From: an uncultured Candidatus Melainabacteria bacterium
GTDB taxonomy: Bacteria; Cyanobacteriota; Vampirovibrionia; Gastranaerophilales; Gastranaerophilaceae
NCBI GenBank assembly: GCA_934726055.1
Contig: CAKVCZ010000003.1
Coordinates: 41,324 to 105,323, forward strand
Reading direction: 5' to 3'
Length of the DNA stretch: 64,000 nucleotides
This document shows, piece after piece, positions 1-64,000 of this stretch (positions within the stretch are counted from its first letter, which is position 1; each line of letters begins with the position of its first letter). Both the position numbers and the translations under genes were made by a program. The notes below the pieces were generated by a model. The model was not told the DNA's origin. It saw nothing but the letters and a program-made list of their open reading frames with translations, and searched no databases.

Positions 1-292
1 GGTAGCGAGCTTCCATTGTTTTTGCGTGGCTTTCATCAACCTTTTTGTCTCCAAAATGAGCTCTTGCTTGTTTTTCAAAGTCGCTCATTTCAGTTCTGCT
101 AGCATCAACTTTAGCATCACCAAAGTAAGCTCTTGCTTGACGTTCAAAATCTACTTGGTCAAATGCATCTTTAGCTGCTTGGTAACGTGCATCTAATGTT
201 TTACGATGGCTTTCATCAACTTTTTTGTCTCCAAAACGAGCTCTTGCTTGTGCTTCGAAACTAGCTGCTGAACTTGAAAAACCTACTGACAT
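1..292 (-). CDS. hypothetical repeat protein, N-terminal part only (gene runs off the left window edge)
   Basis: Absent from the ORF track because it is open at the window edge. Reverse-strand ATG at 290-292 is preceded by GGAG (complement of 302-305). Translation is MSVGFSSSAASFEAQARARFGDKKVDESHRKTLDARY..., and the motif QARA-x-FGD-x-KVD-x-S occurs three times. Confidence 0.6.
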   Translation of the reverse strand, partial: MSVGFSSSAASFEAQARARFGDKKVDESHRKTLDARYQAAKDAFDQVDFERQARAYFGDAKVDASRTEMSDFEKQARAHFGDKKVDESHAKTMEARY

Positions 293-549
293 AAAAATTT
301 TCTCCTTATACTAAATGTAATTTCCACTTCCTTGACTACATAAAGCATCCTGAAAATAAAAATTGACATGGTTTTAGCATGGTTTTTACAAAACTTTACA
401 ATATGTTTTTGTTAGTAAAAAATTAATAAGGGTTGAAGTTTTATTTTATCTTCATTTTCGGCTTTTATACTTTTGATTTCTTATTGGGTAATATAATTTT
501 CTGGTATTTGTTGTTATTATTCTAAAAAACAAGAGGAAAGGAGAATATA

Positions 550-1089
550 ATGCAGCTAAAGGGAAGCCAAACCGAGAAAAATTTATGGGAAGCCTTTGCG
601 GGCGAATCTATGGCAAGAAATAAATATACTTATTATGCCTCAAAAGCCAAAAAAGATGGTTATGAACGTATAGCAAGAGTTTTTGAGGAAACTGCAAATA
701 ACGAAAAAGAGCATGCGGAAATTTGGTTTAAGTATTTGCATAAAGATAAAATTCCACATACACAGGATAATCTTGAAGATGCAGCAAAAGGAGAATATTA
801 TGAATGGACTAAGATGTATAAGAATTTTGCTAAAGTGGCAAGAGATGAAGGCTTTGTTGATATTGCACTTCATTTTGATATGGTTGCGACCGTTGAGAAA
901 TTTCACAATGAAAGATACGATAGACTTTTAGAGGATGTTAAGCAGGATAGAATGTTTAAATCTCCCATGCCCATTTTGTGGGAATGTTCCAATTGCGGAT
1001 TTCACATAATATCTGAAAATGCTCCGGATGTTTGTCCTTTGTGTGATCATGAAAAGTCTTATTTTTTTAATAAAGAAGAAAATTTATAA
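550..1089 (+). CDS. rbr: rubrerythrin
   Basis: N-terminal ferritin-like diiron region ([16 protein letters not shown]..., EKEHAEIW) plus a C-terminal rubredoxin-type CxxC...CxxC (CSNCG...CPLCDH). AGGAG lies upstream of the ATG. Confidence 0.9.
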
Positions 1090-1094
1090 AAAAT

Positions 1095-2921
1095 TTATTT
1101 TGATGATTTTGATTTCTGCAAAACATATTTGCAGCCACTGTCTTCAGCATCAATTTTTCCGTCGAAATCATTATCAATACCATCAAAACATGAGCCAAGC
1201 GAGTCGTGAGATTCGCTTGAAGCGTTTTTTGTTAGCCATTTGTCAGAAATTTTTCCCCATTGATATACAAAAAAGTCTTTGTAGTATTTTGCTAAATCCG
1301 GATTTTCTATAACTAAAATATTCTCGTCATTTTTTGAATTTCCATTTTTAGAAAGGTTCATTGAGCCTACTATAACATACTTATCATCTATTATTATGCT
1401 TTTTGCATGCATTTTTCCGGCATAATTTTCTGTTTTTACCAAAATTTTATTATCTCTTAATTGTTGGTGTGTTGAATATTTATTATTTGCACTTGTTGCA
1501 TCAATAATAATTTTTATATCTACACCCCTTGTTTTTGCATCAATAAGTGCTTGTGTTACAGGTTTGTATGTTATTATAAAAGTCGGAATATAAATATATT
1601 TTTTTGAATTGTTTATTAGTGGAATTAATATATTATCTATGGTTTTGTCTTTCGGAGAAAAGTAAACAGATATAATAGAATCACCGAGTAAAATATTTTC
1701 TTTGTGTTCTAATTTCAATTTTTTATTATGAAAGTTGTTTTCTGCCATTTGATTAAATTCTTGTTCGTATATTTCTGCAATTTCAGGAGATTTTATCAAA
1801 ATTATTGCATTTGAATTAAATCCGCAAACATCGCTTGAACTTATGTTCGCAGAACCTGTAAGTACAATTTTTTTGTCAAAAATAAAGAATTTGTTATGCA
1901 TTATGGAATTTTGATAGTCAGATTCACCATAATCACCTTTACTTCCAACAATCATTCTTGCCATATTAAAAGTATCGGGATAAAAATTAAGTCCTTTATT
2001 GTTGACATCGTAAACCATACGTACTTGAACTCCGCGTTTTATGGCTCTTTCTATTGCAAAGGTAATATCAGGTATATTTGTGTAGCCATATAGAGCCATA
2101 TCTATGCTCTTATTAGAATTGTTTATTTGAGTAACAAGTTCTTTACAAAAATCGCTTGTACATTTTCCGCTAGGGTATAGAACTGTTGTAAGGTCTGTTA
2201 GAAACAATTTTATATTTTCTTTTGATATAGAAAAACTTTTTGGATGAATATTTTTAATTAATTCTTTTTCTTTTACTATTTCATTGGATTGTTTATTGGA
2301 TTCATTAGATGTATGTTTATCTTTGCAAAAATTACAAGCTTGAGCATTCTTTGGTAGTTGATTTTTAGGTAAAATTACTGAATCATGTGCTATTTGTCCG
2401 TATTTACATGAAAGTTTATGATATTTATTACTTTTGTTGTTATAAATTTTTAATTGAGAATTTTTTGCAAGTTGAATTTGTTTATCAAAATCTTTTTTAT
2501 TTACAGGTTTTCCATCTATCAAAGCAAATGGAGATTTTTTAATTATTTGATTATAATTTTTGCCATTAAAAGTTATAACAATATTTCCGTTATCAAGTTT
2601 TTTATATTTAACTTGTCTGTCTTCAATTAAACTTTGAGCGTATTTTTCTGCAAAATATCCTATTGCAAGGGCTGTATCTTCATCTATTCCCAGATTTTCT
2701 GCCATAACTTTTTGATAGTCGCTTACACTTGATGTAAATGTATCAATTCCTTCTACAACAAATTTTTCATTTGCCTCTGTTCTTCCGTTTTTGTTTAAAT
2801 CGAGTGAAACCAGTGCAGGTGTAACTACTTCTGATACTTTAACAGTATTTTTTGTATAAAAAGTAGTGCTTATAAATGCAATAAGCATTAATATTATTAA
2901 TACTATACTAAATTGTTTCAT
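1095..2921 (-). CDS. phospholipase D-family (two HKD motifs) membrane-anchored protein
   Basis: Two HxK(x)4D motifs (MHNKFFIFDKK...GSANIS and MHAKSIIIDDK...GSMNLS). N-terminal hydrophobic anchor. C-terminal Cys-flanked CFDGIDNDFDGKIDAEDSGC motif. Confidence 0.8.
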   Translation of the reverse strand: MKQFSIVLIILMLIAFISTTFYTKNTVKVSEVVTPALVSLDLNKNGRTEANEKFVVEGIDTFTSSVSDYQKVMAENLGIDEDTALAIGYFAEKYAQSLIEDRQVKYKKLDNGNIVITFNGKNYNQIIKKSPFALIDGKPVNKKDFDKQIQLAKNSQLKIYNNKSNKYHKLSCKYGQIAHDSVILPKNQLPKNAQACNFCKDKHTSNESNKQSNEIVKEKELIKNIHPKSFSISKENIKLFLTDLTTVLYPSGKCTSDFCKELVTQINNSNKSIDMALYGYTNIPDITFAIERAIKRGVQVRMVYDVNNKGLNFYPDTFNMARMIVGSKGDYGESDYQNSIMHNKFFIFDKKIVLTGSANISSSDVCGFNSNAIILIKSPEIAEIYEQEFNQMAENNFHNKKLKLEHKENILLGDSIISVYFSPKDKTIDNILIPLINNSKKYIYIPTFIITYKPVTQALIDAKTRGVDIKIIIDATSANNKYSTHQQLRDNKILVKTENYAGKMHAKSIIIDDKYVIVGSMNLSKNGNSKNDENILVIENPDLAKYYKDFFVYQWGKISDKWLTKNASSESHDSLGSCFDGIDNDFDGKIDAEDSGCKYVLQKSKSSK

Positions 2922-3768
2922 AATTGTTTTCTACAAGTTTTTTGTATGTTGTAAATTCAAAACCTTGTCTTTCTATTTCAAATTTCATTTCTTTATTTTG
3001 GGTAATTTCGTATTCCGATTTTTTTTCATTAAAATAAGGATGTATTAATGCTTCAATTAATAAATTTTCGCGGTTTTTGAAAACTTTTAAGCCGTTTTTA
3101 ATAGTTTTATCATCCATCATTCCCGTGTAGCTTACACCAATTAAATAATCATTTGTTTTTAGATTTGGGTATCTGTTCAGTGTTTTTTTATTTATTTTTG
3201 AAAAGGTATTTAATAATAAAACTTTTATTTGATTTACCGGATAATTAATATTTAAATGTTTACTTAATACTGGTGTTATATAAGGTTTTTCGTACTGTGT
3301 TCTTACGTATGGAATATTATATTCGTTTGCGAGTTTGCAAGTTAATTCAAACAGATTTGGAATTCCATGAGTATGGACGTGAGAATCTATATGTGCGGGA
3401 TTTAAATGAGTTTTAATTTTTTCTATCTGTGCACGAAACTCTATTTCAACTTGTTTTAAAAACTCGTTATTAAAAGAGTTTTTTAAAAGTTGAGTCCAAC
3501 TATTGTTAAAATATCCGTTTTTATCAACTAATAAGGGAACTTGTTCAGGACAAAGTGCTTTCCCTTCTATAATATTCAAATGAACTCCGATACATAAATT
3601 CGGACATTCAGGCAAAATATCGTTTATTGCGGAATTAAAAGCATCTCCATTTGCACACAAACTTGTAGAATTGATTATTCCACAATTGTAACCGTCTAAA
3701 ATCCCTTTGTTTATGCTGTTATTTATTCCAAAATCATCGGCATTTAATATAAATTTGTTATTATTCAT
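2908..3768 (-). CDS. ChbG/YdjC/HpnK-family carbohydrate deacetylase
   Basis: N-terminus LNADDFGINNSINKGILDGYNCGIINSTSL plus downstream IDSHVHTH, as in the YdjC family. Confidence 0.75.
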   Translation of the reverse strand: MNNNKFILNADDFGINNSINKGILDGYNCGIINSTSLCANGDAFNSAINDILPECPNLCIGVHLNIIEGKALCPEQVPLLVDKNGYFNNSWTQLLKNSFNNEFLKQVEIEFRAQIEKIKTHLNPAHIDSHVHTHGIPNLFELTCKLANEYNIPYVRTQYEKPYITPVLSKHLNINYPVNQIKVLLLNTFSKINKKTLNRYPNLKTNDYLIGVSYTGMMDDKTIKNGLKVFKNRENLLIEALIHPYFNEKKSEYEITQNKEMKFEIERQGFEFTTYKKLVENNYETI

Positions 3769-3838
3769 AAAATTCTCTTGCCCTTAAAACATAATTATTA
3801 TAATATAAAAATAAATATAGAACAAAAAAGGATAAATC

Positions 3839-4792
3839 ATGAATAAACCAATTTTAGCAATTACAATTCCTTGTTATAATGAAGAATTATGTATTGAAAA
3901 AACAGTATATAGCTTGTTTGAAGTGTTAGATGATTTGATTCAAAAAAATAAAATTGATGATAAAAGTTTTATCTATCTGGTTGATGATGGTTCAAAAGAT
4001 AAAACTTGGGAAATTATTTTAAGATTACATAATGAACATTCTCGAGTAAAGGGATTGAAATTTGTTAGAAACTATGGAAATCAAAAAGCACATATTGCGG
4101 GGTTATTGAGTGTTAGAAAGTTAGGTTGCGACTGTGTTGTTTCTATTGATGCAGATTTGCAACAAGACCAATGGGCTATTGAAAAATTTATTGATAAATA
4201 TGCAGATGGTGCAGATATTGTATCAGGAATTAGAAATAGCAGAGATACAGATACATTTTTGAAAAAAACAACTGCAATTTGTTTTTATAAGACCATGAAT
4301 TTATTGGGCGTAAAAATTCCTATGAATCATTCTGACTTTAGGTTGGTTAGCAAAAAAGCATTGGATATTTTAGCTGAGTATCCTGAAAAAGAAATCTTTT
4401 TGAGAGGATTCTTTAACGAAATAGGCTTAAAATCTGCTATTGTGAATTTTGATGTAAAACCGAGAGAACAGGGTGAATCTAAATTTAATTATATGACACT
4501 TCTTGCACTTGCTCTAAACGGAATAACTTCATTCAGCATTATGCCATTGAGAATTATTGCAGTATTAGGCTTTTTTATGGCTTTATTTGCAGTAGGTTTA
4601 GGATTAGAAGTTGTTTATGAAAAAGTATTTTTAAACTCAACCCCAAATGGCTGGGCAACTTTGGTTGTTTTGTTAGCTTTCTTCGGTGGGTTACAATTAT
4701 TTTGCATGGGAATTATCGGCGAATACTTAGGACAAGTATTCAATGAAGTTAAAGCAAGACCTCGTTATATTGTTGAAACAGAACTAAATTAA
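3839..4792 (+). CDS. family 2 glycosyltransferase, polyprenyl-phosphate sugar transferase type (GtrB/ArnC-like)
   Basis: ITIPCYNEE...VDDGSKDKT...DADLQ motifs, with two C-terminal transmembrane helices typical of GtrB/ArnC-like enzymes. Confidence 0.8.
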   Translation: MNKPILAITIPCYNEELCIEKTVYSLFEVLDDLIQKNKIDDKSFIYLVDDGSKDKTWEIILRLHNEHSRVKGLKFVRNYGNQKAHIAGLLSVRKLGCDCVVSIDADLQQDQWAIEKFIDKYADGADIVSGIRNSRDTDTFLKKTTAICFYKTMNLLGVKIPMNHSDFRLVSKKALDILAEYPEKEIFLRGFFNEIGLKSAIVNFDVKPREQGESKFNYMTLLALALNGITSFSIMPLRIIAVLGFFMALFAVGLGLEVVYEKVFLNSTPNGWATLVVLLAFFGGLQLFCMGIIGEYLGQVFNEVKARPRYIVETELN

Positions 4793-5953
4793 TCCGTTTT
4801 GCTTATCTTGTTCATTAATTTGTTTAACGAAATATTTAATCATGCATGCTTCGTTTGTACTTATGCAAATTTCGAAGTAAGGTACGGCTTCTTGTAATTC
4901 TTTTTGCATGTGTGCTAACAATCCTGGGATGAATATTCTTTTTATTTTAACTTTGTCGTACAATCCGGATGCTTTAATTGCTTTTGATGCGATGTTTGCA
5001 GTGAATTTTTCTGCTGACCATGCTGTCAATACGCTCATACCGTCTGATGGAGTTACAATTAAATAAGTCCCTCGGTCAATTGATTCAAGCTCATTTGCAA
5101 CTGAAAAATATGTTAGTGCAAAATTTGTTGTTAAAAAAATTAGAGCATTTTCATCAGGATTGTTAAATTCATATACTTTTGGTTCAATTTGCAAAGGTTT
5201 TTGCGGATCAGTAAATATATTTTGCCTTAAGGTGATTAAAGAGGCAAACATTGATTCATCAAAATCTTCAAATATAATCATATTTGCATATTTACACAAA
5301 TAATAACTTGCTTTTGCACACAAATCATATAGATTATTTTGTGTTTTTAAATATATATAAGTCGGATTTGAAAATTCTTCAGCTTTTGTCTCTATTGCAG
5401 TTCTTCTGATTAGTGTGAGTTTTTCAACATTCTTTCCAAAAGAATTTTCATTTATTTCTGTTAAATCTTTTGGTAAATTTTGAATGACTGTAATGTTTTT
5501 TTCTTCAATTTTATTAACCAAATTGTCAGTTATATTACTTCCCTTTAATAAAACTGCGTCAATTTTGAAGTTCTCATTTATTCTTGTAATTTCAAAATCT
5601 AAAATGCGATTAAGTTTATTTTCATATTCAGTATCTGTATCAAGCACAACACAAAGTACTGTCGGATTAATAAAGGTTTTATCGTGTCTGAATAGAACTT
5701 CTTCACCACCAATTTTAAGTTGATTTTTTTCGCTCAAAATGATTTCTTTTTGGGCTTTTTTCATTGTATGAGAAAAAATATCTTTTAATTCTTCAGGTGC
5801 ATAAGGGCATTTGGTAATTTCAGTTTCACCTTTTGCTAATTTTAAAGCATAAGACATGCATGTTGGAAAACCACATTCTTTACAATTAGAATGTTCTTCT
5901 TTTTTTGATGCCGGTAAGTATTTAAAAATCTGTAAACCTGATAGTTCTGCCAT
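4784..5953 (-). CDS. acsC: corrinoid iron-sulfur protein large subunit (AcsC/CdhE-like)
   Basis: N-terminus [43 protein letters not shown] closely resembles the [4Fe-4S] N-terminal domain of CoFeSP gamma subunits. Its start overlaps the stop of the upstream acsD-like gene (TAATG). Confidence 0.7.
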   Translation of the reverse strand: MAELSGLQIFKYLPASKKEEHSNCKECGFPTCMSYALKLAKGETEITKCPYAPEELKDIFSHTMKKAQKEIILSEKNQLKIGGEEVLFRHDKTFINPTVLCVVLDTDTEYENKLNRILDFEITRINENFKIDAVLLKGSNITDNLVNKIEEKNITVIQNLPKDLTEINENSFGKNVEKLTLIRRTAIETKAEEFSNPTYIYLKTQNNLYDLCAKASYYLCKYANMIIFEDFDESMFASLITLRQNIFTDPQKPLQIEPKVYEFNNPDENALIFLTTNFALTYFSVANELESIDRGTYLIVTPSDGMSVLTAWSAEKFTANIASKAIKASGLYDKVKIKRIFIPGLLAHMQKELQEAVPYFEICISTNEACMIKYFVKQINEQDKQNGLI

Positions 5954-6846
5954 TAATTTAAACCTTTCAGTGTTTCAATACTTGTTGGATGATTTAACAC
6001 AACAATGTTTGCCCCCGCAGCAGAAATTGCTGAACCGGCAGTTATTTCAAGCATTATTGCTCGATGATTTAATTCTCCCCAACTTCCTTGTATATCTTCT
6101 GTTTTAGATTCTTTTGTTTTAAGAGTTTCTTCTCCTGCGAACGCTATAATAGGCATATTTAGCATTTTATCTCCGTCAAATCCCGCAAGTTTTATGCGTT
6201 CCATAATGCTATAACCATATTCTAAACCATAACCTAAACCGCCCATATCAGGATCAATAAGGATTTTATCAGGCGAAAGTCCCATTTCTGTTGTCAAAAT
6301 GTTCATTTCTTTTGCCAAATTTATATCAATAGGTGTTCGTATTACAAGTATATGATTTCCTTCTATCACAGGTGGAACTATGTTTTTATAAGTTTTTTCA
6401 CTTGCAAATGCTATTATGCATTCTCTGTCTAAAACACTAATTAATTCTGGTATAAGAACATTATCAATATCTGTTTTATTTATTCCTCGAATCATTAGAG
6501 GCTTTTTTATTGTTGGTAACAAAGTCTTTAAAAGTTTTTTTGCCTCATTTACCTGAGCTAAATCTTCATATATGTTAAATTTTAATCCCAAAATATCACA
6601 AGGGGTTTTTTGTGCAAGTTCGATCATTTTTTGTGGATTAAAATTTGTACCAATAAAGTAATCTTTAACTGACGGATTAGATAATTCAGGATTAGAAATA
6701 TTTAATTCTAAAGCATATAATGGTTTTGTTGTGTTAGAATTTTCAGTTAAAAAATGAAATGAAGAGTCGTTCCCTATTTTTAGGTTATTGAATTCAATAT
6801 TTCTTATTGGCTGTTTTATTTCAAATTTAGATGTCTGCTCTTGCAT
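5953..6846 (-). CDS. acsD: corrinoid iron-sulfur protein small subunit (AcsD/CdhD-like)
   Basis: [35 protein letters not shown] resembles the conserved core of the delta/small CoFeSP subunit. It is adjacent to, and coupled with, the acsC-like gene. Confidence 0.65.
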
Positions 6847-8707
6847 TTTTTACTTGTTCCATTAATTCAACAAACTCTTTTTCATCTAATGTTTCCATTT
6901 CAAGAAGTCTGTGAGAAAGTGCATCAAGCATATCTCTATTATCTTCTAATAGAGTTTTTGCCAAATCATATTGTTCATTAACGATTCTTTGAACTTCAGC
7001 ATCAATTTCTGCTGCAATTTCTTCGGAATAATCTCTTGAATGACCGAAATCTCTGCCCATAAACACGTGGTCTTGGCTCTTTCCGTATGCCAAGTTGCCT
7101 AATTTTTCACTCATACCATATTTTGTAACCATAGCACGAGCCATTTCGGTTACTTTTTCTAAGTCATTAGAAGCTCCTGTTGTGATAAATTCTTTGCCAT
7201 AAATTATTTCTTCAGCAACTCTACCGCCAAGAGTCATTGCAATTTTATCTAACAGTTGAACTTTTTTAAGAGTAAGGTGATCTTTTTCAGGTAAAACCAT
7301 TGTAACACCCAGTGCCATTCCACGTGGAATTATAGAAACTTTGTGTAATGGATCACAGTTTTTAAGTAATTTTGCAAGTAGAGCATGACCAACTTCATGA
7401 TATGCAGTGTTTTCTTTTTCTTCATCAGAAATGATTCTACTTTTCTTTTCCGGTCCTGCCATTACTTTATCTATTGCTTCTTCTAAATCATCCATATAAA
7501 TTTTCGCTTTGTTATGTCTTGCAGCAAGTAATGCAGCTTCGTTTAAAAGATTTTGCAAATCGGCACCTGTAAATCCCGGAGTACGTTTAGCTAAAGTTTT
7601 TAATTCAACTTCTTCAGCTAAAGGTTTATTTTTAGCGTGAACTTTTAAAATTTGTTCTCTGCCTAGTATGTCTGGTCTATTTATAACAATTTGTCTGTCA
7701 AATCTACCCGGACGTAAAAGAGCATTATCAAGAATGTCAGGTCTGTTTGTTGCTGCAATTACAATTATGTTGGTTGTATCGTCAAAACCGTCCATCTCAA
7801 CAAGCAATTGGTTAAGTGTTTGTTCACGTTCATCATGACCACCGCCAAGACCTGCACCACGTTGTCTTCCGACCGCATCAATTTCATCTATAAAAATTAT
7901 GCATGGCTGATGTTTTTTGGCTTGTTCAAACAAATCTCTAACTCTGCTTGCACCAACCCCAACAAACATTTCAACAAAGTCAGAACCGGAAATAGAGAAG
8001 AAAGGAACTCCTGCTTCACCTGCAACAGCTTTAGCCATTAAAGTTTTACCTGTTCCTGGAGGTCCAACAAGAAGGACACCTTTTGGAATTTTTGCACCTA
8101 ATTTTATATATTTTTCGCCATTTTTAAGAAAATCAACTATTTCTTCAAGTTCTTTCTTTTCTTCATCAATACCGGCTACATCGCCGAAAAGGACTTTAAC
8201 TTTGTTATCTAAAAGCATTTTGGCTCTGCTTTTACCGAAAGACATTGCTTGAGAACCGCCTGCGGATAACCCTTTAGCCATAATTATTAAGAATATAATG
8301 ATAAACAAAGGCAATGCTAATGAACCGATTATATTTAGAATTTTAGATGATTCACTTGGTTTCATAACAGATATATCGACGTTTGCATCTTCGAGTTTTT
8401 TAATCAAGTTAGGATCGCTTGGAGTCAAAACTTTATACTGCAAAGTTGGAGATGTTGTTTGCAGGCTTGAATAAATTCTTGGCAAATCTTTTTTTTCTTC
8501 TGTTTTTGGTTGAGAAACAGGTAGAGCAATAAGATAATTTTTCTCCATTTCGACGGATTTAATTTCTTTATTTGCAACTTTTTGTAAAAAGTTAGTATAA
8601 GACAGTTCTTGAGTGGTAGTAGTTGGTCCTGTAAATAACATAGAGATAAATGCTAGAACCATGATACCTAAGATTACATACATTCCGAGAGATTGGCTTT
8701 TATTCAT
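6827..8707 (-). CDS. ftsH: ATP-dependent zinc metalloprotease FtsH
   Basis: N-terminal TM helices, Walker A GPPGTGKT, Walker B IIFIDEID, second region of homology and the HEVGHA zinc motif. Confidence 0.95.
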
Positions 8708-8888
8708 AAAAAAATCCTTATATAATTACATCTTAATTCAATAATATAACAACAATAATAATATATCAACAAAAAAAGTTTTGGAACGAAAATATTGGCG
8801 GAATTTTCATATAAATTTATAAATAATGTAAAAGACTTGAAAAATTTTTAAAAATAGTGCATGATATAGAATATAAACTGGAGAAATT

Positions 8889-11147
8889 GTGGACAAAAGA
8901 TATTTTAATAGAAAAGTATTTGCGTTTACATTAGCTGAAATGATGGTCATTTTGGCGGTTTTCAGTGTAATTGCGGCAGCAACGTTGCCTGTGATAACTG
9001 CACATCAAAAATTAGGCAATTCCGATAATGTTACAACAGGTGATTTTGCAGGTGTTGACAAATGGACATATTCAAATTTAGGTTTATCGAATATAAAGGC
9101 AGGTACATATAGTACGGTTGCAATAGGTATGGAACCGACCGGTTCGGATGTTCCAATAGGTGTTCAGCCTCAGTTGATGATAAATAAAATTGGTAATGTT
9201 CAAGATACAAGTCATATAGCTTTCTTAGGTACAGCAAACTCAAATGTCTATTTTAATGGCAGATTATCAATGGCAGGTGAAAATGTTGCCATAGGTAATG
9301 ATGCGTTATGGTTTGGCGGTAGTGATAGAACGCAAGGTTCTTATAAAAGTGTATATTCTAACAATATTGCAATTGGAACAAAATCAATGTATCGTAATGA
9401 TAGTAGTTATAATAGTTCTGGTGATGTTTCTATTGGTGGTGAGGTTTTTGGAACTTGCTCGTTAAAATCATCTATTGCAATAGGTAACAGAGCAATGCTT
9501 AGTTCAGGTGCTGCATATAGCATTGCCATAGGTAATGATGCATTTTCAAATAAAGGAGGTTTATATAGTATTGCTATAGGTAAATACTCTAGTTACGGAT
9601 ACGATATGAGTCTTAGTTTTTTAGAATGGAAAGGAATTTATATTGGAAATTATGCATCATATAAACTTTATGGGATGGGCTCGCCTTTTTGTTTAATTGG
9701 TGGATATTCTGGCATGTATGCTTCTTCTACTCCTCTTGCTACACTTTTTGGTAAATCTGCCATAGGGTACTATTCTTCAGTTTCTTCGGACCATACTACA
9801 AGTAAGGGTATAGGATATTATTCTGCATTAATGCAAGATGGAGTTCGTGGAATATATATTGGAAGTTATGCTGGAAGAAATTCTACACATTATTATGTAC
9901 TTGGAGATGATAACGAATCTTCCAGTGTAGGCTATAACTCTGGAGGATTACAGTCAAGCTATTATTTTGATGAGGATATTACCAATATTGGTTATTATTC
10001 AGGATATTCGCAATCTTCGTATGGAGATTATAATAGATATTCTCCAACAAATGTAGGTGCATATTCAGGATATCGTCAGTATGGAGTTAGTTTACCTATA
10101 AATATAGGTTATGCTGCAGGAATGAATCAACGCTCAACAACTAAATCTACTGGAGCAATAAATATTGGATACAAAGCAGGTTATGCACAAACAACATTTA
10201 CTTCTCCAATAAATATAGGTTATTATGCAGGTGGTCATGCAACAACAGCAGATTATACTATTTGCATAGGTCCATACGCTTGTGCATATGATGCAGGCGA
10301 ATATGATATCCGTATTGGTATGCATAATGATATAAAACGAAATAAATACTGGTATAGCAGTATAAATGCATTGAAGGACTATTATGCAGGTTCATTTTCA
10401 AGTTCAGATACTGTATCAAGAATGGTAAAAAGAAGAAGTTATATAGGGTATTCTCCTGATCATGAAATTATCGAAAAGGGTAATATGAATTGTAATATTA
10501 CCCAAGCAGCAGGTAGTGGTAGTCCTTGCTCAGCTAATTCATATTCGAGTAGGCCTTGGTCTCCAAGTAGTAGTGGAACGACCAGTTTACAATCATCAAC
10601 GATATATGGTTATGCCAAAAATTATGCTCAACTTTTAATAACAGGTGGAACAGCACCGAATAACTTTTCAACCAGTTCAATTTTGTTATATTCAACTCAT
10701 ATATATGGTCCTGCAACATTTTTCCGTGTATATTCAGATAAGCGTTTAAAAGAAAATATTGAACCTTCAAAGTATTCTTTGAAAGATTTGAGAAAAATTA
10801 ATATTTACGAATATAATTTTAAAGATGACAAAACCAAAACTCCAAGAATAGGTGTAATTGCTCAAGAATTGCAAAAAATTATTCCACAAGCTGTTACAAA
10901 AAATAATGAAGGATATTTAGCAATCAATGCCGAATGGATTAACTATACTGTAATTAATTCAATAAAAGAGCTTGCGAATCAGGTTGAAATCATACAAAAA
11001 GAATTCACTTCTTACATAAAAGAATTTGTTACACTTGTTGCAAGAGTTAATACACTTGAAAAAGAAATAAGAAATTTGGAACAAGAAAATAAAGTTCTTT
11101 TAACATCGGTCGATAAAGCATACAGAAAGGCAAAAGCAAAGAAATAG
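8889..11147 (+). CDS. prepilin-type N-terminal domain / YadA-head-like repeat / peptidase S74 chaperone-domain fibre protein (paralogue 1)
   Basis: GTG start with GGAG upstream. N-terminus RKVFA-FTLAEMMVILAVFSVIAAATLP (class III signal-like). The centre holds about 14-residue repeats (IAIGNDAF, INIGYKAGY, INIGYYAGG...). The C-terminus is YSDKRLKENI...RIGVIAQELQKIIPQAV...INSIKEL (S74 intramolecular chaperone signature) followed by a coiled coil. Confidence 0.85.
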   Translation: MDKRYFNRKVFAFTLAEMMVILAVFSVIAAATLPVITAHQKLGNSDNVTTGDFAGVDKWTYSNLGLSNIKAGTYSTVAIGMEPTGSDVPIGVQPQLMINKIGNVQDTSHIAFLGTANSNVYFNGRLSMAGENVAIGNDALWFGGSDRTQGSYKSVYSNNIAIGTKSMYRNDSSYNSSGDVSIGGEVFGTCSLKSSIAIGNRAMLSSGAAYSIAIGNDAFSNKGGLYSIAIGKYSSYGYDMSLSFLEWKGIYIGNYASYKLYGMGSPFCLIGGYSGMYASSTPLATLFGKSAIGYYSSVSSDHTTSKGIGYYSALMQDGVRGIYIGSYAGRNSTHYYVLGDDNESSSVGYNSGGLQSSYYFDEDITNIGYYSGYSQSSYGDYNRYSPTNVGAYSGYRQYGVSLPINIGYAAGMNQRSTTKSTGAINIGYKAGYAQTTFTSPINIGYYAGGHATTADYTICIGPYACAYDAGEYDIRIGMHNDIKRNKYWYSSINALKDYYAGSFSSSDTVSRMVKRRSYIGYSPDHEIIEKGNMNCNITQAAGSGSPCSANSYSSRPWSPSSSGTTSLQSSTIYGYAKNYAQLLITGGTAPNNFSTSSILLYSTHIYGPATFFRVYSDKRLKENIEPSKYSLKDLRKINIYEYNFKDDKTKTPRIGVIAQELQKIIPQAVTKNNEGYLAINAEWINYTVINSIKELANQVEIIQKEFTSYIKEFVTLVARVNTLEKEIRNLEQENKVLLTSVDKAYRKAKAKK

Positions 11148-11150
11148 AGC

Positions 11151-13085
11151 ATGAAAAAATTTAAAATTAACAATTTTATAGCTTTTACTTTGTCAGAAAT
11201 GATGATTGTTATACTAATCTTTTCTGTGCTTTCTGCTGCAATATTGCCATCTATTGTTGGTAAAAAACAACAAATTTTAAATACAGATGAAACTCCTGTA
11301 ACTCGTTGGCAGGGTGAATCAAGTACCTTTGGAAACTATTTCCAAAACGGTAATACAAGGATATATCTAGGAAATTCTGCAACAACGATATCATCTACGT
11401 ATGTAACTAGTCCTACTCTTATTTTAGCAGGATTAAGTAATAAGTATTTGTCAAATGGCAGAAGTGATATAGAGTTTTTTGAGGGTAATAAAAATGTAGG
11501 AAGGATTGCATTCGATAGCAATAAAAATTTTTCAATTGGAAAAGATATTTCTTTATCAAATACAAGTTCATCTAGCAATACTATAATTGGTTACGGTGCA
11601 GCTAGAAATGGATATTATTTGAGGAGTGTTTTAATTGGATCTGAAGTAGGAGCACATTCATCAAATGCATCTACTTCAAGTGAGGATAATGTTGTTATAG
11701 GTTCCTCTTCTCTAAGAAATCATTACAAAGACTTTGATGTTTCAATTGGGCACGGAGCAGGTCATAATTTAAATGGAAATAGTAGCAAGAATTATAATTC
11801 AAATGTTAATATAGGATATGAAGCTGCATATAATATGTATGGTTCAGAGTCTGTTAATATAGGCCGAAATGCTGGGTATTCAAGTTCTTCAAATTCTGGA
11901 TCTGATTATAGTGTTAATCTTTTTGATCATGCGGGGAGTCTTAATAACTCTTATGCCCATGGAAATGTAAATATTTATTCATATGCTGGTGTATCAACAT
12001 CAAGTACAATGTCAACATATTCATTAAATTTAAATATTGGTGATTTTGCAGGATATGATAGTACTGTTTTATCAGGAAAGACAAATTTGGGTAAATATGC
12101 AGGATATTCTGCAAGTACTGGAACGAATTTGGGTAAATATGCAGGTACAAATTCAAAGCAATCAATAGGGTCTTTATATTTAGGTGCTTTTTCAGGTTAT
12201 GGAACAACAAGTGGAAATGATAGTACGTACATTGGTTATCGCTCTGGCTATAGTGCGAGTGGTTCTTATAATACAATAATTGGTTCTTATGCTGGTCATG
12301 GTTCATCAGGTAGTTATAATGTATATATTGGGTATAGTTCAGGTTATAATGCAAGTACATCTTATAATACCTATATAATTCCAACAACAGGAAGTTTTAC
12401 TGCTCCCACTAATAGTAGAAATATTGCAATTGGTTATGGATGTAAAGGTATAGCATTTGGTTACGATAGAACTTGTATTTCACCCTCTTATTCTGTTGCT
12501 AGTGGTGTAACAACAGCTTGGGATCCTACGGGAACAGGTTCTTATAAAACTTTTATAGCAGCACCTTTTGATGATGACGATAGTAATTATCCATTTATTA
12601 ATAGTGTCATTACTCTATATGCGAATAAAGTATATGCTGGAACATCTACTATTACAGCATTTTCTGATAAACGATTAAAAGAAAATATCAAATCTGTTGA
12701 AAAATCTTTAGAAAAAGTTAGAAGAATCAATGTTTATGAGTATTCTATGAAATCTGACAAAATGCATGAACCGCATATTGGGGTTATCGCTCAAGAATTA
12801 AAGGGGATTATCCCGCAGGCTGTTAGTGTAAACCCTAATACAAAATATTTTACTGTTGATACTGATTGGATTGTATATACCGCAATGGATGCTGTAAAAG
12901 ACCTTGATAAGATAGTTCAAAATTTACAAAGTAATGTTAAGTCTTATGTCAAACAATTGTTTGATTTGTCTAGACTTGTAGATAGTTTAGAATCCAGATT
13001 AAATAAAATTTCAGATTCACACATTGTTATGCAGGCAAAATTACAAGAAATTGATAAAATTTTGAGTAAAATGGAGAATAAGTAA
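11151..13085 (+). CDS. prepilin-type N-terminal domain / G-Y-rich repeat / peptidase S74 chaperone-domain fibre protein (paralogue 2)
   Basis: Starts 3 nt after paralogue 1. N-terminus NNFIA-FTLSEMMIVILIFSVLSAAILP. Repeats include NIGYEAAY, NIGRNAGYS, LGKYAGYS and YIGYRSGYS. C-terminus FSDKRLKENI...HIGVIAQELKGIIPQAV plus a coiled coil. Confidence 0.85.
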   Translation: MKKFKINNFIAFTLSEMMIVILIFSVLSAAILPSIVGKKQQILNTDETPVTRWQGESSTFGNYFQNGNTRIYLGNSATTISSTYVTSPTLILAGLSNKYLSNGRSDIEFFEGNKNVGRIAFDSNKNFSIGKDISLSNTSSSSNTIIGYGAARNGYYLRSVLIGSEVGAHSSNASTSSEDNVVIGSSSLRNHYKDFDVSIGHGAGHNLNGNSSKNYNSNVNIGYEAAYNMYGSESVNIGRNAGYSSSSNSGSDYSVNLFDHAGSLNNSYAHGNVNIYSYAGVSTSSTMSTYSLNLNIGDFAGYDSTVLSGKTNLGKYAGYSASTGTNLGKYAGTNSKQSIGSLYLGAFSGYGTTSGNDSTYIGYRSGYSASGSYNTIIGSYAGHGSSGSYNVYIGYSSGYNASTSYNTYIIPTTGSFTAPTNSRNIAIGYGCKGIAFGYDRTCISPSYSVASGVTTAWDPTGTGSYKTFIAAPFDDDDSNYPFINSVITLYANKVYAGTSTITAFSDKRLKENIKSVEKSLEKVRRINVYEYSMKSDKMHEPHIGVIAQELKGIIPQAVSVNPNTKYFTVDTDWIVYTAMDAVKDLDKIVQNLQSNVKSYVKQLFDLSRLVDSLESRLNKISDSHIVMQAKLQEIDKILSKMENK

Positions 13086-13090
13086 CGGTT

Positions 13091-15169
13091 ATGAAAAATA
13101 AAAAATTTAAAAATTACATAGCATTTACTTTAACTGAGATGACTCTTGTTTTGCTCATTACGAGTATTCTTGCTGCAGTACTTACTCCTGCAATTACAAA
13201 AAGTATTTCTAACAATGCTAAAAAGATGTCAGCAGATGTTGTAGTTTCTCCTTGGAAAGATATTACAACGGATTACCCTTATAGAGGAATGTTTAATCTT
13301 GGTGCGTTTAATTATAGTACTGTATCTATGGGATTCAAACCAACGCAATCCGCAGATACATACCGTGCTCCTGCTTTAATAGTTAGATCCAGATATGGTT
13401 CAAATAAAACTAATTTTTATACAAGTCCGCAAATTTCTATATTTCCAAGAACGTCGTCCTCTATGAACTTGTATCCGATGAATATTGCATTAGATAATAA
13501 CAGTAATGTGGGAATTTTAAATGATTCATTTAAAAATGTAAATAATGCTATAAGTTATTATGGTAATGTTAGTTCGATATTTATTGGAAATTCCATAAAT
13601 TCTGGTAATAACGCTTCATCGTATTCTAACAGCTCTATTTATATTGGTCAAGACATTTCTCAACCGTATGGTTCTTTAAACTCTATATACATAGGCTCTA
13701 AGTTATCGAAAGCACGCTATGATTCAAATACAATTAATATTGGGTATAATATCCATGAAATAAATTCAGGATATGCATTAAGAGATTCTATATTAATAGG
13801 AAATGGTGCAGGTTCTTATGCAGGTGGGCAGTTTGATATAAAAATAGGTCATTATTCTGGATATAATTTGCAAAATACATCAGGTAATGTTTTCATAGGC
13901 TCTCGTGCAGGATACCTAGAACCATATGACTCAACTAACAAAAGCGGATACGCTAATGAAAGTGTATTTGTAGGTTATGGTGCTGGTTCTACATATAAAA
14001 ATACAAGTTTTAAATCTCAATATGATGTTTCTATTGGTTATTTAGCTGGATATACTAAAGGAGATAATGTATATTCATCAGGCAATGTAAATATTGGTGC
14101 TTATAGTGGATATAATCCTCATTATAATGCGACAACAGGTAATAATATGAAGTTATATTGTAATACCAATGTAGGTTATTATGCTGGATATCGTTTATCT
14201 GGTTGGTCTGGATTTTTTAGTGATACTCAAAATTCCGTTTATGTTGGTAGGTATGCGGGCTATGCATCATTCTATGCAAGTTATTCTGTTGCTGTTGGTA
14301 GCTATGCAGGTGCAGGTTCATATAGTAATATTAATTCAGTATTTATTGGTGCAAATACTGAAAAGCCTATGGTGTTGATTTCAGGTGGTGGATTATTGAC
14401 GGGCAGTTTATCAAATAATGCAGTAATCATTGGTTACTCAAATACTCCAAGAGGGGGGAATACAGGTATAGGCTTTGATAGAAAGGGATCTATTCTTATT
14501 GGTGCAAGTAGTTCAACAGAAGATGGTGTAAAAATAAACAACTCCGTTGGTATTGGTTATGATGCTTGTAGAAAGGTAAACGGTGCAAATAAAATTTGTA
14601 TTGGCAATAGTATTACTTCAACATATTCAACAACTGGTTGGAATCCTAATGATTCAAGTTCACAAACCTTTATTGGATCAATGGCAGGTAATATGACAAG
14701 CAACTATATAACTCTTTATGCAGGACATATATTTGCTCCTGCATCTGCTCCGACTGCTGTTTCTGACCGTCGCTTGAAAGAAAATATTGTTCCATCAAAG
14801 CATTCTCTTGATGATATCAGAAAAGTAAACATATACAACTACAACATGAAAGGCGACAAAAATAAAACTCCACACATCGGTGTTATCGCTCAAGAACACA
14901 AAAAAATCTTCCCTCATGCTGTATCAAAATATCCAAAATCAAAATACTACACAGTTTCTGCTGAGTGGATGAACTTTACCGCAGTTAATGCTGTTAAAGA
15001 AATTGATAAAACTGTTCAACAAATTCAAGCATCTGTTAAAGCATTTATAAAAGACTTCATGGGGCTTAAATCTCGTGTCGAAAAACTTGAAGCAAAACTC
15101 GCTAAACTACAAAAAGAAAATAAAGAAATTAAAACTCATCTTGACAAAGTTAATGCAAAACTAAAATAA
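13091..15169 (+). CDS. prepilin-type N-terminal domain / G-Y-rich repeat / peptidase S74 chaperone-domain fibre protein (paralogue 3)
   Basis: Starts 5 nt after paralogue 2. N-terminus KNYIA-FTLTEMTLVLLITSILAAVLTP. Repeats include KIGHYSGYN, FIGSRAGYL, SIGYLAGYT, NIGAYSGYN and NVGYYAGYR. C-terminus VSDRRLKENI...HIGVIAQEHKKIFPHAV plus a coiled coil. Confidence 0.85.
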   Translation: MKNKKFKNYIAFTLTEMTLVLLITSILAAVLTPAITKSISNNAKKMSADVVVSPWKDITTDYPYRGMFNLGAFNYSTVSMGFKPTQSADTYRAPALIVRSRYGSNKTNFYTSPQISIFPRTSSSMNLYPMNIALDNNSNVGILNDSFKNVNNAISYYGNVSSIFIGNSINSGNNASSYSNSSIYIGQDISQPYGSLNSIYIGSKLSKARYDSNTINIGYNIHEINSGYALRDSILIGNGAGSYAGGQFDIKIGHYSGYNLQNTSGNVFIGSRAGYLEPYDSTNKSGYANESVFVGYGAGSTYKNTSFKSQYDVSIGYLAGYTKGDNVYSSGNVNIGAYSGYNPHYNATTGNNMKLYCNTNVGYYAGYRLSGWSGFFSDTQNSVYVGRYAGYASFYASYSVAVGSYAGAGSYSNINSVFIGANTEKPMVLISGGGLLTGSLSNNAVIIGYSNTPRGGNTGIGFDRKGSILIGASSSTEDGVKINNSVGIGYDACRKVNGANKICIGNSITSTYSTTGWNPNDSSSQTFIGSMAGNMTSNYITLYAGHIFAPASAPTAVSDRRLKENIVPSKHSLDDIRKVNIYNYNMKGDKNKTPHIGVIAQEHKKIFPHAVSKYPKSKYYTVSAEWMNFTAVNAVKEIDKTVQQIQASVKAFIKDFMGLKSRVEKLEAKLAKLQKENKEIKTHLDKVNAKLK

Positions 15170-15469
15170 TTCCTTATTCTTTATTGCAAATTCTATTTTA
15201 TGGCTTGCATTTCAGATGTGTAAATTTTTAAACATGCAACTTTTTATGGGGCTTGACAACCAAATATTGAAACAACTTGGTTTTAGGTGATTGTTTTTTT
15301 AACTTGTAAAAAATTGTTACATAAATTTGCATTACTTTTCCATGATTTCATTGACTCTTTTCCTTTATGTAGTACCATAGATTTGCATGCATTTTTGATT
15401 ATACAATAGCTAAAATGTAAAGAAATTTTAAGAAGTACGTACAATAGAATATAAAAAGAGGTTAATTTA

Positions 15470-18400
15470 ATGTCGACTAAATTCGCAAAAAGAGTTACTC
15501 CAATGGGTATTCCAGCTACTAATTTGGATTATTTACCCGACTTAATTGAAGTGCAAAAAAAATCATTTGAATGGTTTTTAAAAGAAGGTCTAAAGGAAGA
15601 GTTACTTTCTTTTTCACCTATCAAAGATTATACCGGAAGATTAGAATTGCATTTTCTTCCAAACTACACTTTCGATAATGCTAAATATACTATCGAAGAA
15701 GCAAGAATTCACGATGCAACTTACGCAAAACAACTTCGTGTTATGGTAAGGCTTGTAAACCGTGATTCAGGTGAAATTAAAGAACAAGAAGTTTACATCG
15801 GCGATATCCCTACAATGACTGACAAAGGTACGTTCATTGTAAACGGTGCAGAACGTGTTATCGTATCTCAAATTGTTCGTTCTCCTGGTGTTTACTTTAA
15901 ACGTGAAGTATCTCCAACAGGTAAACGTTTGTATAACGCAACAATTATTCCTAACAGAGGTGCTTGGATTAAGATTGAAACAGATTCTAACGATTTAATT
16001 TATGTTAAAATCGATAAAAACAGAAAGATTTTAGCAACAACTTTATTAAAAGCTATGGGCTTGTCTGTTGCTGAAATGGAAGCATCATTCTCACACTTTG
16101 ATTTCTTAAAGAAAACATTGGAAAAAGATACTGCTGAAACTACTGAAGATGCATTAATTGATGTTTATAAGAAATTAAGACCTGGTGATCCTGCATCAGC
16201 TCAAGGTGGACGTCAAATTATCGAAGCTCGTTTCTTCGATGAAAAGAAATACGATATTGGTCGTGTAGGTCGTTATAAATTAAATAAAAAATTGAACTTG
16301 AATATTCCTGCTTCTCAAAGAACGTTGACTATTCAAGATATTGTTTCATCAATTGAATACTTAATTAACTTAACTTATGATGAAGGTTCAGTTGATGATA
16401 TTGACCACTTAGGAAACAGACGTGTTCGTTCAGTTGGTGAATTGTTACAAAACCAATTTAGAGTTGGTCTAAGCCGTATTGAACGTATTGTTAAAGAAAG
16501 AATGACACTACAAGATAGTGAAACTCTTACTCCGTTGAACTTGTTAAATACAAAACCTTTAATCGCTTCATTAAAGGAATTTTTCGGAAGTTCACAATTA
16601 TCACAATTTATGGATCAAATTAATCCGTTAGCTGAATTAACTCACAAAAGACGTATTTCAGCATTAGGACCTGGCGGTTTGCAAAGAGAAAGAGCTGGAT
16701 TTGCAGTACGTGATATTCACCCTTCTCACTATGGACGTATTTGTCCGATTGAAACACCTGAAGGTCCAAACGCAGGTTTGATTGGTTCATTGGCTACACA
16801 CGCAAAAGTTAATGATTATGGATTCATCGAATCTCCATTCTTTGTAGTAAAAGATGGTGTTGTAACAGATGAAGTAGTTTATATGTCTGCTGATGAAGAC
16901 GAAAATTATCGTTGTGCTCCTGCAGACGTTGAGATGAATGAAGATAGAACTTTCAAAGATGCACAAGTTCCTGTTCGTTACAGATCAGAATTTATCATGT
17001 GTGAATCTTCAAAAGTTGACTATGTTGGGGTTTGCCCAATTCAAATTATTTCAGTTGCAACATCAGTAATTCCATTTATTGAACACGATGATGCTAACCG
17101 TGCATTGATGGGTTCAAACATGCAACGTCAATCAGTACCTCTATTAATAACTGAAAGACCAAGAGTTGCAACAGGTATGGAAGCAAGAGCAGCAAAAGAT
17201 TCAGGAATGCTTATTGTATCAGAATACGATGGTGTTGTAGAAAGAGTTGTAGGTGAAGAAATTACAATTCGTGATACGCAAGGTGTTCCTCACGTATATC
17301 AATTAATGAAATATGTAAGAAGTAACCAAGATACTTGTATTAACCAAAAACCAATTGTAAAAGAAGGTGATAAGGTTCAAGCAGGTGATGTAATTGCAGA
17401 TGGTGCTTCAACATGTGGCGGTGAACTTTCATTAGGTAAAAATGTTTTGATTGCATATATGCCTTGGGAAGGATATAACTTCGAAGATGCTATTCTTTTA
17501 TCAGAAAGATGCGTTCACGATGATATATTCACATCAGTTCACATTGAAAAATTAGAAATTGACGCAAGACAGACTAAATTAGGACCGGAAGAAATTACTC
17601 GTGAAATTCCGAATGTTTCAGAAGATTCATTAAGACATTTGGATGAACGCGGTATTGTTCGTATCGGTGCAAGAGTATATGCTGATGATATTTTGGTAGG
17701 TAAAGTTACACCAAAAGGTGAATCTGAACATCCGCCTGAAGAAAAATTATTAAGAGCAATTTTTGCTGAAAAAGCAAGAGATGTAAAAGATAATTCATTA
17801 AGAGTTCCTCACGGTGAAGGTGGTAGAGTTCTTGATGTTAAGGTATTTGACAGAGAAAAAGGTGATGAATTACCACCTGGAGCAAATACAGTAATCAGAG
17901 TTTACATTGCTCAAAAACGTAAAGTATCAGTAGGTGATAAGCTTTCAGGACGTCATGGTAACAAAGGTATCGTATCAAGAATTCTTGCAAAAGAAGATAT
18001 GCCATTCTTACCTGATGGTACTCCTGTTGATGTTGTATTGAACCCACTAGGTGTTCCTTCTCGTATGAACGTAGGTCAAACTTATGAACACTTATTAGGA
18101 TTAGCATCATACTTAACAAAGGATTATTATGCAGCACCTTCATTTGATGAACGTTTCGGTAAAAATATGTCTGAAAAAGTTACAAAAGAAGAATTGTTGC
18201 GTGGTATAAAAGAAACAGGTTGCGACTGGGTTGGCGAAGACGGTAAAGTTCGTTTAATCGACGGTCGTACAGGTGAACCATTTGACGAGCCTGTTGCAGT
18301 AGGGTTAACTTACTTCTTAAAACTTGTTCACTTAGTTGATGATAAGATCCATGCTCGTTCAACAGGTCCATACTCATTAGTAACTCAACAACCATTGGGT

Positions 18401-18784
18401 GGTAAAGCTCAATTTGGTGGTCAAAGATTTGGTGAAATGGAAGTTTGGGCTCTTGAAGCTTATGGTGCAGCATATACACTTCAAGAAATGCTTACAATCA
18501 AATCAGATGATGTAAACGGACGTAACAGAGCATACGAAGCAATTGTTAAAGGTGATAATATTCCAAGACCTGGTATTCCTGAATCATTCAAGGTACTTGT
18601 AAGAGAATTACAAAGTATTGGTTTGGATATTACAGTTGCTAAGAAAGATGGCGTTGAAGTTGACTTGATGAGTGATATTGATGACTTAAGAAAAGCAGCT
18701 CCAAAACGTACATTATCTGATATTGATTCAGAATTATTAAATATTAATTTCTTTGAAACACCAACAACTTTCGGTGATATATAA
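15470..18784 (+). CDS. rpoB: DNA-directed RNA polymerase subunit beta
   Basis: Full-length beta subunit with hallmark stretches ([49 protein letters not shown]). Confidence 0.97.
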
Positions 18785-18790
18785 AATTTA

Positions 18791-18820
18791 ATTTCTTCAA
18801 GGACTTATCCTTGAAGAAAT
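18791..18820 (+). other. perfect 13-bp inverted repeat (hairpin) in the rpoB-rpoC1 spacer
   Basis: atttcttcaagga (18791-18803) / tccttgaagaaat (18808-18820) with a 4-nt loop. Only a short T run follows, so it looks more like a processing or attenuation hairpin than a strong terminator. Confidence 0.5.
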
Positions 18821-18877
18821 TTCATATCAAAAGAAAAGGTAAAAGACAAACTAACTCAACAAAGGAGAAAAATATAA

Positions 18878-20587
18878 ATGTCAACAAGTATAGATTATTT
18901 TGACTATATACGAATCAGTATAGCATCACCGGAAAGAATTTTAAAATGGTCATACGGTGAAGTTACAAAACCTGAAACTATCAACTACCGTACATTGAAA
19001 CCGGAAAGAGATGGTCTGTTCTGCGAAAGAATCTTTGGACCAACAAAAGACTGGGAATGTTATTGCGGTAAATATAAAAGAGTAAGACATAAAGGTATCA
19101 TTTGTGAACGTTGTGGTGTTGAAGTTACAGATTCAAAAGTACGTCGTCACAGAATGGGACACATAAAATTAGCTGCTCCTGTTTCTCACATTTGGTTCTT
19201 AAAAGGTATTCCTTCATATTTAGGTTTACTTTTAGATATGACATTAAAAGATTTGGAACAAGTAATTTACTTTAACAGTTATGTAGTTATTGATCCTGCT
19301 GATACAGAATTCAGAAAACTTCAACTATTAAATGAAGAAGAATATGAAGATTATTTAATGGAACATGAAGAAACTGAATTAAAAGTAGGTATCGGTGCAG
19401 AAGCAATTAAAGAATTACTTGGCGAAATTGATGTAAAAGCATTGGCAGAAGAAATCAGAAATGAATTGGCTGCGGGTGTAAATTCAGTTCAAAGAAAAGG
19501 TAAATTGATAAAACGTTTAAGATTATTAGATTCATTAATTTCAAGTGAAACAGATCCAACTTGGATGATAATGGATGTACTTCCTGTAACACCACCTGAT
19601 TTAAGACCTATGGTTCAATTAGATGGCGGACGTTTTGCTACATCTGACTTAAACGATTTATACAGACGTGTAATTAACAGAAACAACCGTTTACAAAGAC
19701 TATTAGAAATGGGTGCTCCTGAAATTATTGTAAGAAACGAAAAACGTATGTTACAAGAAGCAGTAGATGCTCTAATTGATAATGGTCGTCGTGGTAGAAC
19801 AGTTGTTGGTCCAAATAACAGACCATTAAAATCATTGTCTAACATCATTGAAGGTAAACAAGGTCGTTTCCGTCAAAACTTGTTAGGTAAACGTGTTGAC
19901 TATTCAGGTCGTTCAGTAATTGTAGTTGGTCCTACATTAGAATTGAACCAATGCGGTTTACCAAAAGAAATGGCAATTGAATTGTTCAAACCGTTTGTTG
20001 TAAACAAATTAATCGAACGTGGATATGTTCAAAATATCAAATCAGCTAAAAAGAAAATTGAACGTTCAGAAGCGGTTGTTTGGGATATTTTAGAAGAGGT
20101 AATTGATGGACATCCGGTAATGTTAAACCGTGCTCCTACTCTTCACAGACTTGGTATTCAAGCATTTGAACCAAAACTTGTTGAAGGACGTGCAATTCAA
20201 TTACATCCGTTGGTATGTACAGCATTCAACGCTGACTTTGATGGCGACCAAATGGCTGTTCACGTTCCATTGAGTATAGAAGCTCAAACAGAAGCAAGAA
20301 TGTTGATGTTAGCAACAAATAACATTTTGGCTCCTGCAACAGGTAAACCTATTATTACACCATCACAAGATATGGTTATGGGTATGTATTATTTAACACT
20401 TATTAAAGATGAAAATATGGTACCTACAAAATATTTCTACAATTTCCAAGATGCAATTGCTGCATTAGAAGCAAATGTTATCAAGTTACATGACAAAATT
20501 TATGTAAGAGATGAACATGGCAAACGTCTTGAAACAACAGCAGGTAGAATTATTTTTAACGAAGCAGTAAGAAACGCAATTTTATAG
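18878..20587 (+). CDS. rpoC1: DNA-directed RNA polymerase subunit gamma (N-terminal half of beta-prime)
   Basis: Zinc-binding CxCGK...CERCG, the catalytic [12 protein letters not shown] motif, then a stop after about 569 aa. The remainder of beta-prime is a separate downstream gene. Confidence 0.95.
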
Positions 20588-20605
20588 TATAAGGGTGAAA
20601 TAATA

Positions 20606-23600
20606 ATGACAAATACATATACAACACAAAAGAAAACAATTGATTTCATTAATAAACAAATGGATAAGGGTGCATTAAAAAACTTACTTGCACAGATTTA
20701 TCTTGAATTTGGTGGTGCAAAAACAGCAACATTGGCAAATACCTTAAAAAATTTAGGATATCATTACGCTACAAAATCAGGTGTAACGATTTCTATTTCG
20801 GATTTGTCAGTTCCACCTATTAAACAACAATTATTGAAAGAGGCTGATGAGGAAATCGGAAAATCAACAAAGAGATACTTAAAAGGTGAAATTACCGAAG
20901 TAGAAAGATATACAAAGGTTATTGACACTTGGTCAGAAACAACAGCAAAATTAACAGAACAAGTAGTTAAAAACTTTGACAGATTGAATCCGGTATATAT
21001 GATGGCATTCTCAGGTGCCAGAGGTAATCTATCACAAGTATCACAATTGGTTGGTATGCGTGGTTTGATGGCTGATGCACAAGGTCAAATTATCGACTTG
21101 CCAATTCGTTCAAACTTTAAAGAAGGGCTTTCTTGTACAGAATACATTATTTCTTCATACGGTGCCCGTAAAGGTCTTGTAGATACAGCGTTGAAAACAG
21201 CCGACTCAGGATACTTAACAAGACGTTTAGTTGACGTTGCACAAGACGTTATTATTCGTGATGTAGATTGCCATGGTAAAAAACACATTATGTTAAAAGG
21301 TATCTATGATGGAGATACTTGTATTGTTCCTCTAATTGACAGATTGTTAGGTAGAACAATTGCTCAAGATATTCTTGATAAAGATGGCAATGTATTAATT
21401 GAATCAAATACAACATTAGATAGAAAAGATATCAAGAAAATTGAACGTTCAGGTATTGAATTAACAGAATTGGCTGTTCGTTCAGGTTTGACTTGTGAAT
21501 TAGAATATGGTATTTGCCAAAAATGTTATGGTTGGGCGATGACAACACAAAAATTAGTTGATGTTGGTGAGTCAATCGGTATTATCGCAGCTCAGTCAAT
21601 TGGTGAACCCGGAACACAATTAACAATGAGAACATTCCACACAGGTGGTGTATTCAAGGGTTCAGGTGCAATGAAACATATTATTGCTGATGAAGCAGGT
21701 GAAGTTGTTTCAGATGTAAAAACTCGTGAAGTTAGAACTCGTCATGGGGATGTTGTACAAATCCTTATTCTTGAATCTGACGTTGAAGTTAAAGGAGAAA
21801 AGAAATCAAAGAAATATCACATTCCTGCAGGTGCGATTATTTTATTCAAAAAAGGTCAAAAAATCGAAAAAGGTTTTGAACTTGCAGAATACGAACCTGT
21901 ATCACAAGGGGATGGTTCTCGTTTAACAGAAAAAGCAACAAAAGATATTACTTCAGATTTGTCTGGTGAAGTTGTATATAATGATTTTACAGCTGATGAA
22001 AAGAAAGATAGACAAGGTAATATTTCAAGAACAGCAAACAAGAGTGGCGTAGTATGGGTTCTAGGTGGTGATGTTTATAATCTACCTGGTGGCTCAAAAG
22101 TTCTTGTAAAAGATGAACAAACAATAAAAGAAGGTGAAAAATTAGCAGAAACTCTAACAATTTGCGAACATGGCGGTGAAGTTAGAGTTGGTGATGATTT
22201 AGAAATTGAAGAAGTAAAATTTGAAGGCAAGAAGATTAAAAAGATTGTTTCAGGTAAAGAATTAACAATTGTAATAGCTTCAATTTCTCCATCAAATGCT
22301 ACATTTGAACAAACTAAAAAAGAACAACTTTGGACAGTTGATAAGACAGGTGAAAAATATATTGTTAAATCTCCTGTTGATACAACTGTTGAAAACGGTA
22401 TGATTATTGCTGAATTAATCAGTGAAGATTGTACAGTTTCATCTTCAGGTGAAATTAAATATATTGATGTTGAAGTAGATGAAAATCAGATTATTACAAA
22501 AGCAGGTGATGTAGTATTTATTCCTGAAGAAGTTCATCAATTGAACAAGGAAGCTTCTTTAAAAATGGTTGAATCCGGCACACACGTTACTGCAGGTACT
22601 GAAGTTGTAAAAGACGTATATTGTCATTTAGACGGTATTGTTGAAATAAAAGAATATAACGATGTTATTCATGAAGTTACAATCAGACCTGGCGAAATTC
22701 ATCAACTTGCAAATGTTTCAGAATTAAAAGTTGAAGAAGGTGAAGTTGTTAAGAAAGGTACTTTAATTGCAGATGGAATTAAAGCAAAAGAAACTTCAAT
22801 TGTAACAATAATGGATTCAGAAATAGAAGATTTAGATATTGAAGATTTGGATGAAGAAATGGATTCATCTATGAATATTGATGAAGACAATATTGCAAAT
22901 CAGCCAATTCAAATCTTAGTAAGACCTGTTCAAGTTATTAAAGTTGAACAAAAAGATGTTTCAATTGATTTTAATACAACAGATGAGTTGATTGACATTG
23001 TACCTGTAACGCAATTGCAATATAAAGATGGTGCAAGAGTTAGAAACTTAGATGGTGCAACATTAATCAGAACAAGTTTGGTTCTTCAAATGCAAGGTTA
23101 CCTATCACACTTAAAAGGTATGGTAGAACTTGATGAAAAAGGTGCTTTGAAGATAGTTGTATTAGATAAGTTAATTGTTCGTCGTGAAATTGAATCAAAT
23201 TCAAAATTAAACGATTCATTGCAAACAGAATTGCTAGTAAAAAACGGTGAACAAATCGAACCGAAAACACCGGTTGCAAAAACTTGTGTATTAGCAATGA
23301 ATTCAGGTATTGCATCAATTAAAAATGAATCAGAAGAAGCAAGAAGATTGCAATTGATTTGTGAAAATAATAAATCAAAAGTTGCTATCAAATCAAAAGC
23401 AGTAGTAAAAGTTGGTCAATTCATAAAAGAAGACGATTTACTAACTGAAGGTGAAGACAGAGCTCCTGTTTCAGGTCAAGTGGTTGATGTTACAAAATCA
23501 GAAATTACAATCAGAAACGGCAGACCATATTTAATCAGTCCAGGTACAATGCTTCAGGTTGCAGCAGGTTCGTTGGTACAACGTGGTGATATGCTTGTTA

Positions 23601-24472
23601 CATTGGTTTATGAAAGACAAAAAACAGGTGATATCGTACAAGGTCTTCCAAGAGTTGAAGAGTTGTTAGAAGGTAGAAAACCAAAAGACTCTGCAATATT
23701 GGCAGAAGAAGATGGTATTGCTATCATTGAAACTGATGATGATATGCCAAGATTGTACTTGCAAACAGAAGATAATTCAAAAACAGAAATTAAATTTGCA
23801 ATTGATGCAAATATAGTTGTTCAAAACGGACAAAAAATTAAAAAAGGTCAACCATTAACAAGTGGTCCTTTAAATCCTCATGATGTTATGAGATTATGTG
23901 GTCCGGAAGTTGCACAACAATATTTAGTAGATGAAGTACAAAGAGTATATCGTTCTCAAGGTGTAGAAATTGCCGATAAACACGTAGAAATTATCGTAAG
24001 ACAAATGACTAAAAAAGTTAAAGTTGTTGATGCAGGCGATACAAATCTGTTACCTGGAGAATTGATAGAAGTACAAATCTTTGAAAAAGAAAATGAGGCA
24101 GTAGCTGCAAATGGTGGGCAACTTGCAACATGTGAATATATGTTGTTAGGTATTACGAAAGCATCATTAAATACTGAATCATTTATTTCAGCTGCATCAT
24201 TCCAAGAAACAACAAGAATTCTTACAGAAGCAGCAGTAGATGGTAAAAAAGACTTGTTAAGAGGTTTGAAAGAAAACGTTATTATTGGTCGTTTAATTCC
24301 TGCAGGTACAGGTTACTATCACTTGACTCATGCAAATGAAGAAAGAGATAAAGAAGCTCAAAGACGTGCAGCACAAAGAAACCAAGCAAGAAAACCATCT
24401 GCTATTTTGGAAGAAATTGAAGGAATGTTTGGTGCTCCTGAATTTTCAATTGATGATGAGATAATTGGTTAA
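20606..24472 (+). CDS. rpoC2: DNA-directed RNA polymerase subunit beta-prime (C-terminal half, with a large lineage-type insertion)
   Basis: Own ATG 18 nt after the rpoC1 stop. Contains the bridge-helix/trigger-loop regions (GARKGLVDTALKTADSGYLTRRLVDV, GEPGTQLTMRTFHTGG) and conserved C-terminal blocks (SFISAASFQETTRILTEAA). The 1288-aa length implies a long internal insertion. Confidence 0.95.
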   Translation: MTNTYTTQKKTIDFINKQMDKGALKNLLAQIYLEFGGAKTATLANTLKNLGYHYATKSGVTISISDLSVPPIKQQLLKEADEEIGKSTKRYLKGEITEVERYTKVIDTWSETTAKLTEQVVKNFDRLNPVYMMAFSGARGNLSQVSQLVGMRGLMADAQGQIIDLPIRSNFKEGLSCTEYIISSYGARKGLVDTALKTADSGYLTRRLVDVAQDVIIRDVDCHGKKHIMLKGIYDGDTCIVPLIDRLLGRTIAQDILDKDGNVLIESNTTLDRKDIKKIERSGIELTELAVRSGLTCELEYGICQKCYGWAMTTQKLVDVGESIGIIAAQSIGEPGTQLTMRTFHTGGVFKGSGAMKHIIADEAGEVVSDVKTREVRTRHGDVVQILILESDVEVKGEKKSKKYHIPAGAIILFKKGQKIEKGFELAEYEPVSQGDGSRLTEKATKDITSDLSGEVVYNDFTADEKKDRQGNISRTANKSGVVWVLGGDVYNLPGGSKVLVKDEQTIKEGEKLAETLTICEHGGEVRVGDDLEIEEVKFEGKKIKKIVSGKELTIVIASISPSNATFEQTKKEQLWTVDKTGEKYIVKSPVDTTVENGMIIAELISEDCTVSSSGEIKYIDVEVDENQIITKAGDVVFIPEEVHQLNKEASLKMVESGTHVTAGTEVVKDVYCHLDGIVEIKEYNDVIHEVTIRPGEIHQLANVSELKVEEGEVVKKGTLIADGIKAKETSIVTIMDSEIEDLDIEDLDEEMDSSMNIDEDNIANQPIQILVRPVQVIKVEQKDVSIDFNTTDELIDIVPVTQLQYKDGARVRNLDGATLIRTSLVLQMQGYLSHLKGMVELDEKGALKIVVLDKLIVRREIESNSKLNDSLQTELLVKNGEQIEPKTPVAKTCVLAMNSGIASIKNESEEARRLQLICENNKSKVAIKSKAVVKVGQFIKEDDLLTEGEDRAPVSGQVVDVTKSEITIRNGRPYLISPGTMLQVAAGSLVQRGDMLVTLVYERQKTGDIVQGLPRVEELLEGRKPKDSAILAEEDGIAIIETDDDMPRLYLQTEDNSKTEIKFAIDANIVVQNGQKIKKGQPLTSGPLNPHDVMRLCGPEVAQQYLVDEVQRVYRSQGVEIADKHVEIIVRQMTKKVKVVDAGDTNLLPGELIEVQIFEKENEAVAANGGQLATCEYMLLGITKASLNTESFISAASFQETTRILTEAAVDGKKDLLRGLKENVIIGRLIPAGTGYYHLTHANEERDKEAQRRAAQRNQARKPSAILEEIEGMFGAPEFSIDDEIIG

Positions 24473-24496
24473 TTAATTGAAAATTAACAAATAAAA

Positions 24497-24533
24497 ATAA
24501 AAAACGGTAATCGTATATGATTACCGTTTTTTT
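24497..24533. terminator. bidirectional rho-independent terminator between rpoC2 and the convergent acyltransferase gene
   Basis: Stem cggtaatc (24505-24512) / gattaccg (24519-24526), 6-nt loop, T7 run at 24527-24533 and an A run on the 5' side. Confidence 0.8.
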
Positions 24534-24547
24534 ATAATAAAAATTTT

Positions 24548-25360
24548 TTAAACTCCTGAACCAGGAATATCAATTTTTTTCAAACGTTGTTCTATTTTTC
24601 GGTACCATTTTAAATGTTGTTGAAATAGAGTCTCATAATCATCCAATTTACCTTCAGAAATATCTTTGAATTGTTTATCACAAGCTTGAGTCATAACATT
24701 TTCAAGAAAATGAGTGTATTCCTTTCTATCAACATTTTCGTTATTTAATTCAATAACGTCATTGAATTCAACTAAAACTTCAGGTCTGTCAGCTCTTAGG
24801 AACATATAATTTACAGCAACAGGAACCAAATTAACTTTTCCATATTTTTTTACAGCTTTTTGTGCAATATAAGTAAGTCCGGTTTGGAAATTAATCGGTC
24901 TGTAATTAGGTGGCATAATTATACCTTGTGGAAAAATATATAAAAAGTTATTTAAATCTCCAATAGTTTCGACAGAAAATTTTAATGCGGCCATTGAGGC
25001 TTGAGGGGATTTTTTATTAACAGAATAAGCACCGGCTCTTCTTAAAAGAGGGAATCTGTTCAATTCTTCAACCATAATACGGATTTTTTTGTTAAAAAGT
25101 CGTGTGCAAAGATTATAACCTACAATTCCATCCCACCAATTAGAATGAGGTGCAAATAAAATTGTTGGAACTGAGGTATCTCTATGGAATACTTTTTCAG
25201 CACCTTTATAACGAAGGGCAAAAAACCTATTTTGAAGCATTCCTCTAAAAAATAAATCTGCAATAAAAGTCCAAAATTTAGAATCTGTATTTGCAGGACT
25301 AAATTTTTCTTCTTTATTCCTTAATTTTGTTGGAGGTACTTTTGAATATAAATGTTCCAT
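24548..25360 (-). CDS. lysophospholipid (1-acyl-sn-glycerol-3-phosphate) acyltransferase-family protein
   Basis: HX4D acyltransferase motif (APHSNWWDG) and a downstream FPQG block. Confidence 0.7.
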   Translation of the reverse strand: MEHLYSKVPPTKLRNKEEKFSPANTDSKFWTFIADLFFRGMLQNRFFALRYKGAEKVFHRDTSVPTILFAPHSNWWDGIVGYNLCTRLFNKKIRIMVEELNRFPLLRRAGAYSVNKKSPQASMAALKFSVETIGDLNNFLYIFPQGIIMPPNYRPINFQTGLTYIAQKAVKKYGKVNLVPVAVNYMFLRADRPEVLVEFNDVIELNNENVDRKEYTHFLENVMTQACDKQFKDISEGKLDDYETLFQQHLKWYRKIEQRLKKIDIPGSGV

Positions 25361-25650
25361 ATTTTCATTATATCATTTATATAAAATTATTGTCTTTAAA
25401 ATAACAAAAATTAAAACATCTTAACACAAGATTGACGAAAGAGAATGTTTATCATAGCATGAATTCAGAGGAAATGAAGTGAACATCTTCAACTGTGCCG
25501 CAGCCGTAAAAGTCGGAATACTCCTGAATAACTGGAAGATTATTCATTTAAACTTATCGCCGGACTTCGGATTCAGAGTTTAGGCTTGTTTATCAGATAA
25601 ATAAAAACTATACCCTAAGATAAGTTTACTAGCTAAGAAATAAAGGATGT

Positions 25651-26376
25651 GTGTACCTAATGGTATCAGGTGTACAAAATAATAGTAAAGTAGGTGGCGG
25701 ATTATGCCCACATGGCTTACCTCCAAGTGCTTGCCCGATTTGTTCAGGCGGAATGGGCGGTGCTGCAAAAAAAGCTGATTTTTCTGCAAAACCGGGCGAA
25801 ATGAGTTGGAATGAGTGTGCAGCAATAGGTGCAATGATGCGAGCTGCAAAACTACGAAAACAAATGAATGCTCAGGCACAAGAAAATCGGATGCTCCAAA
25901 TTGCAAAATTTGAAAGTACAATGATGAATGTATCGCAAAGACTTGCACAAATTGCAGCAAATATTGCAAATAATATGCCATCTGCGATTGCAAAACCTAT
26001 GAATTTTGTAATTAATAAAATGATTCTTCCGATAGTTAATAATTTGAAAAATGTTCCTGCAAATATTATGAAAGCAATGGATAATTTGAAACAAAAGCTG
26101 TTTGATATTCAAGATAAATTAAATGCTGTTTTTGGAGAATTGAAAAATTCTGTGGAAAAGAAAATATCAGATGCGTTTACAAATTTAAAGAAAAAAATAA
26201 GAACATTATTCCACGTGGAAGAATCAGCTGAAACAACTGATGATGAAAAGAAAGTAGAAGAAGATAAGCGAGCATTTGAAGTAAAAACGTTTATTAATGA
26301 TTTATATAATAAGATAACAAAAACTTTTCAGTTTTTTGATGAAGCCAAGAAGAAAGAAATGGAAAAAGACAATTAA
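25651..26376 (+). CDS. hypothetical protein with an N-terminal Cys motif and a long helical region
   Basis: ORF-track GTG at 25651; an in-frame ATG at 25660 lies 12 nt after AGGA and may be the real start. Contains CPHGLPPSACPICSGG followed by a low-complexity helical sequence. I recognise no family. Confidence 0.6.
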   Translation: MYLMVSGVQNNSKVGGGLCPHGLPPSACPICSGGMGGAAKKADFSAKPGEMSWNECAAIGAMMRAAKLRKQMNAQAQENRMLQIAKFESTMMNVSQRLAQIAANIANNMPSAIAKPMNFVINKMILPIVNNLKNVPANIMKAMDNLKQKLFDIQDKLNAVFGELKNSVEKKISDAFTNLKKKIRTLFHVEESAETTDDEKKVEEDKRAFEVKTFINDLYNKITKTFQFFDEAKKKEMEKDN

Positions 26377-26879
26377 TGCAGTTGGACAAGATTAAAAACC
26401 CTCTAACAAAGTTAATATTAGTTGATTGTATTGGTTACAAAAAGGCAGAAATGCCAAAACCAAACAGACCATATTGTCTTTTTGACATGGATAAAGTAGA
26501 TGTTTTTGTAAAAAATGGCGAAAGAGCATTACCAAAGTTATCAAAAATGTTAAACAATGCAAAAACAGAAGAAGAAGTTGTAGAAGGCTTGTATATAGCA
26601 GACAGAATGATAGATGGTGGTGTTAAAACTATGGGAAATCTATATTCATCTGTTTTTTCAAGATTTAATGAATCAAGATCAGCTAATGTTCAAACTTTTT
26701 TATCTGGAATTTATAGAAAAACCTTGAATCCAAACGCATTTGGACCATTAGTAAAAATGTTATGCAATAATTTTTTAGATCCGCCAAAATCTAATTTTGA
26801 TCCAAACGAAGAAGTTGGTGGTGCTGTAATTGAATATATTAGAGATGCAGTAAAACAAAGTAAAGTAAGTGAAAATTAA
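26376..26879 (+). CDS. hypothetical protein, paralogue A of a tandem pair
   Basis: The start overlaps the stop of the upstream gene (TAATG). Shares a roughly 130-aa block with the next gene (PYCxFDMDKV...MLNNAKTEEE...FGPLxKML...FDPNE..GGAxIE). Confidence 0.7.
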   Translation: MQLDKIKNPLTKLILVDCIGYKKAEMPKPNRPYCLFDMDKVDVFVKNGERALPKLSKMLNNAKTEEEVVEGLYIADRMIDGGVKTMGNLYSSVFSRFNESRSANVQTFLSGIYRKTLNPNAFGPLVKMLCNNFLDPPKSNFDPNEEVGGAVIEYIRDAVKQSKVSEN

Positions 26880-26902
26880 TATATAAGGGGAAGGAAGACA
26901 AA

Positions 26903-27511
26903 ATGAAATTACAAAAAATTGTAAGTCCAATCACAAGAGTAATGTTTAAATCAGCCGAAGAAGTTCAAAAAGCTCCTGTTGAAGCTGTACAAAAAATTGG
27001 CGAAGGTTTGAACCAACCAACAAAAGATGAATTTGTAAAAGAAGATAAACCTTTTGAATTACCAAAGGATGTAGAGTTCAAAAAAACAGTTTTAGCAACA
27101 AAAGAAAAACCATACTGTCAATTTGATATGGATAAAGTAAAATTATTTGTTGATGCAAAAGAAAAAGCTATTCCTGCAATAACAGAAATGTTAAACAATG
27201 CCAAAACCGAAGAAGAAAAAACAGAAGGTTTATTTATTGCAAATGAAATGATTGCCGCAGGAACAAAAGGTATGGATAAAATGTATTATGGTACATTTTC
27301 AAAATTTAATGAAGATCGTTCTCCAAATGTTCAATCTATGTTATCAGGTGTTTATAGAAGAATTTTAGTGCCTGATGCATTTGGCCCGTTAATTAAAATG
27401 TTAATTACAAATATTCTTGTTCCACAAAAAGATGCACCGTTTGATCCAAATGAATCAATAGGTGGTGCTATAATCGAACACATTAAAGCCCCTGAGATTC
27501 ATCCTCTTTAG
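26903..27511 (+). CDS. hypothetical protein, paralogue B of a tandem pair
   Basis: GGGGAAGGA upstream of the ATG. Same conserved block as 26376-26879, with an extra N-terminal extension of about 60 aa. Confidence 0.7.
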   Translation: MKLQKIVSPITRVMFKSAEEVQKAPVEAVQKIGEGLNQPTKDEFVKEDKPFELPKDVEFKKTVLATKEKPYCQFDMDKVKLFVDAKEKAIPAITEMLNNAKTEEEKTEGLFIANEMIAAGTKGMDKMYYGTFSKFNEDRSPNVQSMLSGVYRRILVPDAFGPLIKMLITNILVPQKDAPFDPNESIGGAIIEHIKAPEIHPL

Positions 27512-29195
27512 ATAACATTTCAATGTTTTGTTGAACATTTTTAAAATCATAATCGATGCTTTCAATTTCTTTATACAAGTTGAGAGCATCTTTTTTGTTA
27601 CCTTGTTTTTCTAAAATTAAAGCAAGTTGATATTTTGCATCAAGATGTTTAGGGTTTAGTGCAACAATTTTTTCTAATAATTTTATTTCAGCAGAAGTAT
27701 TATTTTGGGAGTTATGTAGAAGTGCAAGTTTATACATAGCTTCTTCATTCTTTTCATCTGTATTTACTGCATGCATAAGAGCATCTTTTTGTTCATAAGA
27801 ATTTCCTAATGCTTCATAACAGTTAGCAACAGCAAGATAATACTTTGAAACATTAGGTTTTAAGCTAATAGCTTTTTTGAACTGTAAAATAGCTTCATTA
27901 TAATTTTTGATAAAAGCGTTAACCTGTCCAAGTTCATAGAACACTTCAGCATTTGTATTATCATATTGAATAGCCAGTGCAAAAATCTTAAAACAATCAT
28001 CCATTTCATTTTTGTCAAATAAATGTTTTGCCCATTTTACAAAAACATTGCTCATTTCAGTATGTATTTCATTAACGTCAAGCGGGTTAACCAAATCAAT
28101 AATTTCTTTGTATAAATCTATTGCAGGCATGAAATTTTTGTTATTGATATAGGTGTTAATCATAATACGTTTTATGTCGATATTTTCCTTGTTTGTTTCA
28201 GACAATTCTTTTAATAAAGTCATGCCTTCTTCTTCCTGTCCACTTGCAATAAGAACTTTTGCAATTTCCATTTTTGTTTTAATTTTGTCAGAGAAAGGAT
28301 GTTCTAAAAGCATCTTGTAGTAATACATTGCTTTATCATAGTCTTTTGTTTGTGTGCAAAGTTGTACGATATGATTTAACAACCAAATGCTTAAACTGTT
28401 ATTTTCATTTACTTCAAGTAATTTTTCACAATGTTCAATTGCACTTGCATAATTTTGAACATTAATGCAAAGTTCAATAAGCTTTTTGTTTGTTTCCGTA
28501 TCTTCAGGATATACTTCTAATATGTTGTTAAGTTCTTCAAAAGCTTCATTATAATTTTCCAATTCAATTTGTAAATCTGCAATTTTTGTTCTTATTTCTT
28601 GTAATTCTTGATTATTTTCAGTTAACAAGGATAGTTGTTTAAGTAACTTCACAGCAGAAATTTTTTGATTTGTTTCAAGATAAATGTCGCTTAGTTCTCT
28701 GACTGCAACGATATTTTCATTATCATTTCTTATAATATCTTGTAATTCTGTGATAGCTTTTGAATATTGGTTAACTTTTTTGTAACATCTTGCAAGTAAT
28801 AATTTTACATCAGGATTGTTTTCACTTTTGGCAAGAGTATTGTTACCTTCTTTAATTGCTTCGTATATGTTATCGTTTGCGTATAGCGTTTTTGCAAGTA
28901 AAAATCTAAGCTCGCTATGATCAGGTTTTACTTCTAAATATCTTCTGCAAAGTTTTTCAACAAGTTTATATTTTTTTTGTTTAAATAGCAGGTTTGCTTG
29001 TTCAAGGATGTCATCTTTTGAAATTTGTAATTCTTTTTTGGGTTCTTTTTTATTATTATCCATAATTAAAAGAACAATGTAAATAATATGAATCAAAGCT
29101 ATTGCTGCGATAACTGCTATTAGAAAAACAAAAAAGTTGGTATTCATATAAATCCTTTTACTTCTTAATCCTATCCTTGGAGTAAATTTTTTCAA
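27483..29195 (-). CDS. TPR-repeat protein with N-terminal membrane anchor
   Basis: One hydrophobic helix (FFVFLIAVIAAIALIHIIYIVLLI) followed by many 34-residue TPR-like repeats (A..Y..A/L...P pattern). An alternative start MNTNFF is possible. Confidence 0.75.
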   Translation of the reverse strand: MKKFTPRIGLRSKRIYMNTNFFVFLIAVIAAIALIHIIYIVLLIMDNNKKEPKKELQISKDDILEQANLLFKQKKYKLVEKLCRRYLEVKPDHSELRFLLAKTLYANDNIYEAIKEGNNTLAKSENNPDVKLLLARCYKKVNQYSKAITELQDIIRNDNENIVAVRELSDIYLETNQKISAVKLLKQLSLLTENNQELQEIRTKIADLQIELENYNEAFEELNNILEVYPEDTETNKKLIELCINVQNYASAIEHCEKLLEVNENNSLSIWLLNHIVQLCTQTKDYDKAMYYYKMLLEHPFSDKIKTKMEIAKVLIASGQEEEGMTLLKELSETNKENIDIKRIMINTYINNKNFMPAIDLYKEIIDLVNPLDVNEIHTEMSNVFVKWAKHLFDKNEMDDCFKIFALAIQYDNTNAEVFYELGQVNAFIKNYNEAILQFKKAISLKPNVSKYYLAVANCYEALGNSYEQKDALMHAVNTDEKNEEAMYKLALLHNSQNNTSAEIKLLEKIVALNPKHLDAKYQLALILEKQGNKKDALNLYKEIESIDYDFKNVQQNIEMLSKEDESQGL

Positions 29196-29236
29196 AAAGG
29201 TTTACTTTTGGAAAAAATTTATTATAGTGATAGTAT

Positions 29237-29824
29237 ATGCGAAACAAATTAATATGTCTATTATCCATATTGTGTATTTTTACACTCACAGCTACTGCAG
29301 ATGATATAAAGGTAAATTCTAGCAGTGATTGGGGTGCTTTTCAAGGTAATGAAAGTGCATGGGATGGACAAAAAATTATTAAAAATAAAGAATATGAAGA
29401 TATTGTAAAAGAGTTAGAAAGAAGAAAAAATTCCGGCAAAATAAGAGCTCAAAAAAGAGCAGGTGATGCCGTAATGAAAGACATGGAAGGTGGTGAACAT
29501 GATTTTCTTAGCAGCTTTGTGGAACAATATCCATTACTCAATCTTACAGTTCCGTTAGTAACTAAAAGCGGGGAAATTCCTGTTGGGCATTATAAAGTTA
29601 TAGGCAAAAAAATTAATGGAAAGCCTTATATAACTCTGTGTCAATCTTACAATGTTGTTGCAAAAATTCCTGTTTATGAAACGGAAGATGATTTTAATAT
29701 GGATGAAATTAATTTTATTAAAACGGAAGTTGTAAATGATAGAATTTTAAAAATAATGTATGGTTCTATGGCATTTAACGCTTATACATATTTAAATTAT
29801 CAAAATACACAAACTGGGTTATAA
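29237..29824 (+). CDS. hypothetical secreted protein
   Basis: Signal-peptide-like N-terminus (MRNKLICLLSILCIFTLTATA/DD). No recognised domain. Confidence 0.6.
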   Translation: MRNKLICLLSILCIFTLTATADDIKVNSSSDWGAFQGNESAWDGQKIIKNKEYEDIVKELERRKNSGKIRAQKRAGDAVMKDMEGGEHDFLSSFVEQYPLLNLTVPLVTKSGEIPVGHYKVIGKKINGKPYITLCQSYNVVAKIPVYETEDDFNMDEINFIKTEVVNDRILKIMYGSMAFNAYTYLNYQNTQTGL

Positions 29825-29855
29825 AAAAAACTTTATTTTGTGCTAAATTAATATA

Positions 29856-31697
29856 ATGAAAAGAATATTTTATTTATTATTTATATTAATTTTTTTGGTT
29901 ATGGTTTTAAAATCTTGTATAAGACAAGATACTCCTGATGGTGATATAAATAAAAGTCAATCAACACAAACAATTCAGCAAGTTATATTTCCAAATAATC
30001 CAATAAATATTGATATCTTTGGAGTGGAATATTTACAATCTCAAGCACCTGTTGGAAAATTTGGTGGCGAACTTATTGAATCTTCGATAGGAGAAGGTCC
30101 AAAAACGTTTAATCCTTTTACATCAAAAGATGCAACATCATCTACAATGGCAGGATTGATGTTTGACGGATTATTTTCTGTTTCTCCAAAAGATGGTTCA
30201 ATAACACCAAAATTAGCAAAATCATACAATATATTGGATGATGGAAAAGTTTATTTGGTTAATTTAAGAAAAGGTGTAACATGGTCTGACGGAGTTGAAA
30301 TTACCGCAGATGATGTGGTTTTCACGTGGAATAAAATTATATTAGCAGGCCTTGGAAATACATCAACAAGGGATTCTGTTTTAATTGATGGAAAATTACC
30401 AAAAGTAACTAAATTGGATAAATATACCGTAAAATTTGAAATACCAAAACCATTTGCTCCTTTTTTGAGAATTTTAGGAACTCAAATTGCACCAAAACAT
30501 GCTTTTGAAGAAGTTGTAACTTTAGGAAATGTCGATTTTGAACAATTTTATTCGACAAATACTAATCCAAATCTTTTTGTAACGAGTGGTCCGTACAGAT
30601 TAAAAGAATACAAAGCTGCTCAAAGAATAGTTTTTGAAAGAAATCCTAATTATTATATAGTGAATTTAAAAAATCAAAAACTCCCATATTTAGATAAGAT
30701 AGTGTTTTTAATTGTGGGTGATTTGAATAATGAAATTCTAAAATTTGAAGCTAATGAAATAGATGTTATTTCATTGAGAGGTTCAAATGTCGCACCATAC
30801 AAGGCAAAAGAAGCACAGTCAAATTATAAAATATATAATTTAGGTCCCGATACAGGAACAATGTTTGTTGCATTCAATTTGAATTCAAGAAAAAATAAGG
30901 ATAATAATTATAATGTGGCACCTGAAAAACAACACTGGTTTAGAGATAGAAATTTTCGAACTGCAATTGATTATGCTTTAGATAGGAAAAGTATGGTTCA
31001 AAATATTGCAAATGGCTTGGCAAAACCATTATTTACCGCAGAAAGTTTAAATTCAATTTTTTTGAATAAAAATATAAAAGGTCATGGTAGAGATTTGGCA
31101 AAAGCAAGACATATTTTAGCTGAAAATGGTTATAGTCTTGGTAAAAACAAAAAGTTATATGATGAATATAATAACAAAGTTGAATTTGACTTATATACAA
31201 ATGCTGGTAACACGGAGCGAGAAGCTATTGGTGTTATGGTAAAACAAGACTTGGAAGATTTAGGCATGCAGGTTAATTACAAACCAATTGAATTTAATAC
31301 TCTTGTAAATAAGATGACAACAACGTTTGATTGGGATATGATAATTATGGGGTTAACAGGTTCTCCTCTTGAACCGCATGATGGAAAAAATGTTTGGTTT
31401 TCAAACGGTTCATTGCACATTTTTAATCAACGGATTGATGATAAAAATGATGACAGATTACCATTTGAAAAAAGATTAGATGAAATTTTTGAACAAGCTG
31501 CTTTAAAAACAAATTTTGCAGATAGAAAAAAATTATATGATGAATATCAAGATATAATTTATCGAGAAAAGCCTTTAATTTATTTGTATTCTCCTGTGAG
31601 AATTGTTGCAATAAGGAAAAAATTTAAAAATATTTATCCTTCTGCTCTTTCAGGAATTACGTATAATATTGAAGAAATCTATGAGGATAATAACTGA
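29856..31697 (+). CDS. ABC transporter substrate-binding protein, family 5 (peptide/nickel, OppA/DppA-like)
   Basis: N-terminal signal with a Cys (VLKSC). Its length and blocks are typical of SBP family 5 (TWSDGVEITADDVVFTW, NPNYY). Directly followed by two Opp/Dpp-type permeases. Confidence 0.8.
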   Translation: MKRIFYLLFILIFLVMVLKSCIRQDTPDGDINKSQSTQTIQQVIFPNNPINIDIFGVEYLQSQAPVGKFGGELIESSIGEGPKTFNPFTSKDATSSTMAGLMFDGLFSVSPKDGSITPKLAKSYNILDDGKVYLVNLRKGVTWSDGVEITADDVVFTWNKIILAGLGNTSTRDSVLIDGKLPKVTKLDKYTVKFEIPKPFAPFLRILGTQIAPKHAFEEVVTLGNVDFEQFYSTNTNPNLFVTSGPYRLKEYKAAQRIVFERNPNYYIVNLKNQKLPYLDKIVFLIVGDLNNEILKFEANEIDVISLRGSNVAPYKAKEAQSNYKIYNLGPDTGTMFVAFNLNSRKNKDNNYNVAPEKQHWFRDRNFRTAIDYALDRKSMVQNIANGLAKPLFTAESLNSIFLNKNIKGHGRDLAKARHILAENGYSLGKNKKLYDEYNNKVEFDLYTNAGNTEREAIGVMVKQDLEDLGMQVNYKPIEFNTLVNKMTTTFDWDMIIMGLTGSPLEPHDGKNVWFSNGSLHIFNQRIDDKNDDRLPFEKRLDEIFEQAALKTNFADRKKLYDEYQDIIYREKPLIYLYSPVRIVAIRKKFKNIYPSALSGITYNIEEIYEDNN

Positions 31698-32668
31698 TGC
31701 AGATATTATTTTATATATTAAAAAGAATTTTACAGACAATACCGTTATTGATTTTAGTATCAATAATAAGTTTTTTCATAATAAGACTAAGTCCTGTTGA
31801 TCCATTGGCAGAATTGAAATTAAATCCGTCAATATCAAAAGAAACTTTAAAATCAGAAGAAATTAGATTAGGATTAGATAAACCATTGCCTGTTCAATAT
31901 TTGTTGTGGGCAAAAGGTTTTGTTAGAGGTGATTTAGGTGTTACAACAACAGGAGAACAGGTATCTGTAAAGTTAATGGAGCGAATTCCAAATACATTGT
32001 TGTTGACAATAGTAGTCATTTTTATGTCTTGGATTGTTGGAATTCCTCTGGGAATTTTTGCTGCGATAAATTGGAAAACACCGTTTGATAGGCTTTTGAC
32101 AGTTTTAACAAGTATAGGAATGGCAATTCCATCATTCTTTTTTGCAATATTAATGCTTATTTTTGCGGTTAGAACAGGTTGGTTCCCTGTTGGTGGTTTA
32201 ACATCGTATAATTTTGATGATATGTCTTTGTCAAGGCAAGTATTAGATATTGCATATCATTTATTTTTGCCTGTGCTCGTTTTGTTTACATTATCTTTGG
32301 CAGGTTTACAAAGACAGATGAGGGCAAATTTACTGGACGTGTTGGATAGTGATTATGTAAAATTTGCTAGAGCAAAAGGATTGAGTGAATTTAAAGTTAT
32401 CTTTAAACATGCACTAAGAAATGCGGTGAATCCTATGATAACACTTTTAGGGTTTGAGTTTTCAGGTCTTTTATCCGGAGCAGCTCTTACAGAATATGTT
32501 TTTCAATATCCGGGGCTTGGCAGATTAATTTTGGAAGCAGTTTTGAAATCTGATATTAATCTTGTAATGGCATCTTTGATGATTGGTGCAATTATGTTAG
32601 TTGCAGGTAATTTAATTGCGGATATATTATTGATATTAACAGACCCTCGTATAAGGGCAAAGGCTTAG
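31697..32668 (+). CDS. ABC transporter permease (OppB/DppB-like)
   Basis: TGATG stop/start overlap with the SBP gene. Multi-TM protein with the YVKFARAKGLSE...HALRNA EAA-loop signature. Confidence 0.85.
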   Translation: MQILFYILKRILQTIPLLILVSIISFFIIRLSPVDPLAELKLNPSISKETLKSEEIRLGLDKPLPVQYLLWAKGFVRGDLGVTTTGEQVSVKLMERIPNTLLLTIVVIFMSWIVGIPLGIFAAINWKTPFDRLLTVLTSIGMAIPSFFFAILMLIFAVRTGWFPVGGLTSYNFDDMSLSRQVLDIAYHLFLPVLVLFTLSLAGLQRQMRANLLDVLDSDYVKFARAKGLSEFKVIFKHALRNAVNPMITLLGFEFSGLLSGAALTEYVFQYPGLGRLILEAVLKSDINLVMASLMIGAIMLVAGNLIADILLILTDPRIRAKA

Positions 32669-32685
32669 TTAGTGGGGGTAAGATA

Positions 32686-33753
32686 GTGTTAAAGGAAATT
32701 TTTAAAGGTATATTTAAGGATAAATTTGCAACACTTGCGTTTTTAGTGTTGGTATTTATTTATTTCTGTCTATTTTTTGCAGATATAATTGCTCCATATA
32801 CAAAGGATTATACGGATAGAGAACTTTCTTATGTTCCTCCATCACCTGTTTTTACAATTGATGAAAACGGTAATTTTTCAAAGCCATATACATATAATTA
32901 TAAAAGAGAATATGATGAAAATTTAATGCAAACTGTTTTCAAATTAGATAGAAGTAAAAAATATTACTTGAGATTTTTTACAAATGGTGAAGAATATGAG
33001 TTTTTAGGTTTTATTCCTATGAATATTCATCTTGTAACTGTTGAAAGTGAAGGACGGTTATATCTTTTAGGTGGGGACATAAACGGTAGGGATGTATTTT
33101 CAAGGTTATTATTTGGCGGAAGAATTTCAATGACAATTGGGTTCTTGGCATTGCTTGTATTGTTTCCGATAGGGTTATTATATGGAGGAATTTCCGGATA
33201 TTTTGGAGGAATTATAGATGTAGTTATGATGAGGTTTGCAGAAGCAGTTATGGCTATACCAAGTTTTTATTTATTAATAATTTTGGCTGCGATTTTACCT
33301 TCAAATATGACAAGCACTCAAAGATTAATCCTTATTGTTGTAATATTGGCATTAATTGGCTGGGCAGGATTTGCAAGAGTTGTAAGGGGTATGGTATTAT
33401 CCGTTAAAAATCAAGAATTTGTTCAGTCTGCAAAAATGATAGGTGCTTCAAATTTAAGAATAATTATAAAAGAAATATTGCCGCAAACTACGAGTTATGT
33501 TATAGTAGCGATGACTTTATCTGTTCCGGGATACATTTTGTCAGAAAGCGGATTAAGTTTTTTAGGTTTAGGAATCCAACAACCTGATGCGAGTTGGGGT
33601 AATATGTTAAAAGAGGCTCAAGAATATATAAATATTCTATACAGACCTTGGTTATTAACCCCCGGATTCTTAATTTTTGTTGCAGTTCTGTCATTTAATT
33701 TAATAGGTGATACAATAAGAGATATATTAGATCCAAAAAGCAAGGTAAGATAG
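32686..33753 (+). CDS. ABC transporter permease (OppC/DppC-like)
   Basis: Multi-TM protein with GGDINGRDVFSRLLFGGRISM and FVQSAKMIGASNLRII motifs typical of OppC/DppC. Confidence 0.85.
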   Translation: MLKEIFKGIFKDKFATLAFLVLVFIYFCLFFADIIAPYTKDYTDRELSYVPPSPVFTIDENGNFSKPYTYNYKREYDENLMQTVFKLDRSKKYYLRFFTNGEEYEFLGFIPMNIHLVTVESEGRLYLLGGDINGRDVFSRLLFGGRISMTIGFLALLVLFPIGLLYGGISGYFGGIIDVVMMRFAEAVMAIPSFYLLIILAAILPSNMTSTQRLILIVVILALIGWAGFARVVRGMVLSVKNQEFVQSAKMIGASNLRIIIKEILPQTTSYVIVAMTLSVPGYILSESGLSFLGLGIQQPDASWGNMLKEAQEYINILYRPWLLTPGFLIFVAVLSFNLIGDTIRDILDPKSKVR

Positions 33754-33757
33754 ATAT

Positions 33758-34459
33758 ATGATTCAATACGTTATAAGTTTAACAGCATCAGTAATTTTTG
33801 GATTTTCTCTTGGTTTGGAAAGAGAATTAACCAATAAACAAGCAGGATTAAGAACTCACATTTTTGTATGTTTGGGTTCTTGCGTATTTACACTGCTTTC
33901 GATATATGGATTTCCGACATTTGCATTAGGGGATAATGTTATTATAGATCAGGCAACAGGAGTTCGAGATACTGCACGTTTAGCCGCACAGGTTGTTACA
34001 GGTATTGGTTTTATTGGTGCCGGAACTGTTATGAAAAACGGATCTTCTGTTCATGGGCTTACAACTGCTTCTACTTTATGGATTGCAGCAGGTATTGGTA
34101 TGGCATGTGGTGCAGGAAGATATGATATCGCTTTCTTTGCAACAATTTTGAGTGTATTAGTTTTAATTTGTATTAAGTGGATAGAAAAACACTTTATATC
34201 AAAGAAAAAAATTGTAACAAAATTTGTAAGATTATCTTTAAGATGTGAAAAAAGTAATGTTGAAAAAATTCAAAAATATATTATGGAAGAATTTCCATTT
34301 TTGAGTGAACTGAAAAAAGTTGATTTGGAAGGTGAAAATGTAGCAAAAATAGTTGCGGTAATAAAAGTAAAAAGCCATAATCCAATTCAGTTTTTGTATA
34401 AAAAAGTTGAAAATATTGAAGGAATTAAAAATATTTCTATAAGAGAGACTGATGACTAA
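33758..34459 (+). CDS. MgtC/SapB-family membrane protein
   Basis: GLERE...AGLRTH...GIGFIGAG...GLTTAASLW-like blocks (GLERELTNKQAGLRTHIFV, TGIGFIGAGTVM, GLTTASTLWIAAGIGMA) plus a soluble C-terminal domain. Confidence 0.8.
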   Translation: MIQYVISLTASVIFGFSLGLERELTNKQAGLRTHIFVCLGSCVFTLLSIYGFPTFALGDNVIIDQATGVRDTARLAAQVVTGIGFIGAGTVMKNGSSVHGLTTASTLWIAAGIGMACGAGRYDIAFFATILSVLVLICIKWIEKHFISKKKIVTKFVRLSLRCEKSNVEKIQKYIMEEFPFLSELKKVDLEGENVAKIVAVIKVKSHNPIQFLYKKVENIEGIKNISIRETDD

Positions 34460-35777
34460 AAAGAGAAAAAATCGATTTATAAATTTTTTTAGAAAAAATG
34501 GAAAAGATTATTTAAGAACATTTATGACCACCTTTTTAATAGTTGGTATTTTTGGACTTTTGAATATATTTTATATGATATATTCGATTTTTAACGAAAG
34601 TGCTGCCTCTCCTAAAAAGTTTAATGTAGATTCTGCATTTGAATCATATTTAGTAGATATTTTAATTGAAAAAAATAATGAATTTGCACAAATGTATCCA
34701 AAAAGTTATGCAGTAAACATGCGTCTAGGAATTTTATATGGATATAAGCAGGATTATCAAAATGCAGAAAGAGAATTGAAAAATGCAATAGAAAAAGCTG
34801 TTGATTATGATTATTCACCGAGTTTTCAACTTGCAAAACTTTATATCAAAATGAATAGGCTTAAAGATGCACAGCAGATAATGGATAAAATTGGTGAGAA
34901 ACCGAATAAAAAATTAATAAGATATAAATTACATATTTATACTTTATTGGGAGAGGCATACTATAAACAAGGCTATTATGCTCTTTCTATGATAAAATAT
35001 GAAAAGGCGATTCAATATTATAATGTGTTTAAAATAAAAGAATTCGATTATATTTTTCAATCTTATGTAAAATCTTGTATTTCTTTGGCGGATTGGTGTG
35101 TTGATCAGGATAAAATTGATGAAGCTTTTATGGCATTAGAAAAAGCATATAAAATTGATCCTGAAAATGTAATAATAAATTATAAATTAGGCTTGTTAAA
35201 TATTGATAATGATCCGTATAAAGCTTATGATTATCTGTATTTTGTCAACAAGAAAGATCCTCAGATTGTAAATTATGATGCATATTTTGATTTAATGAAT
35301 GAGTTGGCAAAATTAGAAGATGAAGAGGGCAATTTTACAAATGGAGAATTATACAGAAAAAGAGCATTACAATATCAAAAATTTGTAAAAAATAATTTGT
35401 TATTTGATAAAGATTTGTTTATTGATATTATGAGATTAGATGTTCATCCGGATCTTGCTGCACAAGAATATTTGATGAACGTTCAATTTAGGATTCAAAA
35501 CAATTCAAGTTTAGATATAGATAATTTGTCTGTAAAAGTTATTTTTAAATCAGGCAATAAACAAATTCAAGAATTTACACAAAAAATCTTTGATGAAACA
35601 AGAATTTTTAAAGCCGGCATGTTAACTCCGCCAATTGTTATTAGTGCTTCAGAATCTTATAAAGACAAAAAAGTTATTAAAGAAGATATGTCAGTTGAAA
35701 TTTGGGCATATAAATATCCAAAATATCAGATAAAACTTTATTCACAGACATTTAAAGCTCCTGCGATTAATCCTTAA
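34452..35777 (+). CDS. membrane-anchored TPR-like hypothetical protein
   Basis: Overlaps the mgtC-like stop by 8 nt. One N-terminal TM helix followed by TPR-like repeats (YQNAERELKNAIE..., YYALSMIKYEKAIQY). Confidence 0.6.
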   Translation: MTKKRKNRFINFFRKNGKDYLRTFMTTFLIVGIFGLLNIFYMIYSIFNESAASPKKFNVDSAFESYLVDILIEKNNEFAQMYPKSYAVNMRLGILYGYKQDYQNAERELKNAIEKAVDYDYSPSFQLAKLYIKMNRLKDAQQIMDKIGEKPNKKLIRYKLHIYTLLGEAYYKQGYYALSMIKYEKAIQYYNVFKIKEFDYIFQSYVKSCISLADWCVDQDKIDEAFMALEKAYKIDPENVIINYKLGLLNIDNDPYKAYDYLYFVNKKDPQIVNYDAYFDLMNELAKLEDEEGNFTNGELYRKRALQYQKFVKNNLLFDKDLFIDIMRLDVHPDLAAQEYLMNVQFRIQNNSSLDIDNLSVKVIFKSGNKQIQEFTQKIFDETRIFKAGMLTPPIVISASESYKDKKVIKEDMSVEIWAYKYPKYQIKLYSQTFKAPAINP

Positions 35778-37518
35778 ATATTTGCATTTGGCAGTCTTTA
35801 CAATCAAATTTTAATTTATATCTTTGATTTTTTTCATCAATTAGAAATAAATCAATTGGTTTTTGACATAAATTGAATGCAAATTTTAGACAGTGTTTAG
35901 TTGTCATAAGTGCTTTTTGTGCACTTTGGGTTCCACCTTCTATCGCTGTTTCTGTTATTTTGCAGTTACATTTTTGATAAAATAATTTTGCATATTTGTT
36001 AAGGACATTTGCTCTATAATCGTATTCTTTCAGTGGAAAATCTGTGTAGTTTAGCGGTTTTTGAAATTCTCGTTTATAGTTTTTGAGCCTTTCATTCATT
36101 AATTTTTTAAACAAATTGCGGCGTAGTTCGTTTATTTGTGAAATCGGTAAAAATGGGATATTTTTACTTTCAAATTGTATAGAATTGCAGAAAAAATCAC
36201 TTTCGCCTGTTTTTTTAAATTGTTTTTCAAATGTTTGTTTTATTTTTTCTTGATTTTGTGCATTTTCGCTTGAGAGTATTTTTAAAGATACGTAATTGTC
36301 ATCTTCATCTTTTGCAAAAATTTCATCGTCCTTTATATTTACATTCACTACAATTTGACGTTTTGTTTTGGAATTTTTTAATTGTTTTTCAAATTCGATA
36401 TCTAAATTCCTGAATACAGTTATTCCTTCTTTAATATTATCCATTTTGTTAGGATAAATTTTATTTCCTTCGACTTTATTTACGAGGCATCCGTTAGAAT
36501 TAAAATAGAGTCCGTCTTGTGCGTGTAGTGAATGATTATTTATTACAAAATAATTTTTACCTACTTTTTCAATTTTTCCGACTTTTTCTCCAATAGATTT
36601 TGGAGTGTCAAAATTATAAATTTTTCCGCGTTTATCCAAAAAATAGTCAGTAAAACCTCGATTAAAAGATTTGCTTACGTTTGGTTCAAAATCAAAAAAT
36701 ATTTTGCCGGAAGAACTTTTTTCACTCACTTTATCAAGTTTCTGTCGATAAAATCCGACAACATTTTTTATATAGTTTTCATCTTTTAATCGACCTTCTA
36801 TTTTAAAAGAAGTAACTCCTGCATTTGCAAGTTTTTCAATATATTCAGATGCATTAAAATCTTTTAAACTTAAAAGATGTTTATTTTCAGCATAAATTTT
36901 ATTATTACTATCAATTAATGTGTATTTTTTTCTGCAAGGTTGAGCACATTCTCCTCTATTTGCAGAACGTCCGCCTATTGATTGACTTAAATAACATTGA
37001 CCGCTATAACTTACGCACAAAGCTCCATGAATAAATGTTTCAATTTCGCAATTTGTATTCTTGCAAATATCATATATTTCTTTCAATGATAGTTCTCTTG
37101 CTAAAATTACTCGTTTAATTCCTAATTTATCAAAAAATTTAACTTTTTCTAATGTTCTATTATCGCATTGAGTGCTTGCATATAGAGGAATTGGCGGAAG
37201 TTTATTTTGTATAGCAAGTTCCAAAATACCCATATCTTGAATTATTAATCCGTCAACACCTATTTCGTAAAGGTTTTTTATTAAGTCAATTGCCCTTAAA
37301 ATTTCATCATCATTTAAAATAGTATTTACTGTACAGTAAATTCTTACGTAAAACTTATGTGCGTAATCTACTATTTCTTTTATATCTTCAATTGTATTTG
37401 CGGCATTTTTTCTTGCCCCAAATAAATTTGCACCTATATAAACTGCATCTGCACCGTAATCTATTGCTGCAATTGCACATTGTTTGTTTTGAGCAGGTGC
37501 GAGAAGTTCTAATTTCAT
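35767..37518 (-). CDS. peptidase U32-family protein
   Basis: MKLELLAPAQN...AAIDYGADAVYIG N-terminus and the E-x-F-x-H-G-A-L-C-x-S-Y-S-G-x-C signature (ETFIHGALCVSYSGQCYLS). Confidence 0.85.
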   Translation of the reverse strand: MKLELLAPAQNKQCAIAAIDYGADAVYIGANLFGARKNAANTIEDIKEIVDYAHKFYVRIYCTVNTILNDDEILRAIDLIKNLYEIGVDGLIIQDMGILELAIQNKLPPIPLYASTQCDNRTLEKVKFFDKLGIKRVILARELSLKEIYDICKNTNCEIETFIHGALCVSYSGQCYLSQSIGGRSANRGECAQPCRKKYTLIDSNNKIYAENKHLLSLKDFNASEYIEKLANAGVTSFKIEGRLKDENYIKNVVGFYRQKLDKVSEKSSSGKIFFDFEPNVSKSFNRGFTDYFLDKRGKIYNFDTPKSIGEKVGKIEKVGKNYFVINNHSLHAQDGLYFNSNGCLVNKVEGNKIYPNKMDNIKEGITVFRNLDIEFEKQLKNSKTKRQIVVNVNIKDDEIFAKDEDDNYVSLKILSSENAQNQEKIKQTFEKQFKKTGESDFFCNSIQFESKNIPFLPISQINELRRNLFKKLMNERLKNYKREFQKPLNYTDFPLKEYDYRANVLNKYAKLFYQKCNCKITETAIEGGTQSAQKALMTTKHCLKFAFNLCQKPIDLFLIDEKNQRYKLKFDCKDCQMQIFKD

Positions 37519-37520
37519 TA

Positions 37521-38456
37521 TTATTTGATACTTTCAAAATATTGAATAGTTTTTATTAAACCATCTCTTAACTTAACAGTTGGTTCATAACCAAGCTCTT
37601 TTCTTGCTCTGGTTAAATCAGGACGACGTTTTGTCGGATCATCTGATGGTAAATCCTTGTAAATTATTTTGGATTTAGAACCTGTTAATTCAATGACTTG
37701 TTCTGCGAGTTCTTTAATTGTAAATTCTCCGTCATTACCAATATTTACCGGTTCAAAATAGTTATCTTTCTCCATTAATGATATCATTCCGCGAACCAAA
37801 TCATCAACATAGCAGAAAGAACGTGTTTGTGAGCCATCACCGTAAATTGTTATATCTTCTCCGTTAAGAGCTTGAACAATGAAGTTTGAAACAACTCTGC
37901 CGTCATTTTTAGCCATTCTTGGACCATAGGTATTAAATATTCTTATAATTCTTGTATCTACATTGTTTTGACGGTGATAATCCATCATCAATGTTTCTGC
38001 TACACGTTTACCTTCGTCATAGCAACTTCTGATTCCAATAGTATTTACATTTCCCCAATACACTTCCTTTTGAGGATGCATTAGAGGATCACCATAAACT
38101 TCACTTGTTGATGCTTGTAAGATTCTTGCTTTTACTCTTTTTGCAAGTCCAAGCATATTTGTAATTCCTAAAACGCTCGTTTTAATTGTTTTTATTGGAT
38201 TATATTGGTAATGAACCGGACTTGCAGGACATGCAAGGTTATATATTTGATTTACTTCAAGTCTTATTTCTTCTGTAACATCGTGTCTTATAAATTCAAA
38301 TTTTTTGTTATCTAAAAGATGTTCAATATTTTTTTTCGAACCTGTAAAAAAATTGTCCAAACAGATGACGTAATTTCCTTGATTTAAAAGTTTTTCACAT
38401 AGATGAGAGCCGATAAATCCTGCTCCTCCTGTAACTAATATTGTCTTTTGTTCCAT
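37521..38456 (-). CDS. UDP-glucuronate decarboxylase (UDP-xylose synthase)-type SDR
   Basis: [31 protein letters not shown] and [10 protein letters not shown] (YxxxK) are typical of UXS. I place the start at the ATG preceded by AGAGGA (38456) rather than the ORF-track start at 38486. Confidence 0.8.
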
Positions 38457-38919
38457 TTTTAATCCTCTTTTTTTATATTCTATCATAAATTAATAAAATT
38501 GTTTCAAGTTGTTAATATTATTAAGTTTTGGTAATAATCGCTAAAAATACCATGCCTACATGATTGCAATAGTTTTTTACATTATTTTAACAAAAATTAT
38601 GTAAATTTTTTATATAAAGTGTATATTTTGGGTAAATAAGACTATACTAACCTAAAGGGATTTTTAATAAAAATTAATGTAAAAAGATTGTCATGTTTCA
38701 ATAAAATTAAGGATTTTTTACGTATTTTTGGTTTATTATAATTATACAGTCTTGGGGGGCGGGGTTAGTTATCTCGCAAAGAAAATATAATTAAATTTTT
38801 TGGTGTTTAGTCCAAAATATCCGATGTTTTAAGTCTTTTTATTTATCACCTAAATATCGGATGAAGTATTTTCAAAAAAATATTAAAATCAGATTAGAAA
38901 GTTTAATTGGAGGCATAAG

Positions 38920-39450
38920 TTGTTAGAACGCGGCTATATACAAATCTACACAGGTGATGGTAAGGGTAAAACAACAGCATCATTGGGTTTAGCTATGAGA
39001 GCTTTAGGTCATGGCTGGAAAGTTCTAATTATTCAATTCACAAAAGGTGATAGTGCCACTTCTTATGGTGAAATTGTTTCTGGCGGTATGTTTCCAAACT
39101 TAAAAATTGTTCAATGTGGTATGGATAGAGTTGTTTATTCTCATAATATTTGTTTAGATGATTTTAAAGAAGCTAAAAAGGGTTGGGAATTAGCCAAAGA
39201 AGCTATTGAAAGCAACGAATATCAATTGATTATTTTAGATGAAATTAATATTGCTATTGCAATGAATATGATTAAAGTTTCAGATGTTAAAGAAGCATTG
39301 TTGCATAAACCTGAAAATCTTGAAATTGTTTTAACAGGCCGTTATGCACATCCGGAATTGAAAGCAATGGCTCACCTTGTAACAGAAATGAAACCTATTA
39401 AACACTATTTCGACATTGGTGTTATGGCAAGACAAGGTATTGAGTATTAG
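38920..39450 (+). CDS. cobO: cob(I)yrinic acid a,c-diamide / cob(I)alamin adenosyltransferase
   Basis: TTG start 6 nt after GGAGG. IQIYTGDGKGKTTASLGLAMRALGHG...LDEIN motifs of the CobA/CobO/BtuR family. Confidence 0.85.
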   Translation: MLERGYIQIYTGDGKGKTTASLGLAMRALGHGWKVLIIQFTKGDSATSYGEIVSGGMFPNLKIVQCGMDRVVYSHNICLDDFKEAKKGWELAKEAIESNEYQLIILDEINIAIAMNMIKVSDVKEALLHKPENLEIVLTGRYAHPELKAMAHLVTEMKPIKHYFDIGVMARQGIEY

Positions 39451-40323
39451 TTAAAATATTTTGTAATAAAGCTTTTTAAGACTCGGAATTATTTTTTCGA
39501 GTCTTATTAATTTTAAAAATTTTGAGATTATTTTTGATAAATTAATAAAAATACGTATAAATACCATTTTTACAAAGCAATTTAACGTTAATACAAATAG
39601 ATTAAAATCTTTATTTTGTTTGTAAACATCATAATATGCGAGTGCATTCACAAGTTTATATTTACGTTTTCTGCTTTTTGAGATATAGCTTTGATTATGT
39701 ATTCGCCAATTTGTAAGTTTTTCATTTATATAACAGGATTTCGCGTTTTTTGTTATATGAATATAAAACCACCAGTCAAAAAGTTCATCTACCGGTGTAT
39801 TAAGAGCTTGTTCATTTATTAATTCCTTTTTAATCATTACACTTGATAATGTCAAAATTATATTTCGTGTTTGAAAAAGTTTAAAAATATTTGTTGGAAA
39901 GTCAATTTTATTTAAAATTTGTTCTGTTTTATTAACAATTCTGAGTTTATTTTGTATATTTTCTGAATTTCCGATAAGATTAACTGAGTTGAATACAATA
40001 TCCGCGTTATCCGCTTCATTAATGCGTGTTTGGAGTGTGTTAGGATAAAACACGTCGTCGCTTTCCAAAAAAGCTATCCATTCGCCTTGTGCATACTTTA
40101 AACCGGTCTTAATAGATTCTTTAAGTCCTTTATTTTTGTTATGACATATAAGTTTTATTCTTTTATCATCAGTAAAAGTCTTTATAATTTCAACAGAATT
40201 ATCACTTGATGCATCATCTACAATTATAAGTTCCCAATCACAATAAGTCTGTGCTTGCACAGACTTAATTGTTTCTGAAATATATTCACTATAATTATAG
40301 CTTGTTGTAATTACTGAAATCAT
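39451..40323 (-). CDS. family 2 glycosyltransferase
   Basis: ISVITTSYNYSEYISETIKSVQAQTY.DWELIIVDDASSDNS and ESDD motifs. Confidence 0.8.
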   Translation of the reverse strand: MISVITTSYNYSEYISETIKSVQAQTYCDWELIIVDDASSDNSVEIIKTFTDDKRIKLICHNKNKGLKESIKTGLKYAQGEWIAFLESDDVFYPNTLQTRINEADNADIVFNSVNLIGNSENIQNKLRIVNKTEQILNKIDFPTNIFKLFQTRNIILTLSSVMIKKELINEQALNTPVDELFDWWFYIHITKNAKSCYINEKLTNWRIHNQSYISKSRKRKYKLVNALAYYDVYKQNKDFNLFVLTLNCFVKMVFIRIFINLSKIISKFLKLIRLEKIIPSLKKLYYKIF

Positions 40324-40343
40324 AATTTGTTTGCTCTTACGAG

Positions 40344-40587
40344 TTCATTCGCTATAAATTTGCTTTCAGCAAATTAGTCGTTCATTTCAAATTGTTCACA
40401 GGGACGTGCTGGGTTCGCTATCGCTCACACGGTGCACTTGTCAAAATCCGCTTTTGGATTATTGACTGTTCACAATTTTTCATTCACTATAAATTTGCTT
40501 TCAGCAAATTAGTCGTTCATTTTAAATTGTTCACAGGGACGTGCTGGGTTCGCTAATGCTCACGCGGCGCACTTGTCAAAATCCGCT
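40344..40587. repeat. two direct copies of a 109-bp element (40344-40452 and 40479-40587), each containing an 8-bp/3-nt-loop hairpin and a GC-rich core
   Basis: Read directly from the sequence. The two copies differ at only about 7 positions. Each contains aatttgct-ttc-agcaaatt and cagggacgtgctgggttcgct. Copy 2 ends exactly at the nrdJ stop codon. Confidence 0.9.
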
Positions 40588-42565
40588 ACGAACAACCGGA
40601 ATATCCGCAGTTAGGACAGATGAAACATCCTTCTGCCATGTGAATTTTAGTTCCGCATTCAGGACATGTTACTTCTTTAACTTCACCTGTCGGATTGTAT
40701 TCTTCTGCTTTAGGTTCGTCTGTTGTTTCAACCTTTTCTTCAACTTTTTCTTCTTTTTTCTTTGTCAAATTCATTGGTTGAATTGGTCTGCAATTGTTTC
40801 TGTAAACCGTAATACCTTTTAGATTGTTTTCGAATGCCAAAACGTATGTATCTTCAATATCTTTGCGAGTTGCACTTTCAACAAAGTTTACAGTTTTTGA
40901 TACTGCATTATCTGTGTGAAGTTGGAATGCTGCTTGCATTTTTACGTGCCAATATGGAGATACATCATGTGCTGTTGAGAATAAGTGTTTAGATTTTTCA
41001 TCAACACCATTAACATGAGCAATAGTACCTTCTTCAGATATTTGACGCATAATATCATCATTGAAGAAACCATGTTTAATAGCATAATCTTTAAATATTG
41101 GGTTTACTTCAAGCATTTCTGTGCCATCCATAACGTTTCTCATAAATACAAGACCGAATAAAGGTTCAATACCGCCAGATGCAGATGCAATCATTGAAAT
41201 TGTTCCTGTTGGAGCGATACAAGTTGTTGTAGCATTTCTGATGCCGTATTTTTCAATTTGGTTATCTAATTCTTTCCACATTTCATCAGTAATCATACCG
41301 GCTGATTTGCCTGCATATTTAGTTGCTAAGAAATGTTGGTTATCATAAATGCTGCCTTTGAAGTTTGCAAATGATCCACGTTCTTTTGCTAAATCAATGG
41401 CTTGAACTTTTGAATGGTAATCAATAAATTCCATAACTTGTGCGGCAAGTTTTATACCTTCTTCTGAATTATATGGAATTTCCATTTTCATTAACATATC
41501 AGCCCAACCCATTACACCTAAGCCGATTTTTCTGTTATTTTGAACCATCTCTGCAATTTTTGGTAACGGATAATTATTTACTGTGATAACGTCATCCAAG
41601 AAAATTATTGATAATTTAGTGATATCTTTTAATTTATCCCAATTAATTTTACCGTCTTCAACCATTAAACCTAAGTTAATTGAACCTAAGTTACATGCTT
41701 CAAATGGTAATAGAGGAACTTCACCACATGGATTAGTAGATTCGATTTCTCCAATTAAAGGTGTAGGATTATCAGCATTCATCTTATCAATAAAGATGAT
41801 ACCGGGTTCACCTGTTGACCATGCATTATTAACTATCTTATCGAAAACTTCTTTTGCATTTAATTTTCCTGCAACATCTTTTGTGTTTGGATTGTATAAT
41901 TCATATTCAGTATTATTTTTAACAGCGTCCATAAATTTATCTGTTAAAGCAACTGAAATATTGAAGTTGTTTAATTTTGAAGTATCATTTTTGCAGTTGA
42001 TAAATTCTAAAATATCAGGATGGTCAACTCTTAAAATACCCATGTTTGCACCACGTCTTGTTCCGCCTTGTTTAACAGCTTCAGTTGCCGCATTGAAAAC
42101 TTCCATAAACGATACAGGACCTGATGAAACACCCATTGTTGATTTAACAACACTGTTTTTTGCTCTCAATCTTGAGAATGAAAAACCTGTTCCGCCACCT
42201 GATTTGTGAATTAGAGCAGTATTTTTAACTGCTTCAAATATGCCTTCTAAAGAATCTTCAACCGGCAATACAAAACATGCTGACAGTTGACCTAATTCTC
42301 TACCTGCGTTCATTAATGTTGGTGAATTTGGCATAAAGTATCTTTTGGTAATTGCTTCGTAAAATTTTGCAGATAATTTGTCTGCATCTTCTTGTGTTTT
42401 ACCGTATTCTAATTCTGCTTTAGCAATAGAATCTGCAACCCTTTTGAACATTGTTGCAGGAGTTTCTGTGCATTTACCTTCTTTATCTCTTTTTAGGTAT
42501 CTTTTTTCAAGTACCTTAATTGCGTTTTCTGATAATTCTACTTTATCTTGCATTTCCACGCTCAC
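40586..42565 (-). CDS. nrdJ: adenosylcobalamin-dependent (class II) ribonucleotide reductase
   Basis: GTG start 5 nt after GGGAGG. Active-site TNPCGE block, a class II type length of about 660 aa, and a C-terminal Cys-rich tail CPECG...CPNCGYSGCS. Confidence 0.85.
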   Translation of the reverse strand: MSVEMQDKVELSENAIKVLEKRYLKRDKEGKCTETPATMFKRVADSIAKAELEYGKTQEDADKLSAKFYEAITKRYFMPNSPTLMNAGRELGQLSACFVLPVEDSLEGIFEAVKNTALIHKSGGGTGFSFSRLRAKNSVVKSTMGVSSGPVSFMEVFNAATEAVKQGGTRRGANMGILRVDHPDILEFINCKNDTSKLNNFNISVALTDKFMDAVKNNTEYELYNPNTKDVAGKLNAKEVFDKIVNNAWSTGEPGIIFIDKMNADNPTPLIGEIESTNPCGEVPLLPFEACNLGSINLGLMVEDGKINWDKLKDITKLSIIFLDDVITVNNYPLPKIAEMVQNNRKIGLGVMGWADMLMKMEIPYNSEEGIKLAAQVMEFIDYHSKVQAIDLAKERGSFANFKGSIYDNQHFLATKYAGKSAGMITDEMWKELDNQIEKYGIRNATTTCIAPTGTISMIASASGGIEPLFGLVFMRNVMDGTEMLEVNPIFKDYAIKHGFFNDDIMRQISEEGTIAHVNGVDEKSKHLFSTAHDVSPYWHVKMQAAFQLHTDNAVSKTVNFVESATRKDIEDTYVLAFENNLKGITVYRNNCRPIQPMNLTKKKEEKVEEKVETTDEPKAEEYNPTGEVKEVTCPECGTKIHMAEGCFICPNCGYSGCS

Positions 42566-42703
42566 ATTAACCTCCCATATATATTTTGTGATAGTAATTA
42601 AAATTTAAAATGTTTGTACAATCTTAATTGTATAATAAAAATTATACCGCATGTTTCATTGCATGACGATTTTTTTATAAATATTTACAAGAAAACAAAA
42701 AAT

Positions 42704-42730
42704 AAAAAACTCCATTAATGGAGTTTTTTA
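42704..42730 (-). terminator. rho-independent terminator downstream of tRNA-Cys
   Basis: ctcca-ttaa-tggag hairpin (42710-42723) flanked by A and T runs. On the minus strand the hairpin is followed by TTTTTTATTTTT. Confidence 0.7.
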
Positions 42731-42735
42731 AAAAA

Positions 42736-42806
42736 GGCGACACCCAGATTCGAACTGGGGGATAAAAGCTTTGCAGGCTTCTGCCTTACCACTTGGCCAT
42801 GTCGCC
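42736..42806 (-). tRNA. tRNA-Cys (anticodon GCA), no encoded CCA
   Basis: The reverse complement folds by hand into a cloverleaf. Acceptor GGCGACA/TGTCGCC, D stem GCC/GGC, anticodon stem GAAGC/GCTTT with loop CTGCAAA, T arm CCCAG-TTCGAAT-CTGGG. Confidence 0.9.
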
Positions 42807-42825
42807 ATATATGCTACTTTCTTAT

Positions 42826-42854
42826 ATATTATTGTAATAAAACTTATTTGTCAA
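42826..42854 (-). promoter_or_regulatory. sigma-70-type promoter for tRNA-Cys
   Basis: Minus strand TTGACA (complement of 42849-42854), 17-nt spacer, TAATAT (complement of 42826-42831), 19 nt upstream of the mature tRNA 5' end. Confidence 0.5.
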
Positions 42855-42870
42855 TAGATAATGTGTATGC

Positions 42871-42911
42871 AAAAAAAGAGTAAATTCTTTTTGAATTTAC
42901 TCTTTTTTTTT
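42871..42911. terminator. bidirectional rho-independent terminator downstream of the first HNH-motif gene
   Basis: gagtaaattc (42878-42887) / gaatttactc (42893-42902) with a 5-nt loop. A7 run on the 5' side and T9 run on the 3' side. Confidence 0.75.
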
Positions 42912-42916
42912 GTTTA

Positions 42917-44335
42917 TTATGCTGCTAAATCATTATTACCGCTTTGTTGTTCTTCAACTTTTGATGTTTTTTCGTTGTTATTTGCAGATTCAGGAAATCT
43001 CATAATTTTTCCGCCATGTCTTTTCTTTTTAGATTTTTTTGTGTGTTTAACTTCGGTAGTGTTAGTATCCGTTGTTTCTTTCTTTTCTGATGGCTTATTA
43101 TAATCATGGAATCCGTGATAAGAACCTTGATATGCACCGCTTGCATTGTTTCTTTCTTTAATATCCATAGTTGGTTTTGCGATGCCGCGTTCTTTTCTTA
43201 TTGCATCAATTTCTTCAGGATTTTTAACTTTTAAAATTACTTTGCCATTCGTTTCGTTAAAAATAGCCTCTTTTAAATCTAGCGGATAATCATCATAGTT
43301 GCCGCCAATTTTACCTTTTATAATTTCTTCTGTTACTGCATTTAAGTTGTCTTGAATATTATCCGGCATGTTTGGATATTTTTTCATCCATTCATCATAA
43401 GACATGTTACCACGAGAGCTGTTACATTCTTGGCATTCGCCCATGTAGTTGTTAGTTGCATTAGGACCGCCTTTTGATTTTGGATGAATATGTTCTGCTG
43501 TTACTACTGCTTTTTGAATCAATCTTTGCGCTAATTTTCTTTCATTGCCACTCATTGCAGTATTTAACATTTTACCAATTGCTTTTTCTGATTCAGGTAA
43601 TTGAACTGCTATATCCATTAATTCATGAACTTTTTCGTGGTCTAAATTATGTTTCTTTTCTAATCTTGTAATTTGTGTTAAGAATCCCGTTCTGTCAAAT
43701 TTTGCATATTTAGAACCTCTAGGCAATTGTCCGATTAATTTTGAAGGAACATTAAATTTAGTTAATAATTCATATTCACATGCGTATTGTATTGGATTTT
43801 TTTGTCCAAAAAGTTCTTGTGATTTATGATTTGTTTTTTGTAATACATCTATTTGTTCGTCTTTTAATACTCTTTCAGGATTTGGTTCTGTTCTTGAAAT
43901 TGCTGTTGATAAAGATGCATCCGGCATTCTTTTTAATTGTTTTTGAATGTAGTGAACAACCGCTTTTTCTTCTGCTCTGAAGTAATCCATGTTTTTGTTT
44001 AAACAGTTATTTAATGTGTATCCTGATGAGTTGCTTGCTTCAAATACAAATTCATCAATTTGAGCATTTGTCATCATTGGACGACCACAGCATGTGCAAG
44101 GCATGTCTTCTAACTCTTTTACTTTAAAGTTTGCTGTTGAACATGCAAATCCTGTAAATGCAGGGTTAACCATTTGTGAGCCTATAAAATAGTTTCTGAT
44201 AATTTGTGATGCTTTTGAAGAATTGTCAACAATTGGATTTGTAACTTTTGCATCTTTAGTTTGTTGATTTTGTGTTTTTTGTAATGTTGCTACTGTCGAA
44301 ATTGGTGTAGCTGCAGAAATTCTTTGTACTTTCAT
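42917..44335 (-). CDS. hypothetical protein with CxCCG zinc-ribbon-like motif and HNH-type nuclease motif (paralogue 1)
   Basis: PCTCCGRPMM near residue 80. TAEHIHPKSKGGPNATNNYMGECQECNSSRGN matches the (D/E)H-I-x-P-x-x-x-GG...N...C-x-x-C-N-x-x-(K/R)-G pattern of HNH beta-beta-alpha-metal nucleases. Lys-rich tail ending in NDLAA. Confidence 0.6.
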   Translation of the reverse strand: MKVQRISAATPISTVATLQKTQNQQTKDAKVTNPIVDNSSKASQIIRNYFIGSQMVNPAFTGFACSTANFKVKELEDMPCTCCGRPMMTNAQIDEFVFEASNSSGYTLNNCLNKNMDYFRAEEKAVVHYIQKQLKRMPDASLSTAISRTEPNPERVLKDEQIDVLQKTNHKSQELFGQKNPIQYACEYELLTKFNVPSKLIGQLPRGSKYAKFDRTGFLTQITRLEKKHNLDHEKVHELMDIAVQLPESEKAIGKMLNTAMSGNERKLAQRLIQKAVVTAEHIHPKSKGGPNATNNYMGECQECNSSRGNMSYDEWMKKYPNMPDNIQDNLNAVTEEIIKGKIGGNYDDYPLDLKEAIFNETNGKVILKVKNPEEIDAIRKERGIAKPTMDIKERNNASGAYQGSYHGFHDYNKPSEKKETTDTNTTEVKHTKKSKKKRHGGKIMRFPESANNNEKTSKVEEQQSGNNDLAA

Positions 44336-44569
44336 TTTGAGACCTTACCTGTTTCTTTCCTAAATAATTCGTGTTTTTTCTTTTCGTGCTTATTTCTTAT
44401 TTTTTTACAATTTCGCTATTTTAATTTAATATTCAATTTTTCTATTTTATTTTTATGAGACCATGCTTTTGATTATATTTTAAACCAAAAAAATTTTTTG
44501 TATATAGTTTTGTATAATTTATTTAGATGATTTTTATAATTATTAAAATTTGAATATAAATTTTAATAA

Positions 44570-45730
44570 TTACGCAGCTTGTTGAGCTTTATTTTTTCTT
44601 CTGCAATGAGCATCTTGACGAGCTTTAGTAATTTCTTGCGGATTTTTAACTTGTAATTTGATTACACCGTCAGTTTCTCTATGGAATGTTTTTTTGATAT
44701 CTTCCGGATAATCGTCGTATTTTTGACCTAAATTACCGTTAATGATTCTTTCAGTTACTTCGTTAATATTTTTTTGAACACTTCTTGGCATGTTTGGAAA
44801 GTTTTCCATCCATTCATTTAAAGGCATGTGTCCACGTTTGCTATTGCAATCTGCACATTCTGCAACATAATTAGCAGTATTATCAGGTCCGCCAAGTGTA
44901 TCAGGATGGATATGTTCTGCTGTTGAAACTGCGGTTTGAGCTAATCTGTGAGCAATTGATTTGTCATCACGATTGCTGTGAGCGTATTTTACGATAAATG
45001 CTTCTATTGAGTTTTGCGACATAGGCAATTTTACCGCAATATCAAGCAATTGACCTGCATATTCTTTATTTTCCATATCTTTTGTCGCATCAACTATGTT
45101 TTTTAAGAATGGTTTTCTTTGGAAGAAATGTTCTTCATTACTGTTTTTAATATCATTTAAAGCTTTTTTTATACATTTTTCAACTGCATTATCTTTTCCT
45201 AAAGGTTCTGCCTTTTTAGATAATTCTTTTAAAACATTTTTTTGTTCATCTTCAAGTAATGCTTTTGCATTTGGTGAATATTGATTTAATAAACCTTTTA
45301 TTGTTAATTTAGGATTTTTTTCGGATGTTTTCATTAAAAAGTTAACAACCGCTTTTTCTGTACCTCTGAAATAATCCATGTGTGCAGCTAAATGTGATTG
45401 TAGTTCTTTACCTTTTAAACCAACTGCTTTTTCTTCAAATGCTTTTACATCACTGTTTCTAAGCATTTTTCTTCCGCAGCATGCACAAGGAATGTCTTTT
45501 TCTTGTTTAACCTTAAACTCACTCTTATCGCAAGAATGTCCTTTGAAACTTACTAATTGTTCGCCCCTGAAATAATTAGAAATTGCTTGCGAACTAATTT
45601 TGTTATCTGCAATCGGATTAGATACATTGTTGTACACTAAAGTGTTTTTGATTGCATTCTCTCTGTTTAAATTTGTGTTTTGAACTCTTGAATTAATCCC
45701 GATATTATTTACTAACATAAACCTGACCAT
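44570..45730 (-). CDS. hypothetical protein with CxCCG zinc-ribbon-like motif and HNH-type nuclease motif (paralogue 2)
   Basis: PCACCGRKML and TAEHIHPDTLGGPDNTANYVAECADCNSKRGH. Collinear with paralogue 1 over most of its length. The start is uncertain; MLVNN at 45718 is an alternative. Confidence 0.6.
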   Translation of the reverse strand: MVRFMLVNNIGINSRVQNTNLNRENAIKNTLVYNNVSNPIADNKISSQAISNYFRGEQLVSFKGHSCDKSEFKVKQEKDIPCACCGRKMLRNSDVKAFEEKAVGLKGKELQSHLAAHMDYFRGTEKAVVNFLMKTSEKNPKLTIKGLLNQYSPNAKALLEDEQKNVLKELSKKAEPLGKDNAVEKCIKKALNDIKNSNEEHFFQRKPFLKNIVDATKDMENKEYAGQLLDIAVKLPMSQNSIEAFIVKYAHSNRDDKSIAHRLAQTAVSTAEHIHPDTLGGPDNTANYVAECADCNSKRGHMPLNEWMENFPNMPRSVQKNINEVTERIINGNLGQKYDDYPEDIKKTFHRETDGVIKLQVKNPQEITKARQDAHCRRKNKAQQAA

Positions 45731-45961
45731 AAAATTTGAAAACTAACTTACACTCATATAATGTTCGTAAAAAATTTTTTTGCTACTTGAAATTTTAAAC
45801 TGTTACAATACTTTATAATGTAATATTTACACTTATTCTAGCCTTTCATATATTTATATGATTTTTAATTAAAGTTTGTTTACAAAGTGTACAAAAATTT
45901 TTGTTTATGTAAAAATGAACTTGGATAATAATAGTATTTATTTTTTAGTGAAGGAGAAAAA

Positions 45962-48379
45962 ATGGAAAAAAGAGCTAAAAAAACATTGCTAGCTTCAGTT
46001 CTATCAATGTTAATGTTGTCTGCTCCTGCAATTGCAAGTGAAGCAGATTTAGTTGTTCCAAAAATTGCTGAACATTATCCTTTAGGACACTCATTACTTT
46101 TAATTGGTATTGCTGTTTCTGTTTTAGGTTTAATTTTCGGACTTTTGGCATTTGCTCAAGTGAAAAAGATTGAAGTTCATGAATGTATGGCAAATGTTGG
46201 AAACACAATTTTTGAAACTTGTAAAACATATCTTGTTCAACAAGGTAAATTTCTAATCGCATTAGAAATTCTAATCGGTTTATGTATTGCATTTTACTTT
46301 GGTGGATTAGCTAAAATGGGTTGGCAAGGTGTTCTAATCATTTTAGCTTTTTCTGTAATTGGTATTTTAGGTTCTTATGCAGTAGCTTGGTTTGGTATCA
46401 GAATGAATACTTTAGCTAATTCAAGAACAGCATTTACAGCATTAAAAGGTAATCCTTTAAATATTTTAAACTTGCCTTTAAAAGCAGGTATGTCAATTGG
46501 TGTTGTTTTGGTATCAATTGAATTAATTTTAATGTTGGTAATTTTATTATTTGTACCTGGTAATATTGCAGGTGCTTGTTTTATCGGTTTTGCAATTGGT
46601 GAATCTTTAGGTGCTTCTGCACTTCGTGTTGCAGGTGGTATTTTCACAAAAATTGCTGATATCGGTTCAGACTTAATGAAAATCCAATTCGGCATTAAAG
46701 AAGACGATCCAAGAAACCCTGGTGTTATTGCCGATTGTACAGGTGATAATGCAGGTGATTCTATCGGACCAACAGCTGATGGCTTTGAAACTTATGGTGT
46801 AACAGGTGTTGCTCTTGTTTCATTTATTTTATTAGCTGTAAAAGGTGATGTTAACCAATGTCAATTATTGGCATGGATATTCACTATGAGATTCTTGATG
46901 ATTGTTACTTCAATTGTTTCATATTGGATTAACGGTGCAATCACAAAAGTTTATGCCGCAAATACTCAAAAGTTCGATTTTGAACAACCTTTAACAAATT
47001 TAGTATGGATTACATCAATCCTATCAATTGTTATGACTTATGGCGTAAGCTATTGGTTATTGGCTCCAATGGGTGGAAGCTTATGGTTAGTTTTATCAAC
47101 AATCATTTCTTGCGGTACTGTTGGTGCAGCTTTGATTCCTGAAGCTACAAAGAAATTTACTTCACCTCAAGCTTTACACACAAAAGAAGTTGTAACTGCT
47201 TCTCGTGAAGGCGGTTCTTCATTAACAATTCTTTCAGGTATTGTTTCAGGTAACTTCTCAGGATTCTGGATTGGTGCAGTAATCGTATTATTAATGGGCT
47301 TAGCTTATGCAGCAAGTTTACATATTCCAGAAGCTACAATGGTTTATCCATCTGTATTCGCTTTCGGTTTAGTAGCATTTGGTTTCTTAGGTATGGGACC
47401 TGTTACAATTGCTGTTGACTCTTATGGTCCGGTAACTGATAATGCTCAATCAGTATATGAATTATCATTGATTGAATCTATTCCAAATGTTGGGGAAGAA
47501 ATTGAAAAACAATACAATTTCAAACCTGATTTTGAAAATGCTAAAAAATATTTAGAAGAAAATGATGGTGCAGGTAACACATTCAAAGCAACTTCTAAAC
47601 CAGTATTAATTGGTACAGCAGTTGTTGGTGCTACAACTATGATTTTCTCATTAATCTTAGTTATCCAAAATGTTTTAGGAATTACACCTGAAATGATTTT
47701 GAATATGTTAAATCCATACACATTGCTTGGTTTCATTGCCGGTGGTGCTGTAATTTACTGGTTCTCAGGTGCTTCAATGCAAGCTGTTACAACAGGTGCA
47801 TACTCAGCAGTTGAATATATCAGAAAACATATTAAATTAGATTCAGATGAACAATCTGCAAACATTTCAAACTCAAAAGAAGTTGTTAAAATTTGTACTC
47901 AATATGCTCAAAAAGGTATGTGGAACATCTTTATTGCATTGTTCTCATTTGCTTTGGCATTAGCATTTTTATCAGCTCCATTAGGAGAAAACTTACATCC
48001 TGTATCATTCTTCGTAAGCTACTTAATTGCAATTGCAGTATTTGGTTTATTCCAAGCTGTATTTATGGCAAATGCCGGTGGATGTTGGGATAATGCTAAG
48101 AAAATTGTTGAAGTTGACTTAGCAGAAAAGGGAACTCCTCTACACGATGCAACAGTTGTAGGTGATACTGTTGGTGATCCGTTCAAAGATACTTCTTCAG
48201 TAGCTATGAACCCAATTATCAAATTCACTACATTGTTTGGTTTATTGGCAATGGAAATTGCAATTAACCCTGCATTCCAAAAATATGCACCTGTTGTTGG
48301 TGTAGTATTCTTAGTAATTGCATTAGTGTTTGTATGGAGAACATTCTATGCAATGAGAATTCCTGAAAAGAAAGACTAA
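45962..48379 (+). CDS. hppA: membrane-bound proton-translocating pyrophosphatase
   Basis: About 16 TM helices and signature blocks (DCTGDNAGDSIGPTADGFETY, GGCWDNAKK, VGDTVGDPFKDTSSVAMNPIIKF). Confidence 0.92.
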   Translation: MEKRAKKTLLASVLSMLMLSAPAIASEADLVVPKIAEHYPLGHSLLLIGIAVSVLGLIFGLLAFAQVKKIEVHECMANVGNTIFETCKTYLVQQGKFLIALEILIGLCIAFYFGGLAKMGWQGVLIILAFSVIGILGSYAVAWFGIRMNTLANSRTAFTALKGNPLNILNLPLKAGMSIGVVLVSIELILMLVILLFVPGNIAGACFIGFAIGESLGASALRVAGGIFTKIADIGSDLMKIQFGIKEDDPRNPGVIADCTGDNAGDSIGPTADGFETYGVTGVALVSFILLAVKGDVNQCQLLAWIFTMRFLMIVTSIVSYWINGAITKVYAANTQKFDFEQPLTNLVWITSILSIVMTYGVSYWLLAPMGGSLWLVLSTIISCGTVGAALIPEATKKFTSPQALHTKEVVTASREGGSSLTILSGIVSGNFSGFWIGAVIVLLMGLAYAASLHIPEATMVYPSVFAFGLVAFGFLGMGPVTIAVDSYGPVTDNAQSVYELSLIESIPNVGEEIEKQYNFKPDFENAKKYLEENDGAGNTFKATSKPVLIGTAVVGATTMIFSLILVIQNVLGITPEMILNMLNPYTLLGFIAGGAVIYWFSGASMQAVTTGAYSAVEYIRKHIKLDSDEQSANISNSKEVVKICTQYAQKGMWNIFIALFSFALALAFLSAPLGENLHPVSFFVSYLIAIAVFGLFQAVFMANAGGCWDNAKKIVEVDLAEKGTPLHDATVVGDTVGDPFKDTSSVAMNPIIKFTTLFGLLAMEIAINPAFQKYAPVVGVVFLVIALVFVWRTFYAMRIPEKKD

Positions 48380-48405
48380 TTTAAAATAAATTAGGATACA
48401 TAAGG

Positions 48406-48441
48406 AAAAGCAGTCGTGGTATTTATATTGCGACTGCTTTT
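48406..48441. terminator. bidirectional rho-independent terminator between hppA and the convergent 523-aa gene
   Basis: gcagtcg (48410-48416) / cgactgc (48431-48437), extended by AAAA/TTTT. Confidence 0.7.
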
Positions 48442-48443
48442 AT

Positions 48444-50015
48444 TTATTTAATCGATACAAATTCAACATTTATATTTTCTTCTTGTAATTTTTTTTGTAA
48501 AGTTTGAATAGAAATTTCTACTTCTTTTGTGTTTTCTTTTTTTGATGCATACCCTGATTCTTTTAAAACGATTATTCCTTTTTTATGGTTAACACTTATA
48601 ATTTCATAACTGTGGTTAGTGCCTATTGATATATTTCTAGCATACAAGTTACTGTTTCTCCAAAAAGTATCTTGAGGACTTTCTGCTAACTTTATCTCTT
48701 CACTACGGAATGGAGTTGCATTATTTGTGTTTTTATTTTTATTATTATGAAAAGCTACTAATTTATTAGAGTCAAATAAATTAATTGAGAGTTCATTTGC
48801 AGAAACAATTTTGGAAGTTGTATTTTTACCTGTTAAAAGTTTAACAACATGAGTTGGCGATATTAATCCTTTTTCATTTCCTGTGCCTACATTTCCAGAT
48901 TTTTCTAATTCTTGTCTAACAACATAAGCAAGAGCTTTAAATTCGCTGTCTCCATTGCTACCTGTATTTTTGTAATATTGTTCCATTGCTTCTAAAGAAT
49001 ATTCATTACCATTAGATTTAGATCCAATTGTAACAGTTTTGTCAGGCAAATGTACGGTATATGAACCATCGACATTGCTTTCTACCATATTTTCAACTTT
49101 ATCATGGAAATCTGCATCTTTTAATAATGTATTTATAACAGCATATATTGCACAATCAGCACTTTCTTTGCCTTGACTTATTTGACCATAATCTACTTTA
49201 TTATTACCGCTAAGTGCTGCCAGATGAGTTTTTACATCATTAGAAACTTCTGATGGGTCTTTTTGTAATGTATGAAAAGAATCTCTATCTGATTCCATCT
49301 GTATTTTTCTACCAGAAGAAATACTTTGAGGTTTAGCCGGCTTTGCTTCTTGGAATTGCTCATTAGCAATTTTTTGAGCTTTTTCGATATCTTCCGGTTT
49401 CATTTTTTTTTCAAGTTTCTTTAATTTTTGTTCTGCTTGTTCAAGTGCTGGTTTATTAATGAAAGAAGAAGCAGTTTCTTGCATATCTGCTAAATCAGTG
49501 GCATTTGAAACATTTTCATCAGAAAATTCATTGTTACATTTATCTTTTTGTGTTGGAGTCATATCATTGCTGTTTATACTCTTACACAATGAATTATTTC
49601 TGCTTATGTAGTTTTCATTTTTCTTAGCTTCGTTTAATTCATTTTGAGAAGAATCGAATTCTTCTTTTGCTTGGAGATATTCTTTATATGCCTCAATGTA
49701 TTTTTGATTTTTAGCAATAAAACTTTTTGTTTCAGCTTCATTTAGTTTTCCATTTGCTATCAATAAATCCAATTGAGTAGAACCTACATCTCGTAGGCTA
49801 TTCAGCAAATCTCCAATTTCAGGATTTTCTTTAGTACCGGATGGATGATTACAAATTTCATTATTTTGTGTATTTCCGAAAATGCTGCAGTTCATTCCTT
49901 GTGCAAAATTTTTACCGGTTTCAAAAAGTTGTTGACGGGCTGCATCAGCTTTTTTTTGTGCTACGTTAGCAGCGTTCTTTGCTTGTTGAAGATTTTTATC
50001 AATTGGTGGTGTCAT
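48444..50015 (-). CDS. hypothetical protein: coiled-coil N-terminal half and a C-terminal half with a calpain-like Cys/His signature
   Basis: SQGKESADCAIYAVINTLL resembles the calpain/CA-clan Q-G-x-x-x-D-C-(W/Y)-x-x-A nucleophile block. GTNHSYEIISV...IVLKESG, about 180 aa later, resembles the GHAYSV...LRNPWG block. No signal peptide. Confidence 0.55.
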   Translation of the reverse strand: MTPPIDKNLQQAKNAANVAQKKADAARQQLFETGKNFAQGMNCSIFGNTQNNEICNHPSGTKENPEIGDLLNSLRDVGSTQLDLLIANGKLNEAETKSFIAKNQKYIEAYKEYLQAKEEFDSSQNELNEAKKNENYISRNNSLCKSINSNDMTPTQKDKCNNEFSDENVSNATDLADMQETASSFINKPALEQAEQKLKKLEKKMKPEDIEKAQKIANEQFQEAKPAKPQSISSGRKIQMESDRDSFHTLQKDPSEVSNDVKTHLAALSGNNKVDYGQISQGKESADCAIYAVINTLLKDADFHDKVENMVESNVDGSYTVHLPDKTVTIGSKSNGNEYSLEAMEQYYKNTGSNGDSEFKALAYVVRQELEKSGNVGTGNEKGLISPTHVVKLLTGKNTTSKIVSANELSINLFDSNKLVAFHNNKNKNTNNATPFRSEEIKLAESPQDTFWRNSNLYARNISIGTNHSYEIISVNHKKGIIVLKESGYASKKENTKEVEISIQTLQKKLQEENINVEFVSIK

Positions 50016-50114
50016 GAATAGCTCCTAATATATATACAGTTCTTATATTGGCTATAAATTTGTAAAAGTTTAAAATTTACACCAGCATGTTTACATTAAT
50101 TAACAAAAATTCTA

Positions 50115-50152
50115 TAAAAAATAGCGACCTTCAAGTTAATGAAAGTCGCTAT
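50115..50152 (-). terminator. rho-independent terminator downstream of the PFOR gene
   Basis: atagcgac (50121-50128) / gtcgctat (50145-50152). On the minus strand the hairpin is followed by TTTTTT. Confidence 0.65.
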
Positions 50153-50172
50153 TTGAATTATGAAATATTTGA

Positions 50173-53100
50173 TTATTTCATCAATTCACCAACAGATTTA
50201 TATACTGCCATGCGTTTTGCAGCATCAGATTCTGCTTGTGTATAAAGTGCTTCAGCAGCTTCAGGGTTAGTTTTCAATAATGATTTATAACGACCTTCAG
50301 ATCTGATGAAGTCTTGGTAGTTTCCGCTAGGATCTTTAGCATCCCATGTAAATGGATTTTCATTTGCAGGGTTGTATCTGTAAAGTGGGAAGTAACCAGC
50401 TTCAACAGCACGTTTTTGTTCTGTTTGTGTTTTACTCATATCGATACCATGAGCGATACAAGGAGCATAAGCGAAGATGATAGATGGTCCATCATAAGCT
50501 TCAGCTTCTTGGAATGCTTTTAGAGTTTGGTTTCTATCTGCACCCAATGCAACTGATGCTACATAAACATATCCGTAAGACATGCTCATCAAGCCCATGT
50601 TTTTCTTGTATGTTGGTTTACCACCGGTAGCAAACTTAGCAACTGCACCTGTTGGTGTAGATTTAGAAGCTTGACCACCTGTATTTGAGTAAACTTCAGT
50701 ATCAAGAACTAAGATATTAACGTTTCTGTTTTGAGCTAATACGTGGTCAATACCACCGTATCCGATGTCGTTAGCCCAACCATCACCACCGATAATCCAA
50801 ATAGATTTATCTGTGAAGTAGTCAGAAAGTTCTTTAACTTTGCAAATAGTTTCGCAACCGCATTCTTTAGCGTATTTGTCGATAAGAACTTTTGCTTGGC
50901 TTTGAGCTTCAACTGCTTCAGGTGTTTTTGAGTTATCCCAGTATGTCATAACGTTGTTTAATGCATCTTTCAAATCCGCAGGTGCATCTTCTTTTGCAAG
51001 AATTGTTTCAACGTATGTTTTTAACATGCTTCTGTTTGAATCAACAGCTAATCTCATACCAAAACCAAATTCGGCATTATCTTCAAATAATGAGTTAGCC
51101 CAAGCAGGACCTCTGCCTTCTTTAGTTTTTGTGTAAGGGATTGTTGGGAAAGTACCTGAGTAAATTGATGAACAACCTGTTGCGTTTGCAACGATAGCAT
51201 TTTCACCAAATAATTGAGATACTAGTTTAACGTAAGGTGTTTCACCACAACCTGCACAAGCACCAGAGAATTCAAATAATGGTTTTCTTAACATAGCACC
51301 TTTAAGTGTTTTTGTTGTGTTTTTGCCCATTACGTTGTCAGGAGTTGCATCAAAGAATTTTTCGTTTTCACTTTCACCTGCAGCATCTTCTTTTTCAATT
51401 GTTGACCAAGAAAGAGCCGGTGCTTCAGGTTTTCTTTGATTTACAGGACATTGATCTAAGCAAACGCCGCAACCTGTACAATCTTTGCAATATACTTGAA
51501 CTTTGAATTTTTCTCCGTTTGCGTTTGGTTTTGCATCAACTGCATTGAATGTTGCAGGTGCATTTTTCATATCGTCAGCTTCAATTAATTTAGTTCTGAT
51601 TGCTGCATGAGGACATGCTGATGCACAGATACCGCACTGTAAGCATGCTTCGCTGTTCCAATGAGGAACTCTTGGTGCAATACCACGTTTTTCCAAACAA
51701 GCTGTGCCTGTTGGAATAACACCGTCAACTGACATAGCCGAAACAGGAATGTCATCACCTTTTTGACGCATTGATGGTTCAATGATTTTCTTTGCAAAAT
51801 CATCTGCATCATCTGAAATTAATTTAACATCATCTGCATGAGCAACACCATCTAAACTTGCTGGAACAGGAACTTCTTCACAAGCGTTTACTGCTGCATC
51901 AATTAGGGCAATATTCATATTTACAACATCGTCGCCTTTTTTCTTGAAGGTCTTTTTAGTCATTTCTTTCATACCTTCAAGAGCTTGTTCAAACGGAATG
52001 ATACCTGAAACTTTGAAGTATGCTACCATCATAACTGTGTTAGCACCTTTACCACGTAATCCAGGTTGTTCTTTGATTAATTTTTCAGCATCAATGTTGT
52101 AGAATTTAATTTTCTTATTGATGATTGTTTCTTGCATATCTCTTGTTAAATGAGCGAATGCTTCTTCTTTTGTATATGGAGAATTCAACAAGAAAGTACC
52201 GCCTTCTTTAATACCTTTTAACAAGTCATATCTGCCAATGTATGCATGAGCTGAGCATGATACAAAGTCAGGAGCTGTGATTAGATATGTAGATTTAATT
52301 TGTTTGTCGCCGAATCTCAAGTGAGAAACCGTAACACCAAATGATTTTTTAGAGTCATAAGCAAAGTATGCTTGAGCATCTTTGTTTGTATATTGACCGA
52401 TAATTTTAATTGAGTTTTTGTTAGCACCAACAGTACCGTCTGAGCCTAAGCCCCAGAACATACAATTTGTAGTTCCTTCAGGTTCCGTAACGATATGTTC
52501 TTCAACTTTTAAAGATTTATTAGTTACATCATCTTCAATACCAACAGTGAAACCGTGGAATCCGTTAGCTTCTGAATGTTTGTATATAGCTAATACCATA
52601 GATGGTGTAAATTCTTTAGAAGATAAACCGTAACGTCCGCCGATAACTCTGATGTCTTTGTTTTCTAATGCTGCAACTACATCTAAGTATAAAGGTTCAC
52701 CGATAGAACCGGGTTCTTTTGTTCTGTCTAAAACAGCAATTCTTTTAACTGATTTAGGTAGAGCTTCATTAAATCTTTTTACGTCGAACGGTCTGTATAA
52801 TCTAATTTTAACTAAACCGTATTTAGTTCCTCTTGTTGCGTTTAAGTATTCGATAGTTTCTTCGATAGTTTCGCAACCTGAACCGATAGCTACGATAACG
52901 TCTGTTGCATCAGGTGCACCAACGTAATCGAACGGATGATATTGACGACCTGTAACTTTTGCAACTTTGTCCATATATTCTTGAACAATGTCAGGTACAG
53001 CATCATAATATTTATTAACTGTTTCACGACCTTGGAAGTAAACGTCAGTGTTTTGAGCACCAACTTTACATACAGGAGCTTCAGGTCTTAAAGCTCTTTG

Positions 53101-53712
53101 TCTGAATTCTTCGATGTATTTTGGTTCAACTAATGATTTAATATCATCATAAGAAATTTCTTCAATTTTGTGAATTTCATGAGAAGTTCTGAAACCATCA
53201 AAGAATTGTAAAAATGGAACTTTTGCTTTGTATGTTGATAAGTGAGCTACTAAAGCCAAATCCATTTCTTCTTGAACACTGTTTGCAGCTAACATAGCAT
53301 AACCTGTATTACGACAACCCATAACGTCAGTATGATCACCGAAGATTGCCAAAGATTGTGCTGCTAATGCACGAGCTGAAACATGCATTACATGAGGTAA
53401 CATTTCACCTGCTGCTTTGTGCATTACAGGAATCATTAATAATAATCCTTGAGAAGCAGTGTAAGTAGAAGTTAGAGCACCTGCTGCTAAAGAACCGTGT
53501 ACAGCACCTGCTGCACCTGCTTCAGATTGCATTTCTGCAACTTTAACTTCTTTACCCCAAATGTTTTTTTTGTGTTGTGATGCCCATTCATCAACCCATT
53601 CACCCATTGTAGATGAAGGAGTAATTGGGTAAATTGCCGATACTTCGCTTAATGCATACGCAATGTGTGCGGCAGCGTAGTTACCGTCAACTGTTATTGT
53701 TTTGCCTGGCAT
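50173..53712 (-). CDS. nifJ: pyruvate:ferredoxin (flavodoxin) oxidoreductase, single-chain form
   Basis: 1179 aa. Two ferredoxin-type clusters (CLQCGICASACPHAA, CTGCGVCLDQCPV) and a TPP-binding GGDGWANDIGYGG block. Confidence 0.95.
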   Translation of the reverse strand: MPGKTITVDGNYAAAHIAYALSEVSAIYPITPSSTMGEWVDEWASQHKKNIWGKEVKVAEMQSEAGAAGAVHGSLAAGALTSTYTASQGLLLMIPVMHKAAGEMLPHVMHVSARALAAQSLAIFGDHTDVMGCRNTGYAMLAANSVQEEMDLALVAHLSTYKAKVPFLQFFDGFRTSHEIHKIEEISYDDIKSLVEPKYIEEFRQRALRPEAPVCKVGAQNTDVYFQGRETVNKYYDAVPDIVQEYMDKVAKVTGRQYHPFDYVGAPDATDVIVAIGSGCETIEETIEYLNATRGTKYGLVKIRLYRPFDVKRFNEALPKSVKRIAVLDRTKEPGSIGEPLYLDVVAALENKDIRVIGGRYGLSSKEFTPSMVLAIYKHSEANGFHGFTVGIEDDVTNKSLKVEEHIVTEPEGTTNCMFWGLGSDGTVGANKNSIKIIGQYTNKDAQAYFAYDSKKSFGVTVSHLRFGDKQIKSTYLITAPDFVSCSAHAYIGRYDLLKGIKEGGTFLLNSPYTKEEAFAHLTRDMQETIINKKIKFYNIDAEKLIKEQPGLRGKGANTVMMVAYFKVSGIIPFEQALEGMKEMTKKTFKKKGDDVVNMNIALIDAAVNACEEVPVPASLDGVAHADDVKLISDDADDFAKKIIEPSMRQKGDDIPVSAMSVDGVIPTGTACLEKRGIAPRVPHWNSEACLQCGICASACPHAAIRTKLIEADDMKNAPATFNAVDAKPNANGEKFKVQVYCKDCTGCGVCLDQCPVNQRKPEAPALSWSTIEKEDAAGESENEKFFDATPDNVMGKNTTKTLKGAMLRKPLFEFSGACAGCGETPYVKLVSQLFGENAIVANATGCSSIYSGTFPTIPYTKTKEGRGPAWANSLFEDNAEFGFGMRLAVDSNRSMLKTYVETILAKEDAPADLKDALNNVMTYWDNSKTPEAVEAQSQAKVLIDKYAKECGCETICKVKELSDYFTDKSIWIIGGDGWANDIGYGGIDHVLAQNRNVNILVLDTEVYSNTGGQASKSTPTGAVAKFATGGKPTYKKNMGLMSMSYGYVYVASVALGADRNQTLKAFQEAEAYDGPSIIFAYAPCIAHGIDMSKTQTEQKRAVEAGYFPLYRYNPANENPFTWDAKDPSGNYQDFIRSEGRYKSLLKTNPEAAEALYTQAESDAAKRMAVYKSVGELMK

Positions 53713-53977
53713 AAAAAAACCTCCTTATAGTTATTATCCAGTACTGCTATTAAAAAAGACTTCCAATATCTTCTAAAATGAACTATGATGACTATAAACA
53801 ACAAAGTACAGCCAAAGTTCATTACCATTTTATTTTACTGCAAACACAAAAAAATAACCAAGAAAAAATTAATTTTTACAAAAACTTCATAATAATGGTG
53901 AATATGGGTTGAAAATTTTTTATTTGGGTTTATAATGTACTATATGAAAAATAACGAAGTATGGTTTTAATTAAATA

Positions 53978-54736
53978 ATGAAAGAGGAAACTATGATTGA
54001 TTTCAAAAAAAGTGTAGCATTTACTTTAGCAGAAACGCTTATTGTAATGGGTATTATCGGTGTTGTAGCAGCATTGACAATTCCTAACTTAAACCAAGCA
54101 ACAGGTGAAAAAGAAAAAGTTGCAAGAGTTAAAAAATTGTATTCAAATTTGGAAGATGCGATTGGTCGTACTGAAGCAATTTATGGTCCATTATCAGAAT
54201 GGGATACTGCAAACTTAACAGGTACTGTTTTGACGGGCAGAATGTCTGAATTTATGAAACATTCAAAAGAGTGCAGTTCTTCATTCTCAGGATGTTTTGC
54301 AAGCGGCATTAGTGCATATTCATCAAGCGGAACTGCTCCTGATGTTGCAAATAATGCAGCTTCATTTGTTACAGCAGATGGATCTTCAGTTGGTGTTGTA
54401 AGTGCAGCTCCACGTACTGTAGTAGGTCAAAATGGAACTACATCTGTTGTAGATGGTGGTTTGGTTGTTTACATTGATATTGACGGACCAAATAAGGGTG
54501 AAAATAAAGTAGGTAAAGATGTATTCCAGTTCTATTTGAATTCACCTGATTATTTACTTACTCCGGCAGGACGTGGTTCTTATGGTACAGACGTTACTGA
54601 TTGTACAACAAATTCAAATTGTACAGGTTGGGTAGTTGATTATGACAACTTAGATTACACAAAAACAGGTTCAGATGGTAAAACTTGTTCAACAGGTTCA
54701 GTTGTTTTAAATGCATCTAAAACAAGTTGTAAGTAA
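53978..54736 (+). CDS. prepilin-type N-terminal cleavage/methylation-domain protein (type IV pilin/pseudopilin-like)
   Basis: KKSVA-FTLAETLIVMGIIGVVAALTIPNL class III signal-like N-terminus. The C-terminus is Cys-containing. MIDFKK at 53993 may be the true start. Confidence 0.8.
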   Translation: MKEETMIDFKKSVAFTLAETLIVMGIIGVVAALTIPNLNQATGEKEKVARVKKLYSNLEDAIGRTEAIYGPLSEWDTANLTGTVLTGRMSEFMKHSKECSSSFSGCFASGISAYSSSGTAPDVANNAASFVTADGSSVGVVSAAPRTVVGQNGTTSVVDGGLVVYIDIDGPNKGENKVGKDVFQFYLNSPDYLLTPAGRGSYGTDVTDCTTNSNCTGWVVDYDNLDYTKTGSDGKTCSTGSVVLNASKTSCK

Positions 54737-54760
54737 TTTGAAAAGTATTTCATAACACTA

Positions 54761-54793
54761 AAAAGGATTGGTTTTATTCACCAATCCTTTTTT
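54761..54793. terminator. bidirectional rho-independent terminator
   Basis: aaaaggattgg (54761-54771) / ccaatcctttt (54781-54791) with a 9-nt loop and a trailing T run. Confidence 0.75.
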
Positions 54794-54809
54794 ATAGACG
54801 TATTCTTGA

Positions 54810-55124
54810 TTATGGTAAATATTGTGTCCAATGTTCATCTAGGTTTTGGATGAATTTAGATGCATCGAGTACATCGTCTTTTGTAATTGGCGGTAAATCT
54901 GTAATCATTTTCAATGGTTCTGTTTCTTTTTTTATTTCTACTTCAGATATTCCTAAAAATGCAATTCCAAAGCTTTTTCCACAATGATTGCAATATAGTT
55001 TTACAACAAGCATCGAATCCTCTTGTCTGACTATTTCAATCGAGTTTTCATCAAAGTCTGATTTGCATTGTGAACAACATAAATTTTTCAATAATTCCGC
55101 TATTTTTATTTTTGTATTTTTCAT
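54810..55124 (-). CDS. hypothetical zinc-ribbon protein
   Basis: CCSQCK...CNHCGK pair of CxxC motifs. No recognised family. Confidence 0.55.
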   Translation of the reverse strand: MKNTKIKIAELLKNLCCSQCKSDFDENSIEIVRQEDSMLVVKLYCNHCGKSFGIAFLGISEVEIKKETEPLKMITDLPPITKDDVLDASKFIQNLDEHWTQYLP

Positions 55125-55223
55125 GATTTGTTTCCTATTTACCTAGCCATTATATACTACAAAAACATGTTTAAAAATAGCCCAACTGTGGAATATTACT
55201 CATGTATTACAGGAGCCCTTATT

Positions 55224-55319
55224 ATGTTTACAATTTCTTTAGTAGTATTAGGTTTTATTGTTTACGCAGCTTGCGTAATTGTTCCAAGTATTTTGGATGA
55301 ATTGGTTAATTCTCATTAA
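55224..55319 (+). CDS. possible small single-pass membrane peptide (31 aa)
   Basis: ATG at 55224 lies 8 nt after AGGAG. MFTISLVVLGFIVYAACVIVPSILDELVNSH is one hydrophobic helix. The longer ORF-track version (55128) has no RBS. Confidence 0.3.
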   Translation: MFTISLVVLGFIVYAACVIVPSILDELVNSH

Positions 55320-55343
55320 TCGTATTTGTGTTAAAATTCTTTT

Positions 55344-56279
55344 ATGGAAGAATTTACACATTATACGGTAATGAAAAATGAAGCTGTCGATGCACTAAAT
55401 TGCAAAGACGGTTTAGTTTATGTAGATGCAACATTAGGTGGTGGCGGACATAGTGAGTTGATTTTGCAAAGAATTCAGCCAAATGGTCGTTTAATTTCGT
55501 TTGATGTTGATGATGATGCAATTAATTTTGCAAAGAACAGATTAAAAAATTACAAAAACTTAACAATCGTAAAAGATTCTTATACAAATATTAAGAAAGT
55601 TTTACAAACTTTGAATATAAAAAAAATAACAGGCGGAATCCTTTTTGATTTGGGTGCTTCGTACCATCAGCTTACAAAACAGGAACGTGGTTTTTCATTT
55701 TCAAAAGATGCTCCTTTAGACATGAGGTTTAATAAAGATGCGGATTTTACGGCAAAAGATGTCGTAAATACTTATAATGAAGATGATTTGGTCAAAATCT
55801 TTAGTGAGTATGGTGAAGAACATTTTTCAAAAAGAATAGCAAAATCTATAATCGCTCAAAGACGTGTAAAATCAATCGATACAACAGTTGAATTAGCTCA
55901 AATAGTAAAACAAGCTGTACCACCTCAAAAAAGTCGTATTCACCCTGCGACAAGGGTTTTTCAGGCAATCAGAATTGAAGTGAATAATGAGTTAAAAAAT
56001 GTTAAAAATACTTTGAATGATGTGTTGGATTTATTAGATTATGGTGCTATAATAAGTGTAATAAGTTTTCATTCACTTGAGGACAGAATTGTAAAAGAGC
56101 AGTTCAAATATCATTCTGCAAAGTGTCATTGTCCAAAAGAACAGTTGATATGCAGATGTGAGCCTCCAAAGTTGGAATTGGTTAATAAAAAACCAATTGT
56201 GGCGAGTGAAAAAGAACTTAAGGAAAACCCACCTTCTCGAAGTGCAAAGCTTAGAGTTGCAAAGTTCATTAAAAAATAG
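55344..56279 (+). CDS. rsmH: 16S rRNA (cytosine1402-N4)-methyltransferase
   Basis: HYTVMKNEAVDAL...DATLGGGGHS...DLGASYHQL...FHSLEDRIVK signature blocks. Confidence 0.92.
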   Translation: MEEFTHYTVMKNEAVDALNCKDGLVYVDATLGGGGHSELILQRIQPNGRLISFDVDDDAINFAKNRLKNYKNLTIVKDSYTNIKKVLQTLNIKKITGGILFDLGASYHQLTKQERGFSFSKDAPLDMRFNKDADFTAKDVVNTYNEDDLVKIFSEYGEEHFSKRIAKSIIAQRRVKSIDTTVELAQIVKQAVPPQKSRIHPATRVFQAIRIEVNNELKNVKNTLNDVLDLLDYGAIISVISFHSLEDRIVKEQFKYHSAKCHCPKEQLICRCEPPKLELVNKKPIVASEKELKENPPSRSAKLRVAKFIKK

Positions 56280-56326
56280 TGATGTGGGTATGTGTATTGG
56301 AAATCAAGGGTAGGAAAAAGTAAAAA

Positions 56327-56779
56327 GTGCAACAAGAGTTGTTACATTTAACATATAACGAGTTTAATGAACTTGAAAGCTATGAGTTTGAACTTCCTCA
56401 AGAAACGGTTATTGAAGTTGACTTTGAACAAGAGGATCCTGAAAAAACCATGGCTATAAGAAAATTAAATTCAACATTGTGCGTATTGTTAGGATTATTG
56501 ATTTTTGTTACTACTGTGAGCTATTATTTTGCAACTGCAAACGAAATGGCATTGAATAATCTAACCAAAGAAACAACTGTTTTTAATGATGAAAATGCTG
56601 AACTTGAAAATCAGCTTGATAAATTAAAATCGTTTAATAATGTAGATAAATCTATGCAAAAAAATAATTTGTTAAGCAAAGCAAAACAAGTTATTGAAGT
56701 GCAGGAAGTTAATTCAGCAAATGTAGCTAATAAAAAATTAGATAACCAAAAAGTATTTAATTGGTCAATCGGTTATTAA
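56327..56779 (+). CDS. FtsL-like cell division protein (single TM plus coiled coil)
   Basis: Position between rsmH and ftsI. One TM helix (LCVLLGLLIFVTTVSYYF) followed by a short coiled coil (ENAELENQLDKLK). Start codon uncertain (GTG at 56327). Confidence 0.55.
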   Translation: MQQELLHLTYNEFNELESYEFELPQETVIEVDFEQEDPEKTMAIRKLNSTLCVLLGLLIFVTTVSYYFATANEMALNNLTKETTVFNDENAELENQLDKLKSFNNVDKSMQKNNLLSKAKQVIEVQEVNSANVANKKLDNQKVFNWSIGY

Positions 56780-56851
56780 TCCGTAAAATTTGCTTAACAA
56801 TCATACATTTAATACTCCTTATGCTAAAATGATTATAGGGAAGTTTTTGTT

Positions 56852-58591
56852 GTGAGAAAAAAGTCAGAAAAAGTTGAAAAAGTTAAAGATTTTGATAAAC
56901 GCTTAGGTTGTTGGCAGGTTGCATTTGCTATATTTGCAATTGGGCTTATCGTTCATTTGTTTTTTATTCAGGTAGTTGATTTAAAAAAATTGCGTTTAAA
57001 GGCTAAAAAACAAAGAAGTGCACAATCTTTTGTAATGCGTGGAGATATATATGATAGAAATGGAATAAAGCTTGCTTCAGACAAAATTTTATTTGATGTC
57101 TATGCAAGAACTCCTGATTATGAGCATACACCTGAAGAATTGGCAAATATGCTTGCTCCTATTTTAAAAATTCCCAAATCTACTCTTGTTCAAAAGTTAA
57201 AAAGAAAAGATATTATGATATCTCTGAAAAAAAATGTTGATAGACAAACCAGAGATGAAATTGCAAAATTACACTTAAGAGAAATTCCTATGGATAAAAA
57301 AACAACAAGAGTTTATCCGCAAGGGGCATTAGCTGCACATGTTTTAGGTTACTATAATTTTGATGCTGATATTTCCGCAGGTATTGAAAAAACCGCAAAA
57401 GATAAATTAGAGCTTGTAGATGGTAATGTTTCTATCGAAAGAACACCAAAGGGCGACATTATATATGATGTTAATACTGATCCTCTGGCAACAACACGTC
57501 CGATGAAAGGTGAAGATATCACGTTAACAATTGATACAGCCATACAGCATGTTTGCGAACAAGAATTATTGAAGGTAGTAACAAAAACGAAAGCTTTAAG
57601 AGGAACGGTAATTGTTGTAAATCCTAAAAATGGAGAAATTTTAGCATACGCAGTATATCCGTATTATGATCCAAATAATTTTAAGAAAGCAACATATAAA
57701 CAGATAAAAAACTGGCCGTTAACAGACGTATTTCCACCCGGTTCTACATTTAAGGTTATAACAGTTGCATCAGCAATGGATTTGGGTAAAATTAACCCAA
57801 GTACAAAAATTAATGATACCGGTAAAATAAAAGTAGGTTGGTGGGACATTGAAAATTATGATTACAAAATCCGACCTAATCCGGGTTGGATAACTTTAGA
57901 GTATTTGTTTGAACACTCAAGTAATGTTGCCTCGGTAAAAGTTGCTCAGATGATGACTTCAAAAGAATTCTATGATATGCTTAAAAAATTTGGCATAGGT
58001 GCAATTACGGGAATTGATTTACCGGGGGAATCAAGAGGTATTTTAAAGCCTGCTAATAAATGGGATTCTTCTGACCATGCTTCAATGGGATATGGTTACG
58101 GTGCATCTGTTACCGCAATTCAGATGGTTGAGGCTGTTTCTGCACTTGCAAATAACGGAGTTAGAGTTACTCCACATATTATAAAATATTCACAAGAAGA
58201 AGCGGATGCAAAAATCCATTATACACAGGTTTTGAAACCGGAAACGGCTAAAAATGTTACCAAAATTTTGATGGAAAGTATAAATCAAGGTAAATCTCCA
58301 ATTAAAATGGAAAAATATAATGTTGCTGCAAAAACAGGTACATCCAAAAAACCAAAAGAGGATGGCAGTGGTTATACTAGCAAGTATTATACATCAATTG
58401 TTGGGTATTTACCTGCAACTGATCCTGAAATCTTGATTTATGTTATGGTTGATTCTGCTCAGGGTGGAAACGTTTGGGGTAGTACAATTGCAGCTCCTAT
58501 TTTTAAGGAAATATCTTCTCAAGTTGCAAGAATTATGAATTTGAAACCTGATAAAAATGTAGGTAGTATAGATTTGAATAAAAAATCATAA
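56852..58591 (+). CDS. ftsI: penicillin-binding protein 2/3-type transpeptidase
   Basis: N-terminal anchor and dimerisation domain, with SxxK (STFK), SxN (SSN) and KTGT motifs. Confidence 0.9.
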   Translation: MRKKSEKVEKVKDFDKRLGCWQVAFAIFAIGLIVHLFFIQVVDLKKLRLKAKKQRSAQSFVMRGDIYDRNGIKLASDKILFDVYARTPDYEHTPEELANMLAPILKIPKSTLVQKLKRKDIMISLKKNVDRQTRDEIAKLHLREIPMDKKTTRVYPQGALAAHVLGYYNFDADISAGIEKTAKDKLELVDGNVSIERTPKGDIIYDVNTDPLATTRPMKGEDITLTIDTAIQHVCEQELLKVVTKTKALRGTVIVVNPKNGEILAYAVYPYYDPNNFKKATYKQIKNWPLTDVFPPGSTFKVITVASAMDLGKINPSTKINDTGKIKVGWWDIENYDYKIRPNPGWITLEYLFEHSSNVASVKVAQMMTSKEFYDMLKKFGIGAITGIDLPGESRGILKPANKWDSSDHASMGYGYGASVTAIQMVEAVSALANNGVRVTPHIIKYSQEEADAKIHYTQVLKPETAKNVTKILMESINQGKSPIKMEKYNVAAKTGTSKKPKEDGSGYTSKYYTSIVGYLPATDPEILIYVMVDSAQGGNVWGSTIAAPIFKEISSQVARIMNLKPDKNVGSIDLNKKS

Positions 58592-58602
58592 AGGATAATA
58601 TA

Positions 58603-60060
58603 ATGAAATTAGAAGAATTAATTGCAAATATTGACTGTGAAAGAGTAAATTTTAAAAATGTAGATGTAACAGGTCTTTCTTATAATTCAAAAACGACTAA
58701 AAAAGGTGATATATTTATTTGTTTGGTGGGTGAATATACTGACGGGCATAAGTATATTCAATCAGCACAAGAAAATGGAGCGGTTGCTCTATTCACAGAA
58801 AGACAAGTAGATTCTGATTTGCCACAAATTATTGTAAAATCTACTAGACATCAAATTGCTGACATAGCTGATAAATTCTATAACTCTCCGTCAAAAGAAT
58901 TGAATTTAATAGGGGTTACAGGAACTAACGGCAAGACAACAGTTACTCACCTAATTCAAAAAATATTCGAAAGTGTTAATCAAAAATGTGCATTGATAGG
59001 AACTTTAGGTTATAAGTTATCATCAGAAGACACTTATAAAGAAGCAAAGCATACGACTCCTCAAGCACCTGAATTGCAAAGAGTTTTAAGACAAATTAAA
59101 ACGGAAAATAAAATTGATAATGTTGCAATGGAAGTAAGTTCGCATTCATTGGAACAACGCAGAGTCGGAAATTGTGATTTTAAAGGTGCTGTAATTACAA
59201 ATTTGACACAAGATCATCTAGATTATCATATTACAATGGATAATTATTTTGATGCAAAAGCTATACTTTTTAAAAATTTAAAAGAAGGAAACTTTGCTGT
59301 ATTAAATGCAGATGATGCTTATGCAGAAAGATTTAAAAATGTTGTTCCTAAAGGAGTAAGGGTTTTAACTTACGGTATAAAAAATCAAGCTGATGTAATG
59401 GCAAAAGATATTAAATTTACGGGTGATGGTGCACAATTTATATTAAAAACAAAAGATGAAGAATTTGCAGTATCACTTCACATGAATGGTGTTTTCAGTG
59501 TTTATAACGTACTTGCGGCACTTACAACTGCAAAATCTCAAGGTTTTGATATAAAAATGGCGGCAAAGGCATTGGAAAATGTTAAAGGTGTTGCAGGAAG
59601 ATTTGAAATTGTACACAAAAATCCGATAGTCATTGTCGATTATGCTCATACTCCTGATGGATTGGAAAATGTTTTAAAAGCGGGCAGAGAAATTACACAA
59701 AAAGGTGCAAATTTAATTTGTTTATTTGGTTGTGGTGGAGATAGAGATGCAACAAAACGACCAAAGATGGGAGAAATAGCTGAAAAATTGGCTGACAAAA
59801 TAGTTGTAACAAGTGATAATCCACGAAGTGAAAATCCAGAACAAATAATTTTTGATATAATGGCAGGAATTAAATCTGTTGATACGGATAAAGTTATTGT
59901 TGAAAGCGATAGAGGAAAAGCAATAGAACTTTTGAAAAATATTTCAAATGAACGTGATGTTATAATTATTGCCGGTAAAGGTCATGAAGATTATCAAATT
60001 TTAAAAGATAAAACTATTCATTTTGATGATAGAGAACAGGCAAAAAAGGTTTTTGGCTAA
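58603..60060 (+). CDS. murE: UDP-N-acetylmuramoyl-L-alanyl-D-glutamate--2,6-diaminopimelate ligase
   Basis: GVTGTNGKTT P-loop and a DNPR motif (TSDNPRSENP), which is associated with meso-DAP specificity. Confidence 0.9.
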   Translation: MKLEELIANIDCERVNFKNVDVTGLSYNSKTTKKGDIFICLVGEYTDGHKYIQSAQENGAVALFTERQVDSDLPQIIVKSTRHQIADIADKFYNSPSKELNLIGVTGTNGKTTVTHLIQKIFESVNQKCALIGTLGYKLSSEDTYKEAKHTTPQAPELQRVLRQIKTENKIDNVAMEVSSHSLEQRRVGNCDFKGAVITNLTQDHLDYHITMDNYFDAKAILFKNLKEGNFAVLNADDAYAERFKNVVPKGVRVLTYGIKNQADVMAKDIKFTGDGAQFILKTKDEEFAVSLHMNGVFSVYNVLAALTTAKSQGFDIKMAAKALENVKGVAGRFEIVHKNPIVIVDYAHTPDGLENVLKAGREITQKGANLICLFGCGGDRDATKRPKMGEIAEKLADKIVVTSDNPRSENPEQIIFDIMAGIKSVDTDKVIVESDRGKAIELLKNISNERDVIIIAGKGHEDYQILKDKTIHFDDREQAKKVFG

Positions 60061-61020
60061 ATGCTTGATAATGGTATTATAAAATCTAAATTATTGATAG
60101 AACAGCATTTTCATGGTGCGTATGGTGTAGATTTTGCCAAATGTAGTGTTGAAGAAGTGTTAGAGTTGTCTAAAAAACTTATTGCAAATGGAATTGGCGG
60201 ATTTTTTCCAACTCTCGCAACGGATAGTATTGAAAATATAAAAAAACAAATACAAGTTTTTAAAAAAGCAAAAGAAAAGCAAACTTCAGAAATGGCATGT
60301 CTTTTAGGTATTCATCTCGAAGGTATTTTTTTAAATCCTTTAAAAAAGGGAATTCATGATGAAAATCAGTTTTTAGAATTAACTGTTAAAAATTTTCAAA
60401 AAATTGAAGATGATTTTATAAAAATAGTAACGCTTGCACCAGAGTTAGATAAAAATTTAAAATTTACAAAATATTTGAAAGAAAAAGGAATAAAAGTCCA
60501 AGCAGGGCACTGTGTAGGTTCGGATTTAACTTTATGTGATGGGGTTACACATCTTTTTAATGCGATGAGTCCGATTACTCATAGAGATGGTTCAACTTCA
60601 CTTTCTGCTCTTGTTAGTGATAATTTATATACTGAAATTATTGCTGATGGTGTTCATTTAAGTGATGATATTATAAATTTAGTTTTAAAATCAAAACCTA
60701 AAGATAAAGTTATATTAGTTTCGGATTGTTTACCAATAACTAATAGTAGTACTTCAGAGATGGATTTTTGTAATAAAAAAGTTTATTATGATGGTAAAAA
60801 AGCTACTGATAAAAATGGTGTAATTGCCGGTAGTACAACAATGTTGGATAAAATTGTAAAAAGATTAATGCAAAAAAAGATTAATGCAATTGAATTAATT
60901 GAAAATACCTATAAATATCATGATATAGAGTTAAATGGATATATTTGGTGGGATGAAAAATTTGATATAGTTGCAGTGGAAAAAGACGGGAATGTAATTT
61001 GTAGAAAAGGGAAAATTTAA
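60061..61020 (+). CDS. nagA: N-acetylglucosamine-6-phosphate deacetylase-family amidohydrolase (short N-terminus)
   Basis: HFHGAYGVDF, GIHLEGIFLNPLKKGIH, TLAPE, QAGHC, THLFNAMS, IADGVH and LVSDC blocks follow the NagA order. At 319 aa it is shorter than typical NagA at the N-terminus. Confidence 0.7.
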   Translation: MLDNGIIKSKLLIEQHFHGAYGVDFAKCSVEEVLELSKKLIANGIGGFFPTLATDSIENIKKQIQVFKKAKEKQTSEMACLLGIHLEGIFLNPLKKGIHDENQFLELTVKNFQKIEDDFIKIVTLAPELDKNLKFTKYLKEKGIKVQAGHCVGSDLTLCDGVTHLFNAMSPITHRDGSTSLSALVSDNLYTEIIADGVHLSDDIINLVLKSKPKDKVILVSDCLPITNSSTSEMDFCNKKVYYDGKKATDKNGVIAGSTTMLDKIVKRLMQKKINAIELIENTYKYHDIELNGYIWWDEKFDIVAVEKDGNVICRKGKI

Positions 61021-61021
61021 A

Positions 61022-61285
61022 ATGACAAACAATAATGAAAATATTTCAAATAGAATTAGTGCTGCGGTCAATGTTAATGCGACAAAAAATCATTCCGGCA
61101 TTGTTCCTCCTCAACTGAAAAAGGTTTATTATTGTATGTTTTTTTCAATAATGATAGTTTCTTTTTCTTTAATATATTGGCTATGCAACTATACAGCAAT
61201 TAGAGAAACTTTTCAAATTATATTAATGGCAGGGTTTTCGGTTTTTCTAGCAGAGTATGTATCAAGAAGATATTTGAAATTTTAG
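61022..61285 (+). CDS. hypothetical small membrane protein
   Basis: Two predicted TM helices. Starts 1 nt after the nagA-like stop. Confidence 0.45.
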   Translation: MTNNNENISNRISAAVNVNATKNHSGIVPPQLKKVYYCMFFSIMIVSFSLIYWLCNYTAIRETFQIILMAGFSVFLAEYVSRRYLKF

Positions 61286-61382
61286 ATATAATTTTCTTTG
61301 TTGTTATAAAAATGATATATTTCCGGAAAATGTTCCCATTTAGCTGAAAATTGGAAATGGGGTAGTTGTGAGTAAAAAGCTT

Positions 61383-61418
61383 AAAAAAGCGGGCATATTA
61401 ATTGATATGCCCGCTTTT
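61383..61418. terminator. bidirectional rho-independent terminator
   Basis: gcgggcatat (61389-61398) / atatgcccgc (61405-61414) with a 6-nt loop. A6 on the 5' side and T4 on the 3' side. Confidence 0.8.
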
Positions 61419-61439
61419 ATATTATGTAAACTTTCAAAA

Positions 61440-61727
61440 TTATTTGTTTAGAGCATCTTTTAGAGCTTTTTCAAGTACTTCAATTTTTGATTCCAAAACC
61501 TTGACTTTTGAATCACTTTCATCTGATGATATAGAATTCTTTTCCAGTTCTCGTTTGTAGCTTTTTAATTTTCTTGAAACATCCAATACATAAGATAAAA
61601 CAAACAAAATACCTGTTATAAAGCTTGAACAAGCTAGAATTGCAGATCCATAATCATGTAATCTCCAACAAAAATAAGCTATTGTGCATAAAAATAATAC
61701 TGAAACTAATCTTAAAAATATAATCAT
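61440..61727 (-). CDS. hypothetical membrane protein with C-terminal coiled coil
   Basis: Two hydrophobic helices followed by KVKVLESKIEVLEKALKDAL. Overlaps the rluD stop by 4 nt. Confidence 0.5.
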   Translation of the reverse strand: MIIFLRLVSVLFLCTIAYFCWRLHDYGSAILACSSFITGILFVLSYVLDVSRKLKSYKRELEKNSISSDESDSKVKVLESKIEVLEKALKDALNK

Positions 61728-62632
61728 TTTTGACTCCTTAAATATTTTAGTACTTTTTCAATTTTTTCGTCAGGTTCGATTTCCAGTTTTATTATCTCAT
61801 CAGAATTAGGTTTTGTAAACTCTAATTTGTATGCTTGTAAAACTTGTTCTTGAGTTTTAACTTTTTCCGGTCTTGCACCATACAGCGTATCATTAAAAAT
61901 AGGAGTTCTAAAATAGCTCAAATGTACTCGTATTTGGTGAGTTCTACCTGTTTTGAGATTCAATTCCAGATAGGTCGCGTTTTTGAACCTTTCAAGAACT
62001 TTATATTCTGTTATACTTGGTTTTCCTCCTTCTACGACAGCCATTTTGTGTGGTTGAGTTGGATGTCTGCCAATTGGAAGATTAATAACTCCGCTTTCAT
62101 CCTTAACAGAACCTTTGACAATTGCTAAATATTTTTTTATTGCCGTTTTATTTTTAATTTGTTCTGCTAAAAATTCATGAGTTTGATTATTTTTTGCAAC
62201 CATTAGAAGTCCTGATGTGTTTCTGTCTAATCTGTGCAAAATTCCACGTCTGAATTCTCCGTTTATATCTGACAAATTATTTCCATATTTGTATAATAAT
62301 GCATTTACAAGTGTGTTCTCGCGTTCTATTGTGGTTGGATGAGTAAGCATTCCTGAAGGTTTATTTACAACGAGCATGTTTTCATCTTCATAGATAATGT
62401 CAAGAGGTATATTTTGTGCAGGTATTTCAACTTCATTTGTTTCTTGGGGGTCAAATTCAATAAAATCACCTTCATGAAGTTTATGCGAAGGTTTTTTAAC
62501 TTCTCCGTTAATAAGAACTTTTCCATTTTTTATAGCACTTTGAATTTTAGATCTTGATATATCGTTAATCAGATTTGCAAGATATGCATCAAGTCTAATA
62601 TTTTCATCATTTTCATCTATTAAAAATTTCAT
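61724..62632 (-). CDS. rluD: RluA/RluD-family 23S rRNA pseudouridine synthase
   Basis: N-terminal S4-like domain (RLDAYLANL...SRSKIQSAIKNGKVLINGE), catalytic HRLDRNTSGLLMVAKN and GRTHQIRVH. Confidence 0.9.
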   Translation of the reverse strand: MKFLIDENDENIRLDAYLANLINDISRSKIQSAIKNGKVLINGEVKKPSHKLHEGDFIEFDPQETNEVEIPAQNIPLDIIYEDENMLVVNKPSGMLTHPTTIERENTLVNALLYKYGNNLSDINGEFRRGILHRLDRNTSGLLMVAKNNQTHEFLAEQIKNKTAIKKYLAIVKGSVKDESGVINLPIGRHPTQPHKMAVVEGGKPSITEYKVLERFKNATYLELNLKTGRTHQIRVHLSYFRTPIFNDTLYGARPEKVKTQEQVLQAYKLEFTKPNSDEIIKLEIEPDEKIEKVLKYLRSQK

Positions 62633-63120
62633 AACTGACTTAATTGTGCTTTCTTTAACAATGAAATAATTACAACAAGAATACCAATATTTATGGCAAT
62701 ATCAGATAAATTAAACACAGGGAAATTGATAAACTTTAAATCAAAATAATCAACTACATATCCAAATTGAATTCTTTGAAGTAAATTACAAAAAATTCCT
62801 GACATAATCATATCAAGCCAAAAAATTCCATAAAAAGACATTGTGTTTGCATGTTTTATCACAAAAGCAAATAAAGCAACGAGAATTGTTACAGAAATTG
62901 CTATTATAGCAAACGGATACTGGCTTAAAATGCTAAAAGCTGCTCCGCTGTTTTTTATATATGTCAATTTTAATACAGGGTTTTCAAAAAGCAGTCCGCT
63001 ATCGTAATTTTCAATAATAAAATCCGAAAGATATATGTTTGCAAAAACAAAAACTGCAAAAGTTAAAAACAAATATGCTATTTTACTAGAATAGCTTTGA
63101 GACTGTTTTTTTCGTGTCAT
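62629..63120 (-). CDS. lspA: lipoprotein signal peptidase (signal peptidase II)
   Basis: Four TM helices and NSGAAFS / VVDYFD / FNLSDIAI blocks. 4-nt overlap with the rluD start. Confidence 0.88.
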   Translation of the reverse strand: MTRKKQSQSYSSKIAYLFLTFAVFVFANIYLSDFIIENYDSGLLFENPVLKLTYIKNSGAAFSILSQYPFAIIAISVTILVALFAFVIKHANTMSFYGIFWLDMIMSGIFCNLLQRIQFGYVVDYFDLKFINFPVFNLSDIAINIGILVVIISLLKKAQLSQL

Positions 63121-64000
63121 TTTGCTTTACCTTTGAAAAATCTTTTGTCGGAATAATATTTGTTCTTGTAATTACATATCCTAAACCGGTTACCATAAGT
63201 TTAATTTCATTGTTTTTTGCAACATTAGCTCTTGTAATTCCAACAGAGGCTACTGTGTATTCATTAAAGTTGTTTTTATTAGCTTTAAAAACCCTTTCTA
63301 ACATGCCGTCTTTAGGAAGTTTTCTAAATACTTCTTCTGCATTAATTTGTGGATATGTAATTTTTTCTTGACCGATTGATGCAATTGCAATCATTCCCGG
63401 TTTATTTAATTTTATACTTAGTGTTGCTGTATATTCTTTTCCGGCGTTTACGATTTGTGGAACAATTAAATCCATTTGTATTTGATTAGCTTCACCATAA
63501 GTCAAAACAGTTTTTTCATTTGTAATGCTATCAGAAGTGATTAACCATTTGTTACCAACTTTTTCAAGATAATATATACAATTTGATTCGCTGCTTAATG
63601 AGCCGTTAACATCATTTTCATTAACTTTTTCTTTTGCTGTTGCCTTTGCGTATTCAGTAACATATACAATAGCAGTATTTCCAACAATGTCTATTTTTTG
63701 GATAACAGTTTTGTATTTGATATCAGGATACATTTTCCATGTTTTGTCGATTAAATCACTGTAAATCGTTTTATCAAAACCGTCTGCGTTGTAATAATTA
63801 TCAGAATATAGAGAAAGTAATCCTTCTTTATCGTATTTTTTAGTATATTCCGATTGCATTTTGATAGTATTTCTAATTTCACTGTCAAGAACTCTCAAAT
63901 GTTGTGTAGGTTGTTTTACAACAGTCTTAAAAGAGTTATTTCTATGTGCTGCAAAAGCAGTAGGTGTAAGCATTATAGCTATTAAAATTGTTAAAATAAG
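63086..64000 (-). CDS. hypothetical secreted protein, 5' end outside the window
   Basis: The reading frame stays open upstream of the ORF-track Met to the window edge (...LILTILIAIMLTPTAFA/AHRN). That stretch reads as the hydrophobic core and cleavage site of a signal peptide, so the true start lies beyond 64000. Confidence 0.6.
   Translation of the reverse strand, partial: LILTILIAIMLTPTAFAAHRNNSFKTVVKQPTQHLRVLDSEIRNTIKMQSEYTKKYDKEGLLSLYSDNYYNADGFDKTIYSDLIDKTWKMYPDIKYKTVIQKIDIVGNTAIVYVTEYAKATAKEKVNENDVNGSLSSESNCIYYLEKVGNKWLITSDSITNEKTVLTYGEANQIQMDLIVPQIVNAGKEYTATLSIKLNKPGMIAIASIGQEKITYPQINAEEVFRKLPKDGMLERVFKANKNNFNEYTVASVGITRANVAKNNEIKLMVTGLGYVITRTNIIPTKDFSKVKQNDTKKTVSKLF

Follow-up and report, generated by a model that had tools for sequence, protein, structure and literature searches.

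In a genome of the Melainabacteria (Gastranaerophilales), three co-directional genes flanked by ftsH and rpoB raise the question of what is built from proteins that begin like a pilin and end like a phage tail fibre. Within the window, i.e., the whole 64-kb stretch of DNA that was analysed, these genes occupy positions 8889..11147 (fibre gene 1, 752 aa, with a GTG start preceded by GGAG at 8880-8883), 11151..13085 (fibre gene 2, 644 aa) and 13091..15169 (fibre gene 3, 692 aa) of the forward strand. The coordinates, the lengths and the gaps of 3 and 5 nt all match the ORF list, and the common tripartite architecture that an earlier note had first noticed from the sequence, comprising a prepilin signal, a repeat region and a C-terminal S74 domain, was confirmed to be real. 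The reading favoured here, to which about even chances are given, is that the fibres are paralogous surface adhesins that are processed by prepilin peptidase, trimerised by S74 and carried on a type IV filament, representing a 'modular pilin' family specific for Gastranaerophilales.

Chaperone Domain and Phage Origin

Pfam Peptidase_S74 was detected in all three proteins (E=5e-16 to 8e-17) with 59.1, 61.7 and 58.5 bits for fibre genes 1, 2 and 3, respectively, i.e., 58-62 bits compared to a gathering threshold (GA) of 22. The domain is encoded on the forward strand at positions 10734..11147, 12663..13085 and 14762..15169, with predicted self-cleavage at Ser616 (SDKRLK), Ser505 and Ser558 (SDRRLK), by which 137, 140 and 135 aa, respectively, would be released. 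The C-terminal block had been proposed to be a Peptidase_S74 intramolecular chaperone, and this assignment holds, since SD[KR]RLKENI, [RH]IGVIAQE and the catalytic dyad are present in addition to the high scores; throughout the triad proteins (42 of 42), the Ser/Lys dyad of SDxxxK is preserved. A helix was also found behind this block, where a heptad coiled coil had been claimed, but this corresponds to the long helix belonging to the chaperone domain itself.

The C-terminus matches T5-type tail fibres, the MyRF ICA and the endosialidase chaperone. In view of the T5-like C-terminal ~25% of the proteins, an overall fold like that of viral fibres and the NCBI name of one homologue ('tail fiber domain-containing protein'), the genes could be taken for prophage or tailocin tail-fibre genes or for a recent transfer from phages, their hydrophobic N-terminus having arisen by chance. 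This is highly improbable, because the triad resides between two housekeeping genes with no phage genes detected in the 64 kb around it, synteny of this position extends over about 14 species, the N-terminus is the best-conserved region of the proteins and is pilin-specific, and none of 50,697 phage records matched the proteins outside the chaperone, i.e., in the repeats or the N-terminus. A phage tail-fibre identity is thus effectively refuted.

The Repeat Stalk

The central part of each fibre protein consists of 14-20 copies of an N-[VI]-x-I-G-x-x-[AS]-G repeat. Approximately 19 copies (NxxIGxxAG, period ~16-17 aa) are encoded at positions 9291..10328 (+) in fibre gene 1, ~15 at 11496..12485 (+) in fibre gene 2, and ~13 clear copies, with degenerate ones upstream, at 13448..14725 (+) in fibre gene 3. 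Degenerate repeats are therefore present as previously described, but they recur with a modal period of 16-17 aa (14-27 aa overall) and not ~14 aa. The proposed likeness to YadA/Hep_Hag heads is supported at the level of the family, where YadA_head (PF05658) reaches as much as 106.6 bits in single-copy relatives whose homology to the window proteins was shown by hhalign (98.8%, E=6.5e-17), but not for the three window proteins themselves, in which YadA_head/Hep_Hag had zero matches at E<=10.

The AF2 model of the fibre gene 2 product is a monomer of moderate confidence (mean pLDDT 65.5), in which the repeats reach pLDDT values of 70-89 and form a strand every ~16 aa. In BFVD, the solenoid model matched chaperone-bearing fibres of phages and giant viruses with E-values down to 8e-12; it also matched YadA-like heads (E ~1e-4), and its best PDB match, the head of the trimeric autotransporter adhesin (TAA) CbpF, was not significant (E=0.08). 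Since this structure prediction comprises a single chain of moderate confidence, trimerisation is deduced here from the identity of the domains.

The Pilin-Type N-Terminus

All three fibre proteins start with a basic leader, followed by A|FTL[A/S/T]EM and a hydrophobic stretch. The class III signals are encoded on the forward strand at positions 8889..9008 (AFTLAEMM; a leader of 12 aa with cleavage predicted at A|F, and alpha1N spanning F1-P22), 11151..11270 (AFTLSEMM; 11-aa leader and alpha1N, helix at aa 14-36 in the model) and 13091..13210 (AFTLTEMT; 11-aa leader and alpha1N). Translation of the window in all six frames yielded motifs of this type only four times, each opening a long ORF. 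An alignment of 35 family members showed F1, L3, E5, S14, A18 and P22 to be invariant, and the N-terminal profile of the family, searched against the PDB, retrieved ~20 solved pilins and pseudopilins (E=4e-6, aligned from mature residue 1) and no other significant match. Pfam N_methyl gave borderline scores of 19.9, 21.3 and 15.2 bits for fibre genes 1, 2 and 3 compared to a GA of 21.2; the HMM check succeeded in 8 of 10 relatives and, just above the threshold, in fibre gene 2 (TIGR02532: 16.5 vs. 16.3), but genes 1 and 3 stayed below it. These two sub-threshold scores count against the favoured reading, as does the Ala instead of Gly at position -1. Nevertheless, the class III signal with Glu at +5 stood up to comparison with relatives and solved structures, and the N-terminus, as judged from these profiles, is a genuine pilin-type alpha1N. 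Furthermore, the repeats together with S74 also occur in unrelated lineages whose motif is the canonical G|F[ST]L.E (P0182, P0179).

The likeness to pilins is confined to alpha1N, as neither alpha1C nor a classical pilin head was detected in the structure model or in the PDB profile search, which likewise counts against carriage on a filament. Behind the helix lies a novel, family-specific beta domain of ~100 aa, which is always coupled to the class III signal. Both observations would suit a reading in which this signal serves only as a cleavable anchor or targeting device and the trimer stays attached to the cytoplasmic membrane or the envelope by its three alpha1N helices, the post-helix domain possibly binding the envelope like the N-terminal domain of the MAT fibres discussed below, or is handled by a pseudopilus resembling that of type II secretion systems. 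Archaeal 'bindosome' proteins, which use prepilin signals without forming pili, would be an analogue. However, E5 and P22 of pilins are needed for filament packing and not for simple anchoring, and both are invariant here. In addition, a single-chain solenoid of ~20 turns would extend roughly 10-18 nm by our estimate, leaving the exterior of a diderm cell out of reach from the inner membrane, and the rapid evolution of the stalk suggests environmental exposure. A function independent of pili is accordingly considered rather unlikely.

Synteny, Divergence and Subunit Composition

Co-occurrence of the triad across related genomes was confirmed: positional counterparts, including orthologues of fibre gene 1, were found in about 14 genomes (about 14 species), in a fixed A/S/T order (residue +4). 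The stalks are fast-evolving, with identities of 27-34%, compared to 95-97% for the neighbouring RpoB and 88-91% for FtsH.

The same data bear on the possibility that each gene contributes one chain to an asymmetric fibre assembled by S74, whose three alpha1N helices would be staggered atop a type IV filament like GspI-J-K in type II secretion. The fixed order and the intergenic gaps of 0-5 nt, sometimes replaced by overlaps, suggest co-expression at equal stoichiometry; each position retains its own alpha1N signature (76% identity within one triad position vs. 50% between positions), and no paralogue was lost in any syntenic genome. In contrast, the C-terminal helices of the paralogues share only 28% identity, and the characterised S74 fibres cited for comparison are all homotrimers. 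The heterotrimer is also weakly disfavoured by mature chain lengths, which within one genome differ by 21-110 aa and across genomes show no covariation (r=0.00, 0.19, 0.50; n=14), and by the many family members that are lone genes at other loci and capable only of forming homotrimers. Such lone genes imply that homotrimers suffice. Overall, a heterotrimer appears improbable.

Proposed Assembly and Pilus Machinery

For trimeric adhesin fibres on a type IV filament, the following route is proposed. The precursor would enter the inner membrane via its class III signal, and prepilin peptidase would cut off the 11-12-aa leader after Ala(-1), leaving alpha1N (F1, E5, S14, P22) followed by the ~100-aa beta domain. 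In the periplasm, the S74 chaperone may join three chains and act as a template on which the YadA-related stalk, a left-handed beta-solenoid, folds, before removing itself at the SDxxxK serine with the release of ~135-140 aa. The mature trimer, retaining three alpha1N helices, would then be picked up and displayed by the type IV filament machine, with the tip of the filament as the most likely site by analogy with the trimers of CofB and TcpB. Most probably, each paralogue forms its own homotrimer, so that three alternative tips would result, and the fast-evolving stalk and tip could bind variable ligands.

The search for pilus genes yielded pilD, pilB, pilC and pilQ nowhere in the 84 kb of the triad contig that were covered, and neither prepilin peptidase, PilC nor a secretin was found there or in ~1.3 Mb of related loci, which counts against the favoured reading. 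This lack of pilus machinery beside the triad and beside most family members is in line with the pilus-independent anchoring considered above. At one related locus, a fibre gene lies directly 3' of an MshEN/T2SSE ATPase gene; this adjacency is an insertion in one lineage, as four other contigs with that neighbourhood have no fibre gene. Ca. Gastranaerophilus termiticola has been reported to possess pilA, pilB, pilC, pilT and pilD (PMC5877343). Moreover, both the window and related loci contain short conventional pilins with an Ala(-1) signal. The one in the window, at positions 53978..54736 (+), encodes 252 aa with the N-terminus VA|FTLAETLIVMGIIGVVAALTIP (E5, G14, P22), which matches ComGC/ComGE/PilA/GspG (GspG E=1.7e-5), making it a candidate filament subunit that would use the same Ala(-1) signal as the fibres.

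Comparison with Known Systems

Like phage tail fibres and endosialidases (K1F endoNF, T5 pb1), the triad proteins feature a C-terminal chaperone with a catalytic dyad and a solenoid-plus-chaperone fold; in contrast to them, they are encoded at a chromosomal, syntenic housekeeping locus, and a pilin N-terminus replaces the virion-attachment domain. With YadA-family TAAs, the triad family shares left-handed beta-roll head repeats, as relatives match PF05658 strongly. However, the window repeats differ from TAA heads by their 16-17-aa period and were missed by the YadA_head HMM, the YadA anchor beta-barrel that defines TAAs is absent and trimerisation would proceed via S74. The polarity is also opposite, with the triad anchored N-terminally by the pilin helix and TAAs C-terminally by the outer-membrane barrel.

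Cell-encoded trimeric surface fibres are known from the MAT (mosaic adhesive trimer) S74 subgroup of Bdellovibrio bacteriovorus (Caulton et al. 2024, PMC10769870). Similar to the triad, these are multi-copy families of beta-helical trimers with a terminal self-cleaving S74 containing SDxxxK, and they likewise have a conserved cell-proximal N-terminal domain, of ~100-130 aa. The repeat and S74 part is common to the triad family and Bdellovibrionota proteins, whereas MAT fibres carry a Sec signal peptide and another N-terminal domain without pilin alpha1N, and the post-helix domain of the Melainabacteria was not found among the Bdellovibrionota ORFs compared.

A conflict might be supposed between an obligate trimer and pilin assembly, to which the minor pilins CofB (ETEC CFA/III) and TcpB (V. 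cholerae TCP) are counterexamples: as summarised in PMC8179133, both form trimers at the tip of the pilus and start its assembly. Going by that summary, they combine, like the triad, a pilin N-terminus with large beta-rich C-terminal modules and provide a functional precedent for a trimer on pilin helices. Sequence similarity between them and the triad fibres was undetectable; they are type IVb with a complete pilin domain and have no S74 chaperone, self-cleavage or YadA-type solenoid.

The claim that the architecture was undescribed also proved incorrect. From InterPro, Raynaud et al. 2021 (PMC8179133, Dataset S1) compiled IPR012902-IPR030392 (N_methyl-S74) in 29 proteins and IPR012902-IPR008640(x1-2)-IPR030392 (N_methyl-YadA_head-S74) in 7 proteins (4 + 3). 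In that survey, the combination was only listed, with S74 as a 'predicted peptidase' and without structure, genomic context or function, and it is not known to have been studied. These modular pilins correspond to the triad in their prepilin motif, YadA-head repeats and C-terminal S74, i.e., in an identical domain string. The characterised modular pilins, PilB with a vWA module and PilC with a lectin module, are monomers with a full pilin module, whereas the triad fibres combine only alpha1N and a novel beta domain with an added module of the obligately trimeric type.

Genomic Location of the Fibre Genes

Three consecutive fibre genes were located on the plus strand of the window at 8889–11147 (gene 1, 752 aa, GTG start), 11151–13085 (gene 2, 644 aa), and 13091–15169 (gene 3, 692 aa), separated by gaps of 3 and 5 nt, exactly as the earlier note had placed them. 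A GGAG sequence (8880–8883) lies 5 nt ahead of the GTG of gene 1, and a scan for promoters and terminators returned signals no stronger than those in shuffled sequence. The triad is flanked by ftsH (6827–8707, minus strand) on one side and by rpoB (15470–18784) on the other, the latter being followed by a split rpoC (18878–20587 and 20606–24472) in the cyanobacterial arrangement. The G+C content of the window is approximately 31%, and the named homologues and related loci belong to Candidatus Melainabacteria/Gastranaerophilales. No phage genes were detected across the window, the remaining content of which represents housekeeping and metabolic functions.

Further features were recorded on the contig. 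Immediately downstream of ftsH, two adjacent ORFs of the CdhD family (4784–6846, minus strand; 389 and 297 aa) resemble the delta subunit of CO dehydrogenase/acetyl-CoA synthase, one of them featuring an Fe-S motif; at the syntenic locus L001 from another genome, this pair is missing and an RHH gene occupies its place. An AdoCbl-II riboswitch (25463–25529, plus strand; 39.9 bits, gathering threshold 36.5) directly precedes three consecutive ORFs (25651–26376, 26376–26879, and 26903–27511) with no Pfam or NCBIfam match, which may represent unmodelled cobalamin-related transport or binding genes. Two HNH ORFs on the minus strand (42917–44335, 472 aa, and 44570–45730, 386 aa), located beside tRNA-Cys (42735–42806), gave weak, sub-threshold matches to the HNH region of IscB/Cas9d (29 and 25 bits versus cut-offs of 175 and 375) and could encode IscB-like nucleases or plain HNH proteins. 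ORFs of 523 aa (48444–50015, minus strand) and 195 aa (29237–29824, plus strand) had no Pfam or NCBIfam match. On the same contig, about 10 kb past the 3′ end of the window, a FliI-type ATPase (ATP-synt_ab and T3SS_ATPase_C; locus L091, 7224–8609) is consistent with flagellated Gastranaerophilales.

The C-Terminal Chaperone Domain

The Peptidase_S74 domain (PF13884, IPR030392) proposed in the earlier note was recovered over the full length of the model in all three proteins, with scores between 58.5 and 61.7 bits (E = 5e-16 to 8e-17), far over the Pfam gathering threshold (GA) of 22 bits. The catalytic Ser/Lys(+5) dyad, represented by the SDxxxK motif as defined previously (PMC10769870), is intact in the window (SDKRLK, SDKRLK, and SDRRLK in genes 1, 2, and 3, respectively) and was kept in 42 out of 42 proteins from 14 syntenic triads, the variant SDARSK included. 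Ser616, Ser505, and Ser558 are the predicted self-cleavage sites, from which fragments of 137, 140, and 135 aa would be freed. The heptad coiled coil described for the C-terminus turned out to be the long terminal helix of the S74 domain itself (aa 571–643 in the gene 2 model). Sequence and fold searches with the C-terminus retrieved phage tail fibres (8jov and the T5-type 6f45), the ICA domain of MyRF (7dc3), and an endosialidase chaperone (3gw6). Sequence comparison with phage records indicated that only the chaperone has phage relatives.

The N-Terminal Pilin Signal

The N_methyl model (PF07963) scored 19.9, 21.3, and 15.2 bits on the window proteins versus a GA of 21.2, and the threshold of TIGR02532 was barely passed by gene 2 alone. 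Relatives exceeded the N_methyl threshold in eight out of ten cases (24–28 bits). Residues F1, L3, E5, S14, A18, and P22, counted from the predicted mature N-terminus, are invariant in 35 family members, and this set corresponds to the canonical pattern of the pilin helix α1N. A family profile, built from the N-terminal ~135 aa in 19 members and compared with all PDB sequences, gave significant matches only to type IV pilins and pseudopilins, approximately 20 in number. Among these were Thermus PilA4 (best match, E = 4e-6), S. sanguinis PilE1, Geobacter PilA, PAK pilin, Neisseria PilE, GspG, PpdD, and MshA. In every alignment, the match began with the predicted F1 paired to mature residue 1 of the solved structure. 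The prepilin signal proposed earlier is thus supported by the family profile and the invariant residues, whereas its N_methyl scores in the window proteins are borderline.

All features of a class III signal (basic leader, F at +1, E at +5, ~20 hydrophobic residues, and Pro22) are present, save that position −1 is occupied by Ala and not by Gly. In this lineage, most of the conventional short pilins (226–342 aa; AFTLAEVLITLGIIGVVAAMTIP with E5, G14, and P22) carry Ala at −1 too, and Ala is reported to be the one −1 substitution that PilD tolerates (Strom and Lory 1991). One conventional pilin-like gene of this kind was found in the window (53978–54736, 252 aa, N-terminus VA↓FTLAETLIVMGIIGVVAALTIP with E5, G14, and P22), standing alone between a PFOR gene and mraW. 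Its relatives form four tandem copies in L022, a related locus from another genome (16284–20298); a link between these short pilins and the nearby L022 fibre gene was rejected, since three genes on the opposite strand set the pilins apart as a transcription unit of their own.

No resemblance of the fibre proteins to pilins, such as an α1C packed on a beta-sheet head, was detected beyond α1N: the helix in the gene 2 model ends at aa 36, and the PDB profile matches stop after α1N. Behind the helix come a brief linker of polar residues, a conserved Trp, and a beta domain of ~100 aa that is specific to the family and always present. This domain was modelled with pLDDT values of 36–58 (AF2 monomer) and, among the sequences examined, was seen solely behind the signal described here.

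The Central Repeats

Each protein contains 14–20 copies of the repeat N-[VI]-x-I-G-x-x-[AS]-G, whose modal spacing of 16–17 aa replaces the period of about 14 residues suggested previously. For the gene 2 monomer, AF2 predicted a solenoid of short strands (mean pLDDT 65.5; 70–89 over aa 100–410). The YadA_head/Hep_Hag model (PF05658, IPR008640) gave no match at E ≤ 1 in the three window proteins, and none at E ≤ 10 in 12 triad central regions, where Pfam is blank. Searched as a profile against the PDB, the central region gave only weak matches, to left-handed beta-helix enzymes, and Foldseek against the PDB found no significant match for the solenoid, the top entry being the trimeric autotransporter adhesin head CbpF (E = 0.08). 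Predicted viral structures were matched 54 times at E ≤ 0.001 (best 8e-12), mostly by ‘intramolecular chaperone’ fibres of phages and giant viruses; YadA-like head and LbR_YadA-like proteins were matched at ~1e-4.

Homologous single-copy relatives from other Gastranaerophilales carry YadA_head at 31–107 bits, namely at L046 (106.6 bits, nine stretches), L055 (68.1), L075 (complete MEL.A1 genome; 44 bits), L052 (31.9), and L025 (31.1). Comparison of window-type with YadA_head-positive central regions by hhalign gave 98.8% probability (E = 6.5e-17). Because their own scan is blank while the homologues are positive and linked to them by hhalign, the window repeats are regarded as diverged relatives, and not as detectable members, of YadA_head; the YadA-head resemblance noted earlier holds at the level of the family, but not as a match in the window proteins.

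The same repeat occurs in thousands of Sec-signal proteins from Bacteroidota, Bdellovibrionota, and other phyla, many of which have S74 or a T9SS sorting domain at the C-terminus. Together with a canonical G↓F[ST]L.E prepilin signal and S74, it was found in a few unrelated proteins, with both domains above threshold in two proteins from unrelated lineages (P0182 and P0179). Since such unrelated proteins combine these parts, the prepilin–repeat–S74 fusion is recurrent. An unclassified MAG (‘bacterium CM_BacZag150.40’, locus L036, 1801–8966, minus strand) features two adjacent prepilin and S74 genes with different signals (GFTLAELM and AFSLTELL) and a nearby third S74 gene lacking the signal; this may be a tandem array that arose independently of the triad clade.

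Conservation and Divergence of the Triad

A scan of species-representative genomes located the triad between ftsH and rpoB, as in the window, in approximately 14 species, always in the order AFTL-A-E, AFTL-S-E, and AFTL-T/M-E, which answers the question of co-occurrence across related genomes raised in the earlier note. Identity to the window amounted to 70–79% for α1N, 42–56% for the chaperone region, and 27–34% for the stalk, compared to 88–91% for the flanking FtsH and 95–97% for RpoB, indicating that the stalk evolves exceptionally fast. Each region groups by gene position and not by genome; the paralogues are therefore old, and concerted evolution among them was rejected. In more distant Gastranaerophilales, genes combining AFTLAEMMVVMLI with S74 stand alone at differing loci; a genome has several of them, and in one MAG they lie on five contigs. 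An apparent hypervariability of a ‘714-aa group’ (>100 clusters with an identical N-terminus) was dismissed, as these represent one protein of an abundant species with a median identity of 99%.

Within a genome, the mature chain lengths differ by 21–110 aa, with no covariation between positions. Homotrimers are favoured on account of these unmatched lengths and the lone-gene relatives. Both observations also speak weakly against a heterotrimeric pilus-tip fibre, an unlikely arrangement kept alive by the tight operon of fixed order. Here, a single operon would supply equal amounts of three anciently diverged pilin-like chains, which would be clamped together by their S74 chaperones and then set free by self-cleavage, and their three non-equivalent α1N helices would form a staggered cap nucleating a type IV filament. 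If true, pilus assembly would be primed in a new manner, and an adhesin of three-fold symmetry would be joined to a helical pilus by phage-derived means.

Relation to Pilus Machinery

No pilus machinery was found in the window, and no pilus genes within 10 kb past either end (84 kb of contig in all); E. coli Hof/Gsp queries detected no PilC, prepilin peptidase, or secretin in these 84 kb or in ~1.3 Mb of related loci. Pilus machinery was likewise not found near most family members, the exceptions being T2SSE ATPases at two related loci. In L026, a fibre copy has a PilT-like ATPase at a distance of 2 kb, and in L027, the fibre gene directly follows an MshEN/T2SSE ATPase. The latter belongs to a neighbourhood conserved in Gastranaerophilales (L027, 974–4480; L086–L089, ~4600–11400) of relA, a histidine kinase, a response regulator, the MshEN and T2SSE ATPase, and mlaE; the ATPase is 82–100% identical across many MAGs, has no adjacent PilC or PilD, and appears to be an orphan filament ATPase that may respond to c-di-GMP. 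A functional link between fibre and ATPase in L027 was discarded: on four other contigs this gene set occurs with no fibre gene, and the adjacency in L027 is accordingly attributed to an insertion. A termite Gastranaerophilus genome was reported to contain pilA, pilB, pilC, pilT, and pilD (PMC5877343), and pili are unmentioned in the Melainabacteria papers of Di Rienzi (2013) and Soo (2014). Since only α1N was recognised as pilin-like and no machinery was found linked to the family, a non-pilus role, with the proteins being membrane-tethered or part of a pseudopilus, is a serious rival to the filament-tip adhesin set out below.

Proposed Function and Significance

As deduced from sequence and predicted structure, the most economical reading is an adhesin fibre family of Gastranaerophilales. 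The precursor would insert by its class III signal and be processed by prepilin peptidase; the S74 chaperone would trimerise three chains, fold their YadA-related solenoid, and then remove itself. A type IV filament would present the resulting trimer, most simply at its tip, as with CofB and TcpB. The invariance of E5 and P22, the coexistence with ordinary pilins bearing the same Ala(−1) signal, and the fast-evolving stalk all fit such a filament-tip adhesin.

The Melainabacteria, a widespread and uncultured group of gut bacteria related to cyanobacteria, have a cell surface that is almost unexplored. The family described here is multi-copy and evolves very fast, with a stalk identity of ~30% between species that share 97% identity in RpoB. 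It probably constitutes the principal variable set of adhesins or receptors in Gastranaerophilales and would therefore be of relevance to attachment to host, mucus, or partner cells, to phage recognition, and to strain typing. It would unite a prepilin signal, a YadA-type beta-roll, and a phage S74 chaperone, so far studied only apart, and would offer a tractable case for the mounting of an obligate trimer on a type IV filament.

Comparison with Known Systems

The domain assignments of the earlier note are right; its suggestion that the architecture had not been described does not hold in view of Raynaud et al. (2021), whose InterPro survey of ‘modular pilins’ already lists the same domain strings in Dataset S1, with 29 proteins for IPR012902-IPR030392, four for IPR012902-IPR008640-IPR030392, IPR008640 being the YadA head signature, and three for the version with two IPR008640 (PMC8179133). 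In their text, S74 figures as no more than a predicted peptidase, and our literature search found no published characterisation of a pilin–S74 protein; the architecture has been in databases, uncharacterised, since at least 2021. What is new is the Melainabacteria family itself, the conserved three-gene locus beside rpoB, the apparently truncated pilin module tied to a specific beta domain, and the extreme divergence of the stalk.

Precedents exist for combining trimers with pilin assembly, despite the supposed conflict between the two: CofB and TcpB, both minor pilins, trimerise at the tip of the pilus, and the tip built by GspI-J-K is a heterotrimer (summarised in PMC8179133). CofB and TcpB were absent from the PDB sequence and fold matches; the resemblance is functional only. 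The 21 ‘MAT’ trimeric surface fibres of Bdellovibrio, 13 of which end in S74 with demonstrated SDxxxK self-cleavage, all possess a Sec signal, followed by a conserved N-terminal domain of ~130 aa that lies proximal to the cell (Caulton et al. 2024, PMC10769870). In contrast, the window proteins carry a class III signal, and the HMM of their post-helix domain matched none of the Bdellovibrionota ORFs examined, an indirect comparison in which these ORFs served as stand-ins for the MAT references. Trimeric autotransporter adhesins are defined, according to a preprint, as including a C-terminal YadA anchor beta-barrel (IPR005594); no anchor match was obtained in any family member, and S74 forms the C-terminus instead. 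Unlike a phage or prophage tail fibre, the triad is flanked by ftsH, rpoB/C, and metabolic genes at a position syntenic in approximately 14 species, and this genomic context and synteny exclude a prophage origin.

Follow-up and report, generated by a model that had tools for sequence, protein, structure and literature searches.

Organization of the locus

The window, a 64,000-nucleotide stretch of DNA from an uncultured Candidatus Melainabacteria bacterium, contains two adjacent genes, A and B, whose coordinates and features are collected in Table 1. The two proteins are 40% identical across 354 aa (BLASTP, E 5e-87) and collinear, in agreement with the same-strand paralogues of 472 and 386 aa described in the original prediction. 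All orthologues of B start at its fifth codon, 45718, as does the gene predicted on the source contig; the protein most likely begins there and contains 382 aa. Both proteins carry the two motifs read earlier from the sequence, F-K-V-K...P-C-x-C-C-G-R-x-M and T-A-E-H-I-H-P...N-Y...E-C-x-x-C-N-S-x-R-G, and these are invariant or nearly so in 48 family members.

Table 1. Features of the A and B genes and of the DNA around them
Feature	Position	Strand	Basis or remark
tRNA-Cys	42735-42806	(-)	
Terminator-like hairpin right after A	42871..42909	(-)	17-bp perfect stem, 5-nt loop, T runs flanking
Gene A, split-finger HNH protein	42917..44335	(-)	ORF, 472 aa, C-terminal tail
A tail, aa 384-472	42920..43186	(-)	pLDDT <50 for 418-472
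A beta-beta-alpha-metal core, aa 277-309	43409..43507	(-)	Pfam; invariant columns; secondary structure
A helical insert, aa 90-276	43508..44068	(-)	AlphaFold helices, pLDDT mostly >90
A zinc knuckle C80-x-C82-C83	44087..44098	(-)	invariant columns; splice test
B-A spacer, AT-rich	44336..44569	(-)	conserved element, hairpin
AGGTAAGGTCTCA element directly before A ATG	44338-44350	(-)	conserved in 15/18 orthologous spacers
A/T-only 15-bp hairpin overlapping B stop codon	44537-44572		spacer
Gene B, split-finger HNH protein	44570..45730	(-)	ORF, 386 aa
B C-terminal helical region, aa 301-386	44573..44830	(-)	conserved columns; helices pLDDT >90
B beta-beta-alpha-metal core, aa 266-300	44831..44935	(-)	Pfam HNH_5/HNH; model; invariant residues
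B all-helical insert of ~175 aa, aa 92-265	44936..45457	(-)	ten helices, pLDDT 95-98
B zinc knuckle C82-x-C84-C85, first half of HNH zinc finger	45476..45487	(-)	invariant, n=48
Promoter-like block upstream of B, A/T run then CATTATA	45757..45780	(-)	by-eye alignment, inferred

The H+-PPase gene upstream of B is divergently oriented and lies 231 bp away, and 234 bp separate B from A. The AT-rich leaders of about 230 bp noted originally are therefore real, but their length is not conserved, at 55–153 bp in orthologous loci. Conserved elements are found close to the start codons of both genes, one before each. The putative promoter block of B lies ~35–45 nt before its likely start and resembles TTTTTAGGGxTATTATA-type blocks in 18 aligned orthologous upstream regions. 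No G+C-rich terminator follows B, and the only ORF in the spacer is an implausible one of 44 aa on the opposite strand. Structured or regulatory leader RNAs were rejected: the Rfam search matched the tRNA and nothing in the spacer, spacer RNA structure did not go beyond that of shuffled sequences (z +0.38), and spacers range in length between 55 and 234 bp across loci. Repeat arrays and flanking repeats were not detected. An association with tRNA-Cys had also been pointed out; the gene is present in the window, but no tRNA lies near the pair in loci L001, L004 and L007, and the adjacency was rejected as incidental.

An HNH domain split by a helical insert

Pfam HNH_5 (PF14279) matched A with 33.8 bits and B with 30.4 bits against a gathering cut-off of 27.5. 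The score for Pfam HNH (PF01844) was 23.4 bits in A, above the cut-off of 21.4, and 19.6 bits in native B, below it. The HNH core proposed in the original prediction is thus upheld in both proteins, with complete catalytic positions and a modelled secondary structure that agrees. The core residues are E281-H282, N296 and C301-x-x-C304-N305 in A and E272-H273, N287 and C292-x-x-C295-N296 in B; the latter are all invariant in 48 sequences, and the positions equivalent to B E272-H273, N287 and N296 are invariant in 57 aligned members too. The models place two strands ahead of a helix in A (277-280 and 299-301, then 302-308) as well as in B (268-273 and 288-292, then 293-299). The best PDB sequence match of the B core is the Cas9 HNH domain (8d2k, E 8.4e-4, aa 269-307), and the PDB profile search of the proteins returned HNH cores only. 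Foldseek found small-HNH matches alone, at E about 2, and nothing at E<=1e-3 for the A and B models against the PDB or in BFVD. Because these HNH matches are weak, the fold assignment rests on profiles and secondary structure. The Pfam and Foldseek comparison that had been suggested therefore yields HNH_5 for both proteins and no neighbour for the whole chain, which, judged from the models, resembles no solved or viral structure in the two databases searched.

In the family at large the zinc knuckle follows the pattern CxxC. We removed the helical insert in silico, joined the knuckle to the core and rescored the product with Pfam against core-only controls. Spliced A reached 41.0 bits for HNH_5, compared with 35.7 for the core only and 33.8 for the native protein, and 33.8 bits for HNH, compared with 27.4 and 23.4, respectively. 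Spliced B scored 35.7 against 31.3 (HNH_5) and 31.0 against 24.3 (HNH) for the core only. Once the insert was removed, both Pfam models aligned from position 1, with positions 1-12 covered. Because the splice test extends the match to position 1, we read the CxCC motif as the displaced first half of the zinc finger; by this test A and B are each one HNH domain, split by a helical insertion of 175–190 aa between the CxxC knuckle and the core. What had been taken for an unfamiliar N-terminal targeting region was misread, the CxCC motif being half of the finger and the helical part an insertion inside HNH. Together with the invariant cysteines, the match to positions 1-12 argues for a CxxC...CxxC zinc site at the sequence level. 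Both proteins are probably active, metal-dependent zinc-finger HNH (beta-beta-alpha-metal) nucleases.

The AlphaFold models of A (pLDDT 76.6) and B (pLDDT 85.1, pTM 0.79) are confident, have the same fold and agree with the helical middle region described previously. The B insert has no match in Pfam, in PDB sequences or with Foldseek, and Foldseek found no structural neighbour for the A model or its insert. Conserved features of the B C-terminal region include W307, P312, Q319, Y338-D340-Y341 and a VKNPEEI motif. The N-terminus is N/Q/K-rich, begins with a conserved M-(K/R)-(I/V) and is predicted to be disordered. A does possess the extra ~90 aa reported at first, predicted to be disordered, but this tail is more than Lys-rich: short predicted helices extend up to residue 397, disorder begins at about aa 418, and the conserved parts comprise YQGSYHG, a K/H-rich patch with IMRFPE and a terminal ...LAA. 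An (A/V)A C-terminus is found in 32 of 35 A-type proteins, while none of 386 background ORFs ends in AA.

The ratio dN/dS ranged between 0.03 and 0.12 for close orthologue pairs of B and between 0.06 and 0.17 for close pairs of A. Across A/B it was 0.03–0.17 where dS was <0.6 and stayed <0.45 throughout. These values indicate that A and B evolve under purifying selection, with all catalytic and zinc-binding positions kept.

Family distribution and synteny

At E<=1e-30 the family comprises 327 cluster representatives (50% identity). Among 145 additional representatives taken from the top-150 list, [DE]HxxP is kept in 132, CxxCN in 129, and a CxxC ~190 aa upstream in 123. All named records that match are Melainabacteria/Gastranaerophilales MAGs, in line with the lineage-specific nuclease family proposed at the outset, and the family appears to be undescribed and, as far as named records go, limited to Melainabacteria. 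Our literature search found nothing relevant on the family or on an operon of HNH and Ski2/Hel308 genes. Melainabacteria are the non-photosynthetic sister group of cyanobacteria and are common in animal guts; the window carries split rpoC1/rpoC2, which is typical of Cyanobacteriota. Searches of phage, plasmid and viral-contig collections, by tblastn and viral-contig search, gave no family members. A phage or plasmid origin was rejected on these results, the PHROG matches being confined to the HNH core.

The B-then-A tandem occurs at 19 independent loci besides the window, and an H+-PPase gene is the neighbour at 25 loci. A second pair type lies beside recG at 8 loci, with a conserved pair between recG and recA. 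Each paralogue type stays in the same syntenic housekeeping context from species to species, and by this comparison the B-then-A tandem is old and occupies a conserved chromosomal position. The survey of copy number and neighbourhoods called for earlier showed several paralogues per genome, with 4–5 loci in some genomes, at fixed positions. Many genomes also hold singletons, and family members therefore need not occur in pairs. Other paralogue types adjoin unrelated genes (alcohol dehydrogenase, POT transporter, radical-SAM enzyme, rplJ-rplL, YhdP-like, DUF2400), with no common functional theme among these neighbours. The recG, recA, dnaX and uvrA neighbours represent one syntenic block each and could be coincidence. 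One short paralogue follows rplJ-rplL. The genes downstream of the pair vary between loci. An integrase, an HTH protein and an SNF2 helicase are encoded shortly downstream at L001-type loci, and a small Cons_hypoth95 (RsmD-like) methyltransferase gene is convergent to A at 14 related loci and absent beside the window pair and in L004- and L007-type loci. Near the H+-PPase-adjacent members, flagellins (7 loci) and fliG-fliH-fliI (5 loci) are encoded on the other strand. Our searches of the window also bore out the statement that it holds no immunity, methylase, Cas or toxin-partner gene.

Distant relatives, here called long forms, have coiled-coil tails of ~400 aa. Four of them (P0091, P0114, P0117 and P0121) follow a gene for a DEAD/DSHCT helicase of 870–1013 aa at a distance of -4 to +12 nt, and P0230 lies behind a helicase gene plus one further family paralogue. 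The link was present at 5 of the 8 sampled long-form loci and absent from 3, and the proteins concerned share only 24–34% identity. In NCBIfam their helicases match Hel308-type models best; in PADLOC they match HamB and PDC-M23B (E 1e-19 to 1e-31), the HamB matches covering generic helicase cores only. No helicase of the Ski2/Hel308 kind is encoded in the window or at any short-form locus, and none accompanied the 12 loci found in a metagenome scan with a tighter long-form alignment. The helicase link thus concerns the distant long-form relatives and not A or B themselves.

Proposed function and alternative explanations

The explanation that we favour, with about even confidence, is that A and B are core-genome HNH nucleases, predicted to cut one strand at each active site, which probably work together, A with B, on chromosomal nucleic acid. 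The role looks like a core-genome function and not like that of a defence system or a mobile element. Both proteins would be active metal-dependent nucleases, as predicted from the kept catalytic positions. One HNH site cuts one strand, as in the Cas9 HNH domain and in nicking HNH endonucleases, and the pair is conserved; we therefore suggest, from the conserved tandem only, that an A-B heteromer most likely brings two active sites to the same substrate. The helical insert would provide recognition of the substrate or of a partner. Two observations suggest chromosomal DNA as the most likely substrate, either branched DNA or DNA undergoing unwinding, during repair or recombination: the long forms share operons with a Ski2/Hel308-like helicase, and another conserved pair is located between recG and recA. 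The substrate could also be RNA, since DSHCT/Ski2-type helicases act on RNA too. The basic A tail with its -LAA end may anchor the protein on nucleic acid and target A to controlled proteolysis.

A more far-reaching proposal, which we consider doubtful, is that the family forms a Melainabacteria-specific machine that has gone unrecognised, in which HNH subunits with a single active site each would assemble through their inserts into heteromers such as the A-B pair, or, in long forms, into coiled-coil-tethered complexes with a Ski2/Hel308-like helicase, and carry out a core step in repair, recombination or junction processing, with the level of A set by an SsrA-like degron. Other bacteria would perform that step with unrelated enzymes.

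Among the three roles offered in the original prediction, nucleic-acid processing fits best, and the defence and competition options fared poorly given no PADLOC match, conserved housekeeping synteny and absence from the phage, plasmid and viral collections searched. That the substrate is RNA, for example structured RNA or RNA:DNA hybrids, which A and B would process or degrade with a Ski2/HelY-like RNA helicase, seems unlikely to us. The DSHCT domain of the linked helicases is typical of the Ski2/Mtr4/HelY type, and the paralogue after rplJ-rplL and the tRNA gene beside the window pair are consistent with such a role, but the helicases match Hel308-type DNA helicases best, the tRNA adjacency is not conserved, and the closest HNH proteins by sequence (Cas9/IscB type, phage HNH and endonuclease VII-like PHROGs) are DNA enzymes. 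We rate as distinctly unlikely that the family supplies the anti-phage effector of a Hachiman-like helicase-nuclease system, of which A and B would be derivatives that stand alone or have decayed. The PADLOC matches of the long-form helicases would suit it, as would a weak match of a 560-aa paralogue in L086 to Septu PtuB, an HNH protein (E 1e-6), the genomes with 4–5 loci, and the integrase, HTH and SNF2 genes at L001-type loci. Hel308 DNA-repair helicases nevertheless score better than HamB, and PADLOC gave no significant match for A, B or the long forms themselves; the best, Cas11b for B (E 0.015) and LmuB for P0230 (E 8e-4), fall in helical or coiled-coil regions. Fixed synteny across species, unlike that of defence islands, strong purifying selection and the lack of any trace of horizontal transfer in the phages, plasmids and viral contigs searched also argue against it.

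It is improbable that the proteins are non-catalytic nucleic-acid binders, nucleoid-associated or scaffold, with a degenerate HNH finger used for binding only. The basic tails and long coiled coils would suit structural DNA-binding proteins, as would the many paralogues per genome; however, 48–57 aligned members show no variation in the general-base His, the acidic residue ahead of it or either Asn metal ligand, and ~90% of the distant representatives keep them, which is the pattern expected of active enzymes. Export of the proteins as nucleases or toxins, for example by flagellar type III secretion, with the disordered N-terminus and its M-(K/R)-(I/V)-N-like start as the signal, is quite improbable. 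Of 145 family representatives, 94 start with M-[KR]-[IVL], compared with 18 of 386 background ORFs; the first 45 residues are N/K/S-rich and predicted to be disordered, and the flagellar genes near H+-PPase-adjacent members point the same way. Yet these genes are on the other strand and synteny can explain their proximity; the lineage flagellins begin MAITVNTN and do not have the family motif, and a flagellin-like N-terminus was for that reason rejected and kept only within this export reading. We found no Sec/Tat signal and no translocation or receptor domain, nor an immunity-like ORF in the spacer or downstream, which an active cytoplasmic nuclease would need, and the long forms pair with a cytoplasmic helicase. 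Least probable by far are homing or mobile-element endonucleases: HNH is common among them and PHROG HNH families match the core, but A and B are free-standing genes at conserved positions, outside introns, inteins, phages and transposons, and without flanking repeats. Their synteny, the lack of relatives in the phage, plasmid and viral-contig collections covered, and purifying selection effectively refute such an origin.

To our knowledge Melainabacteria have no genetic system, and because of this their DNA and RNA metabolism is almost wholly uncharted. The family described here is large and strongly conserved, and it combines a known catalytic module with an unusual architecture, a folded domain inside a zinc finger. 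If A and B are paired nickases or junction processors, a core step of nucleic-acid metabolism would follow a route particular to this lineage, and the proteins would offer a new scaffold for the targeting of HNH active sites. Should they be simply redundant nucleases, the gain is in annotation, as a new family with corrected domain boundaries.

Comparison with known systems

A and B share with ordinary HNH_5/HNH members the [D/E]-H...N...C-x-x-C-N core, the beta-beta-alpha fold and, as predicted from sequence, the CxxC...CxxC finger. In ordinary members, however, the first CxxC stands a few residues before the His, whereas in A and B it is 175–190 aa away; in addition, A and B have the helical insert without matches in Pfam, PDB or BFVD, a helical C-terminus of ~85 aa and the disordered N-terminus. 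In contrast to the delivery domains of polymorphic toxins, this N-terminus is a short segment, and no plausible same-strand immunity ORF of the polymorphic-toxin or colicin type exists in the B-A spacer or after A. Likewise, the window neighbourhood holds no cognate DNA methyltransferase of a restriction-modification system, and the location of the family at 25 syntenic loci, with no relatives in viral-contig, phage and plasmid records, differs from that of homing or mobile HNH genes.

The Hachiman system resembles the long forms in its two-gene helicase-nuclease logic, and their operonic Ski2/Hel308-like helicases match HamB models. HamA, however, is a DUF1837/PD-(D/E)xK-type nuclease and not an HNH protein; no family member, including A, B and the long forms, matched any Hachiman PADLOC model, and the family occupies syntenic core-genome positions, with no helicase beside the window pair.

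For Cas9 and IscB the likeness lies in the common D/E-H-I-x-P...N...N motif, Cas9 8d2k being the best match among solved structures. A and B differ in having no RuvC, REC or PAM-interacting domains, CRISPR array or guide-RNA-like element. The NCBIfam scores are far below cut-off, at 25–29 bits against 175 for IscB and 25–27 bits against 375 for Cas9d; the IscB matches and the Cas9d match on B cover the HNH region alone, and the Cas9d match on A (aa 124-321) extends into the helical insert. A CRISPR or guide-RNA link based on these weak matches was rejected, given the HNH-region alignment, the lack of repeats, the unstructured spacer and an Rfam result of tRNA only.

The junction resolvase T4 endonuclease VII acts as a dimer with helical dimerisation elements and makes paired nicks on branched DNA. 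Its similarity to A and B is limited to the core, where a PHROG annotated as endonuclease VII matches A weakly (E 2.7e-5), and its size and helical domain are unrelated. It is a zinc-containing beta-beta-alpha-metal nuclease, as A and B are predicted to be, and some paralogues of the family adjoin recG/recA or Hel308-like helicase genes.

Gene models and flanking DNA

The neighbouring genes A and B lie on the same strand where the original prediction had placed them, and they align collinearly with 40% identity across 354 residues (E 5e-87), so that the claimed paralogy is far beyond chance. The length given for A holds, and the ORF of B does encode 386 aa, but its fifth codon is the start both in the orthologues and in the gene call of the source contig, and B is therefore most likely a protein of 382 aa. 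This contig, which the window matches, comes from a metagenome and measures 223.7 kb. Both genes are under purifying selection, with dN/dS (NG86) values of 0.03-0.17 in A and B orthologue pairs with dS <0.6, and <0.45 for all pairs. The tRNA-Cys gene reported beside the pair is present in the window, but none of three further locus types that were checked has it close to the pair.

The AT-rich non-coding leaders described for both genes exist but are unremarkable: across orthologous loci, the spacer between B and A varies from 55 to 234 bp. Its folding is not better than that of shuffled sequence (z +0.38), and Rfam gave no match to it. At these loci, the conserved elements of the spacer and of the DNA upstream of B sit near the start codons, and the stretch 5' of B is a divergent intergenic region common to B and the H+-PPase gene. 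A strong terminator-like hairpin lies 3' of A. The inverted repeat that overlaps the stop codon of B is too weak for a terminator call. No small same-strand ORF of the immunity type was detected in the spacer or after A, in agreement with the proposed lack of an immunity or toxin-partner gene.

Elsewhere in the window, rpoB is followed by separate rpoC1 and rpoC2 genes, and domain 5 of rpoC2 contains a large insertion. A split rpoC1/rpoC2 is characteristic of Cyanobacteriota, and the Melainabacteria assignment fits for this reason. Each of the tandem ORFs just 5' of rpoB carries a C-terminal Peptidase_S74 (endosialidase-chaperone) domain of the kind seen in tail-fibre or tailspike-like proteins of phages. 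The large subunit of ribonucleotide reductase has a K/E-rich segment near its end and a zinc-ribbon-like C-terminus (CPECG...CPNCG). Across the H+-PPase gene from the pair lies an ORF for a protein with no Pfam match and a Q/N/K/E-rich N-terminal half, which is conserved on the source contig (L107); at locus L001, flagellin genes occupy this side.

Features of the window and of compared loci
Sequence	Feature	Position	Strand	Remarks
Window	Peptidase_S74 ORFs	8889-15169	+	three tandem ORFs, 752, 644, 692 aa
Window	rpoB, rpoC1, rpoC2	15470-24472	+	rpoC1 569 aa, rpoC2 1288 aa
Window	ribonucleotide reductase, large subunit	40586-42565	-	659 aa
Window	tRNA-Cys	42735-42806	-	sole tRNA in window
Window	gene A	42917-44335	-	ORF, 472 aa
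Window	A tail	42920-43186	-	A-clade tail motifs: YQGSYHG; K/H-rich patch with (I/V)VRFPE; C-terminal (A/V)A
Window	A N-terminus	44320-44335	-	stereotyped start of the family, surveyed in P0083-P0227
Window	AGGTAAGGTCTCA block	immediately 5' of ATG of A		conserved across orthologous spacers
Window	inverted repeat	44537-44572		perfect, 15 bp, A/T only, 6-nt loop
Window	gene B	44570-45730	-	ORF, 386 aa; likely start 45718
Window	B N-terminus	45703-45718	-	stereotyped start of the family, as above
Window	promoter-like A/T run and TATTATA-type hexamer	~35-45 nt 5' of ATG of B		conserved in orthologues
Window	protein without Pfam match	48444-50015	-	523 aa
L001	flagellin genes	757-3825		three in tandem
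L031	fliG-fliH-fliI and 118-aa ORF	5243-9063		
L085	helicase and long form	5377-10265		gap 12 nt
L086	helicase and long form	2646-9877		560-aa family paralogue between them
L090	helicase and long form	4347-9664		4-nt overlap
L104	helicase and long form	2956-8637		gap 3 nt
L105	helicase and long form	3330-8277		gap 4 nt

An HNH domain split by a helical insertion

A Pfam profile search, one of the checks proposed originally, placed HNH_5 above its gathering cut-off (27.5 bits) in both native proteins, and HNH above its own in A. The two motifs quoted in the original prediction occur in A and B and map to invariant columns of a 48-sequence family alignment. These are, in B numbering, C82, C84, C85, G86 and M89, then T270, E272, H273, H275, P276, G280, G281 and N287 on the catalytic side, and further E291, C292, C295, N296 and R299; the catalytic and zinc positions are intact in both proteins. 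Since profile, motif and predicted secondary structure agree, we assign A and B to the HNH superfamily, as had been claimed.

AlphaFold models built from family alignments are confident for B (pLDDT 85.1, pTM 0.79) and A (pLDDT 76.6, pTM 0.72). They share a predicted layout consisting of a disordered N-terminus (~40 residues), a lower-confidence helix, a Cys knuckle that includes tiny strands, then ten helices (B 92-265, pLDDT 95-98), the catalytic motif as two strands and a helix (B 268-273, 288-292, 293-299), and four to five more helices C-terminal to it. The extra tail of A is predicted to be disordered from ~residue 418.

In the native proteins, the Pfam HNH models begin to match only at model positions 9-15. 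When the knuckle was fused in silico to the core, scores rose above those of core-only controls, and both models matched every spliced construct from position 1. P0091, a distant member of the long forms (relatives with a coiled-coil tail), behaved in the same way, and the knuckle pattern in distant members is CxxC, equivalent to C82 and C85 of B. On these results, A and B are each one HNH domain interrupted by a helical insertion of 175-190 aa, and the CxCC knuckle would represent the leading CxxC of the usual CxxC...CxxC zinc finger, displaced by the insertion. The unfamiliar N-terminal targeting region suggested originally finds no support in the same test, the CxCC being half of the putative finger and the helices the insertion.

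Pfam bit scores in the splice test
Protein	Model	Native	Core only	Spliced
A	HNH_5	33.8	35.7	41.0
A	HNH	23.4	27.4	33.8
B	HNH_5	30.4	31.3	35.7
B	HNH	19.6	24.3	31.0

No further Pfam family was found in A or B at E<=10, and a PDB profile search returned HNH cores only, the best being the Cas9 HNH domain (8d2k, E 8.4e-4). Foldseek, another proposed check, gave no neighbour at E<=1e-3 for A and B against PDB or for B against BFVD. The NCBIfam IscB and Cas9d matches are far under their cut-offs; the HNH region alone aligns for IscB, and for Cas9d on B, while the Cas9d match on A (aa 124-321) extends back into the helical insert.

Conserved termini

The N-terminus M-[KR]-[IVL] is present in 94 of 145 representatives vs 18 of 386 background ORFs, and N/K/S-rich disorder follows it in family members. 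At the other end, 32 of the 35 A-type proteins (P0001-P0035) terminate in (A/V)A, while none of 386 background ORFs ends in AA. The A protein of the window ends in ...DLAA, which we take to resemble SsrA-type ClpXP degrons; proteolytic control may be considered a lead, not a result.

Family extent and synteny

Word-indexed searches returned 51 and 35 relatives, each of them derived from a gut or rumen metagenome, with 'Candidatus Gastranaerophilaceae bacterium' as the only informative name. When 1.84 billion cluster representatives were searched exhaustively with a profile, 2876 matched at E<=1e-3, the bulk of which will be generic HNH proteins, and 327 at E<=1e-30; among the top 150, the alignments at this threshold span nearly the whole module. 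The 145 additional representatives of the top 150 largely retain [DE]HxxP (132/145), CxxCN (129/145) and a CxxC ~190 residues upstream (123/145). Fifty-nine of them have at least 590 aa, with the N-terminal module followed by an E/K/Q/L-rich, coiled-coil-like tail of ~200-590 residues, typically 300-400; in these long forms, Pfam detects the HNH core only.

Scanning GTDB with a single genome for each species yielded 204 coding stretches. Among the best 80, every informatively named record is Melainabacteria, Gastranaerophilales or 'Cyanobacteria bacterium UBA', which bears out the proposed lineage-specific family. A few bins in the scan are named Alistipes, Muribaculaceae, Anaerovoracaceae or Methanobacteriaceae; as they hold the same genes in the same synteny, these names are probably binning or labelling errors. 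The public MAGs that bear such names (Alistipes senegalensis, Muribaculaceae, Anaerovoracaceae, Methanobacteriaceae archaeon) and have a Melainabacteria-type locus are those of L010, L018, L019, L021, L030, L036, L041, L046, L058, L061, L070-L072, L079 and L081. No relatives were found in viral contigs (in a pattern-limited scan), phage records or plasmid records.

The same-strand tandem of B then A is conserved in L001, L004, L010-L017, L019, L021-L028 and the window. In a distance tree, the A and B members fall into two distinct clades, hence the duplication predates these species. The H+-PPase gene adjoins family members in 25 loci. Eight loci contain a second and more divergent type of pair shortly 3' of recG; in L007, recA follows this pair on the opposite strand. 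Several singleton types each retain their own neighbours. The proposed survey of copy number and neighbourhoods gave four or five separate loci in several MAGs, each type syntenic. Taken together, the conserved tandem, synteny, purifying selection and lack of an immunity ORF describe A and B as vertically inherited core genes and do not agree with a mobile element, a toxin cassette or a defence island of the usual type. Flagellar genes occur near H+-PPase-adjacent members at L001 and L031, which is probably synteny and not functional coupling.

Long forms and helicases

At five of eight sampled long-form loci, the gene (~750-960 aa, with the coiled-coil-like tail) lies directly behind a same-strand Ski2/Hel308-like helicase of 870-1013 aa; this helicase is absent at L088, L092 and L093. 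The 560-aa paralogue at L086 has a weak PtuB match. The helicase-linked long forms are only 24-34% identical pairwise, which means that the arrangement has persisted through deep divergence. The helicases contain DEAD and Helicase_C domains, with DSHCT too in L085 and L105. Their best models are Hel308-type DNA helicases, far below equivalog cut-offs, and PADLOC HamB and PDC-M23B match across the helicase cores. The window has no such helicase, nor does one adjoin any of the short-form members, which lack the coiled-coil-like tail.

Possible function

An HNH active site cuts a single strand; examples are the HNH domain of Cas9 and the nicking HNH endonucleases. By analogy, A and B would have one active site apiece, each cutting one strand. 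As the conserved pair is catalytically intact, the simplest explanation would be an A-B heteromer that brings two active sites onto one substrate, in which the helical insert and the conserved helices at the C-terminus could provide surfaces to assemble or to recognise the substrate. Both the operons that join long forms to a helicase and the pair flanked by recG and recA suggest that this substrate may be DNA being unwound or branched, i.e., in repair or recombination. Ski2/HelY-type DSHCT helicases act on RNA, however, and with DSHCT present on long-form-linked helicases, RNA or an RNA:DNA hybrid stays a serious alternative. The family N-terminus also loosely resembles that of substrates of flagellar export, and some family loci have flagellar genes nearby; since the flagellins of the lineage itself start differently and lack the motif, export through the flagellar apparatus is of low probability.

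In our judgement, which is not a computation, it is very probable that this is a family of active HNH nucleases and rather likely that its role is a core-genome, non-defence one. The A-B heteromer is tentative, and a role in DNA repair or recombination is somewhat doubtful; the composite of these four parts we consider evenly balanced. The originally suggested defence role is disfavoured by core synteny, purifying selection, absence from the mobile-DNA collections searched and lack of a PADLOC match.

Comparison with known systems

Cas9 and IscB combine a RuvC domain with a guide RNA, whereas A and B have neither and are not members; the original view that no Cas gene is evident stands. Hachiman couples HamA to a helicase, while for A and B there is neither HamA nor a PADLOC match, and the window contains no helicase. 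Toxin-immunity HNH modules differ from the A/B locus in having an immunity ORF, and homing endonucleases in that A and B are syntenic and absent from the mobile-DNA collections searched. Nor do A and B belong to a restriction-modification system, as no cognate methyltransferase was found in the window, in line with the predicted lack of a methylase. Neither the Pfam, NCBIfam, PADLOC and PHROG libraries used nor the literature that could be searched describes the split finger with its unmatched inserted domain, the restriction to one lineage, the core-genome distribution with several paralogues or the coiled-coil forms coupled to a helicase. The catalytic module is familiar, and the evidence so far points to no unusual function. 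The family itself is solid, sizeable and uncharacterised, and the mechanistic hypothesis is testable.
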